Source: Acidimicrobiaceae bacterium (GTDB taxonomy: Bacteria > Actinomycetota > Acidimicrobiia > Acidimicrobiales > Bog-793). From it: a DNA stretch of 64,000 nt. This document shows, one piece after another, positions 1 to 64,000 of this stretch. The notes under the pieces were generated by a model. That model had not been told where the DNA came from and did no database searches. It was given only the letters and a program-made list of their open reading frames with translations. Position numbers and translations under genes: made by a program. The stretch lies in contig DAHUXW010000083.1 in assembly GCA_027306925.1 (NCBI GenBank), positions 11,609 to 75,608 of the forward strand. Direction: 5' to 3'. The first letter of the stretch is position 1, and each line of letters opens with the position of its first letter.

Positions 1-259
1 GCATCTCCACGAGGTGCGGCTCGAGCGCGAGGACGCCGTGGACCTTGCGCGTGTCCTGCGCGGTGACGGCGGTGACGGCGAGCGTCCCGAACACCTGGTG
101 GGCGGCGAACGTCTTGAGGTCTGCGGCGATCCCCGCGCCTCCCCCGGAGTCGGTCCCGGCGATCGTGAGCGCGACCGGCGGCGTCGCCCGGCCCGGGCCA
201 CGGTCGTCGCCCGACTCCGCGTTGCGGTCCGCCGACTCCGACGCCCGGCCGGCGCTCAC
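1..259 (-). CDS. thiD: Hydroxymethylpyrimidine/phosphomethylpyrimidine kinase, N-terminal part (gene runs off window start)
   Basis: Minus-strand translation from GTG (257-259) reads [50 protein letters not shown]. This matches the [21 protein letters not shown] signature of ThiD. It is open-ended, so it is absent from the ORF track. The exact start is uncertain. Confidence 0.7.
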
Positions 260-436
260 CGCGCAGTCCCCGGGCCGGGCGTGACCACGGCTCCTGCTGC
301 GTGCCTGACCACGTGGCTGACGGTAGTTCCCGGAGGCGGCCGACGCGGCGCGCCGGCCGCCGCTCGCCGCGCGCCGGCTCGGATAGCGTGCCTCTGGCGG
401 CACCCGTCGGGTGCGCCGCTCTGTGGATCGGGGGCA

Positions 437-1321
437 GTGTTGGACGACCTCGCGGCGAGCCGCCTCGCACGGCTGAAGGCGCGGATCCACCGCGTGCTGT
501 CGATCCTGTTGCCCGGGAGGGTGCTCGACCACTACGTCGTGCCGGTGGTCAAGCGCCGCGCCCACCGGCCCTACGACGCGAAGCGGTTCTTCGACTCCTA
601 CTACCGCGCGACCGGCTCCGCGGGCCTGTCCGACCGCGCGACGATCTCGCCCTACACGAGCAGGCTCGAGTCGACGTTCCACTACAACTCCGTCGAGAAC
701 TCGATCATCCTGTCCCTCGCCGGGCGCGCGGTTCCCGATGCGCCACGCGTCCTCGACGTGGGCTCCGGTGCCGGTCACTGGATCGACTTCTACCGCGAGG
801 TGCTCGGGGCATCCGCCGTCACGTCGGTCGACATCTCGCCCACCGACGTCCGGAACCTTCGGACCAGGTACAAGTCCGTGAAGGGCGTCAAGGTCGTCGA
901 AGCGGACGTGTCGCAGGACTCCTTCGAGCTCGGCGCGGACTTCGACATCGTGAACGCGATCGGTGTGCTCTTCCACATCGTCGACGACGCTCGCTGGGAG
1001 CAGGCGCTGCGCAATCTCCGGCACCACCTCGCCGACGACGGCCTGCTCGTCGTCGGCGGGCAGTTCGGCCATATCACCCAGAACGTCCAGTTCCACGAGA
1101 CCGACGACTTCTCGGACTTCGACGAGCTGCGCTCGACGCACTCCCCGGTCGTGCTCGTGAACAAGCGCATCCGCTCGATCCGCAGGTGGCGCTCGACCGC
1201 GGAGCGCATGGGACTGCGCATCGTGAGCCTCCAGCGGACGAAGCACGACCGGCGGATCCGGACCCCGGAGAACAACATCCTCGTCCTCCAGCGCACCGCC
1301 CGCGTGGGAGGCGACGCGTGA
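437..1321 (+). CDS. Class I SAM-dependent methyltransferase
   Basis: In-frame GTG at 437 inside ORF 14..1321; the upstream part of that ORF is Arg/Pro-rich noise. Contains [11 protein letters not shown] (GxGxG SAM motif I) and [12 protein letters not shown]. Confidence 0.7.
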
Positions 1322-1470
1322 CTCGCCCGCCAACCGGCCCGAGTGTGAACGTCGTGTAAAGTGTGGGCTTCGCCGGGCCAAAGGTGTCCCAGCGCGCTGT
1401 TTCCGACGATTGTCGTGGGCATCGGAGCCGCGCGACCCCGGGTGGGTCGGGCACCTAGCAGGCGAGGGAC

Positions 1471-4400
1471 GTGATGGCGGTTCGACGTGAGAGGCGCGGG
1501 CTCTACGACGCGCGCAGCGAGCACGACGCGTGCGGTGTCGCGTTCGTCGCGGACATGGTCCGGGGGCCGAGCCACGAGATCGTGGACCTCGCGCTCCAGG
1601 CGCTCGAGAACCTCGCGCACCGCGGCGCCTTCGGCGCCGACCCGGAGACGGGCGACGGCGCGGGGATCCTGATCCAGATGCCCGACGAGCTCTTCCGAGC
1701 GGTCGCGGGCGTACCGCTGCCGCCGCGGGGGAGCTACGCGTCGGGGATCGCGTTCCTCCCGCCCGACGCTCCGGCTGCGGCGCGCGCGGAGCGGCAGATC
1801 GGGGCGATCGCGTCCGAAGAGGGGCTCGTGGTCCTCGGATGGCGTGACGTGCCGGTGGACCTCGAGGTCGCCGGGACCGCCGCACGCAGCGTCGCGCCCG
1901 CGTTCCGCCAGGTGTTCCTCGCCGGGGCGCCGGGTGGCGGAGCCGAGGGCGCATCGGGCGACCGCCTCGAGCGGCTCGCGTACGTCGTGCGCAAGCGCGT
2001 CGAGCACTCGGTCGATTCCTGCTACTTCCCCTCGCTCTCGACCCGCACGTTCGTCTACAAGGGCATGCTGTCGACCGAGCAGCTCCGGCGGTTCTTCGCC
2101 GACCTCACGGATACACGGTGCGCAACCCCGCTCGCGCTCGTCCACTCGCGCTTCTCCACGAACACGTTCCCGTCCTGGCCTCTCGCGCACCCGTACCGTC
2201 TCGTCGCGCACAACGGGGAGATCAACACCGTCGGCGGCAACCGCAACTGGATGCGCGCTCGCGAGGCGCTCCTGCACAGCGACCTGATCCCCGGCGACAT
2301 CGGACGGATCCTGCCGGTCCTCACCGACGGCGCGAGCGACTCGGCCTCGTTCGACGAGGTGCTCGAGCTCCTGCATCTCGGCGGGCGCTCGCTGCCCCAC
2401 GCGGTGCTCATGATGATCCCGGAGGCCCACGAGAACCATCGGGAGATCGACGAGGCGCGCCGCGCCTTCTACCAGTACCACGCCTGCTTGATGGAGCCGT
2501 GGGACGGCCCGGCCGCGGTGGCGTTCACGGACGGCACGATGATCGGCGCGGTGCTCGACCGCAACGGGCTCCGCCCGGCGCGTTACTGGGTCACGGGGGA
2601 CGGCCTCGTCGTGCTCGCCTCCGAGGTCGGCGTGCTCGACATCGACCCCGCACGCGTCGTGCGCAAGGGTCGGCTCCAGCCGGGGCGGATGTTCCTCGTC
2701 GACACGGCCGAGGGACGGATCGTCGACGATGCCGAGGTCAAGGCGACGCTCGCGGCCGAGCACCCGTACAAGGAGTGGCTCGACAAGGGGCTGGTGCGCC
2801 TGTCGGAGATGCCCCGCCGCGACATGCTCGTACCCCAGCACGGCTCGGTCGTGCGCCACCAGCGGCTCTTCGGCTTCACGACGGAGGAGCTCCGGATCGT
2901 CGTCGGGCCGATGGCGGCGACCGGTGCCGAGCCGATCGGGTCGATGGGCTCGGACACGCCGCTCGCGGTCCTGTCGTCGCGGCCGCGCCTGCTCTTCGAC
3001 TACTTCAGCCAGCTGTTCGCGCAGGTCACGAACCCGCCGCTCGACGCGATCCGCGAGGAGCTCGTGACGTCCCTCGCGGCGACGATCGGCCCGGAGCGGA
3101 ACCTGCTCGAGCCCGAGCCCGACTCGTGCCGCCAGATCGTCCTCGAGTTCCCGGTGATCGACAACGACGACCTCGCGAAGCTGCTCTACGTCGACGAGCA
3201 CGGGGAGACGCCGGGGTTCAGGTGCTTCGCGATCGACGGGCTCTACCCGGTCGCGGGCGGCGGCGCCGCACTTCGCGAAGCGATCGAGCGCGTCTGCGAC
3301 GAGGTGCTCGAGGCGATCGGCAACGGGGCGAACGTCGTGGTGCTGTCCGACCGGCACTCGAGCCGCGAGCTCGCGCCGATCCCGTCGCTCCTGCTCACCG
3401 CGGCCGTCCACCACCACCTCGTGCGTGAGCGCGCGCGCACGCGCACCGGCCTCGTCGTCGAGACCGGTGAGGCCCGCGAGGTCCACCACATGGCGCTGCT
3501 CGTCGGCTATGGCGCGGCCGCGGTCAATCCCTACCTCGCGATCGAGTCGATCGGTGAGATGGCGCAGCGGGGCGAGCTCGGCGGCGTCTCCGAGCGCAAG
3601 GCGACCCGGAACTACGTGAAGGCCGCCGGCAAGGGCGTGCTGAAGGTGATGTCGAAGATGGGGATCTCGACGATCGCGTCGTACACCGGTGCCCAGGTGT
3701 TCGAGGCGGTCGGCCTCGACAACGACCTGGTCGAGCAGTACTTCACCGGGACTGCGAGCCGGATCGGCGGCTCGGACCTGGACGCGATCGCACGTGAGGT
3801 CGCGGCCCGCCACCACCTCGCGTGGGAGGAGCGCGAGGGCGAGCTCGCGCATCGGGAGATCCCGGTGGGCGGCGAGTACCAGTGGCGCCGTGAGGGCGAG
3901 CACCACCTGTTCAACCCGCGCACCGTCTTCAAGCTCCAGCACGCGACACGCGCGAAGCGCTACGAGATCTTCAAGCAGTACTCGACGCTCGTCGACGACC
4001 AGTCGAGGCAGCTCGCGACGCTTCGCGGCCTGCTGCGACTGCGCACGGGGGAGGGCGCGCCGCGCCCTGCCGTGCCGATCGAGCAGGTCGAGCCCGTCGA
4101 GTCGATCTTCCGGCGGTTCGCGACCGGTGCCATGTCCTACGGCTCGATCTCGGCCGAGGCCCACGAGACCCTCGCGGTCGCGATGAACCGGCTCGGCGGG
4201 AAGTCGAACACGGGCGAGGGCGGCGAGGATCCCGACCGCTTCACGCCGGACCCGAACGGCGACTCGCGGCGCAGCGCGATCAAGCAGGTCGCGTCCGGGC
4301 GCTTCGGGGTCACGAGCGAGTACCTCGTGAACGCGGACGACATCCAGATCAAGATGGCGCAGGGAGCGAAGCCCGGCGAGGGCGGCCAGCTCCCCGGCGG

Positions 4401-6036
4401 CAAGGTCTACCCGTGGATCGCCCGGACCCGGCACTCGACGCCCGGTGTCGGGCTGATCTCGCCGCCTCCGCACCACGACATCTACTCCATCGAGGACCTC
4501 GCCCAGCTGATCCACGACCTGAAGAACGCGAACCCGAGCGCGCGCATCAACGTGAAGCTCGTCGCGGAGCATGGCGTCGGCACGGTCGCCGCGGGGGTCG
4601 CGAAGGCCCACGCGGACGTCGTGCTCATCTCGGGCGACGACGGTGGCACGGGAGCGGCGCCGCTCACGTCGCTCAAGCACGCCGGCGCGCCCTGGGAGCT
4701 CGGCCTCGCCGAGACCCAGCAGACGCTCGTGCGCAACGGGCTTCGCGACCGTATCGTCGTCCAGGTCGACGGCCAGATGAAGACCGGGCGCGACGTAGTG
4801 GTCGCCGCCCTGCTGGGCGCGGAGGAGTTCGGTTTCGCGACCGCCCCACTCGTGGTCTCGGGCTGCGTGATGATGCGGGTCTGCCACCTCGACACCTGCC
4901 CCGTCGGCATCGCGACGCAAAACCCCGAGCTGCGCAAGCGCTTCACCGGGCGGCCGGAGTTCGTGGAGACCTTCTTCCGATTCGTCGCCGAGGAAGTGCG
5001 CGAGCACCTGGCAGCGCTCGGGTTCCGCTCGATCGAGGAGGCCGTCGGTCACGTCGAGTGCCTCGACGTGACGCCCGCGGTCGACCACCACAAGGCGCGG
5101 GGGCTCGACCTCACGCCTCTGCTCGCTCCCGAGACCTCCGTGCACGGCGAGTGTGCGCTCCACCAGGTGGTCGCGCAGGACCACGGGCTCGATGCGGCGC
5201 TCGACCGCCGGCTCATCGAGACCTGCGCGCCCGCGCTGGCCCACGGGCGGCCCGTCGAGGTCGAGCTCGAAATCCGCAACGTTCACCGCACGGTCGGCAC
5301 GATGCTCGGCTCGGAGGTCACGCGCCGCTACGGCGCAGCCGGCCTCGCGGACGGGACGATTCGCTGCGTGCTGCGCGGCTCGGCGGGTCAGAGCTTCGGG
5401 GCGTTCCTCCCGCCGGGAGTCGAGCTCACCCTGGTGGGCGATGCGAACGACTACCTCGGCAAGGGGCTCTCGGGCGGCAGGATCGTCGTGCGCCCGCCCG
5501 AGACGTCGCCGTTCGCCGCGGAGGAGAACATCATCGCGGGCAACGTGCTCTGCTACGGCGCGACGGCAGGCGAGGTGTTCGTCCGCGGTCAGGTGGGCGA
5601 GCGCTTCTGCGTGCGGAACTCGGGCGCGACCGCGGTGGTCGAAGGCGTCGGGGACCACGGCTGTGAGTACATGACCGGCGGCATCGTGCTCGTGCTCGGC
5701 GACACGGGACGGAACTTCGCCGCGGGGATGTCGGGCGGCGTCGCCTACGTGCACGATCCCGCCGGCCGGCTCGAGCTGCGTGTCAACCCGGCGATGGTCG
5801 GGCTCGAGGAGCTCGACGAATCGGACCGGGCTGAGGTCGGCGCCCTGATCGCGCGCCACCACGAGCTCACCGGCTCCGCGATCGCCGAGCGCATGCTCGC
5901 GCGCCTCGAGGTCGCGCTCGACGAGTGCGTGAAGGTGATGCCGGTCGACTACAGACGCGTGCTCGAGGCCACGCGCGACGCGCAGCGGCGTGGCGTCTCG
6001 GTGGAGGACGCGATCATGGCGTCGGCTCATGGCTGA
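1471..6036 (+). CDS. gltB: Glutamate synthase large subunit
   Basis: 1521-aa ORF. It has the N-terminal Ntn amidotransferase Cys ([12 protein letters not shown]), the FMN/Fe-S central domain and the C-terminal GXGXG beta-helix domain. A purine-rich RBS precedes GTG 1471 / ATG 1474. Confidence 0.95.
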
Positions 6037-7531
6037 CCCGCGCGGCTTCCTCCGCTACGAGCGCCACGGCCCGACGCGGCGGCCGGTGGAGCTGCGGATC
6101 CACGACTGGCGCGAGGTCTACGAGCCCTTCTCGCGCGGCGAGCTACATGACCAGGCCGCGCGCTGCATGGACTGCGGCATCCCGTTCTGCCACGAGGGGT
6201 GCCCGCTCGGGAACCTCATCCCCGAGTGGAACGACCTCGTCTGGCGCGGCGACTTCGCGGGCGCAAGCCACCGCCTTCACGCGACGAACAACTTCCCGGA
6301 GTTCACGGGCCGCCTCTGCCCCGCGCCCTGCGAGGGGTCGTGCGTGCTCGGGATCGGCGACGAGCCGGTGCTCATCAAGCAGGTCGAGCTCGAGATCGCG
6401 GAGTGGGCGGCGTGTGAGGGGCTCACCCCGGTCACGCCGTCGCCGGCGACTGGCAAGCGCGTTGCGGTCGTCGGCTCGGGCCCGGCTGGTCTCGCCGCGG
6501 CTCAGCAGCTCACGCGCGCGGGCCACGACGTCGTCGTGTTCGAGCGCGCCGAGCGGATCGGCGGGCTGCTCCGCTACGGCGTCCCCGAGTTCAAGCTCGA
6601 GAAGGCGGTCGTCGACCGCCGGCTCGCGCAGATGGTCGCCGAGGGCACCGAGCTGCGCACCCACACCCACGTCGGCTCGTCGAAGCACGCGGTCGGCGGT
6701 GCGGCCGCGCCCGACCACGTCGTCCTCCCGACCGAGCACCTGCTCGACGAGTTCGACGCGGTCGTCCTCGCCGTCGGGTCGACGCGTCCCCGCGACCTCG
6801 AGGTCCCCGGGCGCGAGCTCGCCGGTGTGCACTTCGCGATGGAGTACCTGAAGGGAGCGAACCTCGCCTGCGAAGGGACCATCGCGGCGGCCCCGATCTC
6901 GGCGGCGGGCAAGGACGTCGTGATCATCGGCGGCGGCGACACCGGCGCGGACTGCCTCGGCACGGTGCACCGTCAGGGTGCGCGCTCGGTCCGCCAGCTC
7001 GAGATCCTCCCGGAGCCGCCCGCGACGCGCCCGGCCGGCAACCCGTGGCCGACGTGGCCGCTCGTCCTGCGCAGCGCCGCCGCGCACGAGGAGGGAGGCG
7101 AGCGGCTCTACTCGCTCTCGACGAGCGACGTCGTCGGCGACCTCTCAGGCTCGGTGCGAGCGCTTCGCGCGCACCGGGTCGCGCAGGTGCTCGAGGACGG
7201 GCGACCGACGTTCAAGCCGGTCGCTGGCGAGCCGCTCGAGATCGACTGCCAGCTCGTCCTGCTCGCGCTCGGATTCACGGGTCCCGAACCGACGGGTGCC
7301 GTCGCCGAGCTCGGGTGCGCGCTCGACGGGCGCGGAAACGTCGCGGTCGACGGGTCGTTCATGACGAGCGTCGACGGCGTGTTCGCATGCGGCGACGCGG
7401 CGCGCGGGCAGAGCCTGGTGGTGTGGGCGATCGCGGAGGGCCGCTCGGCCGCCGCCGCCGTCGACCGCTACCTCGAGGGCTCGTCGGACCTTCCGGCGCC
7501 GCTCGCGCCGGGCGCGGTCGCGCTCGCGTAG
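6029..7531 (+). CDS. gltD: Glutamate synthase small subunit (NADPH)
   Basis: ATG at 6029 gives [13 protein letters not shown].. The protein has Cys clusters ([14 protein letters not shown]) and a GxGxxG motif ([14 protein letters not shown]). The start overlaps the gltB stop by 8 nt. Confidence 0.93.
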
Positions 7532-7555
7532 GCGACACGGCGCGCGAGGGGGAGG

Positions 7556-7768
7556 ATGGGCGACGACTCGGTGGACGAGGTCCGCGAGGAGCTCGCTGGC
7601 CTTGCGGAGCGGCTCGGGGACCTCGCGTACGAGGAGCTGCGGCGTGCGGTCGCAGCGGGCGAGCAGGTGAGGCCGGAGCTCGAGCGGCGGCTCACGAGAG
7701 CGCGGCGGGCGGTTGAGCGCGCAGCCGCGATCCTGTCCGCGCGCGACGTGGGGGCCGGCGGGGCCTGA
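7556..7768 (+). CDS. Small hypothetical helical protein (70 aa)
   Basis: The ORF has G/C-biased third positions and a GGGGGAGG run immediately upstream. No recognisable family. Confidence 0.3.
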   Translation: MGDDSVDEVREELAGLAERLGDLAYEELRRAVAAGEQVRPELERRLTRARRAVERAAAILSARDVGAGGA

Positions 7769-7875
7769 CGCGCCGGGCGCCAGCGGTGCACAGCGTCGCG
7801 GGTGCGGTTCGTGAGGGAGCGCGGGCGGGCGCGCGACGGCGCGCACCGCCTCGAGATGTCGTGCATGATGGCGGG

Positions 7876-8220
7876 ATGGATCTCGAGCACGACGAGCGAC
7901 CGTGGGGGAGCTACACGGTGCTGAGCGACGCTGTGGACCACAAGGTGAAGCAGATCGTCGTCCACCCGGGAAAGCGGCTCTCCTACCAGCGGCACTACAA
8001 GCGAGCGGAGCACTGGTTCGTCGTGCGCGGGGTCGGCACGGTCACCTTGGACGGCGTGGAGACGTCCGTGGGGCCGGGCTCGACGGTCGACGTGCCGCGC
8101 GAGGCCGCGCACCGGATGGCGAACACGGGTGTCGGCGAGCTCCTCTTCGTCGAGGTTCAGCACGGGGAGTACTTCGGCGAGGACGACATCGTGCGCATCG
8201 AGGACGACTTCGGCCGGTAG
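7876..8220 (+). CDS. Cupin-fold protein, mannose-6-phosphate isomerase type II C-terminal-like
   Basis: Internal ATG 7876 of ORF 7786..8220. The pattern RPWGSYTVL...K.IVV.PG..LS.Q.H..R.EHW.VV.G is the cupin_2/PMI type II pattern. Confidence 0.65.
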   Translation: MDLEHDERPWGSYTVLSDAVDHKVKQIVVHPGKRLSYQRHYKRAEHWFVVRGVGTVTLDGVETSVGPGSTVDVPREAAHRMANTGVGELLFVEVQHGEYFGEDDIVRIEDDFGR

Positions 8221-8269
8221 GTGCATCGCTCCACGAGAGCGTGACGCGCGTCCGAGGAGATGCACGCAG

Positions 8270-9610
8270 GTGAATCTGTCTGTAGTCGGCTCCGGTCGCG
8301 TCGGCGCGGTGGTCGCGGCCTGTTTCGCGCAGCTCGGCCACCACGTCGTCGCGGTCGAGATCGACCCGGCGCGCCGGGCGGAGCTCGAGCGCGGGCGCGC
8401 GCCGTTCGCCGAGCCCGGCCTCGACTCGATGTTGCGCAGCGCGCTCGAGTCGGGCGCGCTTTTCTTCACGGACGACGTGGAGCGTGCGGTGCGGTCGAGC
8501 ACGGTGGTGTTCGTGTGCGTCGGTACGCCCGCGGGTCCCGACGGCAGCCCGAGCATGGAGGCCGTGCGGGGCGCTGCACGATCGATCGGCGCGAGCATCC
8601 GGACACCCCAGGTCGTGGTCACGAAGAGCACCGTGCCGGTCGGGACCGGGGAGTGGTTGAAGCCGGAGATCGAGAAGTCACTCGAGGTCCCGCTCGTGCC
8701 GGGGCTGGTCGAGGTCGTGTCGAACCCCGAGTTCCTGCGCGAAGGATCGTCGGTCGACGACTTCCTCCATCCGGACCGGATCGTCGTGGGCGCCGACGGC
8801 GCACGGGCCCGCGAGGTCGTCCTCGAGGCGTACGAGCCGCTTCTCGCGGCGGAGCGCGCGATCGGGCGTGAGATCCCCGTGTTCGTCACCGAGCTCGTCA
8901 CGGCGGAGATGGCGAAGTACGCCTCGAACGCGTTCCTCGCGACGAAGATCAGCTTCGCGAACGAGATGGCGCGAATCTGCGACCTGGTCGGAGCGGACAT
9001 CACCGAGGTCACGGCGGTCATGGGCGCGGACTCCCGGATCGCGGGCGACTACCTCGACGCAGGTCTGGGGTGGGGGGGCTCCTGCTTCGGCAAGGACATC
9101 GTGGCGCTCACGACGACCGCACGCGCACGAGGGTTCTCCCCGCGAATCGTCGACGCGGCGGTGCGCGTCAACGACGCCCAGCGAGACCTCGTCGTCGACC
9201 AGCTCGAGCGCCACCTCGGACCGCTCGAGTCCCGGCGCATCGGCGTGCTCGGGCTCACGTTCAAACCCGGGACGGACGACCTTCGGGACTCGGCGGCGCT
9301 TCAGGTCGTGGCAGCCCTCGTCGAGCGCGGAGCGGTGGTGGTGGCCTGCGACCCGACCGTGAGCGCGCTCCCCGGCTACCCCGAGGTTCGCGTGTGTGCG
9401 GGGCCGCGTGAGGTCGCCGCCGGTGCGGACGCACTCGTGCTCGCGACCGCGTGGCCCGACTACCTCGACCTCGACTACTCGGACCTGCGGCGGCTGGCTG
9501 CCGGAACGCTCGTGGTCGACGGCCGCAACGCCCTGGACCGGGGAGCGGCCGTCGCGGCGGGCTTCACGTACGTCGGGATCGGGCGGCGCGCCGACCCGTC
9601 CCCGAGGTGA
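8270..9610 (+). CDS. ugd: UDP-glucose 6-dehydrogenase
   Basis: GTG 8270 follows GAGGAGA. Contains the N-terminal Rossmann motif VVGSGRVGAVVAACFAQLGH, NPEFLREGS, and the catalytic-Cys context GWGGSCFGKD. Confidence 0.85.
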   Translation: MNLSVVGSGRVGAVVAACFAQLGHHVVAVEIDPARRAELERGRAPFAEPGLDSMLRSALESGALFFTDDVERAVRSSTVVFVCVGTPAGPDGSPSMEAVRGAARSIGASIRTPQVVVTKSTVPVGTGEWLKPEIEKSLEVPLVPGLVEVVSNPEFLREGSSVDDFLHPDRIVVGADGARAREVVLEAYEPLLAAERAIGREIPVFVTELVTAEMAKYASNAFLATKISFANEMARICDLVGADITEVTAVMGADSRIAGDYLDAGLGWGGSCFGKDIVALTTTARARGFSPRIVDAAVRVNDAQRDLVVDQLERHLGPLESRRIGVLGLTFKPGTDDLRDSAALQVVAALVERGAVVVACDPTVSALPGYPEVRVCAGPREVAAGADALVLATAWPDYLDLDYSDLRRLAAGTLVVDGRNALDRGAAVAAGFTYVGIGRRADPSPR

Positions 9611-9885
9611 TCCGCGCCGAGACGGGGGAACGTCTCCCGGGCGACGTACGAGGCGTCGCAGGTCGTCCGAGGAGCGCCCCGGCGGCCGGTCCGAGGTTGT
9701 TCGCGGCGAGGGAGTCGACGTACGCGCGCACGAAGTCGGTGCCTGCCACGGCGTACACGGCGGACGAACCCCACACGCGCGCATTGACGTCGTGCACCGA
9801 GACGCGGCCTGCGCCGTCGCGGATGACGTCCATGTTGGACAGGCCGTCGAGGCCGAGCGCGGCGACGACGTCGCGAGCGGCCCGG
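9600..9885 (-). pseudogene. Remnant of an ATP-grasp family gene (C-terminal fragment only)
   Basis: The minus-strand frame reads, directly after a TAG, HRAARDVVAALGLDGLSNMDVIRDGAGRVSVHDVNARVWGSSAVYAVAGTDFVRAYVDSL. This resembles the C-terminal half of ATP-grasp enzymes. There is no N-terminal half, and the tail overlaps the ugd 3' end. Confidence 0.3.
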
Positions 9886-10037
9886 TGCTAGAGGAGAACG
9901 GGCAGGAACGGACGATGCGATCGGCCGGTCCGGTTACCGGCACCGCGCACCGCGCACCGTGGGCGTCGCACCGCGCACAGGGGTGGCACTTCGTGCAAAA
10001 CACCAGCACACGTGCGCAATTTGGCTGACTGCTGCTC

Positions 10038-10043
10038 TAGACT
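10038..10043 (+). promoter_or_regulatory. -10-like hexamer TAGACT placed for a leaderless transcript starting at ATG 10050
   Basis: A TAnnnT hexamer lies 6 nt upstream of ATG 10050, in a locally AT-richer patch. No RBS is present. Confidence 0.3.
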
Positions 10044-10049
10044 TGTCAT

Positions 10050-10718
10050 ATGGAGTTCCCCACGGCGACCGTCGTCGCTTCGTGCTTCCGGCGGAACGTG
10101 CCCCTGCGGAGCGCCGGTCGGCTGCGCACGTTGATGAAGGAGAGCACGACATCGCTCGCGTGGTCGGAGTTCGAGACGTCGGTGACCGGCCTGGCCACCT
10201 ACATCGCGGGGTCCTTCGTCGTCGGCGTCGGCTACTGGCCGGGTGGAGCCGAGCCGACCGCTGCGTTCAAGATCACGGGTGACCTCCAGGAAGCGCGGAA
10301 CACCGCGATCAGCATCGCGAAGGAGTTCGGGCAGCAGGCGGTGCGCGTGAACTTCGAGTCGGCCGCGGAGCCGATGCTCCTCGAGTACGACATGTCCCTG
10401 TCGGACTGGCGGATCGAGTACCTGTTGCCGCGACGGTCGACGCTCGCGATGGCAGAGGCTGCGTACTGGCTCGCCCGGGACGCACCGACCGAGATGCCCG
10501 CCGGACGCGTGATGGGCGACCGGATCGTGATCGACGGGGGCCTGGGATTCGTCGCGAAGGCCCACCGCACCATCGTCGAGCGGTACGGTCGACCGATCTC
10601 GGTCGGCTCCGTGCGCGTCGAGCGCTGGGGAAGCGACGGCGAGCAGCGCGGGTTCGTCCGCGAGCAGCGGATCGAGCGCGCGAGCGAGGAAGACCTCGGT
10701 CGCATCCTGCTCGCGTAG
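10050..10718 (+). CDS. Hypothetical protein (222 aa), no recognised family
   Basis: Strong G/C third-position bias throughout. No motif I can assign. An alternative start is ATG 10134 (MKESTT..). Confidence 0.55.
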   Translation: MEFPTATVVASCFRRNVPLRSAGRLRTLMKESTTSLAWSEFETSVTGLATYIAGSFVVGVGYWPGGAEPTAAFKITGDLQEARNTAISIAKEFGQQAVRVNFESAAEPMLLEYDMSLSDWRIEYLLPRRSTLAMAEAAYWLARDAPTEMPAGRVMGDRIVIDGGLGFVAKAHRTIVERYGRPISVGSVRVERWGSDGEQRGFVREQRIERASEEDLGRILLA

Positions 10719-10788
10719 CCTGCTCCCGGAGATGCCCCAGGGGGAACTGCGTGGAGTCGGCTGTCCGCGCTCCGAGGAGAGGTGGAGG

Positions 10789-11511
10789 ATGTCGCTCGTC
10801 GAGCGAGCAGAGCGCTGGGTGTTCGCCGTCGCGACGCGGTTCGTCCGGACGCACTACCCCTATCGGCGTCACGTGATCCTCGACTACGTCACGCGGCTGT
10901 CGCTGCTGCGAAGCCTGTGGTACTCGGCCAAGTTCCGAGGCATCGTCGTGCTCGAGCGGGGCGCACGGCTGCGCACGATCGACTCCGGCACGATCAGGCT
11001 GGGCGCGCACGCAGCCCTGTTCGTCGGGTTCGAGCCCTACCACCGTTCGAGCACGAGCATCACGGTCGATCCGGGTGGCGTCATCGAGATCGAGGGCACC
11101 GTGTCGCTGCTGCGGGATACGGCCACCCAGGTGGGCAAGGGCGGCCGCCTCCACCTCGATTCGGGAGTCGTGGTGAACGAGGGAAGTCGGATCACCTGCG
11201 ATCTCGAGGTCCACATCGGCCGCGGGTGCATGATCGGGCCCGGCGTGCGCCTGACGGACACCGACGAGCACCAGGTCGTCCCCGCCGGCCACGTCACGTC
11301 ACGTCGCGACGACCGGGCGATCCAGTCACCGGTTCACCTCGCCGACGGGGTCTGGATCGGCTCGTCGGCGGTCGTGCTTCGCGGCGTCACGATCGGCACG
11401 GGGGCGATCGTCGCGGCCGGAGCGGTGGTAACCGGGCCCGTGGAGGCGCACACGTTGGTCGGCGGCGTCCCGGCGAAGGTGATCCGGACCGGGATCGCCT
11501 GGGTTCCCTAG
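10789..11511 (+). CDS. Left-handed beta-helix (hexapeptide-repeat) acyl/acetyltransferase
   Basis: ATG 10789 follows GGTGGAGG. The C-terminal pattern is IGRGCMIGPGVRLTD...VHLADGVWIGSSAVVLRGVTIGTGAIVAAGAVV..VGGVPAKVI, typical of LbH O-acetyltransferases. Confidence 0.75.
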   Translation: MSLVERAERWVFAVATRFVRTHYPYRRHVILDYVTRLSLLRSLWYSAKFRGIVVLERGARLRTIDSGTIRLGAHAALFVGFEPYHRSSTSITVDPGGVIEIEGTVSLLRDTATQVGKGGRLHLDSGVVVNEGSRITCDLEVHIGRGCMIGPGVRLTDTDEHQVVPAGHVTSRRDDRAIQSPVHLADGVWIGSSAVVLRGVTIGTGAIVAAGAVVTGPVEAHTLVGGVPAKVIRTGIAWVP

Positions 11512-11541
11512 CGCCCGGGCGGCCGCGGCCGGACGGCGCTA
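11509..11541. terminator. Hairpin between convergent genes (possible bidirectional terminator)
   Basis: TAGCGCC (11509-11515) pairs with GGCGCTA (11535-11541) around a GC-rich loop containing GGCCGCGGCC. It lies in the 42-nt gap between the acetyltransferase and MCP stops. There is no U-tract. Confidence 0.35.
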
Positions 11542-11553
11542 CCGCGCCGCCCC

Positions 11554-14004
11554 CTACACCCGGAACCTCCCGACGAGACCCTTGAGCTCAGAGGCCATGC
11601 GGGCGAGATCTCCTGCGGCGCGCTCGCTGTCCGCGGTTCCCGCCGAGGTCGTCTGCGCGACGGTCGCGACGCCGCCGATGCGCTCGGTGATCTGCGCGGC
11701 GCCCGCGGCCGCGCCGGAGACGCTGCGTGCGATCTCGTTCGTCGTGGCGGTTTGCTGTTCGACGGCGGACGCAATCGTCGCCTGGAGGTCGTTGATGTCC
11801 CCGATGATCTCTGAGATCCGCCCGATCGCCTCGACCGCACCTTCGGTGTCGGCCTGGATGGCCTCGATCTTCGCGGAGATGTCCTCGGTCGCGATCGCAG
11901 TCTCGCGCGCGAGGTCCTTCACCTCGTTCGCGACGACCGCGAAGCCCTTGCCGGCTTCGCCCGCGCGCGCGGCCTCGATCGTCGCATTGAGCGCCAGGAG
12001 GTTCGTCTGCTGGGCGATGCCCGTGATGACCTTCACGACCTTGCCGATCTCCTCGGAGGAGGCACCGAGCTTCGCGACGGTCCCGTTCGTCGAGGTCGCG
12101 ACGTCCGCAGCGAGGGTCGCGACGCGCGCGGCCTCGGCAGCGTTCTTCGCAATCTCGCGGATCGACGCGGTGAGCTCTTCGGCCGCGGTCGCGACGCTCT
12201 GCACCGAGGACGAGACGACCTCGGAGGTCTCGGACACCACCCCCGCCTGGGCGGAGGTCTCCTCGGCCCCGGCCGACATCTGCGCCGACGTCGCAGTGAG
12301 CTCCTCGGCCGCCCCCGCGAGGCTCTCGGAGTTCGCGCCGATCGCGCCGAGGCGCGCACGGAGGTCCGCGAGGAATCGCGCGAGGCTCTCGCCGACCTGG
12401 CCGACCGGGTCCGTGCCAGCGACCGGGACCGTGACCGTGAGGTCGCCCGCTCCTGCCGCGTTCACGACCTCGAGGATCTCGTTCACCTTCTCGCGCAGCT
12501 CGGCCTCGGCCGCATGCTCACGGACCCGAGTCGCGAGCCGCTCGAGCGCGACCTGCAGGTTCGTGCGGAGCGCCGCGAAGCTCGCCGCGCGGCGCGAGCC
12601 CGGCCCGACGCGCTCGGCGCACGCGAGCTCGAGGACCGCGAGCACGGCGCCGTCGAGGTGGATCGGCAGCCTCACGAGCGATCCGCCCCGCGGCGTGTCG
12701 TCGAGCGCGATCTCGGCGAGGGACGCGTCCTGGCCGTCGGGCGCGGCGACCCGAGCGGCCTCGAGGTCGCACCGCTCGCGGGCGGTCCGCGCCGCGACCT
12801 CGAGGGCCTCGCTCGGACTCGTGCACGCCGCGACCGCGTCGAGCACGGCGGTGATGCCGTGGGCGTCGCGCGCGGCTGCCGCATCCTCGTCGCCACGCCG
12901 CGCGATCTCGTCTCTGCTCCGCTCCTGCGACGCGATCGCCGCGTCGAGGCCGCGCGCGAGGTCACCGAGCTCGTCGGCGGTGTCGATCCCCGTGCGGGCC
13001 GCGAGGTCGCCCGCGAAGACCCGGTCGAGGGCCGCGCCGATGCGGCCGAGGGGGCGGGTGATCGAGCGGACGACGAGGCGCGTCGCGACCGCCGCGAGCG
13101 CGATGCCGATGAGCGCGAGCACGAGGAGCTCGAGGAGCGCTGCGTTGACGTTCGAGACGACGGATGCCTTCACCGCCGCGGTGAGCACGACGATGCGCGA
13201 GTTCAACGCGTTGAAGTCCGCCTGCGTCGTATTCGAGATCCGAAGATTCGACACGGTCATAACCTTGATCGCGCTCTTCGGCTCCCACGCGGCGACGTCC
13301 GCGAGCACGACGTCCGTGAACCGGTTGTAGGCGGCGAGGTCGGCTTCGGTCCGGCGCACGGTCGCGCGGAACGACGCGGGCAGGGAGAGCTCGCCCGCGA
13401 GCCGGTCGAGCGTCGCGAACGAGGCGCGCGCCTGCGCGTAGCCCTGGCGGACCTGCTCGGAGGTCACCTGCGCGAGGTTGACGTTCGCCGCGGTTCTCGG
13501 CAGCGCGGCGACGGCCGCCGCCATGTTCGACTGGCCGTCGTCGGTGAGCCATCCCTCGTAGGCGTTGCGCTCGGCGAGGAGGGCGTTCGTGACCTCGCTC
13601 GCAGTCACGGCCTTCTGCTTCGAGGAGATGAGGCCCTGGACGGACAGGCCCGTACACGCGGCCCAGACGACACCGAGCACCGCGACGAGCCCGACGAGGC
13701 GCCGCGACACCGAGAGGTCCGACAGGCGCGAGCGCGCCGTACGGGCCCCTGCGCCACCGCCGGCACCGGCACGCGGGGCGCGCGCTTCGTTGCGCGCGCC
13801 CCGCGGCGTGCCGGAGGTGCCCGGGGCGTGGAGGGCACCGTGGGAGGGGGGCTCGAGACCCGGGCGCCGCTGCCCGGTCGTCGCGGCGATCTCGGCGGTG
13901 TCGCTGGACCCGCCGCGCTGTGCGATCACGTCCCGGTCGCGCAGGGCGAACGGGCGCAGCGCCGTGGGGATGCCCTCCCGGTCGCCGATGTTCGGAACTG
14001 GCAT
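11554..14004 (-). CDS. Methyl-accepting chemotaxis protein (two TM segments, periplasmic helical sensor, HAMP, extra cytoplasmic module, MA signalling domain)
   Basis: The C-terminal half carries the highly conserved MCP hairpin tip ([37 protein letters not shown]). HAMP is [21 protein letters not shown]. The TM helices are [15 protein letters not shown] and [16 protein letters not shown]. The start is uncertain because of a long Arg/Gly-rich N-terminus. Confidence 0.85.
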
Positions 14005-14068
14005 CTCGCTCCCTCGTCTGCGGTGTCGGGCCGGGGCGGCGCTCGCCCGGACGCGCCCGATCGCGGAA

Positions 14069-15196
14069 TTACGGCAGGGGAGCGGGGGGAGTTGACCGAT
14101 CGAGCCCCGGGACGAGCGCGTTCAGCGCGTCGATGAGCTGGCGGAGGCGGCCGTTGTGCACGCGGTCGAAGTCCAGCGCGACGCGTGGGAGCGCGAGGTG
14201 GTCGTCGGTCGCACGCTCGGGTGGGAGCGGGCCGGTGCGCCAGATGCCGCGCCCCGAGCAGATGTCGGCAAACGCCGCCGACAGCATCGTGACCTCCTCC
14301 TCGCTCGGCGCGTGCAGGAGCCGGATGACGAGCGTGGACCCGACGTAGCGCAGCGAGTGGTAGTTGCGGTGGAAGCCGAGCAGCTCGCCGATCGCGGTGT
14401 CGACGTCGGCCGTGATCGTGTAGAGCGCTGCGTCGAGGGGGTCGGCGAGGCCCCTGCCGTAGACCTGCTCGGTGACGAAGCGCTCCCAGGCCTCCCAGTA
14501 CGCGTCCCCAGGTGTGTCGACGAGGACGATCGGCGCGGGCTCGGCCTTTCCCGTCTGGACCAGCGTGAGGAGCTCGAACGCCTCGTCGAGCGTGCCGAAC
14601 CCGCCCGGAAGGACGAGGAAGCCGCTGGACTCCTTCATCAGCATGAGCTTGCGCGTGAAGAAGTACTTCATCTCGACGAGCTTCTCGTTCTCCGCGATCC
14701 AGGGGTTCGCCGCCGCCTCGAACGGCAGCCGGATGTTCACCCCGATCGCCTTTTCGGCACCCGCGCCCTCGTTGCCGGCGGCCATGATGCCCGGGCCGGC
14801 GCCGGTCACGACCATCCAGCCCGCGCTCGCGAGGCGCCTCGCGAGCTCGCGGGTGAGCACGTAGAGGTTGTCGGAGGGCGCGGTGCGAGCCGAGCCGAAG
14901 ATCGTGACCTTCGGCGTCTCCCGGTACGGCGCGAACATCGCGAACGCGTCGGCCATCTCGGCGATCGCCGAGCGCGCGATCTTGAGGTCGAGGCGCGACG
15001 CGCCGTGTCGCGCCAAGTCGAGCGCGCTCGTGATCACGGCGCGATGCAGGTCACGGTTGCGCCTTGCACCCGCGGCGTCGAGCAGCGTCTCGACGAGCGC
15101 GTCGATGTCCGCGGAGTCGCCCGGACCGGCGTCGGTCGGCGTGTCCGGCGCGGCGTCCGGCGCGCGCACCTCGCCTGCCTGCGGGACGTCGCTCAT
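14069..15196 (-). CDS. LOG/TIGR00730-family Rossmann protein with N- and C-terminal extensions (PpnN-like nucleotide 5'-monophosphate nucleosidase candidate)
   Basis: ATG 15196 (MSDVPQAG..) overlaps the pgl stop as ATGA. Motifs are [17 protein letters not shown] and [13 protein letters not shown] (PGGxGTxxE). The LOG core is flanked by about 90 aa on the N side and 120 aa on the C side. Confidence 0.75.
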
Positions 15197-15879
15197 CCGA
15201 GGACGTCGCCGATCGCGGGCCGGTCGCACAGCCACACGATCCGCTGCGCGCGCACGCGGGCCGCAGGCAGGTCGCCGCCGGCCGCGACGCTCGCGAGCGC
15301 GTGCCGCTTCTCTGCGCCGGTGACCGTGAACACCGCGAGACGCGCGCTCGAGATCCCGGCGTAGGTGAGGGTGAGCCGTGGGAGCGCGTTGCGACCGGAA
15401 GGGTCGAAGCTCGTCACGACGAGCCTGTCCGCGGGCGCGTCGAGCGCCTCGGAGCCGGGGAAGAGCGACGCGGTGTGGCCGTCGGGCCCGAAGCCGAGCT
15501 GCACGAGGTCGAGACCGCCCGCGGCGCGCAGCATCCGCTCGTAGGCGGCGGCGCCGTCGGTGCACGACATCGGGTGGAAGCCCGCGAGCTGCCCGACGCG
15601 CGCGCCGAGAGCGGACCTGATCGCGCGCGCGTTCGACTCGGGAGCGTCGGGTGCGACGCACCGCTCGTCGACGAAGTAGCAGACGAGTGACGACCACGCG
15701 ACGTCGTCGCGTGCGGCGAGGGCAGAAGCGCACCGGGCGCCGGACGCCCCGCCGGAGCACGCGAGGCGGAAGGGCGCCCCGTCGCGGCCGCGCGCGCGCA
15801 GGTGCCCGACGATCTCCCCGGCCGCGAGCTCGGCGAAGCTCTCGGCGACGTCGTCGACGACGCGCATCTCGCCGATCAC
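15193..15879 (-). CDS. pgl: 6-phosphogluconolactonase
   Basis: Contains LACSGGAS, YFVDERCV, LVQLGFGPDGHTASLFPGS and TVTGAEKRHAL, the DevB/Pgl signature blocks. Confidence 0.85.
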   Translation of the reverse strand: MIGEMRVVDDVAESFAELAAGEIVGHLRARGRDGAPFRLACSGGASGARCASALAARDDVAWSSLVCYFVDERCVAPDAPESNARAIRSALGARVGQLAGFHPMSCTDGAAAYERMLRAAGGLDLVQLGFGPDGHTASLFPGSEALDAPADRLVVTSFDPSGRNALPRLTLTYAGISSARLAVFTVTGAEKRHALASVAAGGDLPAARVRAQRIVWLCDRPAIGDVLG

Positions 15880-15942
15880 CGCAGGGCTCCGACGACGGCG
15901 TTCACGCGAGGGCGCGTGCGCGGGCTGGTCGCGCGACTCCGG

Positions 15943-17508
15943 TCACGGGTTGCGCCACTGGCGTCCGCCGCCTTCGATGAGGCGGTCGGCCTCGATGGGT
16001 CCCCACCCGCCGGCGCGGTAGTGCGCGAGCGGTGGCTCCCCCTCGAGGAACGCCTGCTGGATCGGCGCCACGATCTCCCACGCCTGGTCGACCTCGTCGC
16101 TGCGGATGAAGAGGGTCGCGTCCCCGGACATCGCGTCGAGCAGGAGGCGCTCGTACGCGTCCGCGGTCCCGCCCGGGAAGGCCTCTGCGTAGGAGAAGTC
16201 CATCGCGACGCTGCGCACCCGGAACGCGGGTCCGGGCACCTTCGCGCCGAAGCTCAGCGCGATGCCCTCGTCGGGCTGGATGCGCAGCGTCAAGGTGTCG
16301 GGACGGAGGTCGCGCGCAAGCTTTCCGGCGAAGGGCAGGTGCGGCGGGCGTTGGAATACCATCGAGACCTCGGTCGCGCGATCCGCCAGCCGCTTGCCCG
16401 TGCGGACGTAGATCGGCACGCCCGCCCAGCGCCAGTTGTCGACGAGGAGGTGCATGGCCACGTACGTCTCGGTCTGGGAGGACGGTGAGACGCCGTCCTC
16501 CTCGCGGTAGCCGGGCACGTCCTCGCCGTGCAGCGTCCCGCGCTGGTACTGCCCGCGCACCACGTTGTTCACGGCTTCGTCCGTGTCGGGGATGAGCACG
16601 GACCGCAGCAGCTTCACCTTCTCGTCGCGGATGCCGTCCGCGTCCATCGACGACGGAGGCTCCATCAAGGTGAGCGAGAGCACTTGCATCACGTGGTTCT
16701 GCACGATGTCGCGCAGCGCGCCGGCGGTCTCGTAGAAGCCGCCGCGGTGCTCGACCCCCAGGCTCTCCGCGACCGTGACCTGGACGTGGTCGACGTAGCG
16801 CCGGTTCCAGATCGGCTCGAAGATCGAGTTCGCGAACCGGAGGGCGAGGACGTTCTGCACCGTCTCCTTGCCCATGTAGTGGTCGATGCGGAAGATCTGG
16901 TCCTCTCGAAACGCCTCGTGGAGACTCGCGTCGAGGTCCTTCGCGCTCGCGAGGTCCGAGCCGAAGGGCTTCTCGACGACGAGACGCGCGAAGTCGCCGC
17001 CGGGTGCCGGGCGGTTGCACCCGTGCTTCGCGAGGGAGCCGGCGACCGCGCCGAACAGCGCGGGGATCGTCGCGAGGTAGTAGACGCGGTTGCCCGCCGT
17101 GCCGCTCTCCGCGTCGAACCCGTCGAGGATCTCCGCGAGGCGGCCGAAGGTCGCGTCGTCGCCGTAGTCGCCGGCGACGTAGCGAAAGCGGTCGACCAGA
17201 CGGTTCCAGGCTCCGTTTGAACTCGGGGGGGCGAGCTTGCGGCACATCTCGCGGAACTCCTCGTCGGTCCAGTCGCTCCGTGCGACGCCGACGAGCGCGA
17301 ACTGGTCGTTGAGCGAGCCGCGCTCGACGAGCTGGGCGAGCGCGGGGAGGATCTTGCGGTGCGCGAGGTCGCCGGAGGCACCGAATATCACGAGCGCGAG
17401 GGGCTCCGGGCGGCGACCCAGGTCGGGGTCGATGTCGTGCACGGTCGCGGTGAACCCGGTGGACGGCGACGTGTCGCCTCCCGAGCCCACGCTCGCGAGA
17501 CCGGCCAT
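15943..17508 (-). CDS. zwf: Glucose-6-phosphate 1-dehydrogenase
   Basis: Contains VIFGASGDLAHRKILPAL, RIDHYMGKE and VRGQY. ATG 17508 lies 1 nt after the pgi stop; the track's longer start at 17544 would overlap pgi. Confidence 0.93.
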   Translation of the reverse strand: MAGLASVGSGGDTSPSTGFTATVHDIDPDLGRRPEPLALVIFGASGDLAHRKILPALAQLVERGSLNDQFALVGVARSDWTDEEFREMCRKLAPPSSNGAWNRLVDRFRYVAGDYGDDATFGRLAEILDGFDAESGTAGNRVYYLATIPALFGAVAGSLAKHGCNRPAPGGDFARLVVEKPFGSDLASAKDLDASLHEAFREDQIFRIDHYMGKETVQNVLALRFANSIFEPIWNRRYVDHVQVTVAESLGVEHRGGFYETAGALRDIVQNHVMQVLSLTLMEPPSSMDADGIRDEKVKLLRSVLIPDTDEAVNNVVRGQYQRGTLHGEDVPGYREEDGVSPSSQTETYVAMHLLVDNWRWAGVPIYVRTGKRLADRATEVSMVFQRPPHLPFAGKLARDLRPDTLTLRIQPDEGIALSFGAKVPGPAFRVRSVAMDFSYAEAFPGGTADAYERLLLDAMSGDATLFIRSDEVDQAWEIVAPIQQAFLEGEPPLAHYRAGGWGPIEADRLIEGGGRQWRNP

Positions 17509-17509
17509 C

Positions 17510-18895
17510 TCAGACGAGCTCGCCCGGGTCGTCGACCGCGACACGCAGCACTCGGCGCTCGTGCGCCTGGAGGCTCTCGTGGTCGCCGATCGCCTGGGCG
17601 GCGATCAGTGTGGCGAAGTCGTAGGGCTTGCCGGGGATCGGCACGGCCGGTGACGGGGATCGACGCACGAGCTGCAGGGCGACGACCGAGGCCGGTCCAC
17701 CCTTGTGGAGCTGCCCGGTCGAGTGGAGAAACCGCGGCCCGTACCCGGCGGTCACCGCCATACCGCCGTGTGCGTCGCGGATCTTGCGCCGAAGCGCCTC
17801 GAGCCGCTGCTCGCTCCCGTACGGCAGGTACGCCTGGATGCTCACGTAGTCCCCGGGCCGCACGTGCTCCTCGAGCCACGCGGGCACCGCGTCCGGCTCG
17901 CCGGACGTGACCGCGGGGAGCGGCAGCTCGTCGAGGACGCGCGCGGTGTTCGCCTTCGACTCGGCGACGTTCGGCTCGTCGAACGGGTCGATGTCGAGCA
18001 CGTGGCCCGCCGCGGCGGTCGCGATCTCGAGCCGGTAGAACTCCGCGCCGAGCTGGTGCGCACTCGCGAGCGAGATCGCGAGCTCGTGGCGGTCGGCTCC
18101 CGGCTCGGGCTCCGTCGTCGGCACGGGAATGCAGCCGCGTCCGAGCTTGCCCGTCGACTCGGCGAGGAGCTGCTCGGCCCACAGGCCGAAATCGCGGTGC
18201 GCGTCCTGCACGCGGATCGTCGTCTTGTCGCGGCCCTCGAGCGCTGCGCTCGCCATGTCGATGCCGATCTCCGCCGCCTCACGGCGATCGACCTCCAGCG
18301 CGCGCCCGCACAGCTCGGCGACGTCGTAGCCGGCGAGCGCGGCGGGCACGAGGCCGAAGTGCGAGAGCACCGAGTAGCGGCCGCCGATGTCCGGGCGGTT
18401 GAGGAAGATGCGGTTCACGCCGAGCTCGTCGCCCTGCGACGCGAGCGGCGTACCCGGGTCCGTGACGATCGCGAACCGCTTCGGGTCACGGCAGCGACCG
18501 AGCGCGTGCGCGAAGAGCACGTTCGGCTCGAGGGTCGTCCCGGACTTCGACGAGACGAGCACGAACGCGTCCTCGATGGGTGCCGCGGCGACCGTCGTCG
18601 GATCGGTCGTGTCGCACACGACGATTCGCCGGCCGGCGGGCGAGCCGAATGCGTCGCGTATGGAAGCGAGGACCGCCGGACCGAGCGAGGACCCGCCCAT
18701 CCCGAGCAGGACGACGACCTCCTGGTCGATGGTCGCCGCCCACCGCTCGAGCTCACGCGCCGCGCGCTCCATCTCCCGCGGCTCGTCGAGCCAGCCGAGC
18801 CGGTTGCCCGACACGTTGCCGTCGGGCCAGAGCGTCGAGTCGCGCGCCGAGATGCGCTCCGCGAGCTCCTCCGCACCCGTCGGGGACGGGCTCAT
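17510..18895 (-). CDS. pgi: Glucose-6-phosphate isomerase (short SIS-domain PGI type)
   Basis: ATG 18895 (MSPSPTGAEELAERI..) overlaps the tal stop as ATGA. Contains LGMGGSSLGPAVL and VSSKSGTTLEP SIS motifs. The 823-aa track ORF is this frame extended through tal out of frame. Confidence 0.8.
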   Translation of the reverse strand: MSPSPTGAEELAERISARDSTLWPDGNVSGNRLGWLDEPREMERAARELERWAATIDQEVVVLLGMGGSSLGPAVLASIRDAFGSPAGRRIVVCDTTDPTTVAAAPIEDAFVLVSSKSGTTLEPNVLFAHALGRCRDPKRFAIVTDPGTPLASQGDELGVNRIFLNRPDIGGRYSVLSHFGLVPAALAGYDVAELCGRALEVDRREAAEIGIDMASAALEGRDKTTIRVQDAHRDFGLWAEQLLAESTGKLGRGCIPVPTTEPEPGADRHELAISLASAHQLGAEFYRLEIATAAAGHVLDIDPFDEPNVAESKANTARVLDELPLPAVTSGEPDAVPAWLEEHVRPGDYVSIQAYLPYGSEQRLEALRRKIRDAHGGMAVTAGYGPRFLHSTGQLHKGGPASVVALQLVRRSPSPAVPIPGKPYDFATLIAAQAIGDHESLQAHERRVLRVAVDDPGELV

Positions 18896-20025
18896 CGGTC
18901 GACGCCGAGGGTCGCGGCCTTCTGGCGCAGCTCGTCGAGGAGCTCCTCGAAGGACTTCGCGAACGACGCGACACCCTCGACTTCGAGGAGCGACGTGACG
19001 TCGTCGAGGTCGACCCCCACCTCGGTGATCCCGGCGATCGCCGCGCGCGCGCCGTCCACGTCGCCGTCCACCGTGCGGGCGACGGCACCGTGGTCCGCGA
19101 ACGCGTCGATCGTCGCCGGCGGCATCGTGTTCACCGTCTCGGGCCCGATGAGCGAGTCGACGTACAGGAGGTCGGGGTAGGAAGGGTTCTTCGTGGAGGT
19201 CGAGGCCCACAGCGGGCGCTGGACGTGCGCGCCGGCGGCGACGAGCGACGCGAGGCCCGGTGCGGAGAAGCGCTCGTGGAACAGCGCGTACGCGAGTCTC
19301 GCCTGCGCGACGGCCGCGGTCCCGCGGAGCTCGAGCGCCCGCTCGGCCCGGGTGGAGCCCGGGTCGGCCGCGGCGATCGCCTCGAGCCTGCGGTCGACCT
19401 CGGTGTCCACCCGGCTCACGAAGAACGAGGCGACCGAGGCCACGCCCGACGGATCGCCTCCGGCGTCGACGAGGCGCTCGAGCCCGCGCTCGTAGGCGTC
19501 GATGACCGCCGCGTAGCGGCCGAGCGAGAAGATCAGCGTCACGTTGACGCTGCGTCCTTCCGCGATCATCTCTTCGATCGCGGGCAGCCCCTCGAGCGTC
19601 GCGGGGATCTTCACGAGCAGGTTCGGCGCGTCGACCCTGCTGGAGAGCGCCCGCGCGGCGGCGATCGTGCCTGCGGTGTCGTGGGCGAGGGTCGGGGACA
19701 CCTCGACGGACACGAAGCCGTCTCCCCCGGAGCTCGAGTCGTAGAGGGGGCGGAAGAGCGCGAGCGCTCCTCCGGCGTCGTGGAGCACGAGGTCCCAGTA
19801 GGCCTCGTCGACCGACTCGCCGCCCGCGACCGCGTCCGCGAACTGCTCGTCGTAGTCGTGGCCCGCCTCGATCGACTTCGCGAGGATCGTGGGGTTCGAC
19901 GTGAGCCCGCGCACGCCGAGCTCGAGGAGCACGTCGAGCCCACCCGGCGCGAGGTACGAGCGCTTCAGGTCGTCGACCCACGGGCTCTGCCCACCCACGT
20001 CGTAGAGGTCGTGCACCTTGGTCAC
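18892..20025 (-). CDS. tal: Transaldolase (long actinobacterial type)
   Basis: Contains GQSPWVDDL, TSNPTI, FVSVEVSP and LVKIPAT (catalytic Lys context). Confidence 0.92.
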   Translation of the reverse strand: MTKVHDLYDVGGQSPWVDDLKRSYLAPGGLDVLLELGVRGLTSNPTILAKSIEAGHDYDEQFADAVAGGESVDEAYWDLVLHDAGGALALFRPLYDSSSGGDGFVSVEVSPTLAHDTAGTIAAARALSSRVDAPNLLVKIPATLEGLPAIEEMIAEGRSVNVTLIFSLGRYAAVIDAYERGLERLVDAGGDPSGVASVASFFVSRVDTEVDRRLEAIAAADPGSTRAERALELRGTAAVAQARLAYALFHERFSAPGLASLVAAGAHVQRPLWASTSTKNPSYPDLLYVDSLIGPETVNTMPPATIDAFADHGAVARTVDGDVDGARAAIAGITEVGVDLDDVTSLLEVEGVASFAKSFEELLDELRQKAATLGVDR

Positions 20026-20319
20026 CAGCCGCTCCTCTCGTGTGCCGCGCGCGATCCCGTCCGCGGCGGGCCCGGCGTCGCGGTGGTCCGCCGCTCGGGC
20101 CCCCAGGCGAGCCTACGGCGCGGGAGCGCAGCTCGGGGCGCTCCCTGCAACGAATCGCGGGCGCTCGGTCCGCCGGTCGTGGCCGCGAGCGAGCGCTGGG
20201 TCACACGGTCAAGATAGCAGCGGGCCTGTGCGCCCCGGGTGGGGCCGGCAGCCGCACGGCGGCGTCGAGACGTTCGTCGACGGCCCGCGGCCTCGCAGCG
20301 CGGAAGGGGCGGAGCCCGT

Positions 20320-20500
20320 GAGCGGCCGGAACACGAAACGGGCGGCGAGGCCCACGATCGTCCAGGTCGCCGCGGACGGCGGGGCGCTGCGCGCGGTGCT
20401 CGGGACCATGGGGGGCCGTGCGCAGCCGCAGATCATGGCCGAGGTGCTGCTCCGCCTCGCGGACGGCGAGCGCTGCGAGCGCGCGGTCGGTCGCAGGCGG
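20320..20500 (+). pseudogene. Remnant of a gamma-glutamyltransferase gene (about 60 codons of the small-subunit region)
   Basis: The frame of ORF 20018..20965 reads RPTIVQVAADGGALRAVLGTMGGRAQPQIMAEVLLRLADGE. This parallels the GGT block PTIV..dG.....lG.pGG..i...v.Q.ll. No remainder of the roughly 550-aa enzyme is present. Confidence 0.3.
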
Positions 20501-20608
20501 TCGCGGGTGGTCGCGGCAGGCGACGGGTGCGCTAGCCTGCCGCGGAGCCGGCGAACGCCCCGCGGGGCACGCCCGATCGTACGTGCGGCGAGGGGGACGA
20601 GGAGGGCG

Positions 20609-20965
20609 ATGCGCGGGCTACGAGGGCGACGGGAGAGCGAGCCCGCCCGCGCGGCCATCGGCGAGACGGTCACGATGCTCCGCCGTTACTTCGTGCAGGA
20701 GACAGTCGGACCGCTCCGCAACGTCGCCCGCGCGCTCGCGTTCGGCGTGGCGGGCTCGCTGCTGCTCGGCGTCGGAGGCGTCGTACTGCTCCTCGCGGTG
20801 CTACGGGTCCTGCAGAGCGAGACGGGGAGCACCTTCGCCGGCACCTGGTCGTTCGCGCCGTACCTCCTGAGCGGGGTCGCGGCGCTCCTTTTCGCCGGAG
20901 GTGCGGCCTTCGTCGGGCTGCGAGGGGCCCGCGGCCCGCGCCGCGGACAAGGAGGCACGTCGTGA
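20609..20965 (+). CDS. Small membrane protein, phage-holin/'Holin-X'-like family
   Basis: ATG 20609 follows GACGAGGAGGG. It has two predicted TM helices (ALAFGVAGSLLLGVGGVVLLLAVL and FAPYLLSGVAALLFAGGAAFVGL). Confidence 0.5.
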   Translation: MRGLRGRRESEPARAAIGETVTMLRRYFVQETVGPLRNVARALAFGVAGSLLLGVGGVVLLLAVLRVLQSETGSTFAGTWSFAPYLLSGVAALLFAGGAAFVGLRGARGPRRGQGGTS

Positions 20966-21183
20966 CACCGATCAGGGGCCCGGGCGAGCGGATCTCGCTC
21001 GACGACATCGAGGGCCAGCTCCGCTCGCTCGGGGGTACGGCCCAATCGGTGGTCGCCGAGTCGCGGACCACCGCGCTCGCGGCGGCCGTCGCCGGCGGGG
21101 CGCTCGCGGTCGCGTCGGTATACTTCCTCGGCCGTCGGCGCGGGCGGCGCCGTTCGACCGTGCTCGAGATCCGTCGGGTCTGA
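20962..21183 (+). CDS. Small single-TM protein (73 aa)
   Basis: GTG 20962 follows AAGGAGG and overlaps the previous stop as GTGA. The TM segment ALAAAVAGGALAVASVYFLG is followed by an RRRGRRR anchor. Confidence 0.45.
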   Translation: MTPIRGPGERISLDDIEGQLRSLGGTAQSVVAESRTTALAAAVAGGALAVASVYFLGRRRGRRRSTVLEIRRV

Positions 21184-21187
21184 CTCC

Positions 21188-21457
21188 GTGTTCGCACTGC
21201 TCGACCGGATCTCGCGCCGTATCGTCCGGCGGGGCCTGCGCCAGGGACTGCTCGAGGGGAGCTCCCTATGGCTCGTCGCCGGAGCGGTCGCGTGGCTGTT
21301 CCGCCTGCTGACGACTCCCGAGTCGCCGCGCGTCGTGCGCGAGCGCATCGCGGTGGGCGAGTCGATCGTCGTGACGCATCTGCCCGCCCCACCGAGCGCG
21401 CGGGTGGCGCGCCGCGCGACGCGCCGGGCCGCGGGCGCGACCGCCGGGGAGGCGTGA
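21188..21457 (+). CDS. Small membrane-associated protein (89 aa)
   Basis: GTG 21188. Hydrophobic stretch SSLWLVAGAVAWLFRLL. Its stop overlaps the trmI GTG as GTGA. Confidence 0.45.
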   Translation: MFALLDRISRRIVRRGLRQGLLEGSSLWLVAGAVAWLFRLLTTPESPRVVRERIAVGESIVVTHLPAPPSARVARRATRRAAGATAGEA

Positions 21458-22296
21458 GCGCGGGCTTCGCCGGCGAGGCGCGGCCCCGCGGGCCGCTCAC
21501 CGCGGGCGAGCGGGTGCTCCTCGTCGACCGCAAGGACCGGCGCTATCTCGTCCGCCTCGTCGTCGCGGGCTCGTTCCAGAGCCACGCCGGCGTCGTCGAG
21601 CACGACGAGATCATCGGCGCGCGGGACGGCTGCGAGGTGGTGGCGCGCCGGCGCGACGGTGGCACCGGACCGGCGCGCCGATTCCTCGTCCTTCGCCCGA
21701 CACTCGCGGATCTCGTCGTCAAGATGCCGCGCGGGGCGCAGGTGATCTACCCGAAGGACCTCGGCGCGATCCTGATGGCCGCGGACATCCATCCCGGCGT
21801 CCGCGTCCTCGAGGCCGGGGTCGGCTCCGGCGCGCTCTCGATGACGCTGCTCAGCGCGGGCGCGGACGTGCTCGGGTACGAGGTCCGTCCCGACTTCGCC
21901 GCGCGGGCCCGTGCGAACGTCACCGATCTGCTCGGTGGTGCCGCTGCGTACCGCGTCGAGGAGCGGGACGTCTACGAGGGGATCGAGGTGCGCGAGCTCG
22001 ACCGGGTGCTGCTCGACCTTCCCGAGCCGTGGCGGGTCGTCGGGCACGCGCAGGACGCGCTCACCCCGGGCGGGATCCTGCTCGCGTACCTGCCGACGAT
22101 CAACCAGACGGCCGAGTTGCGCGAGCGGCTCGCGCGCTGCCGCTTCGCGTTCGCGGAGACCTTCGAGATCCTGCGGCGCACCTGGCACGTCGAGGGTCGC
22201 TCGGTGCGCCCGGACCACCGGATGGTCGCGCACACGGGCTTCCTCACGACCGCTCGGCGGGTGTCGTCGCGCTGGGACGAGGAATCCGCAGGCTGA
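21454..22296 (+). CDS. trmI: tRNA (adenine58-N1)-methyltransferase
   Basis: GTG 21454. Contains the GCD14/TrmI blocks QVIYPKD, VLEAGVGSGALS, DRVLLDLPEPW and HTGFLT. Confidence 0.85.
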   Translation: MSAGFAGEARPRGPLTAGERVLLVDRKDRRYLVRLVVAGSFQSHAGVVEHDEIIGARDGCEVVARRRDGGTGPARRFLVLRPTLADLVVKMPRGAQVIYPKDLGAILMAADIHPGVRVLEAGVGSGALSMTLLSAGADVLGYEVRPDFAARARANVTDLLGGAAAYRVEERDVYEGIEVRELDRVLLDLPEPWRVVGHAQDALTPGGILLAYLPTINQTAELRERLARCRFAFAETFEILRRTWHVEGRSVRPDHRMVAHTGFLTTARRVSSRWDEESAG

Positions 22297-22342
22297 GCGA
22301 CGCCGGGTACGCCCGGCGATCAGGTTGTGACCGGCAGATGAC

Positions 22343-22368
22343 GGCTGCATTGCGTACTCGTTGCAGCC
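22343..22368. other. Inverted repeat GGCTGCA-N12-TGCAGCC downstream of trmI
   Basis: A 7-bp perfect stem read directly from the sequence, 47 nt after the trmI stop. No U-tract. It could be a terminator-like hairpin or a protein site. Confidence 0.3.
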
Positions 22369-22374
22369 GCGGCC

Positions 22375-22403
22375 TTGACAACCTTGTCAGCGGGGTGTTC
22401 AAT
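22375..22403 (+). promoter_or_regulatory. Candidate promoter of the sugar operon: TTGACA (22375-22380), 17-nt spacer, TTCAAT (22398-22403)
   Basis: A consensus -35 hexamer and a 4/6 -10 hexamer at canonical spacing, in the AT-richer trmI / ABC-ATPase gap. Confidence 0.3.
22376..22389. promoter_or_regulatory. Operator-like palindrome TGACAA-CC-TTGTCA overlapping the -35
   Basis: The 6-bp arms are perfectly complementary. The shape resembles LacI/GalR-type operators (TG..A...T..CA). Confidence 0.35.
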
Positions 22404-22460
22404 CGCCGAGGGAGTTCGGGGGGATCTGTGCACGCGATCGACTCGGTCGCGTCGCCCGAT

Positions 22461-22476
22461 CTGACATCGATGTCAG
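22461..22476. promoter_or_regulatory. Perfect 16-bp palindrome CTGACATCGATGTCAG, candidate LacI-family operator
   Basis: It is self-complementary over all 16 bp with a central CG, and lies 41 nt upstream of the first operon gene. A LacI-family repressor is encoded in the operon (27249..28262). Confidence 0.45.
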
Positions 22477-22516
22477 CCGCGCCGGATGCGGTGTCACGCA
22501 GTGCGGGGGGGATGCC

Positions 22517-23329
22517 GTGACCACAGTGCAACGGCCGACGGGCGGGCACGGCGGGGCGCCCGCCCGGCCCGTCGTCGAGGTGCGTGGGGTCTCGAAGCGC
22601 TACGGGAGCATTCACGCGCTGCGCGACGTCGACATGGCGATCTGTCCCGGCGAGGTCGTCGGGCTGGTCGGCGACAACGGAGCGGGCAAGTCGACGCTCG
22701 TCAACATCATCGCGGGCGCGCTCGCGCCGACGTCCGGGGAGATCCTCGTGGACGGGGAGCGGGTGGGCTTCAAGTCCCCGACGGACGCGCGCGACGCGGG
22801 GATCGAGACCGTGTACCAGGACCTCGCGCTCGCGCCCGACCTGAGCGTCTGGCAGAACCTGTTCCTCGGCCGGGAGCTCACGGTGCGCGGGCCGCTCGGC
22901 TGGATCGGCTGGCTCGACCGCCGTGCCATGGCCCAGCAGAGCGTCACGGACCTCGAGCGCACCCGGATCAGGATCTCCTCGGTGTCGAGCCGGGTCGGCC
23001 GGCTTTCCGGCGGACAGCGCCAGGCCGTCGCGGTGGGGCGCGCCGCGGCGTGGGGCTCGAAGGTCATCCTGATGGACGAGCCGACCGCAGCACTCGGCGT
23101 CGAGCAGCAGCAGAAGGTCGGCGAGCTGATCAAGACCGTCGCGTCCCACGGGCTGCCGGTGCTGCTCATCAGCCACAACCTCCCCCAGGTCTACGACGTC
23201 TGCGATCGCATCCTCGTGCTGTTCCACGGTCGCCTGATCGCGGACCTCCGCCCGGAGGAGACCGACATGGACGGCATCGTCGGCTGGATCACCGGGGCTG
23301 CGATGCTGTCGGGCGGGTCCACCCGGTGA
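22517..23329 (+). CDS. Sugar ABC transporter ATP-binding protein (single-NBD FrcA type)
   Basis: Walker A GDNGAGKST, signature LSGGQRQAVAV, Walker B VILMDEPTAAL. One NBD only (270 aa). Confidence 0.9.
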   Translation: MTTVQRPTGGHGGAPARPVVEVRGVSKRYGSIHALRDVDMAICPGEVVGLVGDNGAGKSTLVNIIAGALAPTSGEILVDGERVGFKSPTDARDAGIETVYQDLALAPDLSVWQNLFLGRELTVRGPLGWIGWLDRRAMAQQSVTDLERTRIRISSVSSRVGRLSGGQRQAVAVGRAAAWGSKVILMDEPTAALGVEQQQKVGELIKTVASHGLPVLLISHNLPQVYDVCDRILVLFHGRLIADLRPEETDMDGIVGWITGAAMLSGGSTR

Positions 23330-24384
23330 GCGCTCCGCAGCCACCCGCCGCCGCGCTGGACGCGCACGTCGCGGAAGGTGAGCTCGAAGCCGGTCGGGAC
23401 TCCGTCCCGGTGTTCCAGCGATTCATGGAGCGTATCGGGGCGTTCTGGACGCTCGGGGTGCTCGCGGTCCTCATCGTCGCGTTCGGCATCGCGGCTCCGA
23501 CGCTATACACGAAGGCGGCGTGGCTCGCGACGTCGAGCTTCGCAGTCGAGTACCTGATCCTCGCGATCGGCCAGACGTACGTGATCGTGACGTCGGGGAT
23601 CGACCTCGCCGACGGCGCGACCCTCGGCTTCTCGGCAATGGCCGGATCGCTGCTCATGGAGAACCTGCTCGCTTCCCACGTGTCGGGCGGCGTCGCATCC
23701 TTCGTCGGCATCCTGCTCATGCTCGCGACGGGCGCCGGGATCGGGCTCGTCAACGGGCTGATCATCACGCGGGTCAAGCTCCCGCCGTTCATCGTGACGC
23801 TCGGTACCCTCACCGCCGTCACGGGCGCGACCGACCTGTTGAACAACGGAACCGAGATCACGAACCTTCCCGGGTTCGTCACGACCCTCGGCACGGCGAA
23901 CGTTCTCTCGGGCTGGCTGCCGGTCCCCGTGCTCATCGCGCTGGCGCTCGCCGTCCTGTTCGGTCTGGGGCTCTCGCGGACCCGCTTCGGGATGCGGACG
24001 TACGCGATCGGATCGAACGAGATCGCGGCGCGGCGGGCCGGCGTTGACGTCGACCGCCATCTCGTGCGCGTCTACATGATCTCGGGCGTGCTCGCAGGAG
24101 TCGCGGGACTCCTCGTGACCGCCAACTTCTCCGCGGCCTCGCCGATCGCCGGTGCGAACGACGAGCTCTACGCGATCGCCGCCGTCGTCATCGGCGGGGC
24201 GAGCATCTTCGGCGGCAGGGGGACGATGTTCGGGACCGTGATCGGGACCGGCATCATCGCGGTGCTCACGACCGGCCTCGTCCTCGCGAACGTCCAGCCG
24301 TTCTGGCAGCAGGTCGCGATCGGTGCGGTCGTCATCGGCGCGGTCGCCGTCGACCGGGTGCGGACGCGGGCCGGCACCGACTGA
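23326..24384 (+). CDS. Sugar ABC transporter permease (RbsC/FrcC, CUT2 type)
   Basis: GTG 23326 overlaps the ATPase stop (GTGA). Multiple TM helices. Contains the conserved blocks GIDLADGATLGF and RFGMRTYAIGSNEIAARRAGV. Confidence 0.88.
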   Translation: MSAPQPPAAALDAHVAEGELEAGRDSVPVFQRFMERIGAFWTLGVLAVLIVAFGIAAPTLYTKAAWLATSSFAVEYLILAIGQTYVIVTSGIDLADGATLGFSAMAGSLLMENLLASHVSGGVASFVGILLMLATGAGIGLVNGLIITRVKLPPFIVTLGTLTAVTGATDLLNNGTEITNLPGFVTTLGTANVLSGWLPVPVLIALALAVLFGLGLSRTRFGMRTYAIGSNEIAARRAGVDVDRHLVRVYMISGVLAGVAGLLVTANFSAASPIAGANDELYAIAAVVIGGASIFGGRGTMFGTVIGTGIIAVLTTGLVLANVQPFWQQVAIGAVVIGAVAVDRVRTRAGTD

Positions 24385-24401
24385 CGCGCACGATCGAGCC
24401 T

Positions 24402-24418
24402 CCCGGCACCGTGCCGGG
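24402..24418 (+). other. Intercistronic GC hairpin CCCGGCAC-C-GTGCCGGG
   Basis: 8-nt complementary arms lie 18 nt after the permease stop. No U-tract. Confidence 0.35.
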
Positions 24419-24434
24419 CGGCGCACACGGACCT

Positions 24435-24471
24435 CTAGATAAGAGGCAACTAGATGAGCAGGCAGCTAGAT
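24435..24471 (+). repeat. Three direct copies of CTAGAT (24435, 24450, 24466) in an AT-rich spacer upstream of the SBP gene
   Basis: Read directly from the sequence. The spacing is 15 and 16 nt, and the last two copies extend to CTAGATGA. Confidence 0.6.
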
Positions 24472-24490
24472 GACTAACGAGGGGGTAGCG

Positions 24491-25546
24491 ATGTCCAACA
24501 TGCACAGGTCGAAGGGGGCTGCGAGGGTGGGCCGCAAGGCACGCATCGTCGGATCGGCGGCGGTGGTCGCGGCCGGCGCCACGGCCGCGTCGCTCGTGCT
24601 CGCCGGTGCGTCGTCCGCGGCGGACCACGCAGCGAAGGCGCCGAAGGTCGCGGCGAAGAACATCACGATCGCGCTCGTGCCGGGGCTCACGACGGACCCG
24701 TTCTACATCACGATGCACGCGGGGGCGGCGGCCGAGGCGAAGAAGCTCGGAGTGAAGCTCACGTGGCAGGGCGGCACGACCTTCAGCCCGACGACGCAGC
24801 TGCCGGTCGTGAACGCGCTCCTCGCAGAGCACCCGAGCGCGCTTCTGATCGCGCCGACCGACGTCGTCGCGCTGAAAGCGCCGATCCAGAAGTTCATCAA
24901 GGCCGGCATCCCGGTCATCACGGTGGACACGACGTTGACGGACACCTCGATCCTCGCGTCCCGGATCACGTCGAACAACTTCCAGGGCGGCGAGCAGGCG
25001 GCGGAGACCATCGCGAAGCTCGCGCACTTCAAGGGCCAGGTCGCGGTCGACAACGTCAACCCGGGGATCTCTACGACCGACGCCCGCCAGGCGGGCTTCA
25101 TCGCCCAGATCAAGAAGTACCCGAAGATGTCGGTCGCGGCGATCGAGTACAACAACGACAGCCCGACGCTCGCGGCGAGCCAGACGAAGGACATGGTCCT
25201 CAAGTTCCCGAAGCTCGTCGGGATCTTCGGCACGAACATCTACGGGGCGCAGGGCGCGGGTGAGGCGATCGCCGCGGCCGGCAAGAAGGGCAAGGTGTTC
25301 GTCGCGGCCTACGACGCCGAGCCGGCGACCGTGAAGCTGCTCAAGCAGGGCGTGATCAACGTCCTCGTGATCCAGCAGCCCGCGCTCGAGGGTGCCGACG
25401 GCGTGAAGTACGCGTACGACATCCTCACCGGGCACAAGTCGGCGGTGCCGAAGTCGACGCTGGTGCAGAACGTGGTCGGGACGACCGCGAACGCCTCGAG
25501 CCCGAGCATCTCGAAGTACTACTACCTCTCGTCGTTCTCGGGCTGA
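24491..25546 (+). CDS. Periplasmic monosaccharide-binding protein (RbsB-like, CUT2)
   Basis: ATG 24491 lies 6 nt after GAGGGGG. Signal peptide RKARIVGSAAVVAAGATAASLVLAGASSAA. Contains type I PBP blocks (ITIALVPGLTTDPFY, PVITVDT, AYDAEPATV). Confidence 0.88.
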   Translation: MSNMHRSKGAARVGRKARIVGSAAVVAAGATAASLVLAGASSAADHAAKAPKVAAKNITIALVPGLTTDPFYITMHAGAAAEAKKLGVKLTWQGGTTFSPTTQLPVVNALLAEHPSALLIAPTDVVALKAPIQKFIKAGIPVITVDTTLTDTSILASRITSNNFQGGEQAAETIAKLAHFKGQVAVDNVNPGISTTDARQAGFIAQIKKYPKMSVAAIEYNNDSPTLAASQTKDMVLKFPKLVGIFGTNIYGAQGAGEAIAAAGKKGKVFVAAYDAEPATVKLLKQGVINVLVIQQPALEGADGVKYAYDILTGHKSAVPKSTLVQNVVGTTANASSPSISKYYYLSSFSG

Positions 25547-25595
25547 GCGAGCGCGAGGAGATGGGCGGAGCCGTGGGCCGTGCGCGCGTGGCATC

Positions 25596-26282
25596 GTGCT
25601 GACGCGCCGGTCCGCGGCTTCGCGGCGGGCGAAGCCGCGCGGGCGGTCCGGCGTGAGCCCGAGTCGCGTCGAGGGGCCCGGAGGCGTCGGCGCCGTCGTC
25701 GTCGCGGGCTCGCCGGGTTCGGGCAAGACGACCTTCGGGACCGCCTTGGCCCGCGCTACCGGGTTCGCGCTGCTGGACCTCGACGACGTCGCGGGTGCGC
25801 TCACGACCGCGGCGCTCGCGCTCGCGGGCGTGGGCGTGGACGCACTCGACGACGCGCGACACGGGCCGGCGCTGCGTCACGGGCGCTACGCGTCGCTCGT
25901 TGCGACCGCAGTTGCGAACCTGGGTGTCGGGCTCGGCGTCGTGCTGGTCGCGCCGTTCAGCGACGAGGTGCGCGACCGGGTCGCCTGGTCGGCGCTCACG
26001 AGCCGGCTCGCAGCGCGGACCGCGCTCTGCTACGTGGACGTGCCGGACGAGCTGCTGCTCGCGCGCCTCGCGCGCCGCGGCGCGCCTCGGGACGCGGCGA
26101 AGCTCGCCGCGCCGGACGTCTTCGCGGCCAGCCGTGCTGCAGTGCGACCCGCGGTCGACCACGTCCGCGTCGACGGCACGCGCCCCGTCGAGGACGAGGT
26201 CGTCCGGGTCCGCCGTGTGCTCGGTCTCGCACGCGACGAACGTGGCGCGTGGCCGGGCGGAACGGCCGTGGCGCCGTGCTGA
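25596..26282 (+). CDS. P-loop kinase-like ATPase (AAA_33 / gluconate-kinase-fold)
   Basis: Walker A VVVAGSPGSGKTT followed by LLDLDD. Small size. Substrate unknown and start uncertain. Confidence 0.55.
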   Translation: MLTRRSAASRRAKPRGRSGVSPSRVEGPGGVGAVVVAGSPGSGKTTFGTALARATGFALLDLDDVAGALTTAALALAGVGVDALDDARHGPALRHGRYASLVATAVANLGVGLGVVLVAPFSDEVRDRVAWSALTSRLAARTALCYVDVPDELLLARLARRGAPRDAAKLAAPDVFAASRAAVRPAVDHVRVDGTRPVEDEVVRVRRVLGLARDERGAWPGGTAVAPC

Positions 26283-27244
26283 TCCTCAACCCGAACGTAT
26301 GCGTCGACCGCACGGTCGCGCTCGGCGAGCTCGTTCCCGGCAACGTGCACCGGACCGGGCGCGCTGCGACGACCCTCGGAGGAAAGGGCGTGAACGTCGC
26401 TCGTGTCGCGCGGGCGCTCGCCGACCGTGCGTGCATCGTCGGCTTCCTGCCCCGCGTCGACGCGGCGCGGCTCGAGGCGCTCGCGCGCGGCGAGGGTGCG
26501 GAGCTCGTCGGCGTCGAGGTCGGCGGGGACGCTCGCGTCGCGACGATCCTCCTCGAGTCCTCCGGCCGCGTGACCGTGCTCAACGAGCCGGGCGTCAGTG
26601 TCGACTCCAGCGGTTGGGACGCGCTGCTCGAGCAGGTTCGCGCCCGGCGGGAAGGGCACGCGACCCTCGTGTGCTCGGGGAGCCTGCCACCCGGCTCGCC
26701 GGTCGACGCCTACGCGCGCGCGGTCAGCCTCGGCCGGTCGCTCGGCGTCGCGACGGTGGTGGACGCGACGGGTCCGGTGCTCGAGGCGGCTCTCGGCGAA
26801 GGGCCCGACGTGGTCAGCCCGAACCTCTCCGAAGCCGAGGCCGTGCTCTTCGGCCGGACGGACGAGATCGTGGAGCCGACCGGGCCGGACGTGGTCGAAC
26901 GCGCCGCACGGGCGGCGTCCGAGCTCGTGCTGCGAGGGGCGCGGCGGGCGATCGTGAGCGCCGGGAGCCATGGAGCGGCGTTCTCGGCGGGTGCGTCCGT
27001 CGCCTGGTGCGCCGCGCCCGAGGTCCGGGTCGTGAACCCGATCGGCGCGGGCGACTCCCTCGTCGGCGGCCTGGTCCACTCGCTCGAGGCGGGGGAGGCG
27101 TTCGACACGGCCGTCCGATTCGCGCTCGCGGTCGCGTCGGCCTCCTGCGAGGAGCCCCTCGCCGGCGGCGTCGACGCCGCGCGAGTCCACGAGCTGCTCG
27201 GCTCGCTCGGGGCGTCCGAGCCCGTCGGCGCGGGACCGGGCTGA
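26276..27244 (+). CDS. PfkB-family sugar-phosphate kinase of the 1-phosphofructokinase / tagatose-6-phosphate kinase (FruK/LacC) type
   Basis: GTG 26276 overlaps the upstream stop by 7 nt. Contains LNPNVCVDRT, TLGGKGVNVARV and NPIGAGDSLVGG (PfkB signature 2). Confidence 0.8.
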   Translation: MLILNPNVCVDRTVALGELVPGNVHRTGRAATTLGGKGVNVARVARALADRACIVGFLPRVDAARLEALARGEGAELVGVEVGGDARVATILLESSGRVTVLNEPGVSVDSSGWDALLEQVRARREGHATLVCSGSLPPGSPVDAYARAVSLGRSLGVATVVDATGPVLEAALGEGPDVVSPNLSEAEAVLFGRTDEIVEPTGPDVVERAARAASELVLRGARRAIVSAGSHGAAFSAGASVAWCAAPEVRVVNPIGAGDSLVGGLVHSLEAGEAFDTAVRFALAVASASCEEPLAGGVDAARVHELLGSLGASEPVGAGPG

Positions 27245-27248
27245 AGCC

Positions 27249-28262
27249 GTGACGACCCCGACGCTGCGCGACGTCGCACGGCTCGCCGGCGTGAGCATCA
27301 AGACGGTCTCGCGCGTCGTGAACGGCGACGCGGAAGTCGCCGAGTCGACCGCGGGACGCGTCCGCGAGGCGATCGGCTCGCTCGGCTACCGCCCGAACCC
27401 TCTCGCCCGCTCGCTGCGCACCGGACGGGACGAGGCGATCGGCCTCGTCGTCGAGACGATCGGCGACCCGTTCTTTGCCGCGGTGACCGAGGCCGTCGAG
27501 GAGGCCGCACGCGAGGCCGGGCTGTTCCTCATCATCGCGAGCGCTGGCGCGACGGTCGCCGAGGAGCGCGCGGTCGTGCTCGGGCTGCTCCACCGGTCGG
27601 TCTCGGGGCTGATCGTCGTTCCGTGCCTGCTCGACTACGCGCACGAGCAGCTCCCGATCGGCCCCGGTGCGGTCCCGGTCGTGTTCATCGACCGCACCCC
27701 GGAGGGCGTCGACGCGGACACGGTGGTCGTCGACAACGAGGACAGCGCGCGTCGGGCCACCGCGCACCTCGTGGCCCGGGGTCACCGGCGGATCGCGTTC
27801 GTCGGCACGGCGCTCGAGCGCGTCCCGCTCCGGCACCGCGTCGACGGGTACCGGCTCGCGCTCGTCGACGCCGGCATCGACTTCGACCCGCGACTCGTCA
27901 TCTCGCACACCCGTGCCCCGGACGGCGGCGGTGCGATCCTCGACGGCGTCCTCGCACCCCCCGACCCCGCGACGGCCGTGCTGTCCGCGAACGCGGTCGC
28001 CGCGCTCGACGTCGTCCGCGAGCTTCACGGCACGGGGCGCACGGATGTCGCGTTCGTGAGCTTCGACGACTTCCCGATCGCCGACTCGCTGACGCCGCCG
28101 GTCACCGTGCACCGTCAGGACCCGACGCTCATGGGTCGGACCGCGACCGAGCTCCTGCTGCGCAGGTTGCGCGGCGAGGAGGGACCGCCCCGCCACGTCG
28201 TGCTGCCGACCACGTTCCTCGAACGGGGCTCGGGCGAGATCCCGCCTCCGGGCCCGCGCTGA
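27249..28262 (+). CDS. LacI-family transcriptional regulator
   Basis: The N-terminal HTH TLRDVARLAGVSIKTVSRVVNG is followed by a periplasmic-binding-protein-like sugar sensor domain. Confidence 0.9.
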   Translation: MTTPTLRDVARLAGVSIKTVSRVVNGDAEVAESTAGRVREAIGSLGYRPNPLARSLRTGRDEAIGLVVETIGDPFFAAVTEAVEEAAREAGLFLIIASAGATVAEERAVVLGLLHRSVSGLIVVPCLLDYAHEQLPIGPGAVPVVFIDRTPEGVDADTVVVDNEDSARRATAHLVARGHRRIAFVGTALERVPLRHRVDGYRLALVDAGIDFDPRLVISHTRAPDGGGAILDGVLAPPDPATAVLSANAVAALDVVRELHGTGRTDVAFVSFDDFPIADSLTPPVTVHRQDPTLMGRTATELLLRRLRGEEGPPRHVVLPTTFLERGSGEIPPPGPR

Positions 28263-28296
28263 CCGCACGACCTCGACGAGACCAGGGAGACACGAC

Positions 28297-29235
28297 ATGG
28301 CGGACACGAGACCCACGACGAGCACCCGCGCCGGGCTCGGACCGATCGCACGGCCGGACGGCACGCTCGCGATCGTCGCGATGGACCAGCGGAACACGTT
28401 GCGCAGGATGCTCGCGGCCGTGGGCCGCCCGACCGGTCCGGAGGAGCTGCGCGCGTTCAAGGTCGACGTGACCGTGGCGCTCAGCCCGGCCGCGAGCGCG
28501 GTCCTCCTCGATCCGGAGTTCGGAGTCCCCGCCGTTCGCGAGGCGAAGGCGATGGCCCCGGGCTGCGCGACACTCGTGGCGGTGGAGCCGCCGGAACGCG
28601 ACACGTGGCAGGGGGAACCGCGCGCGCGGAGCGACCCGGAGCGCACGGCCGCCTGGGTGACGGAGATGGGCGGCGACGCCGTGAAGCTGCTCGTGCAGCT
28701 TCGTCCGGACCGTGTGCACGGGCCAGGCGAGCCGGATCTCGTCGAGGAGGTCGTCACCGTCGTGCGGGCGGTCGTCGAGGACTGTGCCGCGGCGGGTGTG
28801 CCATCGGTCGTCGAGACGCTCCTCTACGCGCTCCCCGGCGAGGAAGGGCTCGACCCCGGACGGCGCGCGGAGCTCATCGTCGAGTCCGCTCGGATCCTCA
28901 CCGAGACCCAGCCGGACCTGTTGAAGCTCGAGTATCCGGGGGACGCGGCGGCGTGCAGGGCGGTCGCGGCGGCCGTGACCGTTCCGTGGGCGATGCTCTC
29001 GGCGGGAATGCCGCTCTCGGAGTTCCTCGACGCGGTGCGCACCTCGTGCGACGAGGGCGGCGCATCCGGCTTCATCGCCGGCCGGGTCTACTGGAAGGAG
29101 GCGGTCGCGCTCGCGGGCGCGGAGCGGCGCGCGTTCCTCGCCGGCCCGGCACGCGAGCGGCTCGACCAGTCCCTCGCCGCGATGGAGGGCCGTGCCCGAC
29201 CGTGGGCGAGCGTGCAGGCCGGCTCGGGCCGGTGA
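28297..29235 (+). CDS. Class I aldolase of the LacD / YihT family (tagatose-1,6-bisphosphate or sulfofructose-phosphate aldolase-like)
   Basis: The blocks align by eye with LacD: IVAMDQRNTLRRML (AFDQRGALKRMM), VLLDPEFGVPA (ILLDPEYGLPA), AVKLLVQL, VETLLY, LLKLEYP (Schiff-base Lys context) and FIAGRVYW. Confidence 0.75.
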   Translation: MADTRPTTSTRAGLGPIARPDGTLAIVAMDQRNTLRRMLAAVGRPTGPEELRAFKVDVTVALSPAASAVLLDPEFGVPAVREAKAMAPGCATLVAVEPPERDTWQGEPRARSDPERTAAWVTEMGGDAVKLLVQLRPDRVHGPGEPDLVEEVVTVVRAVVEDCAAAGVPSVVETLLYALPGEEGLDPGRRAELIVESARILTETQPDLLKLEYPGDAAACRAVAAAVTVPWAMLSAGMPLSEFLDAVRTSCDEGGASGFIAGRVYWKEAVALAGAERRAFLAGPARERLDQSLAAMEGRARPWASVQAGSGR

Positions 29236-30644
29236 GCGGGCGCAGCGTGCTGCTCGTCGGCATCGACGTCGGGACGACCGTGACGAAGGCCGGCCTCGTC
29301 GACGACCGCGGGCGCGAGCTCGCGCGCACCGCCGTGCCGACCTGCTGGGAGGCGGCGCCGACCGGCGGGAACGCGCACCCGGAGGTGCTGTTCTCGTCCG
29401 TGCGCGCGGCGCTCGCCGAGCTGCTCGAGGCGGCACCGGCGGGCGACATCGTCGGGTGTGGGATCACGAGCATGGCGGAGACCGTCGTGCTCCTCGACGC
29501 CTCGGGCGTCCCGATCGAGCCCGCGGTCGCGTGGTACGACACGAGGGCCGCGGCCGAGCGCGACGAGCTGCTCGCGGAGTTCGGCGGCGCGTTCGGCCGC
29601 ACGACGGGGCTCGGGACCTCGCAGATCCCCACGATCGCGACGCTCCGCTGGCTCGTGCGCAATGTCCCCGGGACCCGAGCCGCGGCGAGAGCGCTCGGCG
29701 TCGCCGAATGGATCGCCCACCGGCTCGGGGGTGAGGACGCGGCGGAGGCGTCGATCGCGTCCCGCACCGGCGGCTTCTCCGTCGTGCGCCGCACCTGGTG
29801 GTCCGACGCGATCCGCTGGGCCGGCGCGCGCGACTCGCTCTTCCCGCCGGTGCGTCAGGCCGGGACGTCGTTCGGCCGCGTGTCGGGCGGCGCGGTGACG
29901 GACGGTCTCGAGCGCCTGCGGGGCGCAGTGCTCACCGTCGGCGGACACGACCACCTGTGCGCGTCGGTCGGCAACGGCGTGACGCGCCCGTCGCAGGTCA
30001 TGGACTCGTGCGGCACGGCGGAGGCGCTCATACGCTCGGTGGCCGTGCACGACGCCCCCGACCCCTCGGCCGGTCTCGCGCTCGGGATCGAGACCGGCTG
30101 CCACGTGCTCCCGGACAGCTACGCCCTCGTGGGCGGTCTCGCGCTCGGGCTCGTGCTCATCCCGCTGCTCGCGAAGCTCGGCGCCCGGACCGAGCACGGG
30201 TGCACCTCGCTCGACGCCGAGGCGTTGCTGGTCGACTTCGACGGCATCGCCGAGCTGAGCGACGCCGACGGCCCGGTGCCGCCGGTCGGCGCGTTGCGCG
30301 TGACCGACGGCTCCGCGGGGTGGCCCGTGCCGCGCCCGGGCGAGCTCCCGGCGCTCACCTGGCGGCGTGCCCTCGGTCGGGCGGTTGCGGGTTCCCGCGA
30401 GCTGCTCGACGGCCTCGAGCAGCTCGGAGGGCCGGTCACCGAGGTCCGGCTGAGCGGCGGCTGGTCCACGAACCCGCTGCTGCGAGAGCTCAAGTCCGCG
30501 GCGTTCGTCAACCCGGTGTACCCCCGGGTGGCCGAAGCGGGCATCCGCGGCGCGGCGCTGCTCGCCGGGCTCGCCGCGGAGTGCTTCACCAGCGTGGACG
30601 ACCTCCCCGAGCCGGCCGTCGCGGGCGATCTGGTGACGCCGTGA
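29232..30644 (+). CDS. FGGY-family carbohydrate kinase
   Basis: GTG 29232 overlaps the aldolase stop (GTGA). Contains VGIDVGTTVTKAG, GGHDHLCASVG, and the C-terminal block RLSGGWSTNPLL. Confidence 0.8.
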   Translation: MSGRSVLLVGIDVGTTVTKAGLVDDRGRELARTAVPTCWEAAPTGGNAHPEVLFSSVRAALAELLEAAPAGDIVGCGITSMAETVVLLDASGVPIEPAVAWYDTRAAAERDELLAEFGGAFGRTTGLGTSQIPTIATLRWLVRNVPGTRAAARALGVAEWIAHRLGGEDAAEASIASRTGGFSVVRRTWWSDAIRWAGARDSLFPPVRQAGTSFGRVSGGAVTDGLERLRGAVLTVGGHDHLCASVGNGVTRPSQVMDSCGTAEALIRSVAVHDAPDPSAGLALGIETGCHVLPDSYALVGGLALGLVLIPLLAKLGARTEHGCTSLDAEALLVDFDGIAELSDADGPVPPVGALRVTDGSAGWPVPRPGELPALTWRRALGRAVAGSRELLDGLEQLGGPVTEVRLSGGWSTNPLLRELKSAAFVNPVYPRVAEAGIRGAALLAGLAAECFTSVDDLPEPAVAGDLVTP

Positions 30645-31489
30645 GCGCGTACGCGCCCGGCGCGACGGACCCGCCTGGGCACGCGGAGCTCGCCGTGGGG
30701 ACCGCCACGTCGGCGTCGGCCGGCAAGCACGTCCGCCTCGGCCGCATCTTCGCCGCCGACGGCCGCACGGTCGTGCTCCCCGTCGACCACGGGACGATGC
30801 TCGGTCGGGTCGCCGGACTCGAGGACCCGGTCGCGATGATCGAGGCGATGCTCCCACTCGGGTGCGACGCCTTCCTGCTCGGTCCGGGGATCGCGCGTCG
30901 GACCGCCGGTCTCTTCGCCTACCGCGGCGCGCCTGCGCGCCTGCTCACCGTCGACACGCACTGGCGGGAGGGGGACGCGGGCAGGAGCGTGCTCATGACG
31001 TCGCTCGAGCGCGCCTGCGCGCTCGGCGTGGACGCCGTGAAGATGCTCATGCCCTGGGACGTCCCACCCGCGGAGCGCGCCGCGACGGCCGCACTCGTCG
31101 GCGAGGTCGTCGGGGCCGCGGAGCACCACGGCATCCCGGTGATGCTGGAGCCGATCTGCCTGCGCCTGCCTCGCGGCGACGAGGCGGTCGCGATCGAGGC
31201 GGACGGTTGCCGCATGGCCGTGGAGCTCGGCGCGGACATCGTGAAAGTGGCGTACCCCGGTCGTCGGGAGCTGCTCGAGACCTGGTGCCGCGAGCTCGGG
31301 GTCCCGGTCGTCGTTCTCGGTGGTCCCGCGGGGGGGAGTGCGGACGAGCTCGTCGAGATGGTCGGCGACGCGATGTCCGCCGGCTCCCGCGGCATCACGA
31401 TCGGTCGCAGGGTGTGGCAGCGGCCGCTCCAGGAAGCGGCGGCGCTCCTCGAGCGCCTCGCAGCCGTCGTCCACCCCGTGGCTGGCTGA
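30641..31489 (+). CDS. DhnA/FbaB/LsrF-type class I aldolase family protein
   Basis: GTG 30641 overlaps the FGGY stop (GTGA). Contains VLPVDHG, VDAVKML, MLEP, ADIVKVAYPG (catalytic Lys context) and GITIGRRVWQ. Confidence 0.75.
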   Translation: MSAYAPGATDPPGHAELAVGTATSASAGKHVRLGRIFAADGRTVVLPVDHGTMLGRVAGLEDPVAMIEAMLPLGCDAFLLGPGIARRTAGLFAYRGAPARLLTVDTHWREGDAGRSVLMTSLERACALGVDAVKMLMPWDVPPAERAATAALVGEVVGAAEHHGIPVMLEPICLRLPRGDEAVAIEADGCRMAVELGADIVKVAYPGRRELLETWCRELGVPVVVLGGPAGGSADELVEMVGDAMSAGSRGITIGRRVWQRPLQEAAALLERLAAVVHPVAG

Positions 31490-31496
31490 CGCGCGC

Positions 31497-32363
31497 ATGC
31501 CGAGCCCCGACGGAGAGGTGCCGGGAGTCGACGCGACCGCGGGGGGACGTCGTGCGGTGGTCGTGACCGGAGGAGCGAGCGGGATCGGCGCCGCGGTTGC
31601 CGAGCGACTCGCCTCGCACGGCGCGGAGGTCGCGCTGCTCGACCGGGACGAGGTCGCCCTGCGACGGGTCGTCGACCGGATCTCGACGCGCGGGGAGCGG
31701 GCCGCCGCGTTCTGCGTGGACGTGACCGACGCCGAGGCGCTCGAGCGCGCGGTCGACGAGTTCACCGGTCGGACGGGCCGACTCGACGTGCTCGTGACGA
31801 GCGCCGGGATCCAGCGCTACGGCGACGTCCTCGAGACCTCGCGGGCGCTCTGGGACGAGGTGCTCGCGGTGAACGTCACCGGCACGTTCCTCGCGGCTCG
31901 CGCGTGCCTGCCCGCGCTCCGGCGCTCGCGGCGGGGGGCTGTCGTCGTCGTCTCGTCCGTCCAGGGCGCCGCGAGCCAGACCGGAGTCGTCGCATACGCG
32001 GCGAGCAAGGGCGCGCTCGGCGCGTTCGCACGCGCCATGGCCCTCGACGAGGCGCGACACGGGGTGCGCGTGAACAGCGTGAGCCCGGGCTCGGTCGAGA
32101 CGCCGATGCTCCGGGCATCCGCGGAGCGCTTCGGCGGAGCGGCCGGCGCGGACGAGCTGCTCGACCGGTGGGGACGGGCGCACCCGCTGGGCCGCCTCGC
32201 CACCCCGGACGAGGTCGCGTCAGTCGTCGCCTTCCTCGCGAGCGAGGATGCCGCGTTCGTCACCGGCGAGGACGTGCGAGTCGACGGCGGACTGCTCGCC
32301 GGGATCCCGGTGCTCCTCCCGGAGCCGGGTCGGTCCGGCGGCGAGCCCGAGGCGCCGCGGTGA
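31497..32363 (+). CDS. Short-chain dehydrogenase/reductase
   Basis: Contains VVTGGASGIGAA (TGxxxGIG), the catalytic YAASKGAL (YxxxK) and PGSVETPM. Confidence 0.88.
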   Translation: MPSPDGEVPGVDATAGGRRAVVVTGGASGIGAAVAERLASHGAEVALLDRDEVALRRVVDRISTRGERAAAFCVDVTDAEALERAVDEFTGRTGRLDVLVTSAGIQRYGDVLETSRALWDEVLAVNVTGTFLAARACLPALRRSRRGAVVVVSSVQGAASQTGVVAYAASKGALGAFARAMALDEARHGVRVNSVSPGSVETPMLRASAERFGGAAGADELLDRWGRAHPLGRLATPDEVASVVAFLASEDAAFVTGEDVRVDGGLLAGIPVLLPEPGRSGGEPEAPR

Positions 32364-33385
32364 TGCGCGTCGCCCTCGGGCACGTCGAGACATTCGACGA
32401 CGACGTCGCGACGTTTGCCCGCCAGCTCGGGTTGCGTGGCGTGCAGCTCCACACGCCGACGAACCTGTCGACCGACGCCGGGCACTGGCGCCTCGACGAG
32501 CTCGTCGCGCTCTGCCGGCGCGTCGAGTCGCACGGCCTCGTGCTCGAAGGGCTCGAGAACGTGCCGCGCGCGCACTTCGACCGGGTCCAACAGGGGCTGC
32601 CCGGCCGCGACGAGCAGCTCGAGAACTTCTGCAAGACCGTCGAGAACATGGGCGCGGCCGGGATCCCGGTGCTCGGCTACAACTTCATCGTCACCTACGT
32701 CTGGCGGACGGACGTCGCGGCGAGCGGGCGTGGGGGAGCGCGCGTCACGGCGTTCGACCTCGCACAGGTCGCCGCGGGGAACGCGCTCGCCGGCTACAAG
32801 CTCTCCCCGACCGGGGAGCTCGCGGCGCCGGTCACGGCGGAGAAGCTCTGGGCCAACTACGGGTACTTCCTCGACGCGGTGCTACCGGTTGCGGAGCGGG
32901 CCGGGGTGCGCCTCGCGCTCCACCCGGACGACCCGCCCGTGGAGGAGCCGATCGGCGGCGCCGCTCGCATCTTCACCTCACCGGAATCGCTCGTGGCCGC
33001 GTCCGACCTGGCGGGAGGGAGCCCCGCGTGGGGGCTGGACCTGTGCCTCGGGACCGTGTCGGAGATGGGGGGCGAGGAAGCGGTCGACGCGGTGATCGAC
33101 ACGCTCGCCGCGTCGGGCCGTGTGTGCTACGTGCACTTCAGGGACGTCCTCGGCACCGTGCCGTCGTTTCGCGAGTGCTTTCTCGGCGAGGGCAACCTGC
33201 GCCCCGAGCGCGTGGTCAAGCGGCTCGCCGACGCCGGTTTCGACGGCTTCGTGATCGACGACCACGTCCCGGCCATGCTTTTCGACGCAGACACGTGGGT
33301 GCGCGTCGACACGACCGCGTACTGCAGCCGGGGGCGCGCGCACGCGGTCGGGTACCTCCAGGGGGTGATCGACGCGTGCCGGTGA
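32363..33385 (+). CDS. uxuA: Mannonate dehydratase (UxuA family)
   Basis: The blocks match E. coli UxuA by eye: GIPVLGYNFIVTYVWRTD, FLDAVLPVAERAGVRLALHPDDPP, VCYVHFRDV and IDDHVPAM. ATG 32363 overlaps the SDR stop (TGATG). Confidence 0.78.
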   Translation: MRVALGHVETFDDDVATFARQLGLRGVQLHTPTNLSTDAGHWRLDELVALCRRVESHGLVLEGLENVPRAHFDRVQQGLPGRDEQLENFCKTVENMGAAGIPVLGYNFIVTYVWRTDVAASGRGGARVTAFDLAQVAAGNALAGYKLSPTGELAAPVTAEKLWANYGYFLDAVLPVAERAGVRLALHPDDPPVEEPIGGAARIFTSPESLVAASDLAGGSPAWGLDLCLGTVSEMGGEEAVDAVIDTLAASGRVCYVHFRDVLGTVPSFRECFLGEGNLRPERVVKRLADAGFDGFVIDDHVPAMLFDADTWVRVDTTAYCSRGRAHAVGYLQGVIDACR

Positions 33386-34665
33386 GCTCGTGTCCCGACC
33401 GCGAGCCCCCGCACTGGCTCCGATCGAGCTCGCACCGGGCCGCGCTCGGAGACGAGGCGCGGCGCCTGCTCAGGTTCTTCCGGGCGACGGTCGCCCCCGA
33501 CGGGCGCTTCGTCGAGCTCGACGACGACGGCCGACCGATGCCCACCGGATGCCCGCCGGCGACCTCTCCCCGCCAGCAGCTCCTCACCGTCGCGCGGGCG
33601 GTGCACAGCTACGCGATCGGCGAGCTCCTCGGCGTCCCGGGCTGCGGGTCGATCGTCGAACGCGGGCTCGCAGAGATCGTGGAGCGACACCGGGACGACC
33701 GCGCCGGTGGGTACTTCGCATCGGTGACCTCCTCCGGCCCGCTGCTCGACACGAAGAGCGCGTACGACCACGCCTTCGTCCTGCTCGCGGCGTCGAGCGC
33801 GACGAGTGCCGGGCACGACGCGGCCGGCCCGCTCTTCGAGGACGTCCTCGGCGTCATCGACGAGCACTTCTGGTCCGAGCGCGACGGTGCGACGGCGGAG
33901 ACGTTCAGCCGCTCCTGGGACGAGACCGAGCCGTACCGGGGCGCGAACTCGAACATGCACCTGTGCGAGAGCTTCCTCGCGGCCGGTGCGCTGACCGGCG
34001 ACGCCGCAATCGGCCACCGCTCGGTGCGCATCGCGGAACGTCTGATCGACGGCTACGCGCGGAGCAACGGCTGGCTTCTCCCCGAGCACTACGACCGCGA
34101 CTGGCGGGCGCTGTTCGAGTACAACGCCGACAAGCCGGACGACCCGTTCCGACCCTACGGGGCGACGATCGGGCATCTCGTCGAGTGGTCGCGGCTTCTG
34201 ATCGGCGCGTGGCTGCTCGAAGGAGCGCACGACGCCTGGCTGCCGGACGCAGCGCAGGCGCTGTTCGCACGGGCCGTCGCGAGCGGCTGGGACGCGGTGA
34301 ACGGCGGGCTCGTCTACACCGTCGGCTGGGACGGCGCACCGGTGAACGACGACCACTACTGGTGGCCCGTCGCCGAGGGGATCGGGACGAGCAGCTATCT
34401 CGCGCGGGTGACCGGCGACGCGTCCTACGAGGCGTGGTACCGGCGCTTCTGGGACTTCGCGGCCGCGCACCTCGTGGACCACGACCGCGCGGGCTGGTAC
34501 GCGCAGCTGGACCGCGAGAACCGGCGCAAGGTGCATCCCTGGTACGGAAAGCCTGACCTGTACCACGTGCTCCAGGCGTGCGTGCTACCCGCCTACCGTC
34601 TCGCGCCGAGCGTCGCGGCCGCGGTGATCGCCGGCGAGGACCACGGCACGGGTGCGACCACGTGA
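33382..34665 (+). CDS. AGE-superfamily (N-acylglucosamine 2-epimerase / YihS-like) aldose-ketose isomerase or epimerase
   Basis: GTG 33382 overlaps the uxuA stop (GTGA). Contains alpha/alpha-6 barrel blocks: [43 protein letters not shown] and PDLYHVLQA. Confidence 0.8.
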
Positions 34666-35354
34666 CGTCCGGTCCGGGGGGCCGGGCGCACGGCCCCGCG
34701 TTCCTGTTCGACCTCGACGGCACGCTGCTCGACAGCGTCTACCAGCACGTCGTCGCGTGGCACGAGGCGCTGCTCGACGCCGGGATCGCGGTGCCCGCGT
34801 GGAGCGTGCACCGCAGGATCGGGATGAGCGGGGGACTCTTCCTCGGCGCGCTCGCCCACGAGACGGGACGGGCGTTCGACGAGCACGACGTGGGCCGCCT
34901 GACCGCGGCGCACGCCGCGGCGTTCGAGCGCATGCGCGCATCGGTCCGTCCACTCCCGGGGGCGAGGGAGCTGCTCGCTCACCTGAGCGAGCGCGAGGTG
35001 CCGTGGGCGATCGCGACGAGCGGGCTGGACGCATCGGCGAGGCCCGCGCTCGCGCTGCTCGGGGTGCCCGACGCGGTGCTCGTGACGCGCGACGACGTGC
35101 GGCACGCGAAGCCAGATCCCGACCTGTTCCTCGCCGCAGCCACCGCGATCGGCGCGGACCCGTCGCACTGCCTGGTCGTGGGGGACTCGGTGTGGGACCT
35201 GCTCGCGTCGCGGCGCGCCGGGATCCTCGGGCTCGGTGTCATGACCGGCGGGTACGGGGCCGGCGAGCTCGAGCGCGCGGGCGCGTACCGCGTCTACGAA
35301 GATCCCGCGGACCTGCTCGATCGGCTGTACGAGGTCGGCGTGCGCCCGAGCTGA
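34662..35354 (+). CDS. HAD-IA family phosphatase (phosphoglycolate phosphatase / beta-PGM-like)
   Basis: GTG 34662 overlaps the AGE stop (GTGA). Contains [12 protein letters not shown] (DxDGT), IATSG, KPDPD and VVGDSVWD. Confidence 0.85.
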
Positions 35355-35436
35355 TCGGGCGCCGCACGTCGCCGCGCCCCGTCGCGGCCCGGCGGCGGGG
35401 GCGGCCTGGTGCCCACGGCCGGTGGCCGGACGGGGG

Positions 35437-35673
35437 TCAGCTCTGCTCGATGAAGATGCACTCGCCGGGGCACTCCTCGGCGGCTTCGGTGACCGCGTCC
35501 TCGAGGCCGCCGGGGACCGCGACCATGCCCTGGGCTCCACCCGGGTCGCTCATCACGGTGTCGCCGTCCTTCACGTACGCGAGCCCGTCGTCGAGCAGGG
35601 TGAAGACCGACGGGCAGATCTCCTCGCAGAGACCGTCACCCGTGCACAGATCCTGGTCGATCCAGACCTTCAT
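35437..35673 (-). CDS. Small ferredoxin (single Fe-S cluster type)
   Basis: ATG 35673 gives [24 protein letters not shown]...ECPGECI, i.e. a CxxxxxCxxxC...CP cluster pattern. Convergent with the sugar operon. Confidence 0.8.
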
Positions 35674-35947
35674 GCCGCTCGGCGCTCCTTCGTCGTCCCG
35701 GGGGTCCGTCGTGGCGCGCCGCGCGCCCGTCCGCACCTGGGTGCGCGACGGTAAACCGCCGCCCCGAGGGTGTCAAGGAAGTGTAGGGGCTCGCGGCCCG
35801 CGCGTGGACGCGTCGTGCACGCCGAGGAGCTGGGGCACGACCGTCACGGCGCAGTCCGGCGTGGCGCGACGACGGCCGCTTCGGGGTGCGTGCCGGTGTA
35901 GGGTCCGCGTGTCGGGGGACGTGCTCGGCGAGGAGGTGGTCCTGGCG

Positions 35948-37678
35948 ATGGACGACGAGACGCTTGCGGGGCTCCGGACGGAGCTCGAAGCCGCGGAGTC
36001 CGAGGTGGCGGAGCTGCGCCACCGCCTGCAGGAGGCGCCGCAACGCGTGCGCGTCCTCGAGGAGCGGCTCCTCGAGGTGACCGGTCAGCTGAGCCACGCG
36101 CTGTCGCAGAACGAGAAGCTGACCTTCACGCTCCAGCAGGCCAAGGAGAACATCGCCGCCCTCCGGGAGGAGGTCGACAAGCTGACCCAGCCCCCCAGCG
36201 CGTACGGCACGTTCCTGCAGGCCAACGACGACGGCAGCGTGGACGTGTTCGCGAGCGGCCGGAAGATGCGGGTCGCGCTCCACCCCGCGCTCGACGCGCG
36301 CGACCTACGCCGCGGCCAGGAGATCGTGCTGAACGAATCGCTCAACGTGGTGCTCGCGCGCCACTACGAGCAGTCGGGCGAAGTCGTCACGATCCAGGAG
36401 ATGCTCGACGACGGTCGCCGGGCGCTCATCGTGGGACGAGCGGACGAGCAGCGGGTCGCCGAGCTCTCCGACGAGCTCGCGGGCGTGCGCCTGCGGGCGG
36501 GTGACAGCGTGCTGATGGACAGCCGCACGCAGCTGCTCCTCGAGAAGCTGCCGCGTCAGGAGATCGAGGAGGTCGTGCTCGAGGAGGTCCCGGACATCAC
36601 GTACGCGGACATCGGCGGGCTCGACAGCCAGATCGAGGCCATCACCGACGCGGTCGAGCTGCCGTACATGCACCGCGAGCTGTTCGCCGAGCACGAGCTG
36701 CCGGCGCCTAAGGGCATCCTGCTCTACGGCCCGCCCGGATGCGGCAAGACGCTCATCGCGAAGGCCGTCGCGAACTCGCTCGCGAAGAAGGTCGCCCAGA
36801 TCACGGGCAACGAGAACGTCCGGAGCTACTTCTTGAACATCAAGGGCCCGGAGCTCCTGAACAAGTACGTCGGCGAGACCGAGCGCCAGATCCGCCTCGT
36901 CTTCCAGCGGGCGCGAGAGAAGGCCGAGGAGGGCGTACCGGTCATCGTCTTCTTCGACGAGATGGACTCGCTGTTCCGCACGCGCGGCACCGGGATCAGC
37001 TCGGACATTGAGTCGACCATCGTGCCGCAGCTGCTCGCCGAGATCGACGGCGTCGAGGCCCTCCGCGACGTCATCGTCATCGGCGCCTCGAACCGCGAGG
37101 ACCTCATCGACCCCGCGATCCTCCGCCCGGGCCGCCTCGACGTGAAGATCAAGATCGAGCGGCCCAACGAGGCCGCGGCGCAGCAGATCTTCGCGCGCTA
37201 CTTCACGACACGGCTGCCGCTCGACCCCGGGGACGTCGCGACCCTCGGCGGCGGCGACCCGCACAAGGCGGTGCAGGCGATCATCGAGAAGACCGTCGCC
37301 GAGATGTACCGGGCCGACGACGAGAACCGCTTCCTCGAGGTCACCTACCAGAACGGCGACAAGGAGGTCCTGTACTTCAAGGACTTCTCGTCCGGGGCGA
37401 TGATCGAGAACATCGTGCGGCGGGCGAAGAAGCTCGCGATCAAGCGGGTCCTCGCCGGCGACGGGCGCGGGATCAGGCTCGCGGACCTTCTCGAGTCCAT
37501 CAAGCAGGAGTACAAGGAGAACGAGGACCTGCCGAACACGACGAACCCCGACGACTGGGCGAAGATCTCCGGCAAGAAGGGCGAGCGGATCGTGTACGTG
37601 CGCACGATCTTCGACCACGGCGACGACACCCGCGGCGGACGGGCGATCGAGCGCGTCGGCACGGGCCAGTACCTGTAG
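35948..37678 (+). CDS. arc: Proteasome-associated AAA ATPase
   Basis: ATG 35948 follows GAGGAGGTGG. It has an N-terminal coiled coil, OB domains, Walker A GPPGCGKT, Walker [10 protein letters not shown], and the C-terminal GTGQYL tail typical of Mpa/ARC. Confidence 0.93.
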
Positions 37679-37714
37679 CCGGCGCGCAACAGGTCTTGCG
37701 GTAGCGTCGCCCAC

Positions 37715-39202
37715 GTGGCCATCGCCAAGGTCTACGGCATCGAGACCGAGTACGGCGTCCAGGTCGTCGGGGGTGCTGACGGCAACCCGACCACGGCCTC
37801 CTCCGTGCTCATCAACTCCTACGTCGCCCAGCTCGCCGGTCGGGTCGGCTGGGACTTCGAGGACGAGTCACCTGGGCGGGACGCGCGCGGCTACGTGCGC
37901 GAGGGGGCGATGCCCCCCGAGGTCGAGACCCATCTCGTGAACACGGTCCTCACGAACGGCGCGCGCTTCTACGTGGACCACGCGCACCCCGAGTACTCCT
38001 CGCCCGAGTGTGCGACGCCGCTCGAGCTCGTGATCCAGGACCGCGCCGGGGAGGTCGTGCTCGAGCGGGCGATGGCCGCGGCGCGCCGGGCGCTCCCGCC
38101 CGGCGAGGAGATCGTCGTCTACAAGAACAACTCGGACGGCAAGGGGAACTCGTACGGCTGCCACGAGAACTACCTGATGGATCGCGCGGTGCCGTTCGCC
38201 CGGCTCGCGCGCGAGGTGACGGCGCACCTCGTGACCCGGCAGGTCTACACGGGCGCGGGCAAGGTCGGCTGTGAGGCCGAGCCCGGATCGGCGCCGGCGT
38301 TCGAGATCACGCAGCGCGCGGACTTCTTCGAGGAGGAGATCGGCCTCGAGACGACGCTCAAGCGCCCGATCGTGAACACCCGCGACGAGCCGCACGCCGA
38401 CGCGACGAAGTACCGCCGCCTCCACGTGATCACCGGCGATGCCAACCTCTCGGAGGTCGCCACGTTCCTCAAGGTCGGCGTCACCGCGCTCGTGCTGCTG
38501 CTCATCGAGGACGGTGTTCTCGAAGGGCGCGAGCTCGTCCTCGCCCGACCAGTTCCTGCGATGCGGGCGGTCTCGCACGACCTCACGCTCGACGAGCCGC
38601 TCGAGCTCGTGAACGGGGAGACCATGACCGCGCTCGACGTCCAGTGGGAGCTGTACGGCGCGGCACGCAAGTACTCCGAGGAGCGCGGCCTCGAGGAGAT
38701 CGGCCCGGACGGCGCCGGCCGACAGGTCCTCGACCGGTGGGAGTCCGTCCTCGCGGGGCTCGAGGCCGAGCCCGCGGCGCTGCGCCACCAGCTCGACTGG
38801 GTCGCGAAGCGCGAGCTCATCGACGCGTACTGCGCGCGCCACGGCTGCGGCCTCGACGATCACCGTGTCGCCGCGCTCGACCTCCAGTACCACGACATCC
38901 GTCCCGAGCGGTCCCTGTTCCGCCGGCTGAAGATGGAGCGGCTCGTCGACGACGCCGCCGTGGAGGCGGCGGTCACCTCGCCGCCGACCGACACCCGCGC
39001 GTACTTCCGTGGGGAGTGCCTCAAGCGCTTCGGACCGTCGATCGTGGCCGCGAACTGGGACTCGATCGTCTTCGACCTCGGCGGCGACCCGTTGCGCCGG
39101 GTCCCGATGATGGAGCCGCTGCGGGGGAGCGCGGCGCATGTCGATACGCTCTTCGATGGTTGTGACAGCGCAGCCGAGCTGCTCCGTCGGCTCGGCGCCT
39201 AG
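37715..39202 (+). CDS. dop: Pup deamidase/depupylase
   Basis: The N-terminus IETEYGV matches the Dop/PafA carboxylate-amine ligase fold. Position immediately between arc and pup is the Dop position. Confidence 0.88.
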
Positions 39203-39216
39203 GAGGACGTGGACCG

Positions 39217-39414
39217 ATGACTGAGCGGGAGCTGAAGAAGCGCACGGCGCCCCCGAAGGAGGCGCCGGAGGTCGTCGAGGAAGCGCCGCCGTCGACCGAT
39301 CGCGGCGACCGCCTGAAGGCCGAGATCGACGATCTGCTCGACGAGATCGACGAGGTGCTCGAAGACAACGCCGAGGAGTTCGTCCGGAACTACGTGCAAA
39401 AGGGCGGTGAGTGA
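39217..39414 (+). CDS. pup: Prokaryotic ubiquitin-like protein, GGE C-terminus
   Basis: 65 aa and acidic, with [25 protein letters not shown] at the C-terminus. Located between dop and prcB. Confidence 0.9.
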
Positions 39415-39457
39415 GGTCGAGCACGGGCCGCAGCCGCACCGCTAGGGTGCGTGCCCG

Positions 39458-40282
39458 ATGAGCCTCTACCTGTTCGCCCCGGGCGACGACCCCGGGCCGA
39501 GCTTCGCGGACCTTCTCCGAAGGGTTCAACCGAGCGCAGCCCACCCGGACGCGCCTCAGCCGGCCACCGCGGGCCTTCCCGGCGAGATTCGGCACGCGAC
39601 GACCATCGCTGCGCTGCGCTACGCGGGCGGCGTGATCATGGCGGGCGACCGCAGGGCGACCGAGGGCGTGAGCATCGCGCACCGCTCGATCGAGAAGGTC
39701 TTCCCGGCGGACCGGTACTCGGCGGTCGCGATCGCGGGCGCCGCCGGACCGGCCATCGAGATGGTCCGGCTGTTCCAGACCCAGCTCGAGCACTACGAGA
39801 AGGTCGAGGGCACAGTCCTCAGCCTCGAGGGCAAGGCGAACCAGCTCGCGCAGATGGTCCGCTCCCACCTTCCGATGGCGATGCAGGGTCTCGCGGTGGT
39901 CCCGCTATTCGCCGGCTGGGACGCGCTGCGCGAGACGGGACGGATCTTCACCTACGACGTCACAGGCGGACGGTACGAGGAGACGGACTTCCACGCGACC
40001 GGTTCGGGCGGGCGGGACGCGAAGACGACGATCAAGCTCGGCTACCGGGACGCGATGAGCCGGGACGACGCGGTCGAGCTCGCGCTCGAGGCGCTGTTCC
40101 AGGCCGCGGACGAGGACGCCGCGACCGGCGGGCCGGACCTCGTGCGCGGGATCTTCCCGATCGTCGCGACCGTCGACGTCACGGGCTTTGCGCGGGTGCC
40201 CGACGACGAGGTGGCCGCACGGTTCGCCGCCTTCCTCGATCGGCGCCGGGGCGCGGTCCGCGGCGGGGGCGACCCGTCATGA
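39458..40282 (+). CDS. prcB: 20S proteasome beta subunit (with propeptide)
   Basis: The propeptide is followed by [23 protein letters not shown], with the catalytic Thr1 after RHA. Confidence 0.92.
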
Positions 40283-40959
40283 CGATGCCGTACTACGTCG
40301 CGCCCGAGCAGGTCATGAAGGACCGTGCCGAGTACGCGCAGAAGGGGATCGCGCGCGGCCGGTCGCTCGTCGCCGTGACCTACGACGACGGCATCCTCGT
40401 CGTCGCGGAGAATCCGTCGCGCACCCTCCACAAGATCAGCGAGATCTACGACCGCGTCTGCTTCGCCGGGGTCGGCAAGTACAACGAGTTCGACCAGCTC
40501 CGGGTCGCGGGCATCCGTCACGCGGACACCAAGGGCTACGCGTACTCCCGGGACGACGTCGACGCCCGCTCGCTCGCGAACCTGTACGCGCAGTACCTCG
40601 GCCAGGTGTTCACGCACGAGATGAAGCCGCTCGAGGTGGAGATCCTCGTCGCGGAGCTCGGCACGAACGAGCAGGGCAACCGCCTGTACCACATCGCGTA
40701 CGACGGGACGGTCGTGGACGAGCAGCGCTCGACGGTCCTCGGAGGCGACGCGGACGCGATCGCGGCCCGACTCGACCGGGCCTACTCGGCCGGCTGGTCG
40801 CTTCGCGACGCGCTGCGCGCGTGCGTCTCCTGCCTCGCGGGTCCGGAGCGAACCCTTCGCGCGGCGGAGATCGAGGTCGCGGCGCTCAGCCGCGGGAACG
40901 GCCGCCGGACCTTCCGCCGGCTCGAGGGCACCGAGCTGGTCGAGCTGCTCGGGAGCTGA
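40279..40959 (+). CDS. prcA: 20S proteasome alpha subunit
   Basis: ATG 40279 overlaps the prcB stop (ATGA). Begins [27 protein letters not shown], typical of actinobacterial PrcA. Confidence 0.92.
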
Positions 40960-41033
40960 CGGCGTGCGCGCGCGGCCACGTCCGCGCCACCTGCCTGCTC
41001 CCCGCACGGGCCAGACGGAAGTAGCTTGACCCC

Positions 41034-42392
41034 GTGGACCGCCGGATCTTCGGGCTCGAGAACGAGTACGGCGTCACCTGCACGCTTCGCGGGCAGCGCC
41101 GCCTGAGCCCGGACGAGGTAGCGCGCTACCTGTTCCGACGCGTCGTGAGCTGGGGTCGCTCCTCGAACGTGTTCCTCGAGAACGGCGCGCGCCTCTACCT
41201 GGACGTCGGTAGCCACCCCGAGTACGCGACCCCCGAGTGCGACGCGATCGAGGACCTCGTCGCTCACGACAAGGCGGGGGAGCGGATCCTCGACGGGCTC
41301 GTCGCGTCCGCCGAGGCGCGACTACGCGACGAAGGCATCCGCGGCGTCGTCTACCTGTTCAAGAACAACACGGACTCGGCGGGCAACTCGTACGGGTGCC
41401 ACGAGAACTACCTTACGAGCCGGCGGGACGACTTCGCCCACTACGCGCAGGTGCTCATCCCGTTCCTCGTGACCCGGCAGATCTACTCCGGCGCGGGCAA
41501 GGTGCTCCAGACGGCGCGCGGCGCGGTCTACTGCATGTCGCAGCGAGCGGAGCACATCTGGGAAGGGGTGTCCTCGGCGACGACGCGCTCGCGACCGATC
41601 ATCAACACGCGCGACGAGCCCCATGCGGACGCCGAGCGGTTCCGCCGGCTCCACGTGATCGTCGGCGACTCGAACATGAGCGAGTACGCGACCTATCTGA
41701 AGGTCGGGGTCATGAGCATCCTGCTCCGCATGCTCGAGGATCCCGGGGTGGTGCTGCGTGACATGACGCTCGAGGACCCGATCCGCGCGATCCGCGAGAT
41801 CAGCCACGACCTCACATGCCGCCGGCGCGTCCGCCTCGCGAACGGCCGCGAGGCGAGCGCCTTCGACATCCAGCAGGAGTACCTGTCGCGCGCCGTCCGG
41901 TACGCGGAGACACGGGGGCTCTCGCCGATGGAGGGCCGCGCGCTCGCGATGTGGCAGCACTGCATGGACGGGATCGAGAAGGACCCGCTCGGCCTCGACC
42001 GCGAGTGCGACTGGGTCATAAAGCACCGGCTCGTCGAGGGCTACCGCGCGCGCCACGACCTGCCGCTCGGCGCACCCCAGGTCGCCCTGCTCGACCTCCA
42101 GTACCACGATGTCTCGCGCGAGCGGGGGATCTTCTACCGGATGCAGGCGAAGGGTGCAGTGGAGCGGATGGTCACGGACGCGGCGATCGACGACGCGATG
42201 GAGCATGCGCCGGCCACGACGCGGGCGCGGCTGCGGGGCGAGTTCATCCGCCGGGCGAAGGAGCGCCGCCGGGACTTCACGGTCGACTGGGTCCACCTGA
42301 AGCTGAACGACCAGACCCAGCGGACGGTGCTGCTCAAGGACCCCTTCCGGGCCCACGACGAGCGCGTCGAGCGGCTAATCGAGTCGATGTGA
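41034..42392 (+). CDS. pafA: Pup--protein ligase
   Basis: Begins [11 protein letters not shown] and carries [11 protein letters not shown]. It is a paralogue of Dop, located downstream of prcA. Confidence 0.92.
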
Positions 42393-43045
42393 GCCGCTCG
42401 ATCCTCGACCCGAGCGCCGAGGCCTCGCCGAGGAGCGACCGGGACGCGGCCACGGCGACCCGGTCGTCGGGTCGCGCCCAGCGGCGCGGCCCGGGTGGGC
42501 GCGCGCGGCAGGTCGCCGTCGAGTGGGGTGCGATCTTGGTCGCGGCGGCGGTTCTCGCGGTTCTTCTCCGCACCTTCGTCGTCCAGGCGTTCTACGTGCC
42601 GTCGGGGTCAATGGAGCCGACACTGCAGGTCGGGGACCGCATCCTCGTCGACAAGCTCGCCTTCTCGGCGTCCTCGCTCCGCGACGGCGACGTCGTCGTC
42701 TTCGCCCGCCCGCCCGGCGACGTGGCAGGGGTCTGCGAGGACCCGACCGCGAAGGACCTCGTGAAGCGCGTGGTCGCCTCGCCGGGCCAGACGATCTACT
42801 CGCGTGGGAACACGGTCTACGTCGACGGCCGCCCGCAGCCCGAACGCTACCTGCCGCCACACACGGTCCTCGGCAAGCCCGTGCGGCGCCAGCGCGTCCC
42901 TCCGGGGCGCTACTACGTCATGGGCGACAACCGGTCCCAGTCGTGCGACAGCCGCTACTGGGGAACGATCCGGGGCTCGACGATCGTAGGGCGTGTCGTC
43001 GCGGTCGTGTGGCGCCACGGCCGTCCCTCCCTCGACGGCGTGTGA
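42389..43045 (+). CDS. lepB: Signal peptidase I
   Basis: GTG 42389 overlaps the pafA stop. It has a TM anchor followed by [10 protein letters not shown] (catalytic Ser), [10 protein letters not shown] (catalytic Lys) and [17 protein letters not shown]. Confidence 0.85.
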
Positions 43046-43106
43046 GCTCCGGAGCCGCGGGACCGGCCGCCGCGCCGGCGCCACGACCCCCTTGTAGACT
43101 CCGGCC

Positions 43107-43631
43107 GTGGGATTCCTCGACCCGGCGAAGATCCTCGTCGTGCTCGTCTTGGCGCTCATCGTCCTCGGACCCGAGCGACTGCCGAAAGCGGCGCGCCAGC
43201 TCGGCGCAGCGTGGCGCGAGCTCACGAGGGTCCGCGACCAGGTGACGGAGGAGATCCGTTCCGCGATCCCGGACCTCGACCTTCCGAACATCCCGCGGCT
43301 GCCGACCAACATGGTGTCCGGGTTCATCGCCGACCTGACCAAGCCGTCCGTGTCCGGGGTCGGGGGCGATGCAGCCGGCGACGAGGGTGTCACCGCCGAG
43401 GTCGACGACCTGCACGACGAGGTGCTGTCGACGTCCGCGACGGGCCTCGTCGGCGACGAGTCGGCGACGGGCACGCCGTCGGGGCCCGTTGCGGCGCCGG
43501 TGGTGCGATCCGACACCGGAGGTTCGGCGCGGCGCACCGACCCGCTCGCGGCGCGAACCGGAGCGTCACGAGCTCCGCGCGCGGGCAACGAGCACGTGCC
43601 GCTGCTCGCCGACGACCCGAGCATGAACTGA
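43107..43631 (+). CDS. Tat translocase TatA/TatB-family subunit with a long acidic C-terminal tail
   Basis: The N-terminus MGFLDPAKILVVLVLALIVLGPERLPKAARQLG is the TM plus amphipathic-helix hallmark. 174 aa is long for TatA and more TatB-like. Confidence 0.8.
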   Translation: MGFLDPAKILVVLVLALIVLGPERLPKAARQLGAAWRELTRVRDQVTEEIRSAIPDLDLPNIPRLPTNMVSGFIADLTKPSVSGVGGDAAGDEGVTAEVDDLHDEVLSTSATGLVGDESATGTPSGPVAAPVVRSDTGGSARRTDPLAARTGASRAPRAGNEHVPLLADDPSMN

Positions 43632-43664
43632 GCCCGGCGCGCGCGCCGGCACCGAAGTAGGGAC

Positions 43665-44420
43665 ATGGCGACCTTGATCAGAAGGCGGAGCGGGCCGCGT
43701 CCGTCGCCGGACGCGATGACGCTCAGCGAGCACCTCGGCGAGCTTCGCCGGCGGCTCGTGGTCTGCGTCGTCGCGTTCGTCGTCGCGGCGGTCGTCGCGT
43801 ACGTCTTCTACCCGCACATCCTGCTCGCCTTCGAGCGCCCGTACTGTGCGACGCTGCCGCGAGGCAGCTCGTGCGCGCTCTACGTGACCGGTCCGCTCGA
43901 GGCGTTCGGCATCCGGCTGAACGTCACGGCGTACGGCGGGCTCGTGCTCGCGTCGCCCGTCCTGCTCTTCCAGCTCTGGCGGTTCGTCACCCCGGGCCTT
44001 CGGGCGAACGAGAAGCGCTACGCCGTGCCGTTCACGGTGGCCACGGTCGCCCTCTTCTGCTTCGGAGCGTTCGTCGCCTGGCTCACGTTCCCGCACGCCC
44101 TGGGCTTCCTCCATGCGGTCGGCGGGCCGGGCATCAAGGACATCTTCTCGCCGTCGAAGTACCTGACCTTGATCATGGCCCTCATGGCGATCTTCGGGCT
44201 CACGTTCGAGTTCCCGGTCGTGCTCATCGCGCTCGAGCTCGCGGGGGTGCTCACACCCGCACGCCTGCGCAAGTGGCGCCGGCCGGCGATCGTCATCATG
44301 GTGCTCGTCGCGGCCGTCGTCACCCCGAGCTCGGACCCGTTCTCGATGCTCGCGCTCGCGGTTCCGATGCTCGTGTTCTACGAGGTGTCGATCGTCATCG
44401 GCAAGCTGCTCGGCAAGTGA
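43665..44420 (+). CDS. tatC: Tat translocase subunit TatC
   Basis: Begins MTLSEHLGELRRRL. Six TM helices. Contains the conserved block TPSSDPFSM. Confidence 0.92.
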   Translation: MATLIRRRSGPRPSPDAMTLSEHLGELRRRLVVCVVAFVVAAVVAYVFYPHILLAFERPYCATLPRGSSCALYVTGPLEAFGIRLNVTAYGGLVLASPVLLFQLWRFVTPGLRANEKRYAVPFTVATVALFCFGAFVAWLTFPHALGFLHAVGGPGIKDIFSPSKYLTLIMALMAIFGLTFEFPVVLIALELAGVLTPARLRKWRRPAIVIMVLVAAVVTPSSDPFSMLALAVPMLVFYEVSIVIGKLLGK

Positions 44421-46579
44421 GCCTGCCGGCGGGTGACCTCGCCGGGGAACCTCCTCGCGACGGGGGATCAGACACCGCGGCGCTGCGCTCGCGCTTCCTC
44501 GGCGACCACCCCTTCCCGCTCGACGCGTTCCAGGTCGACGCGCTCGACCTGCTCGACGCCGGGAGGTCGGTTCTCGTCGCCGCACCGACGGGCTCGGGCA
44601 AGACCCTCGTCGCCGAGTACGCGATCGCTCGTGCGCTCGCCGAGGGCGGGCGCGCGTTCTACACGACGCCGCTCAAGGCGCTGTCGAACCAGAAGTACAG
44701 CGACCTCGCCCGCATTTACGGCGAGCGGCGCGTCGGGCTGCTGACAGGCGACGTGTCGCTGAACGGTGGGGCGGACGTCGTCGTGATGACCACCGAGGTG
44801 CTCCGGAACATGATCTACGCGGGGCCTCAGCAGCTCGCGCGGCTGCGCTGTGTCGTGCTCGACGAGGTCCACTACCTCGAGGATCGCTACCGCGGCGCGG
44901 TGTGGGAGGAGATCATCCTCTCGGCCCCCCCGTCGGTCGTGCTCGTCTGCCTCTCGGCGACGGTGTCCAACGCCGAGGAGCTCGCCGGGTGGATCCACCG
45001 GGTGCGTGGCGCGACCGGCGCGGTGATCGAGGAGCGGCGCCCGGTCGAGCTCCGCCACCTCTACCTCGTCGGAGACCGCTACTCCGAGGAGCTTCACCTG
45101 CTTGCGACGTTCGTCGACGGGGCGCCGAACCGCGAGGCGATCGCGCTCGACGAGCGGTCGCACCGCGTGAGCCGGGAGCGGGGCCCCGCGCGACGGCCGC
45201 CGCCGCGCGCCGGTCGGCAGCGTCTCTACCGTCCCCGGCGCGTCGAGGTCGTCGAGCGGCTCGACGACGAGGACCTCCTTCCGGCGATCTTCTTCGTCTT
45301 CTCCCGGCAGGGATGCGACGACGCGGCCCGCCAGTGCGTCGAGGCCGGGCTACGGCTGACCTCGATCGAGGAGCGTGCGCACATCCGCGAGGTCGCGGAG
45401 CGCCACGTGGAGCGGCTGTCGGACGCCGACCTGGCCGTCCTCGGCTTCGCTCGGTTCCTCACCGGGCTCGAGGCTGGAATCGCCTCACACCATGCCGGCC
45501 TGGTCCCGCCGTTTCGCGAGATCGTCGAGGAGCTGTTCGCGGACGCGCTCGTGCGAGTCGTCTTCGCGACCGAGACGCTCGCGCTCGGCATCAACATGCC
45601 GGCGCGCACCGTCGTCATCGAGAGCCTCTCGAAGTTCTCGGGAAACGGGCACGCAGACCTCACCCCCGGCGAGTACACGCAGCTCACCGGGCGCGCGGGC
45701 CGGCGCGGCATCGACGAGGTGGGCTACGCGGCCGTGCTGTGGTCGCCGTTCCACACCTTCGGCGAGGTCGCGTCACTCGCCTCCGCCCGCAGCCGCGCGC
45801 TCCGCTCGTCGTTCCGCCCGACGTACAACATGGCGGTCAACCTCGTGCGCCGCTACTCGCGCGACGACGCGTACCGCCTCGTGCGCTCGTCGTTCGCCCA
45901 GTACCTCAGCGAGGCCCCGCTCACGCGCCAGCTCGACGCGGTGCTCGGCGTCCTCACGAGGCGGGGGTACCTGTCCGGGTGGAGGGTCACGACGGCCGGG
46001 ACCCGGCTCGCGGGCGTCTACCACGACTGCGATCTGCTCGTCGCGGAGGCGCTCTCGACCGGGCTGCTCGACGGCCTGGACGGACCCAGCCTCGCCGCGC
46101 TCGTGTCCGGATTCACATTCGAGGCGCGGCGTGCGTCGGGCGCGCCGACGCTCCCGACCGGGCAGCTCCTCCAGCGGTTCGCGGAGCTCGACGGGCTCGC
46201 GCAGGAGCTGCGTGCCGAAGAGCGTGCCGCGGGTCTCCCCCGCACGAGGCAGCTGGACGGAGGGTTCGCGGCACTCGCGTACGACTGGGCGAAAGGGTCG
46301 GACCTGCGCCGGTTGCTCGCGCTCCCCACGAGGAGCCACCGTCACGATGGCCCGGCCATAGCTCAGGCCATGACCGGTGGCGACTTCGTCCGGAACGTGA
46401 AACAGCTCGTCGACCTGCTCCGCCAGATCGGCACGGTCGACTCCTCCGGCACCGCGGGGACGGTCGCACGCCAGGTCGCCGAGCAACTCGTGCGCGGGGT
46501 CGTCGCGGCATCCTCGGGCGTCCCGGTCGTGGCCCTCGCGGGCGAAGCCGAGGTCGGGGACGATCCGCGTGGGTGCTGA
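44417..46579 (+). CDS. helY: Ski2-like DEAD/DEAH-box RNA helicase
   Basis: GTG 44417 overlaps the tatC stop (GTGA). Contains APTGSGKTLVAEYA, DEVHY, SAT and HHAGL. Follows tatC as in mycobacteria. Confidence 0.85.
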   Translation: MSLPAGDLAGEPPRDGGSDTAALRSRFLGDHPFPLDAFQVDALDLLDAGRSVLVAAPTGSGKTLVAEYAIARALAEGGRAFYTTPLKALSNQKYSDLARIYGERRVGLLTGDVSLNGGADVVVMTTEVLRNMIYAGPQQLARLRCVVLDEVHYLEDRYRGAVWEEIILSAPPSVVLVCLSATVSNAEELAGWIHRVRGATGAVIEERRPVELRHLYLVGDRYSEELHLLATFVDGAPNREAIALDERSHRVSRERGPARRPPPRAGRQRLYRPRRVEVVERLDDEDLLPAIFFVFSRQGCDDAARQCVEAGLRLTSIEERAHIREVAERHVERLSDADLAVLGFARFLTGLEAGIASHHAGLVPPFREIVEELFADALVRVVFATETLALGINMPARTVVIESLSKFSGNGHADLTPGEYTQLTGRAGRRGIDEVGYAAVLWSPFHTFGEVASLASARSRALRSSFRPTYNMAVNLVRRYSRDDAYRLVRSSFAQYLSEAPLTRQLDAVLGVLTRRGYLSGWRVTTAGTRLAGVYHDCDLLVAEALSTGLLDGLDGPSLAALVSGFTFEARRASGAPTLPTGQLLQRFAELDGLAQELRAEERAAGLPRTRQLDGGFAALAYDWAKGSDLRRLLALPTRSHRHDGPAIAQAMTGGDFVRNVKQLVDLLRQIGTVDSSGTAGTVARQVAEQLVRGVVAASSGVPVVALAGEAEVGDDPRGC

Positions 46580-46604
46580 CCGCTTCCCGTAGTCTCTGCG
46601 GGGC

Positions 46605-48266
46605 ATGTTCGGTTACGCCACGGAGACCTTCGACGAGCAGGAGCGCGAGCTGCTGCGCCACTACGTCACGAACCTCGACGGCCCGGTCTTCGCGCTCGTG
46701 AACCTTCCCGAGGTCGTGAAGGGTGCCCTCTTCGCCCGCTACTCGCGCTCCTCGAAGAGCCTGCGGCGTCTGTTCCTCGACGAGTTCGTCGCGGACCTCG
46801 ACGTGCGCGGGGACGCGACCGTCGACGCGACGATCGGCCTGCGGCGCGCGGAGGAGCTGTACGCGCGGGTGTTCGGCGACTACGGCGACGACTCGGTCGC
46901 CCAGCTCGGTGGCGTCCACCTCGCGTGCGAGCAGGCGTCGAACCTGCTCACGAAGGTGCTCGAGCGTGGCCGGCTCATGTCGTACCTGGAGCAGTCGACG
47001 CGGTACATCCCGTACGACAGCCGGCTGCAGACCGGGCACTACCGGTACCACCGCGACCCCGCCGTGCTCGAGTCCCCGCTCGGCGCACGCTACGTGGGCG
47101 AGATGGACCGGATGTTCGACACGTACGCCGAGCTGCTCCCGAGTCTCGAGGCCCACCTACGCCGGGCGCACCCGCAGCCCGGACAGGTTTCCGACCTCGC
47201 GTACCGCCAGTCGGTCCGCGCGAAGGCCCTCGACGCGCTGCGCGGCCTTTTGCCCGCGGGCTCGCTCTCGAACGTCGGCGTCTACGGGTCGGGGCAGTCG
47301 TTCGAGCAGCTCATCCTGCGGATGCGCGCGGACCGGCTGCCCGAGGCGCGTCGGTACGCGGAGCTGATTCTCGACGAGCTCCGCAAGGTGATCCCGTCGT
47401 TCCTCACCCGGCTCGACCGGCCCGACCGCGGTGGCGAGTGGGTTGACTACCTGTCCCGGCGGGAGGATGCGATGGGCTCCCTGGTCACCCGGCTCTGGCC
47501 CGGTGCCGAGCCGGACGACGGCGCCGCGTCGACGGAGACGTCGGTCGAGCTCGTCGACTTCGATCCCCGGGGCGAGGAGAAGGTGCTCGCCGCGATGTGC
47601 TACCCGTACTCGTCGGAGCCGGAGCACGCGATCGCCGAGCGCGTGCTCCGGCTCGGGGCGCGCGAGCGCGCGGAGCTCGTGGGTGCGTACGTCGGCGATC
47701 GACGGAACCGCCGGCACCGGCCGGGTCGTGCGCTCGAGCGCACCTCGTACCGCTTCGACGTGGTCTCCGACTACGGGGCATTTCGCGACCTGCAACGTCA
47801 CCGGATGCTCACGGTCGAGTGGCAGCCGCTCGGGACGTCGCTCGGGTGGGGCGTGCCCGAGACCGTCGCCGAGGCCGGGCTCGAGCGCGCGTTCGCCGAG
47901 TCGATCGAGCGCTCCGGGGAGCTGCACATGTCGATGCGCGACACATTCCCCGAGCAGGCCGGCTACGCGGTCGCGCTCGCGTTCAACATCCGCTACGTGC
48001 TCCAGATGTCCGCACGCGAGGCGATGCACGTGCTCGAGCTGAGGAGCGGGCCCCAGGGCCATCCTTCCTACCGCCGGATCGCCCAGGAGATGCACCGCCA
48101 GATCGCGGATCGGGCCGGCCATCGTGCGCTCGCGGCCGCGATGTCGTTCGTGGACCACTCCGACGCAGAGCTCGGTCGGCTCGAGTCGGAGGAGCGCGCA
48201 GCGGCGCGGCGCGGCGAGCTCGGCGGCTCGCCCCTTGACGCGGCCGTCTCCCATGGGCATGAATAG
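46605..48266 (+). CDS. Double-length ThyX-like (flavin-dependent thymidylate synthase family) protein
   Basis: 553 aa. The C-terminal half has FRDLQRHRMLT (RHR motif) and HVLELRSGPQGHPSYR. The N-terminal half has ALFARYSRSS. See findings. Confidence 0.65.
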   Translation: MFGYATETFDEQERELLRHYVTNLDGPVFALVNLPEVVKGALFARYSRSSKSLRRLFLDEFVADLDVRGDATVDATIGLRRAEELYARVFGDYGDDSVAQLGGVHLACEQASNLLTKVLERGRLMSYLEQSTRYIPYDSRLQTGHYRYHRDPAVLESPLGARYVGEMDRMFDTYAELLPSLEAHLRRAHPQPGQVSDLAYRQSVRAKALDALRGLLPAGSLSNVGVYGSGQSFEQLILRMRADRLPEARRYAELILDELRKVIPSFLTRLDRPDRGGEWVDYLSRREDAMGSLVTRLWPGAEPDDGAASTETSVELVDFDPRGEEKVLAAMCYPYSSEPEHAIAERVLRLGARERAELVGAYVGDRRNRRHRPGRALERTSYRFDVVSDYGAFRDLQRHRMLTVEWQPLGTSLGWGVPETVAEAGLERAFAESIERSGELHMSMRDTFPEQAGYAVALAFNIRYVLQMSAREAMHVLELRSGPQGHPSYRRIAQEMHRQIADRAGHRALAAAMSFVDHSDAELGRLESEERAAARRGELGGSPLDAAVSHGHE

Positions 48267-48537
48267 ACCTACCCCGCATTCGGGTCACCCGTTCGTGGAG
48301 CTTCCGTCAGTCGCTCCGGGAGATCTCGGTGGGGCAGTTGCGCACGACGTGGTCCGGGGGGCCGAGTAGCAAACGTCCGGCATCGCACGCGGCTCCGCCG
48401 CACGAGCGTCGCCGGGCGGCCCCAAAGGCTCCCTGGACCCGTGCGCGCGGCGCGAGCGCCCGCGGCCCGATCCGCTCCCGTCACCCCGCGGGGAATCGCC
48501 GTCGCATCTTCGTGGTTCATGTCCGGTGCGCTTGCCG

Positions 48538-48543
48538 TATAGT
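48538..48543 (+). promoter_or_regulatory. -10-like hexamer TATAGT upstream of the DUF4193-type gene
   Basis: It is the only strong TAnnnT element in the 375-nt gap. It would give a leader of about 90-100 nt. Confidence 0.25.
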
Positions 48544-48641
48544 GACCGCGCCTGCGGACGGCTCCGACGCGCGAGCGTCGGGCGGTCTGCGCCCGGCGCG
48601 ACGGCACCCGGCGAACGATCCTGACGACGACGAGGAAGTGC

Positions 48642-49136
48642 ATGCCAAGCGATATGGGTGAAGACGCCGACGTCGACCTGGAGGAGGAGGACGAGCTCGA
48701 GGACCTCGGCGACGACGCGGCGCTCGACGAGGACCTCGACGAGGACGCGCTCGACGACGACGCGCTCGGGGACGACGACGACGAGCTGATCGAAGCGAGC
48801 GGCGACGACGTCCTCGACGTCGTCGAGGGCGACCTGCCGGTCGTCGTGCCACTTGTGGCCGACGTGGAGGACGCGAGCTCGGACGACGACGACGACGAAG
48901 AGGACGACGACGACGTGGAGGCGAGTCTCGACGTCATCTTGAAGGAGCGGCTCGTCGTCGAGGACGACGAGGAAGAGGAGGAGGAAGAGGTCCCGGACGC
49001 GGAGGACCGCGCGGACGGGACCCAGCGTGTGCTCCCGAAGCAGCCCGGCGAGTTCGTCTGCCAGTCCTGTTTCCTGGTCAAGAGCGAGATCCAGCTGGCC
49101 GATCGGGTCCGGATGCTCTGTCGCGACTGCGTGTGA
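48642..49136 (+). CDS. Hyper-acidic protein with C-terminal CxxC...CxxC zinc ribbon (DUF4193 type)
   Basis: The Asp/Glu-rich N-terminal 130 aa are followed by GEFVCQSCFLVKSEIQLADRVRMLCRDCV. Confidence 0.75.
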   Translation: MPSDMGEDADVDLEEEDELEDLGDDAALDEDLDEDALDDDALGDDDDELIEASGDDVLDVVEGDLPVVVPLVADVEDASSDDDDDEEDDDDVEASLDVILKERLVVEDDEEEEEEEVPDAEDRADGTQRVLPKQPGEFVCQSCFLVKSEIQLADRVRMLCRDCV

Positions 49137-49208
49137 CGGGCACGCCGCGAGAGCCGCGGGCGCCGGCGCGGCCGCGGCCCGCCGGCGGACTGCTCGGGAA
49201 GAGACGAC

Positions 49209-49700
49209 GTGCCTGACGACCGACCCCTCGTGGAGCAGCTCCTCGACGTCGTGCTCTACGCGCCCGTCGGCGTGCTCACGACCATGGCAGAGCAGCTTCC
49301 CGGAGTCGTCGCGAAGGGTCGCACGCGCCTCGAGTCGCGGGTCACGGTCGCCCGAATGGTCGGCAGGTTCGCCGTCGGCGAGGCTCGCCGGCGCGTCGAG
49401 CGCGAGGTCGCCCGCGCCGGAGCCGTGACACAGCGGGACGAGCCCACGGTCGCGACCGACCTGGCCGACCCATCCTCGCCGTCTCCGGGCGCTACGTCGG
49501 CAGGTCCGGCCCCAGCCGTCGATGAGCTCGCGATCCCGGGCTACGACTCCCTCGCGGCGTCCCAGGTCGTACAGCGCCTCGGTGCGCTGTCTCCCGAGGA
49601 GCTCGACGCGATCAGGCGGTACGAGGAGGCCACTCGCGGCCGCCGGACGATCCTCGGGCGCATCGCGCAGCTTCGGGGCGACGACGGTGCCGGAGGCTGA
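49209..49700 (+). CDS. Hypothetical protein with conserved C-terminal helix motif (IPGYDSLAASQVVQRL)
   Basis: Good G/C third-position bias. The C-terminal motif recurs in many actinobacterial proteins of unknown function. Confidence 0.55.
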   Translation: MPDDRPLVEQLLDVVLYAPVGVLTTMAEQLPGVVAKGRTRLESRVTVARMVGRFAVGEARRRVEREVARAGAVTQRDEPTVATDLADPSSPSPGATSAGPAPAVDELAIPGYDSLAASQVVQRLGALSPEELDAIRRYEEATRGRRTILGRIAQLRGDDGAGG

Positions 49701-50187
49701 GGGCGACGGTCGAGACGTCCGGCACGGCGCCCGACTCGCTCGGCGTGCCGACCTGACAGAGCTCGCCCGGTTGGCCGCCGACGCGCGCCGTGCGATGGAC
49801 GCCGCACGTGGCGGTCGCTGCGCGATCGAGGAGGGGCTCGGTCCCCCCCACGACGCCGCGCTGAGGGCAATGCTCGACGACCGCGACGCCGTCGTCGTCG
49901 CGGGCGTCTACGAAGGCGTCGTAGTGGGCATCGGCGTCGGCGTAGCGCGGCGAGGGACGGCGCCCGTGCCGACGGGTCAGGTCCGGACGCTCTACGTCGA
50001 GCCCGGCGCCAGAGGCGTCGGCGTCGGCGAAGCCGTGCTCGACGCGCTCGTGGCCTGGTGCGCCACCCGGGGGTGCCTTGGCGTCGACATCACGACGCTG
50101 CCCGGAGATCGCGGGACCAAGTCGCTCCTCGAGCGTGCGGGTTTCGCCGCGCGAAGCGTCGTCATGCACCGGTCACTGCGCGCCTGA
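49687..50187 (+). CDS. GNAT-family N-acetyltransferase
   Basis: GTG 49687 overlaps the upstream gene end. Contains LYVEPGARGVGVGEAVLDALVAW (the Q/RxxGxG/A acetyl-CoA motif). Confidence 0.72.
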   Translation: MPEAEGDGRDVRHGARLARRADLTELARLAADARRAMDAARGGRCAIEEGLGPPHDAALRAMLDDRDAVVVAGVYEGVVVGIGVGVARRGTAPVPTGQVRTLYVEPGARGVGVGEAVLDALVAWCATRGCLGVDITTLPGDRGTKSLLERAGFAARSVVMHRSLRA

Positions 50188-50216
50188 CGCGCCGGCATTC
50201 GGCGCGCCTCCCCCGA

Positions 50217-51818
50217 TCAGGCGTCGGTCGCGGCTCGAGCCTCTCCGGGTCCGCCGGCGTCACGATCGTCAGAGGCAGCGGGTGCATGCGCCGGAGGCGC
50301 TGCCGTCTCGGGCTCGGGCGCGACGTCGACCGCTGCCGTCTCGGGCTCGGGCGTCGCCTCGGCGGGGCGCGTGTCGAGCTCGACCGACGTCGACGGGGAG
50401 CCGCGGGGCGCACCGGTCGCCGGAGGCGCGTGGCGCGCCGGGACCGCAGCGCGTGCCGGCGGCGGTGGCAGCGGTCGGGGCGGCGGCGGCATCGTGAGCC
50501 CGAGCAGGCGCGCGAGCGCGGGGATCCTCCCGGCCTCCGCCTGTGCGGCGCGGCGCACCGCGCCTGCAGGGTCTTCGGGCATCCCCTCGGGCTTGATCGA
50601 CCTGCGAATCGGCGACGACACGGCGGCCTCGAGGATGGCGAGCCACCGATCCGGCGGTGTGGCGGCGGTCATCGCGCTCCCAGCCGACTCGGCGAGCCGG
50701 GTGACGAGCGCCGCGGGGAAGCGGGCGGTCGGTTCCGGCGGACGCGACGACAGGCGGAGCGCCTGAAGGATCCGACCCTCGTCGAGCGCGCGGACGACGT
50801 CGGCTTCCCACGTGCTGCGAAGCTTCGTCACCCGCTCGTCGAGCGCCTCCCGGAGCCGCTGGAGCAGCGTGCGACCGGACTCGTCACGCGGCGCTCCACC
50901 GACCACCGCGGTGCGAAGGTCACGGAGCGACACGGTGTCGATCCGGGCGACCGTCGCCTCGGCACGGTCCAGCCACGCGGCCTCCCGCACGCCTGGGAGG
51001 AGCTGCTCGGCGAGCCCGAGGATCGCGTCACCCGGTTCATGTGCGCGGCCCTCGGCACGAGCTGCGGCACGGGCTTCGTCGAGCGCGCGCCGGACGGCAG
51101 GAAGGCCGCCAGCGGCGAGCTGCTCCGCGACCGGCCGCTGCTCGGGGGGGAGCGTCTCGAGGTACGCGCTGCGATGCGCGGTCCCGGGTACGAGCCGTTG
51201 CGGTCTCGCCTTGGCGTGGCGCGCTCCTGCGGCTTCCGCGGCCAGCGAGCGGGTGCCGGTCGGCGTGCCGGCGGCCGGTGTCCTGCCCGCTCGCGACGCG
51301 TCGTCGCGCGCGCCTGCGCTCCGCGGCCGACCGCGCGCGGGACCGGGCCTGCGATCCGTGTCGCGGCCGATCGGCCCTGCGGCTCCATGGCGCTCGGGGC
51401 GCGTCCCGTCCGGGCGGGCGCCGTCGCGCCGGGGCCCCTCGCGACGCGACCCGGTCGTCGGGCGGCCCGTCGCATCCGAACGGCCGCGATCGCGGTCGCC
51501 CCCGGGACGCGAGCCGCGGGCGCCGCGTCCGACGAGCGAGGTCGTGACCGCACCGACCGCGGGTCGCGACGCGATCTCGATCATGCCGGCACGCTCGGGC
51601 TTCTGCTTGGGCGGCAGCACCGACGTGATCGTGATGCCGTCGAGCTCGAAGTCCGCCTCGACGCGAAGGACGTCACCGACACTGCTCCCGGAGGGCAGGA
51701 CGTGCTCCGGCACCACGCCGCGCGGCTCTTTCGCGCCCGCGGCGCGCCAGGTCCAGGTGCCGTCGTCCCGGTTCGAGGTCAGTTCGACTTCCATGCGGCG
51801 CGCCATGTCGAGCGTCAA
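50217..51818 (-). CDS. Hypothetical protein: small N-terminal beta-rich domain, long Arg/Gly/Pro-rich disordered region, helical C-terminal domain, Pro-rich tail
   Basis: 533-aa ORF. The opposite-strand ORF 50058.. is only the spurious upstream extension of the ABC exporter. Start uncertain (MTLDMARRMEVEL..). Confidence 0.6.
   Translation of the reverse strand: MTLDMARRMEVELTSNRDDGTWTWRAAGAKEPRGVVPEHVLPSGSSVGDVLRVEADFELDGITITSVLPPKQKPERAGMIEIASRPAVGAVTTSLVGRGARGSRPGGDRDRGRSDATGRPTTGSRREGPRRDGARPDGTRPERHGAAGPIGRDTDRRPGPARGRPRSAGARDDASRAGRTPAAGTPTGTRSLAAEAAGARHAKARPQRLVPGTAHRSAYLETLPPEQRPVAEQLAAGGLPAVRRALDEARAAARAEGRAHEPGDAILGLAEQLLPGVREAAWLDRAEATVARIDTVSLRDLRTAVVGGAPRDESGRTLLQRLREALDERVTKLRSTWEADVVRALDEGRILQALRLSSRPPEPTARFPAALVTRLAESAGSAMTAATPPDRWLAILEAAVSSPIRRSIKPEGMPEDPAGAVRRAAQAEAGRIPALARLLGLTMPPPPRPLPPPPARAAVPARHAPPATGAPRGSPSTSVELDTRPAEATPEPETAAVDVAPEPETAAPPAHAPAASDDRDAGGPGEARAATDA
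50298..50353 (-). repeat. 23-bp direct repeat with 33-bp period inside the CDS (encodes PEPETAA twice)
   Basis: CGCTGCCGTCTCGGGCTCGGGCG occurs at 50298-50320 and again at 50331-50353. Confidence 0.8.
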
Positions 51819-51956
51819 GCTACCGCCTCTGAACGACCGGTGCGTACGGCCGGCCGGACGCGGGCATGCGGGGCGACGTTACGCTCCACCGCGCAGCGCC
51901 TGGCGGCCGCGGCTTCGCGGCGGGTGCGCCCGCGCGCGGGGGGTGGTCGAGCAGGT

Positions 51957-53915
51957 ATGGGTCCGATGATGCACGGCATGGGCGGCGGCGGTGCGAACGC
52001 CGGCGCGTTCCGCGTGGTGCGCTCGCTTCGACGCGACGACTCGGTGAAGGGCCAGCAGCTCGCGCCCGGAACCTGGAAGCGGGTTCTCGAGTTCGCGCGA
52101 CCCTACCGGGCGTTGCTCGGAGTCTTCCTCGTCCTCATCGTCCTCGATGCCGTCGTGGGCGTCGCGAGCCCGCTGCTTTACCGCGAGATCATCGACCGCG
52201 GGATCCTCGGGCACGACACGGGCGTGGTCGTGGCGCTCGCGGCGGCGGTGGCCGGTCTCGCGGTCGTCGACGTCGCACTCGGCGTCGCCGAGCGCGGACT
52301 GTCGGCCCGCATCGGCGAGGGCCTCATCTTCGACATGCGGTCTCGGGTCTTCGGGCACGTGAGCTCGATGCCGTTGGCGTTCTTCACGAGGACCCAGACG
52401 GGTGCGCTCGTGTCGCGCTTGAACAACGACGTGCTCGGTGCGCAGCAGGCCTTCACCGACGTCTTCTCGAACGTCGTGGGCAACGTCGTGAGCGTCGCGC
52501 TCGTCGTGGCGACCATGCTCGTGCTCTCGTGGCCGATCACCCTCGTCGCGCTCGCGATCCTCCCGCTGTTCGTGTTGCCGGCGCGACGCATGGGCCGGAG
52601 GCTCCAGGTCATCACGCGCGAGGCGTACGGGCTGAACGCGGAGATGACCACGATGATGAGCGAGCGCTTCAACGTGTCGGGAGCGCTCCTCGTGAAGATC
52701 TTCGGGCGCCCGCACGCGGAGCGCGAGTCATTCGACGCGCGCGCTGCGAGGGTACGCGACATCGGGATCACCCAAGCCCTCTACGCCCGGATCCTCTTCG
52801 CGTCGCTGATGCTCACCGCGTCGCTCGCGACCGCGCTCGTCTACGGCTGGGGCGGAGTCCTCGCCGTCCACAACGTCCTGCCCGTCGGCACGGTCGTCGC
52901 GCTCACCGCATACCTCGCGCGCCTCTACGGCCCGCTCACCCAGCTCTCGAACGTCCAGGTCGACGTGATGACCGCGCTCGTCTCGTTCGACCGCGTCTTC
53001 GAGGTCCTCGACCTTCCGCCGATGATCGCGGAGCGGCCGGGCGCGGTACCGGTTCCGCGAGGCCCGGCGCGGGTCGAGCTCGAGCACGTGGACTTCGCGT
53101 ACCCGGGCGCGGACGAGGTCTCCCTGGCCTCGCTGGAGTCCGTCGCCGTCCTCGAGCGCTCGGCCCGCGTCGAGGTCCTCCACGACGTCTCGCTCACGGT
53201 CGAGCCGGGCCAGCTGCTCGCGCTCGTGGGACCCTCCGGGGCGGGCAAGACGACGATCAGCCACCTCGTCGCACGGCTCTACGACGCGAGTGCCGGGGTG
53301 GTGCGCATCGACGGCATCGACGTGCGCGACGCGACGCTCGAGTCACTGCAGGCGGTCGTCGGCATCGTGACCCAGGACGCCCACATGTTCCACGACACCG
53401 TGCGCGCCAACCTGGCCTACGCGAAGCCGGGTGCGTCCGACGCCGAAATGCGCGAGGCGCTCGCGCGGGCGCAGATCCTCGAACTCGTCGACACCCTCCC
53501 GGACGGCCTCGACACGCTCGTCGGTGACCGCGGATATCGGCTGTCGGGAGGGGAGAAGCAGCGGATAGCGATCGCACGACTTCTCCTGAAGGCGCCCGAC
53601 GTCGTCGTGCTCAACGAGGCGACCGCACACCTCGACTCGGAGTCGGAGGCAGCGGTGCAGCGGGCGCTCGAAGTCGCGCTCGCCGGCCGCACGTCGATCG
53701 TGATCGCGCACCGGCTGTCGACGATCCGCAACGCCGACCAGATCGTCGTGCTCGAGGCAGGAAGGATCGTCGAGCGAGGCCGCCACGGCGACCTTCTCGC
53801 ACGCGGTGGCGTGTACGCGGAGCTCTACCGGACACAGTTCGCGGAGCCGGATGCCGGCGCCACGGGGCACGGCGCGCCCGACCGGCTCGACGCGGACCGC
53901 CCGCCGGAGCGGTGA
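51957..53915 (+). CDS. ABC exporter, fused permease/ATPase (MsbA/type IV exporter-like)
   Basis: ATG 51957 inside ORF 50058..53915. Six TM helices followed by Walker A GPSGAGKTT, signature LSGGEKQRIAIAR and Walker B VVVLNEATAHLD. Confidence 0.9.
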   Translation: MGPMMHGMGGGGANAGAFRVVRSLRRDDSVKGQQLAPGTWKRVLEFARPYRALLGVFLVLIVLDAVVGVASPLLYREIIDRGILGHDTGVVVALAAAVAGLAVVDVALGVAERGLSARIGEGLIFDMRSRVFGHVSSMPLAFFTRTQTGALVSRLNNDVLGAQQAFTDVFSNVVGNVVSVALVVATMLVLSWPITLVALAILPLFVLPARRMGRRLQVITREAYGLNAEMTTMMSERFNVSGALLVKIFGRPHAERESFDARAARVRDIGITQALYARILFASLMLTASLATALVYGWGGVLAVHNVLPVGTVVALTAYLARLYGPLTQLSNVQVDVMTALVSFDRVFEVLDLPPMIAERPGAVPVPRGPARVELEHVDFAYPGADEVSLASLESVAVLERSARVEVLHDVSLTVEPGQLLALVGPSGAGKTTISHLVARLYDASAGVVRIDGIDVRDATLESLQAVVGIVTQDAHMFHDTVRANLAYAKPGASDAEMREALARAQILELVDTLPDGLDTLVGDRGYRLSGGEKQRIAIARLLLKAPDVVVLNEATAHLDSESEAAVQRALEVALAGRTSIVIAHRLSTIRNADQIVVLEAGRIVERGRHGDLLARGGVYAELYRTQFAEPDAGATGHGAPDRLDADRPPER

Positions 53916-53938
53916 ACGGCACCGACGTGCCACGACCC

Positions 53939-54736
53939 TCACCGCACCTGAGGTAGCCACAGGGCGGCGGCGCTATAGGCCTCGAGACAGCACCACCCGG
54001 CCGCGAGGAGCGGAAGGACGCGTCCCAGGCGGCGGCGAGTGAGCGCGACCGCGGCGGAGAGCGCGGTGCCGGCGACCCATCCTGCGAGCGCGGCCAGCGG
54101 CGGACGCCTGATCGGGTCAGGGGCCGCGGGAAGCGACGCGACGCGCTCTTCGTACACGTAGCTGCGCGCCGGCGCCCGTCTCGCGACGGACGCGAGCGTC
54201 GCGGCCCGATCGAGGCGTGCGAGCACGACGAGGCGCCGGGCAGCCGAGTAGCGCGGCGTGCAGGTCGTGAGGGTCACGGTCCACCCGCGTCGCCGGTCGA
54301 GCACGGAGACGTCGGTGGGTAGGACGCTCCTCACGGAGGTGACCGTGTATATCCAGGTCAAGTGTCGCACCGCGACGATGACGTGGTCGCCCGGGTGGAC
54401 CGCCTGGAGGTCGTAGAACGGCCGCAGCCAGGTCGTGCGGTGCCCGGAGACCACGAGGTTCCCCGGCTCGCCGGGCAGCGCGGTGCCGGGGTAGTGGCCG
54501 GGACCGAGCGCGAGGCGCTGCGGGTCCACGCCTTCGACGACCACGTCGCCTCGCACGTTGGCCGCGGGGATCGTGATCGTCCCGATCGGCGTGCCGAGGG
54601 CGATCGCTCGCGGCCACTCGACGTGCGGCACCGACGGAGCGGCCACGACCCGGACGGAACGCGCGACGACACGCGTCAAGGTCCGCGACAGGGCGCGTTG
54701 GGCCCGAAGCGCAGGCGCACGTGTCGCGAACGGCAT
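53939..54736 (-). CDS. Sortase (class E-like); 5' end apparently disrupted
   Basis: Contains GHYPGTALPGEPGNLVVSGHRTT (catalytic His) and TLTTCTP (TLxTC catalytic Cys). See the finding on the in-frame TAG upstream. Confidence 0.78.
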   Translation of the reverse strand: MPFATRAPALRAQRALSRTLTRVVARSVRVVAAPSVPHVEWPRAIALGTPIGTITIPAANVRGDVVVEGVDPQRLALGPGHYPGTALPGEPGNLVVSGHRTTWLRPFYDLQAVHPGDHVIVAVRHLTWIYTVTSVRSVLPTDVSVLDRRRGWTVTLTTCTPRYSAARRLVVLARLDRAATLASVARRAPARSYVYEERVASLPAAPDPIRRPPLAALAGWVAGTALSAAVALTRRRLGRVLPLLAAGWCCLEAYSAAALWLPQVR

Positions 54737-55392
54737 GTACAGAGCGAAGCCTGCGGCGACCGCGGCGACTACGACGAGCGCGCCACCGAGCGCACGTGCG
54801 GCGCGCCGGCGCGCGCGCGGGTCGGGGATCGCGACGTCGCCGATCTACGAGACGGACGGGTCCCGACGACGGCGGCGAGTTGTCGCGACCCGGCCGGCGA
54901 CGGAGCGCGTCCGCCCGCCGACGGCGCGACAGCGATGACCCGGAGCCGCGACCATAGGAGCCAGTGTGACAGATCCGCGCCGGCGTGTCATCCGCTCCCG
55001 AGCGTCAGACGGTCGCGCGAGCGGCGGTGCCTCCTCGGACGCCGACGACGCGAGCGGCGTCGAGCCCCTGCGTCTGTCGCGCCGCTGCTCGATACGCCAT
55101 ATACCCACTGCGCGATGAACGTCACACTACGTGACCGCATTCGCGCACAATGCGTTGTCAGTCACTGATCGCGGTCGGACATACACAATGCGTGTTCCGA
55201 TAGCCGCGAACTCTCTGCTTCAGCCATTGCGACCTGCACGCCGTCCTGCCACGCTTGGTAACAGCACCACACCGTGAGGTGTCCGCACAGCGGTTCGCCT
55301 TTCGACCGATCGGTGTCCTCGGACGTCGGACACGCGATCGCGAGCACATATGGCGCTGGCGGATTATCGGACAATAGGGTCGGAATGCGGGT

Positions 55393-56106
55393 ATGAATCG
55401 CAGCTGGACGAAGGGATTGGTCGGTGGACGAGCTGCGATCGGCTCGGTCGCCCTCCTCGTCGTCGCGGCGGCTGCGTTGCTGCCGGGAACCTCGGCCCGG
55501 GCAGCCACCTCTCCGTTGCCGGCCTCGGTCGACTGGGCGCAGGGGCTGAGCTTCGGACCCGTGGGGAACGTGGGTGCTGGCGCGGTGGCCGACTGCGCGG
55601 TGGCCGCGGTCGCGGACATCGAGCAGGTCCTCCTTCGACGTCCGGAACCTGCCGACCCGGCGCCGTACCTCGCGGCGTACGGCGCGCTCGCTCGGGCCTC
55701 CGGCGAGACGCCGGGTCCGACAGCCGGACTGCGACCGAGCGACGTGCTCGCGACATGGCGCACCCGTGGGATCGCCGGGACACACGCAAACACACGTCGG
55801 CTCGCGGCGCTTGACGTCGCAACGGTCGAGCGTGCCCTCTCCGTCGGCCCGCTGTATTCCGTGCTCGAACTGCCGCCCCCCGCTTCGACAGCCGCGACCT
55901 GGGTCGATGCTCACGGCGTCGCGCTCACCGCCTGGTCCGCGTCCAGCGCCCCAGCGGGCTACACGGCGCGCGGGCCACACGTCGTCGCCGTCGTCGGTTA
56001 CGACCCGGTCGGGGTCCTCGTCGCGACCTGGGGGTTCGTCCAGCCGATCACGTGGGCCGAGTGGCACGTCCTGGCCACCGTCGCATGGGCGGTCCTCCCG
56101 GCCTAG
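55393..56106 (+). CDS. Secreted papain-like (clan CA-like) cysteine peptidase fold protein
   Basis: Signal peptide (AAIGSVALLVVAAAALLPGTSARA). A candidate nucleophile context is VADCAVAAV. GPHVVAVVGYDPVGVLVATWG resembles the papain H-x-V-x-x-VGY...SWG block. Confidence 0.45.
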   Translation: MNRSWTKGLVGGRAAIGSVALLVVAAAALLPGTSARAATSPLPASVDWAQGLSFGPVGNVGAGAVADCAVAAVADIEQVLLRRPEPADPAPYLAAYGALARASGETPGPTAGLRPSDVLATWRTRGIAGTHANTRRLAALDVATVERALSVGPLYSVLELPPPASTAATWVDAHGVALTAWSASSAPAGYTARGPHVVAVVGYDPVGVLVATWGFVQPITWAEWHVLATVAWAVLPA

Positions 56107-56173
56107 CGCCGCCGGCTGCCGCGGCCCGGGTCGGCCGGTCAGACGACCGGTCGCCCGTCGGGTACCCCGGCGC

Positions 56174-57229
56174 CTAGCGCTGATATTTGCCGATCACGGA
56201 TCGCGGTCCGAATCCCGACACGTATGCGCTGAGCGTCTTTGGGGCGGCCACGGGATCGAGCTGCAGGATGTGGTCGTGGCCCGCATCGAACCACGACTCG
56301 TACGCGACGACGTGTGCCTTCACGAACTGCGCCATGGCCGCCACATACGCGCCGTCGTCGCCGAACGTGCTCACGGTGCCCCATTCCGGGATGCTCGCGG
56401 GCTTGTGATGCGCGCGTGCGAAGTTGTAGATCTCGAGCAGACCGAGCGGCTCCGTCGTGAGCGTGCGCCAGCGCGTCGAGCTGCCGACGGGCGGGAGCGG
56501 GATCGGCGACTCGTCGTAGGCATCGATCCCGACGATGTCGACGTAGGCGTCGCCTGGGTAGTACCGGGCGAGCGGGATGTTCTGGTAGCCGGCGTTCACG
56601 TTCCAGTCGAACAGGAAGTGCGCGCCGGGAACGGCACGCATGATCCGGACGATCCGTGCGAAGTAGAGGGCCCACTGCCGCTCCTGTGTCACCGTAGAGC
56701 CGATCCAATCGGACTCCCAGGGGCCGTTCATCTCCGGACCGAGACGCACGACCGCGTATCCGAGCCCGGCGGACACGAGGTTGCGCGCGAGGCGACGGGA
56801 GTAGGTGTCGTACGCCCCGGACGCGCCCTTCGAGCGCCAGTTCGCGAGCTTCGCCACGTTGTTCGGGACGAGGTTCTGCGTGAGGACGATCGTGCGGCGC
56901 GTCGAATCCGCTGCGACCCACCTCGTGTAGCCGAACTGCGGCTGGGTGAGCCACGGGGACGCCCACGTGGTCCAGTTCGGGTCCGCGGTGTTGAACACCT
57001 CGACGCAGCGGTACGTGACGCCTGTCGCGCGCTCGGCCGCTCGCATCTGGCTCCCGAGCGTTGCGTATATGCACGTGGTCTTGGAGTTGCCCGCCTGGAC
57101 GAGTCCACCTGGTCGGACCGCGTGGGCGGTGCGGCCGACCCGTGCCGCGGCGCCAGCGCCCGACGCGCCGAGCGCGAAGACCGCGAGCGACGCGAGGAGC
57201 ACAACAGCCGCGAATCGTCGGTTCGGCAC
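56174..57229 (-). CDS. Secreted GH26-like glycoside hydrolase family protein, paralogue A
   Basis: GTG 57229 follows AAGGA. It has a signal peptide. RLGPEMNGPWESDW parallels GH26 HEMNGxWFWWG; VDIVGIDAYD and IPEWG supply the second catalytic Glu context. Confidence 0.6.
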   Translation of the reverse strand: MPNRRFAAVVLLASLAVFALGASGAGAAARVGRTAHAVRPGGLVQAGNSKTTCIYATLGSQMRAAERATGVTYRCVEVFNTADPNWTTWASPWLTQPQFGYTRWVAADSTRRTIVLTQNLVPNNVAKLANWRSKGASGAYDTYSRRLARNLVSAGLGYAVVRLGPEMNGPWESDWIGSTVTQERQWALYFARIVRIMRAVPGAHFLFDWNVNAGYQNIPLARYYPGDAYVDIVGIDAYDESPIPLPPVGSSTRWRTLTTEPLGLLEIYNFARAHHKPASIPEWGTVSTFGDDGAYVAAMAQFVKAHVVAYESWFDAGHDHILQLDPVAAPKTLSAYVSGFGPRSVIGKYQR

Positions 57230-57377
57230 TAGCGATCCTTCGAGCTGCCGGGCTCGCGCGCCCGGCGGCTCGAGGCGGGGCCCCTCGCGCTTCGCATGCT
57301 CCGATTGTACGGTGCACCGCGCGATCGCAGTACCGTTGCGCGGCGGCACGGAAACGCCTCCGCTCGCCGGTGCGACG

Positions 57378-57383
57378 TACACT
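57378..57383 (+). promoter_or_regulatory. -10-like hexamer TACACT positioned for a leaderless transcript starting at GTG 57390
   Basis: A TAnnnT hexamer lies 6 nt upstream of the start codon. No RBS. Confidence 0.25.
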
Positions 57384-57389
57384 GCAAAC

Positions 57390-58097
57390 GTGGGTCAACA
57401 GTTCCGAGTCGTGTCCCCCCACCTCGACGACGCGGCCCTCAGCTGTTCGCGATTTGCCGTCGCGCACCCGCACGCTCGCTTGCTTACGGTGTTCGCGGGC
57501 GGCCCGGCGCGCGTCGACCCGCTCCCTCCCTGGGACCGTGCCGCGCGATTCTTCCGGGACGGAGACGACGTGACCGCGATCCGGCGCGCAGAGGACCGAG
57601 CGGCATGCGAGATCCTCGAGGCGATCCCCGAGCATCTCGACTTCTGGGACGGCCAGTACCGGTCGGCCGCGTACGGCTACACGGGGCCGGCCGATGCCGC
57701 GCTCGAAGCGGCGATCTCCCTCCGGCTCGAGCGGCTCGCCGCGTCCGATCCGGTCGACGCGTGGCTCGTGCCGCTCGGGCTCGGGCACAGCGATCATCGT
57801 CTAACCTCTGACGTCTGTCTCGCGCTGGCGCAGCGGACCGACCTCGTGACGTACGTCTACGGCGACCTGCCGTACTGCGCGGAGCGCGAGGACGAAGTCC
57901 TCGAGCGTCTCCACTCGCTCGCCCAGCGAGGATTCGCGCTCGTCGAGAAGACGCCGACCAAGCCCGAAGGGTCGTCGGCGCACAAGCGCGAGGCGGTGCG
58001 CGCTCACCGCTCGCAGCGTCGATCCCTCGGGCGCCGAGCACGGCGGGCGGTCCGTGCGACGGAGCGGCGCTGGGCGCTCTCCCGGACTTCAACTTGA
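57390..58097 (+). CDS. LmbE/PIG-L family de-N-acetylase
   Basis: Contains VVSPHLDDAALS (PHxDD) and LGHSDHRL (HxDH), the zinc-binding motifs of PIG-L. Confidence 0.75.
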   Translation: MGQQFRVVSPHLDDAALSCSRFAVAHPHARLLTVFAGGPARVDPLPPWDRAARFFRDGDDVTAIRRAEDRAACEILEAIPEHLDFWDGQYRSAAYGYTGPADAALEAAISLRLERLAASDPVDAWLVPLGLGHSDHRLTSDVCLALAQRTDLVTYVYGDLPYCAEREDEVLERLHSLAQRGFALVEKTPTKPEGSSAHKREAVRAHRSQRRSLGRRARRAVRATERRWALSRTST

Positions 58098-59194
58098 CCT
58101 CCCCGGACGATGCCCCCCGCACGACCGCACGCGTTCTCCACGTCGTCGTCGGCCACGGCCTTCCCACGTACTTCCTGAACGCGGTGCGATCCGTTCGTGA
58201 CGTCGCCGGGGGCGACGACCTGTTGATCATCGACAACGCGAGCCCACAACCCTTCCTGCGGGCCGAGCTCGAGCGCTTCTCCGCGGAGCGAGAAGGCACG
58301 TGGCTAAGGCTTCTCGACGTGAACGACGTCGACCGCAACGGCAAGGTCGGGAGCCTGTACGACGCGTACGCGGTCGCGTTCGCCGAGGCGAACGCGCGGA
58401 ACTACGACCTCCTGCACCTCGTCCAAGCCGACTTCCAGGTCCTGTGGTGGGATGCGGACGTCGTCGCGAAGGCGATGGAGATCTACCGACGCCACCCACG
58501 GTGCGTCAACATCTACACCGCGCTCCTGTCGTCGGACAAGCGCTTCGGGGACGGCCTCGGGACCTCGGGCGAAGACGCCAATCGGATGCTTCTTCACTAC
58601 GGGCTCACCGACACGGGGCTATTCCATCTGGCGCGCTGGCGCGAGCTCGGCCTCGCGTTCGACGAGGACGAGTCTTTGCACGCAGCGTCGGCGCGAGACG
58701 CCGGACTGGAGGTCTTGTGCCACCCGTGGCCGACCGACGCGCCGATCCCGTGGCCCGCCGTGGTCCGCCGTGGTACCACCCGCGGTCACGAAGTGCGCTC
58801 GACCATGCCCTATCTGCTCAAGCCCCTGGATCCCACCGAGGTCGCGGCCGTCAAGAGCCCTGGAAGCGACACATGGCTCGAGGACGTCTGCGTCCCCTGG
58901 GGGTGGGCATGCCTGACACCGATGTGGACCACGAGCCTCGACACGATCGACTACTGGGTCTGCCGCTACCGAGACGCGCGGCGCAACGGACTGCGGGGGC
59001 TCGTTCCGCGCCTCGAGACACGCGGGGTCGACTGGCGTGATGCGCTCCGCCACCGCCAGCTCGTCGGCGTCCGGCCGTCGCCCGTGCAGCTGCTGCTCGC
59101 AGTCCCGGCGCGCGAGCTCGCTCGACGACTGCGCGCGTGGCGCGAACGCAGGTCGCACGGTCAAATCACTCCAGGCGGCGACCGTCGGGCGTGA
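58094..59194 (+). CDS. Divergent GT-A-like glycosyltransferase (GT2-like N-terminal half) with a Trp/Cys-rich C-terminal extension
   Basis: VLHVVVGHGLPTYFLNAVRSV....LLIIDNASP parallels the GT2 pattern (V.IPTYN....L...L.S....IIVVDN.S). Overlaps the LmbE stop by 4 nt with a TTG start. Confidence 0.45.
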   Translation: MTSPDDAPRTTARVLHVVVGHGLPTYFLNAVRSVRDVAGGDDLLIIDNASPQPFLRAELERFSAEREGTWLRLLDVNDVDRNGKVGSLYDAYAVAFAEANARNYDLLHLVQADFQVLWWDADVVAKAMEIYRRHPRCVNIYTALLSSDKRFGDGLGTSGEDANRMLLHYGLTDTGLFHLARWRELGLAFDEDESLHAASARDAGLEVLCHPWPTDAPIPWPAVVRRGTTRGHEVRSTMPYLLKPLDPTEVAAVKSPGSDTWLEDVCVPWGWACLTPMWTTSLDTIDYWVCRYRDARRNGLRGLVPRLETRGVDWRDALRHRQLVGVRPSPVQLLLAVPARELARRLRAWRERRSHGQITPGGDRRA

Positions 59195-59426
59195 ACCCGC
59201 TAGATCATCCGAAGCCCCGCCCTACGTGCTGGTGATGGTGCGCTCAGAGGATACGTTTGGCGCGTGAGCGCTCCGGGTCACGTGCTCGACCGGACGACGA
59301 TGCAGGAGACCAGGTGACCGAGGGTGCCGCGACCACGCCCGCCGATCGCGCCGCCCGGTCCCTGCGTCACGCGCGACCCCGGCGTCGTCCGGTGCCGCAG
59401 CTGGTCGCGGATCTCGAAGGCGAGAT

Positions 59427-61013
59427 TTGACCACCGTCGACCCCGGCGGGCGCGAGCCGGAAGAGACCGACGTCGTTGCGTCCGGCACGCCGATGTTCGG
59501 GAACATCGTCAGCGGACTCAGCTGGAACACTGGGGGGCAGTTCGCCGCGGTCCTCCTCAACCTCGCGCTGACGCCGTTCCTGCTGGCTCGCCTCGGCGTC
59601 GACCGCTACGGCGTGTTCGCGCTGGTCGCGACCCTCCGCGGCCTGCTGTCGAACATCGACGGCGGACTCGGGCCCACCGGCAACCGGTACTTCGCCGTCC
59701 ATGCGGGCTCCGGCGATCGGCGCTCCACCTCGTCCCTCCTTGTCACCCTGCTCGCGCTGTCGCTCCTCGTCGTCGGCGCGCTCTGCGGCATCGTCGCGCT
59801 CGTCGCTCCACAGCTCACGTCGTACGCGCACACATCGCCGGAGCTCCATCGGGAGGCGGCGCGGCTGTTGCGCGAGTTCATGCCGCTCCTTCTCGTCGGC
59901 ACGCTGCGCGCCGTCTTCCAGCGCATTCTCATCGGGCACCATCGGTGGGCGTATCTCAACGCGTCGGGCACGATCGCGCAGGCGGTGTATGTCGCCGCCT
60001 CGTTCGCCTTCGTCGCAGATGGTCTGTCACTGACAGGTCTCGTCATGGCGAGTGCATGCGACGAGCTCGTCATGGTCGTGAGCGTCCTGTACGCGGCGCG
60101 CAAGTACGTCGACCTTCGCGACTGCCGGCTGATGTCTCGGTCGGAGCTCCGGCCGATCATTCGCTACGCCGTGCGTGTCCAAATCGCCGAAGTAGGTAGC
60201 GCGTTCAACTTCGAGATCGACGGGCTCTTGGTGGCGCTCATATTTCCCGTTAGATATGTGACCTTCTACAGCATCGGGTCGAACATCTCGTCGCAGCTGT
60301 CAGGTATTCCGAGCAACGCGTTGAATCCCATAGGCGTCACACTGTCGCGGACCTTCGGCCGGTTCAACCTCTCGAAGACTTTGGAGGAGTTCGCAGTCAT
60401 CCAGCGGGTGTGGGTTCGGACGATCGCCGCGTTCCCCCTCGTCGGAGCCGTCGCGGTGCTTGTCGGCGTCGATCGATGGCTCGGACCCCAGAATCGCCTC
60501 GCGGGCGTCGTGGCCGCCATCCTGCTCGTGGGCCAGAGCCCGCTGCTCATGAGCGGTGTCATGGACGTGCTCGGTAAGGCGGCCAACCTCCCCGGCCTCG
60601 AATCCAGATATCTCGGGGTCGGCATGATCGTGAACGTCGCATTCACCATCCCACTCGCGCTTCTCATCGGGATGCTCGGTGTCCCGATCGGCACCGCCCT
60701 CGGTCAGATCACGAGCAGCATCTACTTCCTGCGCATCGCGCGCCGTCAGATCGATCCCGACCTGCCCAGCTTCGTACCCGATTTCCCGGTCGTCCCCGTC
60801 CTGCTCGCGATCGGTGTGACCGCGCTCTTCGAGGTCGGGGCCTTCGAGATCGCACCGCGCGGCGCCCTCGGGCTCATGACGTGTGCCGTCCCCGCGTGTA
60901 TCGGTCTGGGCACGTACGCGCTCACGACCCTGGGGAGGGAGAGGAGCGTTCGCGGCGCGCGTGAGCTCGCTCTCGCGGTGCGCGGTCTCCGCCGCGAGAA
61001 CAGCACCGGCTGA
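59427..61013 (+). CDS. Wzx-type polysaccharide flippase (MOP superfamily)
   Basis: About 12-14 TM helices. The N-terminal block is NTGGQFAAVLLNLALTPFLLARLGVDRYGVFALV. GC is locally lower (60.2-60.4 kb). The start may be ATG 59493. Confidence 0.75.
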   Translation: MTTVDPGGREPEETDVVASGTPMFGNIVSGLSWNTGGQFAAVLLNLALTPFLLARLGVDRYGVFALVATLRGLLSNIDGGLGPTGNRYFAVHAGSGDRRSTSSLLVTLLALSLLVVGALCGIVALVAPQLTSYAHTSPELHREAARLLREFMPLLLVGTLRAVFQRILIGHHRWAYLNASGTIAQAVYVAASFAFVADGLSLTGLVMASACDELVMVVSVLYAARKYVDLRDCRLMSRSELRPIIRYAVRVQIAEVGSAFNFEIDGLLVALIFPVRYVTFYSIGSNISSQLSGIPSNALNPIGVTLSRTFGRFNLSKTLEEFAVIQRVWVRTIAAFPLVGAVAVLVGVDRWLGPQNRLAGVVAAILLVGQSPLLMSGVMDVLGKAANLPGLESRYLGVGMIVNVAFTIPLALLIGMLGVPIGTALGQITSSIYFLRIARRQIDPDLPSFVPDFPVVPVLLAIGVTALFEVGAFEIAPRGALGLMTCAVPACIGLGTYALTTLGRERSVRGARELALAVRGLRRENSTG

Positions 61014-61099
61014 CCAGGCGGGTCTCGCGGGTGACACGGGACCGCGGCAAATCGCGCATAGGTGCTGGCTAGGATGCCACGAATGCTCGGAGCTCGGCC

Positions 61100-62230
61100 A
61101 TGACGGGACTGCGGACCCGGATCGTGGCGGTCGTGACCGTCGTGACGCTCGCGGCGGGCCTGGTCGCCGTTGGCACGTCGCTCCCCGTGCCCACGAGCGC
61201 GGCCTCCGGGGGAACGCCTGCCCCGACCGGCACGCCGTCGACACGGCCCCCCGCGCTTGTCCGGGCGGGCGACTCGAAGACGACCTGCATCGACGTGGCA
61301 CTGAAGAACTACGACCTGCCGGCCTCGCTGGCACCGGTGCAGCGAGCGACGCACATCCGCTTCAACTGTCTGGTGACCTACTCGAACGCCGACGTCTCCT
61401 GGGCGGCCTGGGTGTCGCCGTGGATCTTCGGACCGCAGTACGGGTTCAAGCAATGGCTGGCGGCGGACAGGCTCCGGCGGACCATAGTGATCACCCAGAA
61501 TCTCGTTCCGGACAATGTCGACCATCAGGCCGGTTGGGAGGCGCAATGCGCGAGCGGCGCATTTCGTGGCTACGGCCGGCAACTGGCAGCACACCTTATT
61601 CGCAATGGGTTCGGGTACTCGGTCGTCCGCTTGGGTCCCGAGATGAACGGTACGTGGTACTACGACTCGCTCGGCACCACGCCGGAGTCGTGGCACGACT
61701 GGGCCAAGTGCTTCGCGCAGACGGTCGACGCGATGCGGTCGGTGCGAGGCGGTCACTTCTTGTTCGACTGGAACGTGAACGCCGGCTACCGCCCGATCCC
61801 GCTCGCGGCCTACTACCCGGGGGACCGCTACGTCGACATCGTCGGGATCGACGCATACGACTCGCGACCGACCGGCGCGCTTCCGCCGATGTCGTCACCT
61901 CTCCGTTGGACGGAGCTGGTCAACGAACCATACGGCCTCGCGTACGTCTACCGCTTCGCGGCGCGACACGGCAAGCCGCTCAGCTTGCCCGAGTGGGGAT
62001 CGGTGACCCCTCCCGAGGGCGGTGACGACGGCGCGTACGTCGCGCACATCGGCCGGTTCGTCGCGACCCACAACGTCGCGTACCAGGCGTGGTTCGACAC
62101 GCCTTCGAACGGAGTGCTCCAGCTCGACCCCAACACCGCCCCTCGATCGCTCGCCGCGTACGTGACGGCGTTCGGGCCCGGTTCGGTGATCGCCCGCTAC
62201 CAGCAGCGCCTCGACACCGCGCGCTCGTAG
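61100..62230 (+). CDS. Secreted GH26-like family protein, paralogue B
   Basis: It has a signal peptide and a Pro/Thr linker, then RLGPEMNGTWYYD, HFLFDWNVNAGY, VDIVGIDAYD and LPEWG. It is colinear with paralogue A. Confidence 0.6.
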   Translation: MTGLRTRIVAVVTVVTLAAGLVAVGTSLPVPTSAASGGTPAPTGTPSTRPPALVRAGDSKTTCIDVALKNYDLPASLAPVQRATHIRFNCLVTYSNADVSWAAWVSPWIFGPQYGFKQWLAADRLRRTIVITQNLVPDNVDHQAGWEAQCASGAFRGYGRQLAAHLIRNGFGYSVVRLGPEMNGTWYYDSLGTTPESWHDWAKCFAQTVDAMRSVRGGHFLFDWNVNAGYRPIPLAAYYPGDRYVDIVGIDAYDSRPTGALPPMSSPLRWTELVNEPYGLAYVYRFAARHGKPLSLPEWGSVTPPEGGDDGAYVAHIGRFVATHNVAYQAWFDTPSNGVLQLDPNTAPRSLAAYVTAFGPGSVIARYQQRLDTARS

Positions 62231-62255
62231 CGCCCACGCACCGCGACACCGTGGG

Positions 62256-62996
62256 CTAGCCGCGCCCCGCGGCCACCCCTCCCTCGGGACCGTAGACCGT
62301 GCGTGCGCGCCAGAGATCGTTGTAGTTGTTGCCACCGGGAACGTTCGACACTCCACCGTTGGGTCGGCCGCCCACCTTGCCCCTGCCGACGATCCGCTTG
62401 TGCGGGATGACGTACTTGTTCCGCCGGTGCGCGAGCCAGATGTACTCGCCCACCAGGATCTGCAGATCCGGTCCGAGCTTCGCGACCGCGCGACCGAGGA
62501 CGCTCGGACCTGTCGGGAAGTGGGGATCCTTCCCGTAGTAGTCCCGCGAGCAGTTCTCGAGGACCTGTTCGAGGCAGTCGGCCAACAGGATCGAGCCCTG
62601 CCGCGCGAAGAAGTAGTTGTTCGCGACCTTCCAGCTCGTCGCGTCGGAGTTGAGGTCCCGAAAGCCGATGAAGTCCCAGTCACGGGTCTCGGTCAGGGTG
62701 ACGTCCGACACCGAGAGGTCCATGTAGTAGCCGCCGTGGTGCATCACGATGCAGTAGCGGGCGAGATCGGCCTTGTACGCGTACGGGCGAAGGCGGTCGA
62801 ACGCACGCGTGACGTCGGCCCCGAAGTTGTCGGCGATCAGCTGGCGTGTCGGGCCCATCGTCCAGAGGTGGAACCGCCCGGGACCGACCATCGACCGCAG
62901 CGCTCTGCTGTTCGCGGGAAGCGTCTCCGGATCGGGCCCGTCGGAGAACCAGATCTGATGCACGGCTGGCGAGCCGGGATCGGTCACGTCGGGCAC
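62256..62996 (-). CDS. GT32-type glycosyltransferase (Gly_transf_sug / Och1-like DXD-region family)
   Basis: VHQIWFSDGP and YAYKADLARYCIVMHHGGYYMDLS match IHQIW... and KADllRY.iLy..GGiYlDlD. GTG 62996 lies 8 nt after GAGGAG. The track's longer N-terminus (to 63233) is Arg-rich and unlikely to be translated. Confidence 0.62.
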   Translation of the reverse strand: MPDVTDPGSPAVHQIWFSDGPDPETLPANSRALRSMVGPGRFHLWTMGPTRQLIADNFGADVTRAFDRLRPYAYKADLARYCIVMHHGGYYMDLSVSDVTLTETRDWDFIGFRDLNSDATSWKVANNYFFARQGSILLADCLEQVLENCSRDYYGKDPHFPTGPSVLGRAVAKLGPDLQILVGEYIWLAHRRNKYVIPHKRIVGRGKVGGRPNGGVSNVPGGNNYNDLWRARTVYGPEGGVAAGRG

Positions 62997-63352
62997 GGCC
63001 TGCACTCCTCGCACCGCGGCATCGGATCCGGCATCGGTGCCGGCGCGCCGGAGAACGCACAACCTACCATCGCCCGCCGCTCGCCCCTGGCAACCGGCCG
63101 GCGAGGCTCCGCGCGAGGTGTCATCGCGGTTCTCGCGTGCCACCGCCGCACGCAGTGTCGCTCCCATGGCGCCCGGCAGCCGGACGAGCCGGCTCGAACT
63201 CCACGAGCGGCGAGGACCTTCTGACCTGGTCACTGGTCACTGTGCACCGCCTCTGCGGAAGAGTGCCGGAGAGATCGGCGGCTCGCTAAAGCTCACGGTT
63301 CGTGGTGCGTTAGTCTCTCTACGCAGTCTTACGACCGGGAGAGGTGCTTTCG

Positions 63353-64000
63353 ATGAAGCTCGCTTGGCGACGGGCTGCTTCAGCCCCCCGGCGATTGCCA
63401 CGTACCGTGGTCGCGCTGCTCGTGGTGGTGCTCGCCGGGACGACGGTCGCCACGGCGGCCGCGGGTCAAGGCCACCGGCCCGCCCGCACCGGAAACGGGC
63501 CGCTCGCGGGGCTCTGGAGCGTGCTTTCCGTAACCTTGCACAGCGTGGATACGGCCGTGTCCGGCCAGGTGCAAAGCATCCAGCGCGCGGGCTCGACCGG
63601 GTCGGGACCACGCCGTGCGCCGACCGGCGGGCACGGCGGTGGATCGACCACGGCCACCCCGGCGACGACCACTGCACCGCAGACCACGAGCACCACGAGC
63701 ACCACGAGCGTGCCGGCCGGAGGAGGTGGATCGGCCGGAGGAGGTGGATCGGCCGGAGGAGGTGGCGTCGGCGGCGCCACGACGACGACGGCCCCGGCCC
63801 CGACGACGACGGCCGCCGCGACGACGACGACCGCCCTTGCCACGACGACGACCGTGCTTGCCACGACGACGACACCGACCACGACGACCACGAACCCGCC
63901 GAGTACCTCGTCTGGTGTCATCACGGCCGGCAACTCCAAGGCCAACTGCCTCTTCTTCAGCGCGACCAACGGTGTCCTGACGACGAGTCAGCTCAGCGCG
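63353..64000 (+). CDS. Secreted GH26-like family protein, paralogue C (5' part only; long Thr/Gly linker)
   Basis: ATG 63353 follows GGGAGAGG, and the frame stays open to the window end, so it is missing from the ORF track. It has a signal peptide and a low-complexity linker. VITAGNSKANCLFF then matches the mature N-termini of A (VQAGNSKTTCIY) and B (VRAGDSKTTCID). Confidence 0.5.
   Translation, partial: MKLAWRRAASAPRRLPRTVVALLVVVLAGTTVATAAAGQGHRPARTGNGPLAGLWSVLSVTLHSVDTAVSGQVQSIQRAGSTGSGPRRAPTGGHGGGSTTATPATTTAPQTTSTTSTTSVPAGGGGSAGGGGSAGGGGVGGATTTTAPAPTTTAAATTTTALATTTTVLATTTTPTTTTTNPPSTSSGVITAGNSKANCLFFSATNGVLTTSQLSA
63683..63765 (+). repeat. Coding tandem repeats: ACCACGAGC x3 (63683-63709) and an 18-bp unit GCCGGAGGAGGTGGATCG x2.8 (63716-63765)
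   Basis: Read directly from the sequence. They encode TTS-TTS-TTS and AGGGGS-AGGGGS-AGGGG. ACG-rich (Thr) runs follow to about 63900. Confidence 0.85.

Follow-up and report, generated by a model that had tools for sequence, protein, structure and literature searches.

Which sugar is taken up and degraded by the products of a thirteen-gene cluster of a soil actinobacterium, and by what route? The cluster lies in the 64,000-nucleotide stretch of DNA that was analysed (the window) and comprises 13 ORFs (g1–g13), all on the plus strand between 22517 and 35354 as an earlier note on this DNA had described, with a GC3 of 0.89–0.96. The seven stop/start overlaps listed in that note were confirmed base by base: GTGA overlaps at 23326, 29232, 30641, 33382 and 34662, a TGATG overlap between g10 and g11 at 32361–32365, and a 7-nt overlap between g4 and g5 at 26276–26282; the remaining intergenic gaps measure 85, 49, 4, 34 and 7 nt. 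High-GC actinobacterial operons often contain short gene overlaps, so those seen here show tight packing and nothing unusual. One coordinate is corrected: the reading frame of the PfkB gene has its stop at 27244 and not at 27252. The SDR gene (g10) most likely starts at ATG 31497, and the start of g4 is uncertain, a public protein of 93% identity being shorter by 19 residues. Public annotation of a metagenome contig independently yields these products for LacI (337 aa), the LacD-like protein (312 aa) and FGGY (470 aa), and reproduces the 4-nt overlap seen in the window. No prominent terminator-like site is evident (two found, 1.6 expected), and profile searches (Pfam, NCBIfam) bore out all eleven family assignments made previously.

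The sole operator/promoter region detected lies upstream of g1, which argues against the independent transcription units that had been raised as an alternative. It contains two putative LacI-type operators on the plus strand: O1 (TGACAACCTTGTCA, 22376–22389), which overlaps a TTGACA -35-like hexamer, and O2 (TGACATCGATGTCA, 22462–22475), a TGACA-N4-TGTCA match forming the core of a perfect 16-bp palindrome (CTGACATCGATGTCAG) with CG at its centre. Within the window TGACA-N4-TGTCA matches only twice (0.44 expected), both times upstream of g1. Related actinobacterial loci have this motif 40–210 nt ahead of their first core gene, and 1.36 Mb of related loci hold 36 exact occurrences compared with the ~0.2 expected from base composition. 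The LacI-family repressor g6 (27249–28262, 337 aa; LacI HTH and Peripla_BP_3 domains in Pfam) would bind both operators, and transcription is predicted to begin upstream of g1.

Related loci (80, of which 48 are full-length) were collected with the LacD-like aldolase as seed, so that g7 is present in all by design. Among the full loci the ABC importer, LacI (48/48), the FGGY kinase and the LacD-like aldolase are near-universal, and g1–g8 constitute a widely conserved core, the other five genes being lineage-specific add-ons. The thirteen genes had been presented as a single enzyme set; what holds of this is the conserved eight-gene core, but comparative genomics shows that the set is not fixed and that the 3′ add-ons vary. 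Only the two closest loci, L001 and L003, carry all thirteen, and among close relatives the 3′ end is DhnA-AGE in some and SDR-UxuA-mannitol-DH-Zn-ADH in L008. Variable neighbours in related loci also include polyol dehydrogenases, aldose dehydrogenases and DUF4432 proteins, the last of which we take to be mutarotase-like.

This variability bears on the idea, which we rate as improbable, that the DhnA, SDR, UxuA, AGE and HAD genes are unrelated modules appended by chance and acting on other substrates. The occurrence of SDR, UxuA and HAD in just 3/48 full loci, the confinement of the complete set to two loci and the changeable 3′ end all fit such a mosaic, as does the location of the cluster inside an otherwise conserved trmI-arc-dop-proteasome region, which suggests insertion of the cluster. 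The add-ons nevertheless overlap translationally, both among themselves and with the core, and the only detectable operator region is common to both. SDR-UxuA also joins the core at different places, following FGGY in L008 and the SBP in L038, in arrangements unrelated to one another, and AGE recurs with a position and orientation relative to the core that vary among loci; these recurrences argue for functional linkage.

Sugar uptake would proceed through an ABC importer of the CUT2 type whose ATPase has one NBD. The ATPase g1 (22517–23329, 270 aa; ABC_tran, E 5e-31; 47/48 full loci) has a single nucleotide-binding domain and matches positions 2–235 only of the ~500-position RbsA, YtfR and AraG models, while the permease g2 (23326–24384, 352 aa; BPD_transp_2, E 7e-39; 47/48) is AlsC/MglC/RbsC-like at scores under the NCBIfam cut-offs. 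The periplasmic/lipoprotein-type sugar-binding protein g3 (24470–25546, 358 aa; Peripla_BP_4, E 2e-53; 46/48) belongs to the Avi_5339 subfamily. Its best PDB match is 5DKV, Agrobacterium vitis Avi_5339 or Avis_5339 (sequence E 3e-61; Foldseek E 2e-31, TM 0.83), with which it has 9 of 10 canonical RbsB ligand positions in common at an identity of only 40–45%. The ligand in the 5DKV structure is, we take it, D-tagatopyranose. A more distant g3 homolog, from Deinococcus, has GH125 and GH38 mannosidases in its gene cluster. Avi_5339 itself has been reported as a mannoheptulose binder, an unpublished observation quoted in PMC5507952.

Orthologous-looking transporter genes (39–47% identity) adjoin a LacD-family aldolase gene on Rhizobiaceae and Aureimonas plasmids, in clusters that also encode a ROK kinase carrying a fused P-loop domain with homology to g4 (hhalign 96%, E 5e-9). 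S. meliloti pSymB, which presumably bears a tagatose transporter, did not turn up when the plasmid collection was searched for homologs of g3 (E 1e-30). A mannoheptulose cluster of Rhodobacteraceae/Rhizobiaceae with an Avi_5339-type transporter has been put forward as a purely hypothetical proposal (PMC5507952). It resembles our operon in its transporter, Avi_5339-type SBP, adjacent LacD-family aldolase and g4-like domain, but the alpha-proteobacterial version has the ROK::P-loop fusion and a SorC-type regulator and no FGGY, PfkB, LacI, AGE, DhnA, SDR or UxuA; the aldolases are just 31% identical and the pathway there is a prediction. The Avi_5339 match of the SBP and the alternation of two isomerases described below serve as clues to the substrate.

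The three kinases are of three different folds, as claimed before. The P-loop AAA_33 small-molecule-kinase-like protein g4 (25596–26282, 228 aa; AAA_33, E 3e-15; 37/48) gave no close relative in a PDB sequence search; its structure model (pLDDT 84.7) is nearest in fold to the putative kinase 2RHM, the EFI 'sugar kinase' 4EUN, gluconokinase and shikimate kinase. Among the homologs of g4 are fusions with GntR DNA-binding domains, so this protein could have a regulatory role. The PfkB-family kinase g5 (26276–27244, 322 aa; 41/48) falls in the FruK/LacC/Pfk-2 subgroup, exceeds the NCBIfam subfamily cut-off for 'hexose kinase' TIGR03168 (218.4 vs 216.4) and shows 30–31% identity to Pfk-2 and FruK of E. 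coli, with the SGSLPPG motif kept. It retains equivalents of Pfk-2 R29, R90 and S139, the phosphosugar Arg/Arg/Ser triad. The FGGY-family kinase g8 (29232–30644, 470 aa; FGGY_N, E 5e-33; FGGY_C, E 9e-8; 47/48) scores far under the cut-off of every NCBIfam equivalog.

Two non-homologous class I aldolases of the DeoC superfamily are present, each with its Schiff-base lysine, in line with the earlier description. The LacD/YihT-family enzyme g7 (28297–29235, 312 aa; DeoC, E 4e-24) matches YihT (E 1e-26) and LacD (E 6e-16) in the PDB, is 34% identical to sulfofructose-phosphate aldolase YihT and 31% to a Rhizobium LacD-like protein, and keeps the catalytic Lys (YihT K193) and phosphate-binding Ser/Arg (S226, R253); these conserved residues do not tell substrates apart. 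The accessory DhnA/FbaB/MJ0400/LsrF-type enzyme g9 (30641–31489, 282 aa; DeoC, E 4e-28; 20/48) has MJ0400 as best PDB match (E 3e-25) and keeps the Lys equivalent to LsrF K203.

Family chemistry and the conservation pattern lead us to infer that the core probably takes up a sugar resembling mannose or tagatose and cleaves it by way of a ketose carrying two phosphates. FGGY and/or the P-loop protein would act as primary kinase, giving the ketose monophosphate, PfkB with its phosphosugar-recognition triad would add the second phosphate, and the LacD/YihT-family aldolase would split a hexose-derived ketose bisphosphate into DHAP and glyceraldehyde-3-P or, in the heptulose case, cleave the ketose bisphosphate to DHAP and erythrose-4-P. 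Candidate hexoses are D-tagatose, D-talose and D-mannose, and candidate C7 sugars D-mannoheptulose and related heptoses. There is precedent for C7 bisphosphate logic in cellulolytic clostridia, where PFK is described as phosphorylating a C7 ketose phosphate and FBP aldolase as cleaving the product to DHAP and erythrose-4-P (PMC7029132). That sedoheptulose-1,7-bisphosphate route differs in belonging to the central pentose-phosphate pathway, where PFK and FBA are housekeeping enzymes; it is no operon dedicated to import and catabolism. Among the points against the scheme, it calls for two kinases but three are conserved, leaving at least one kinase beyond it, and a bisphosphate route offers no obvious position for the UxuA-like and SDR genes.

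As the earlier note held, no characterised orthologous pathway was found: literature searches returned no experimentally characterised related cluster, and no protein reached an NCBIfam equivalog cut-off. The closest known systems are partial likenesses. The Gram-positive tagatose-6-phosphate pathway (LacC/LacD) has in common with the operon a FruK/LacC/Pfk-2-subgroup PfkB kinase bearing the phosphosugar triad, a class I aldolase of the LacD family in which the Schiff-base lysine is present, and the sequence from ketose phosphate to ketose bisphosphate to two smaller sugar phosphates. The window, however, lacks LacA/LacB galactose-6-P isomerase and a PTS, entry here being by ABC importer and FGGY and P-loop kinases; g5 and g7 score 91 vs 410 and 52 vs 432 against the LacC and LacD equivalog cut-offs, and g7 is nearer to YihT than to LacD. 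The D-tagatose cluster of E. coli Nissle 1917 is alike in bringing in a free ketohexose by a CUT2-type ABC importer and converting it through kinase steps to tagatose-1,6-bisphosphate, the substrate for aldol cleavage (PMC9720028); its accessory aldose-1-epimerase-like gene has a counterpart in the DUF4432 genes that take that part in some related loci. It differs in its class II (metal-dependent) aldolase, single PfkB tagatose kinase and DeoR regulator, and a survey of such clusters lists Proteobacteria, Firmicutes, Fusobacteria and Spirochaetes and no Actinobacteria (PMC9720028).

Interconversion of aldose and ketose would fall here to g12 (33382–34665, 427 aa; GlcNAc_2-epim, E 4e-99; 15/48), which belongs to the YihS/mannose-isomerase subgroup of AGE-superfamily isomerases and would use the free sugar, and in other genomes to a PMI-like isomerase (match to 1QWR, E 1e-18) with the sugar phosphate as its substrate. 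No locus carries both AGE, found in 19, and the PMI-like gene, found in 27 (Fisher p 1.6e-4, uncorrected for phylogeny and with many loci truncated). This choice of isomerases also suits ordinary D-mannose/D-fructose use, in which AGE would yield fructose or the PMI-like enzyme fructose-6-P, FGGY and PfkB would give fructose-1,6-bisphosphate, and the two class I aldolases would cleave it, with no unusual intermediate. D-mannose isomerase is indeed the best specific model of the AGE protein, PfkB is similar to FruK and Pfk-2, FBP aldolases include DhnA-type enzymes, and mannosidases adjoin the Deinococcus homolog; we nonetheless think this explanation unlikely. A kinase and PMI suffice to take mannose to fructose-6-P, and a strongly conserved, dedicated PfkB and LacD-family aldolase would duplicate housekeeping glycolysis. 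The AGE protein falls well under the mannose-isomerase equivalog cut-off (394 vs 600 bits), 34 of the 80 actinobacterial loci, some of them truncated, show neither isomerase, and the alpha-proteobacterial version consists of the aldolase and two kinase domains without an isomerase.

Under the bisphosphate scheme, the remaining add-ons may have supplementary roles. The DhnA aldolase could serve a second ketose-bisphosphate stereochemistry. The classical SDR g10 (31497–32363, 288 aa; adh_short_C2, E 1e-64), marginally above the 'glucose 1-dehydrogenase' subfamily cut-off (216.6 vs 215), and the short UxuA-family protein g11 (32363–33385, 340 aa; UxuA, E 2e-46) could form an oxidative side branch from aldose to aldonate to 2-keto-3-deoxy-acid. 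Although under the NCBIfam cut-off (138 vs 191) and without a ~50-residue insert, g11 retains E. coli UxuA residues H233/C271/H298/D351 and the HPDDPP motif. The pair is present as previously noted, but as a rare accessory module, so the missing KdgK/Eda that the earlier note had stressed says little about the core. The HAD-IA phosphatase g13 (34662–35354, 230 aa; Hydrolase and HAD_2 matches in Pfam; beta-PGM-family/sugar-phosphatase-like, under NCBIfam cut-offs) may act as a relief valve for sugar phosphates.

An Lsr-like system for AI-2 or a phosphorylated diketone, with FGGY as LsrK and the DhnA-type enzyme as LsrF, is very improbable. The FGGY protein matches the AI-2 kinase model and PDB 5YA0 (E 9e-18), g9 is alignable with LsrF, and the importer is of the CUT2 type, but the scores lie far from the cut-offs (LsrK 86 vs 528 bits, LsrF 80 vs 297, LsrB 41 vs 384), neither LsrG nor an LsrR/SorC regulator is present, DhnA is non-core, and the core PfkB and LacD-like aldolase have no place in Lsr; the resemblance pointed out earlier is thus weak. 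A sulfo-EMP-like route for sulfoquinovose or another sulfosugar, with isomerase, PfkB-fold kinase and aldolase from the same families as YihS/YihV/YihT (E. coli; Arthrobacter variant), is largely refuted and least probable of all: YihS is the best PDB relative of g12 (E 3e-80; 39% identity, H248/E251/H383/R55 retained) as YihT is of g7, and 'sulfofructosephosphate aldolase' is the name that homologs of the aldolase bear in some metagenome annotations, but the 'sulfo-EMP logic' of the earlier note fails at the residue level, g12 lacking two of the three sulfonate-pocket residues (Gln362 is Ala, Gln379 is Pro) as defined in PMC8006165 and g5 the YihV K27/N109/R138 triad (Lys/Asn/Arg), in place of which it has phosphosugar residues of the TR/RRS type, while AGE lies outside the conserved core and Pfam searches of all 13 genes found no sulfoquinovosidase, sulfolactaldehyde reductase/dehydrogenase or sulfonate exporter.

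With moderate confidence we favour the reading that the operon serves the LacI-repressed catabolism of a neutral manno/lyxo-configured C6 or C7 monosaccharide via a ketose bisphosphate, to which the lineage-specific 3′ add-ons would broaden entry or exit.

The operon occupies positions 22517 to 35354 of the window and comprises thirteen + strand ORFs encoding, in order, an ABC ATPase (g1), a permease (g2), a binding protein (SBP; g3), a P-loop protein (g4), a PfkB kinase (g5), a LacI regulator (g6), a LacD-like aldolase (g7), an FGGY kinase (g8), a DhnA-type aldolase (g9), an SDR (g10), a short UxuA (g11), an AGE isomerase (g12) and a HAD phosphatase (g13). Third-position GC in these ORFs is 0.89–0.96, the window being ~72% GC, and the LacI, aldolase and FGGY products are identical in the public annotation of an independent metagenome contig. 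The seven stop/start overlaps described in the earlier note are all present on the + strand, base for base: GTGA at 23326, 29232, 30641, 33382 and 34662, TGATG at 32361–32365, and a 7-nt overlap at 26276–26282. The other junctions are gaps of 4, 7, 34, 49 and 85 nt. Since high-GC operons normally contain such short overlaps, we read these as tight co-translation and nothing exceptional. Two gene boundaries were corrected, the PfkB gene stopping at 27244 and the SDR gene starting most plausibly at 31497; the start of g4 carries a 19-codon ambiguity. Between the permease and SBP genes, a hairpin at 24398–24422 folds no better than shuffled sequences (z −0.94) and was dropped as a feature. Ahead of the SBP gene, the sole good Shine-Dalgarno-like match, AAGAGG in the 24440–24476 region, is spaced for an out-of-frame mini-ORF of 7 codons (ATG 24453 to TAA 24476), which runs across the annotated SBP start at 24470; this arrangement could be translational coupling or chance.

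Every family call that had been made from motifs is confirmed by Pfam (single-NBD ABC ATPase, BPD_transp_2 permease, Peripla_BP_4 SBP, AAA_33, PfkB, LacI, FGGY, DeoC/LacD twice, SDR, UxuA, AGE family and HAD). The permease (E 7e-39) and SBP (E 2e-53) matches are those of a CUT2 importer; the fused double-NBD ATPase of ~500 aa that is the CUT2 norm is absent, and g1, of 270 aa, matches the N-terminal half only of the RbsA/AraG/YtfR models, a single-NBD variant also found in Rhizobium and Deinococcus homologs. None of the thirteen proteins reaches an NCBIfam equivalog cut-off, and only two pass a subfamily cut-off, both narrowly: g5 for 'hexose kinase' (218.4 against 216.4) and g10 for 'glucose 1-dehydrogenase' (216.6 against 215). 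The family assignments are correct, but a specific function can be transferred to none of the proteins.

A scan of the LacD-like protein against 185,579 species genomes returned 80 loci, against which all thirteen proteins were searched; occurrence was counted in the 48 loci of at least 18 kb. This separates a core from a set of add-ons. The core, beside the seed aldolase, consists of LacI (48/48 loci), the ATPase, permease and FGGY kinase (47/48 each), the SBP (46/48), PfkB (41/48) and the P-loop kinase (37/48). The add-ons are the DhnA aldolase (20/48), the AGE isomerase (15/48), and the SDR, UxuA and HAD proteins (3/48 each). The core is common to many soil Actinobacteria, including Acidimicrobiales, Solirubrobacterales, Pseudonocardia, Asanoa, Streptomyces and Nakamurella, and occurs with another gene order in cultured Pseudonocardia, Asanoa, Streptomyces, Actinacidiphila, Nakamurella and Leucobacter. 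Variable neighbours include a PMI-like cupin (27 loci) matching B. subtilis PMI (1QWR, E 1e-18), a second DhnA/LsrF-like aldolase, dehydrogenases of the Gfo/Idh/MocA, mannitol-dehydrogenase and Zn-ADH families, and DUF4432 proteins. AGE (19 loci) and the PMI-like gene never co-occur (Fisher p 1.6e-4, with kinship among loci ignored), which suggests a single isomerase slot with non-homologous fillers. AGE and the SDR-UxuA pair are each attached to the core at differing positions and orientations, which argues for functional linkage over mere inheritance. The sugar operon is genuine, well conserved and uncharacterised; the idea of a fixed thirteen-enzyme novel pathway does not survive these counts.

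The complete thirteen-gene set is found, among the related loci, only in the two nearest to the window, L001 and L003. L001 (protein identity 88–97%) comes from an Acidimicrobiales soil MAG, the closest relative at genome level; L003 is 58–91% identical. Both loci are in one MAG bin, DATLRJ01 (isolate SMAG_U13901), which holds two complete versions of the operon: either the bin mixes populations or the operon is duplicated. As in the window, trmI immediately precedes the operon in L003, and dop lies downstream of it in L001. In the window, trmI (21268–22296) flanks the operon on one side; on the other side a convergent ferredoxin gene is followed by a proteasome ATPase gene (arc/mpa; C-terminus GQYL), with dop, prcB and pafA downstream. 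The trmI-to-pafA region (21268–42392) is otherwise conserved across actinobacteria, so that the 12.8-kb operon looks like an insertion. L001 and L003 share this trmI/dop-region placement, and remoter loci carry the core in other contexts.

The palindrome TGACA-N4-TGTCA has exactly two matches in the 64-kb window (0.44 expected), at 22376–22389 and 22462–22475. Both predicted operators lie inside the 220-nt gap upstream of g1, and the second forms the core of the perfect palindrome CTGACATCGATGTCAG. In the related loci the motif occurs 36 times in 1.36 Mb, against ~0.2 expected from base composition, with the consensus TGACAACGNTGTCA. It is conserved across 23 of these loci, nearly all sites falling 40–210 nt upstream of whichever gene opens the local core arrangement (ATPase, PfkB or FGGY). 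The regulator g6 combines HTH_LacI with a periplasmic-binding-protein-like effector domain, and the upstream sites are central-CG palindromes; the pattern is what would be expected as the signature of this LacI-family repressor. No second operator and no promoter-like or terminator-like site was seen inside the operon, and the two predicted operators support a single regulated unit beginning at g1. A sigma-70 promoter scan gave zero matches, which is uninformative for a 72% GC actinobacterium.

The description that fits the operon best is a variant of the ketose-bisphosphate type of pathway (tagatose-6-phosphate/EMP-like), one whose periphery is modular. A sugar would be imported, isomerised from aldose to ketose where needed, phosphorylated first by the FGGY and/or P-loop kinase and then by PfkB, and the resulting bisphosphate cleaved by the LacD-like aldolase to DHAP and an aldose phosphate. 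This is in our judgement the most likely mechanism, and a moderately probable one. The PfkB protein is 30–31% identical to Pfk-2 and FruK and carries Arg/Arg/Ser at the equivalents of Pfk-2 R29/R90/S139 together with SGSLPPG, and is best read, from these residues, as a kinase that would turn a ketose monophosphate into a bisphosphate. The catalytic lysine is conserved in both aldolases (YihT K193 in g7, LsrF K203 in g9). In comparison with the tagatose-6-phosphate enzymes, g5 has the phosphate triad and scores 91 on the LacC equivalog (cut-off 410), and g7 has the Schiff-base lysine and scores 153 against 184 for the PRK12858 subfamily and 52 against 432 for the lacD equivalog. Three kinases are conserved, one more than the scheme needs. 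Of the add-ons, DhnA may serve as a second aldolase and the SDR with the short UxuA as an oxidative side branch, with HAD as a putative phosphatase. Literature searches found no characterised orthologous cluster; they turned up just the tag cluster of E. coli Nissle and a mannoheptulose scheme that is itself hypothetical. To that extent the claim that the enzyme set fits no single known pathway is upheld.

Clues to the substrate come from the binding protein. The closest solved structure to g3 is 5DKV, of Agrobacterium vitis Avis_5339 (sequence E 3e-61; Foldseek E 2e-31, TM 0.83). The ligand in 5DKV is probably alpha-D-tagatopyranose. At ten canonical E. coli RbsB ligand positions g3 equals 5DKV at nine, and both differ from RbsB at four. 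A more distant SBP, 36% identical to g3, is encoded on a Deinococcus sp. KNUC1210 plasmid (L091, 4733–14670), where LacI and a single-NBD ABC transporter cluster with a ROK kinase and with mannosidases of the GH125 and GH38 families; these neighbours link the transporter subfamily to mannose-type sugars. Taken with the AGE/PMI-like slot, the SBP and cluster clues point to manno/lyxo-configured sugars, and the candidate substrates are a hexose (tagatose, talose, mannose) or a heptose/heptulose.

The latter candidate opens an alternative in which the core would serve C7 sugars as a dedicated pathway and include a new family of P-loop sugar kinases. According to unpublished data of Almo and Gerlt, Avi_5339 binds mannoheptulose, and a hypothetical Rhodobacteraceae route has been drawn from mannoheptulose through the 7-phosphate and 1,7-bisphosphate to DHAP and erythrose-4-phosphate, encoded by a cluster of such a transporter with a LacD-family aldolase, a ROK kinase and a P-loop kinase (PMC5507952). 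An Avi_5339-like SBP, a LacD-family aldolase and a P-loop kinase are likewise together here, and the arrangement of the Rhodobacteraceae cluster is seen on Rhizobium, Agrobacterium and Aureimonas plasmids, whose transporter proteins are 39–47% identical to g1–g3. D-mannoheptulose, related plant heptuloses or heptitols, or heptoses released from lipopolysaccharide would be phosphorylated twice, and the heptulose-1,7-bisphosphate cleaved to DHAP and erythrose-4-phosphate. The orphan g4 would then represent a new sugar or sugar-phosphate kinase family, and the two class I aldolases would divide their substrates by C3/C4 stereochemistry (LacD-like, lyxo/tagato; DhnA, arabino/fructo). The extended operon could, through AGE, SDR, the short UxuA and a kinase, also take the sugar on to a 3-deoxy-heptulosonate. 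For g4 no close solved relative was found by sequence; its model (pLDDT 84.7) resembles 2RHM (putative kinase), 4EUN (EFI 'sugar kinase'), gluconokinase and shikimate kinase. The P-loop domain fused to a plasmid ROK kinase matches g4 at profile level (96%, E 5e-9), but direct BLAST against this alpha-proteobacterial domain aligns the Walker A region only, and the profile match shows family-level homology only. Some g4 homologs (P0133, P0134, P0136, P0138) are fused to a GntR-type helix-turn-helix DNA-binding domain, which makes a regulatory role for g4 possible and hints that such a domain may be usable as a ligand- or ATP-sensing module. Overall, we regard the dedicated C7 pathway as rather unlikely.

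The sulfo-EMP logic that the earlier note saw in YihS, YihV and YihT counterparts fails on residue signatures in two of the three proteins, and is rejected. YihS has a sulfonate pocket of Arg55-Gln362-Gln379, and YihV a sulfonate triad of Lys27-Asn109-Arg138 without the TR motif or RRS triad (PMC8006165). The AGE protein, 39% identical to E. coli YihS, keeps catalytic H248/E251/H383 and R55 but has Ala for Q362 and Pro for Q379. PfkB is 23% identical to YihV and lacks Lys27, Asn109 and Arg138. In the LacD-like aldolase K193, S226 and R253 of YihT are kept, S227 is Ala and A26 (water-mediated in YihT) is Thr; the equivalent residues also bind phosphate and so do not discriminate between substrates. 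No sulfoquinovosidase, SLA reductase/dehydrogenase or sulfonate exporter is found among the thirteen genes or their flanks. A hexuronate pathway for the whole operon is rejected: the SDR and UxuA genes are add-ons seldom present, and genes of the KdgK and Eda types are missing from the operon, g5 scoring just 26 bits on KDG kinase models. The previously proposed fructuronate/mannonate branch lacking KdgK and Eda holds as to that absence and to the short UxuA, which conserves E. coli UxuA H233, C271, H298, D351 and HPDDPP (presumably metal or catalytic residues), lacks a ~50-residue insert and scores 138 on the NCBIfam UxuA model (cut-off 191); the branch is, however, a rare add-on module. The suggested LsrK/LsrF echo in the FGGY-DhnA pair is weak and an Lsr/AI-2 system is rejected, since scores fall far below equivalog cut-offs (LsrK 86 against 528, LsrF 80 against 297, LsrB 41 against 384) and Pfam places no LsrG or LsrR/SorC regulator in the operon.

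Elsewhere in the window, the opposite strand upstream (15943–20025, −) carries zwf (15943–17544) and a transaldolase gene (18892–20025), separated by an unassigned coding stretch of ~1.3 kb. Their proximity is probably coincidental; such pentose-phosphate neighbours would be relevant if the operon yields erythrose-4-phosphate or heptulose phosphates. A putative 315-aa ORF between transaldolase and trmI (20018–20965, +) has zero Pfam matches. An 816-aa methyl-accepting chemotaxis protein with HAMP and MCPsignal domains (11554–14004, −) is encoded in this Acidimicrobiales-looking genome, and a 553-aa ORF (46605–48266, +), about twice the normal ThyX length, has two ThyX (Thy1) matches, which suggests a tandem-duplicated or fused flavin-dependent thymidylate synthase.

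The operon is a good target for pathway discovery, of moderate surprise value. For experiments, the analysis narrows the ligands to a few candidates, predicts an operator, names cultured bacteria that carry the core, and gives residue signatures by which sulfoglycolysis is excluded. No member of the core has an assigned substrate. The transporter, the aldolase family and the P-loop kinase domain of the core are found again on plasmids of Rhizobiaceae. Solving the core would correct hundreds of 'ribose transporter / tagatose aldolase / xylulokinase' mis-annotations and define the function of the orphan P-loop kinase family. It may also show the consumption of rare ketoses or C7 sugars by soil and plant-associated bacteria; were the C7 reading true, the core would be the first bacterial pathway dedicated to seven-carbon sugars.
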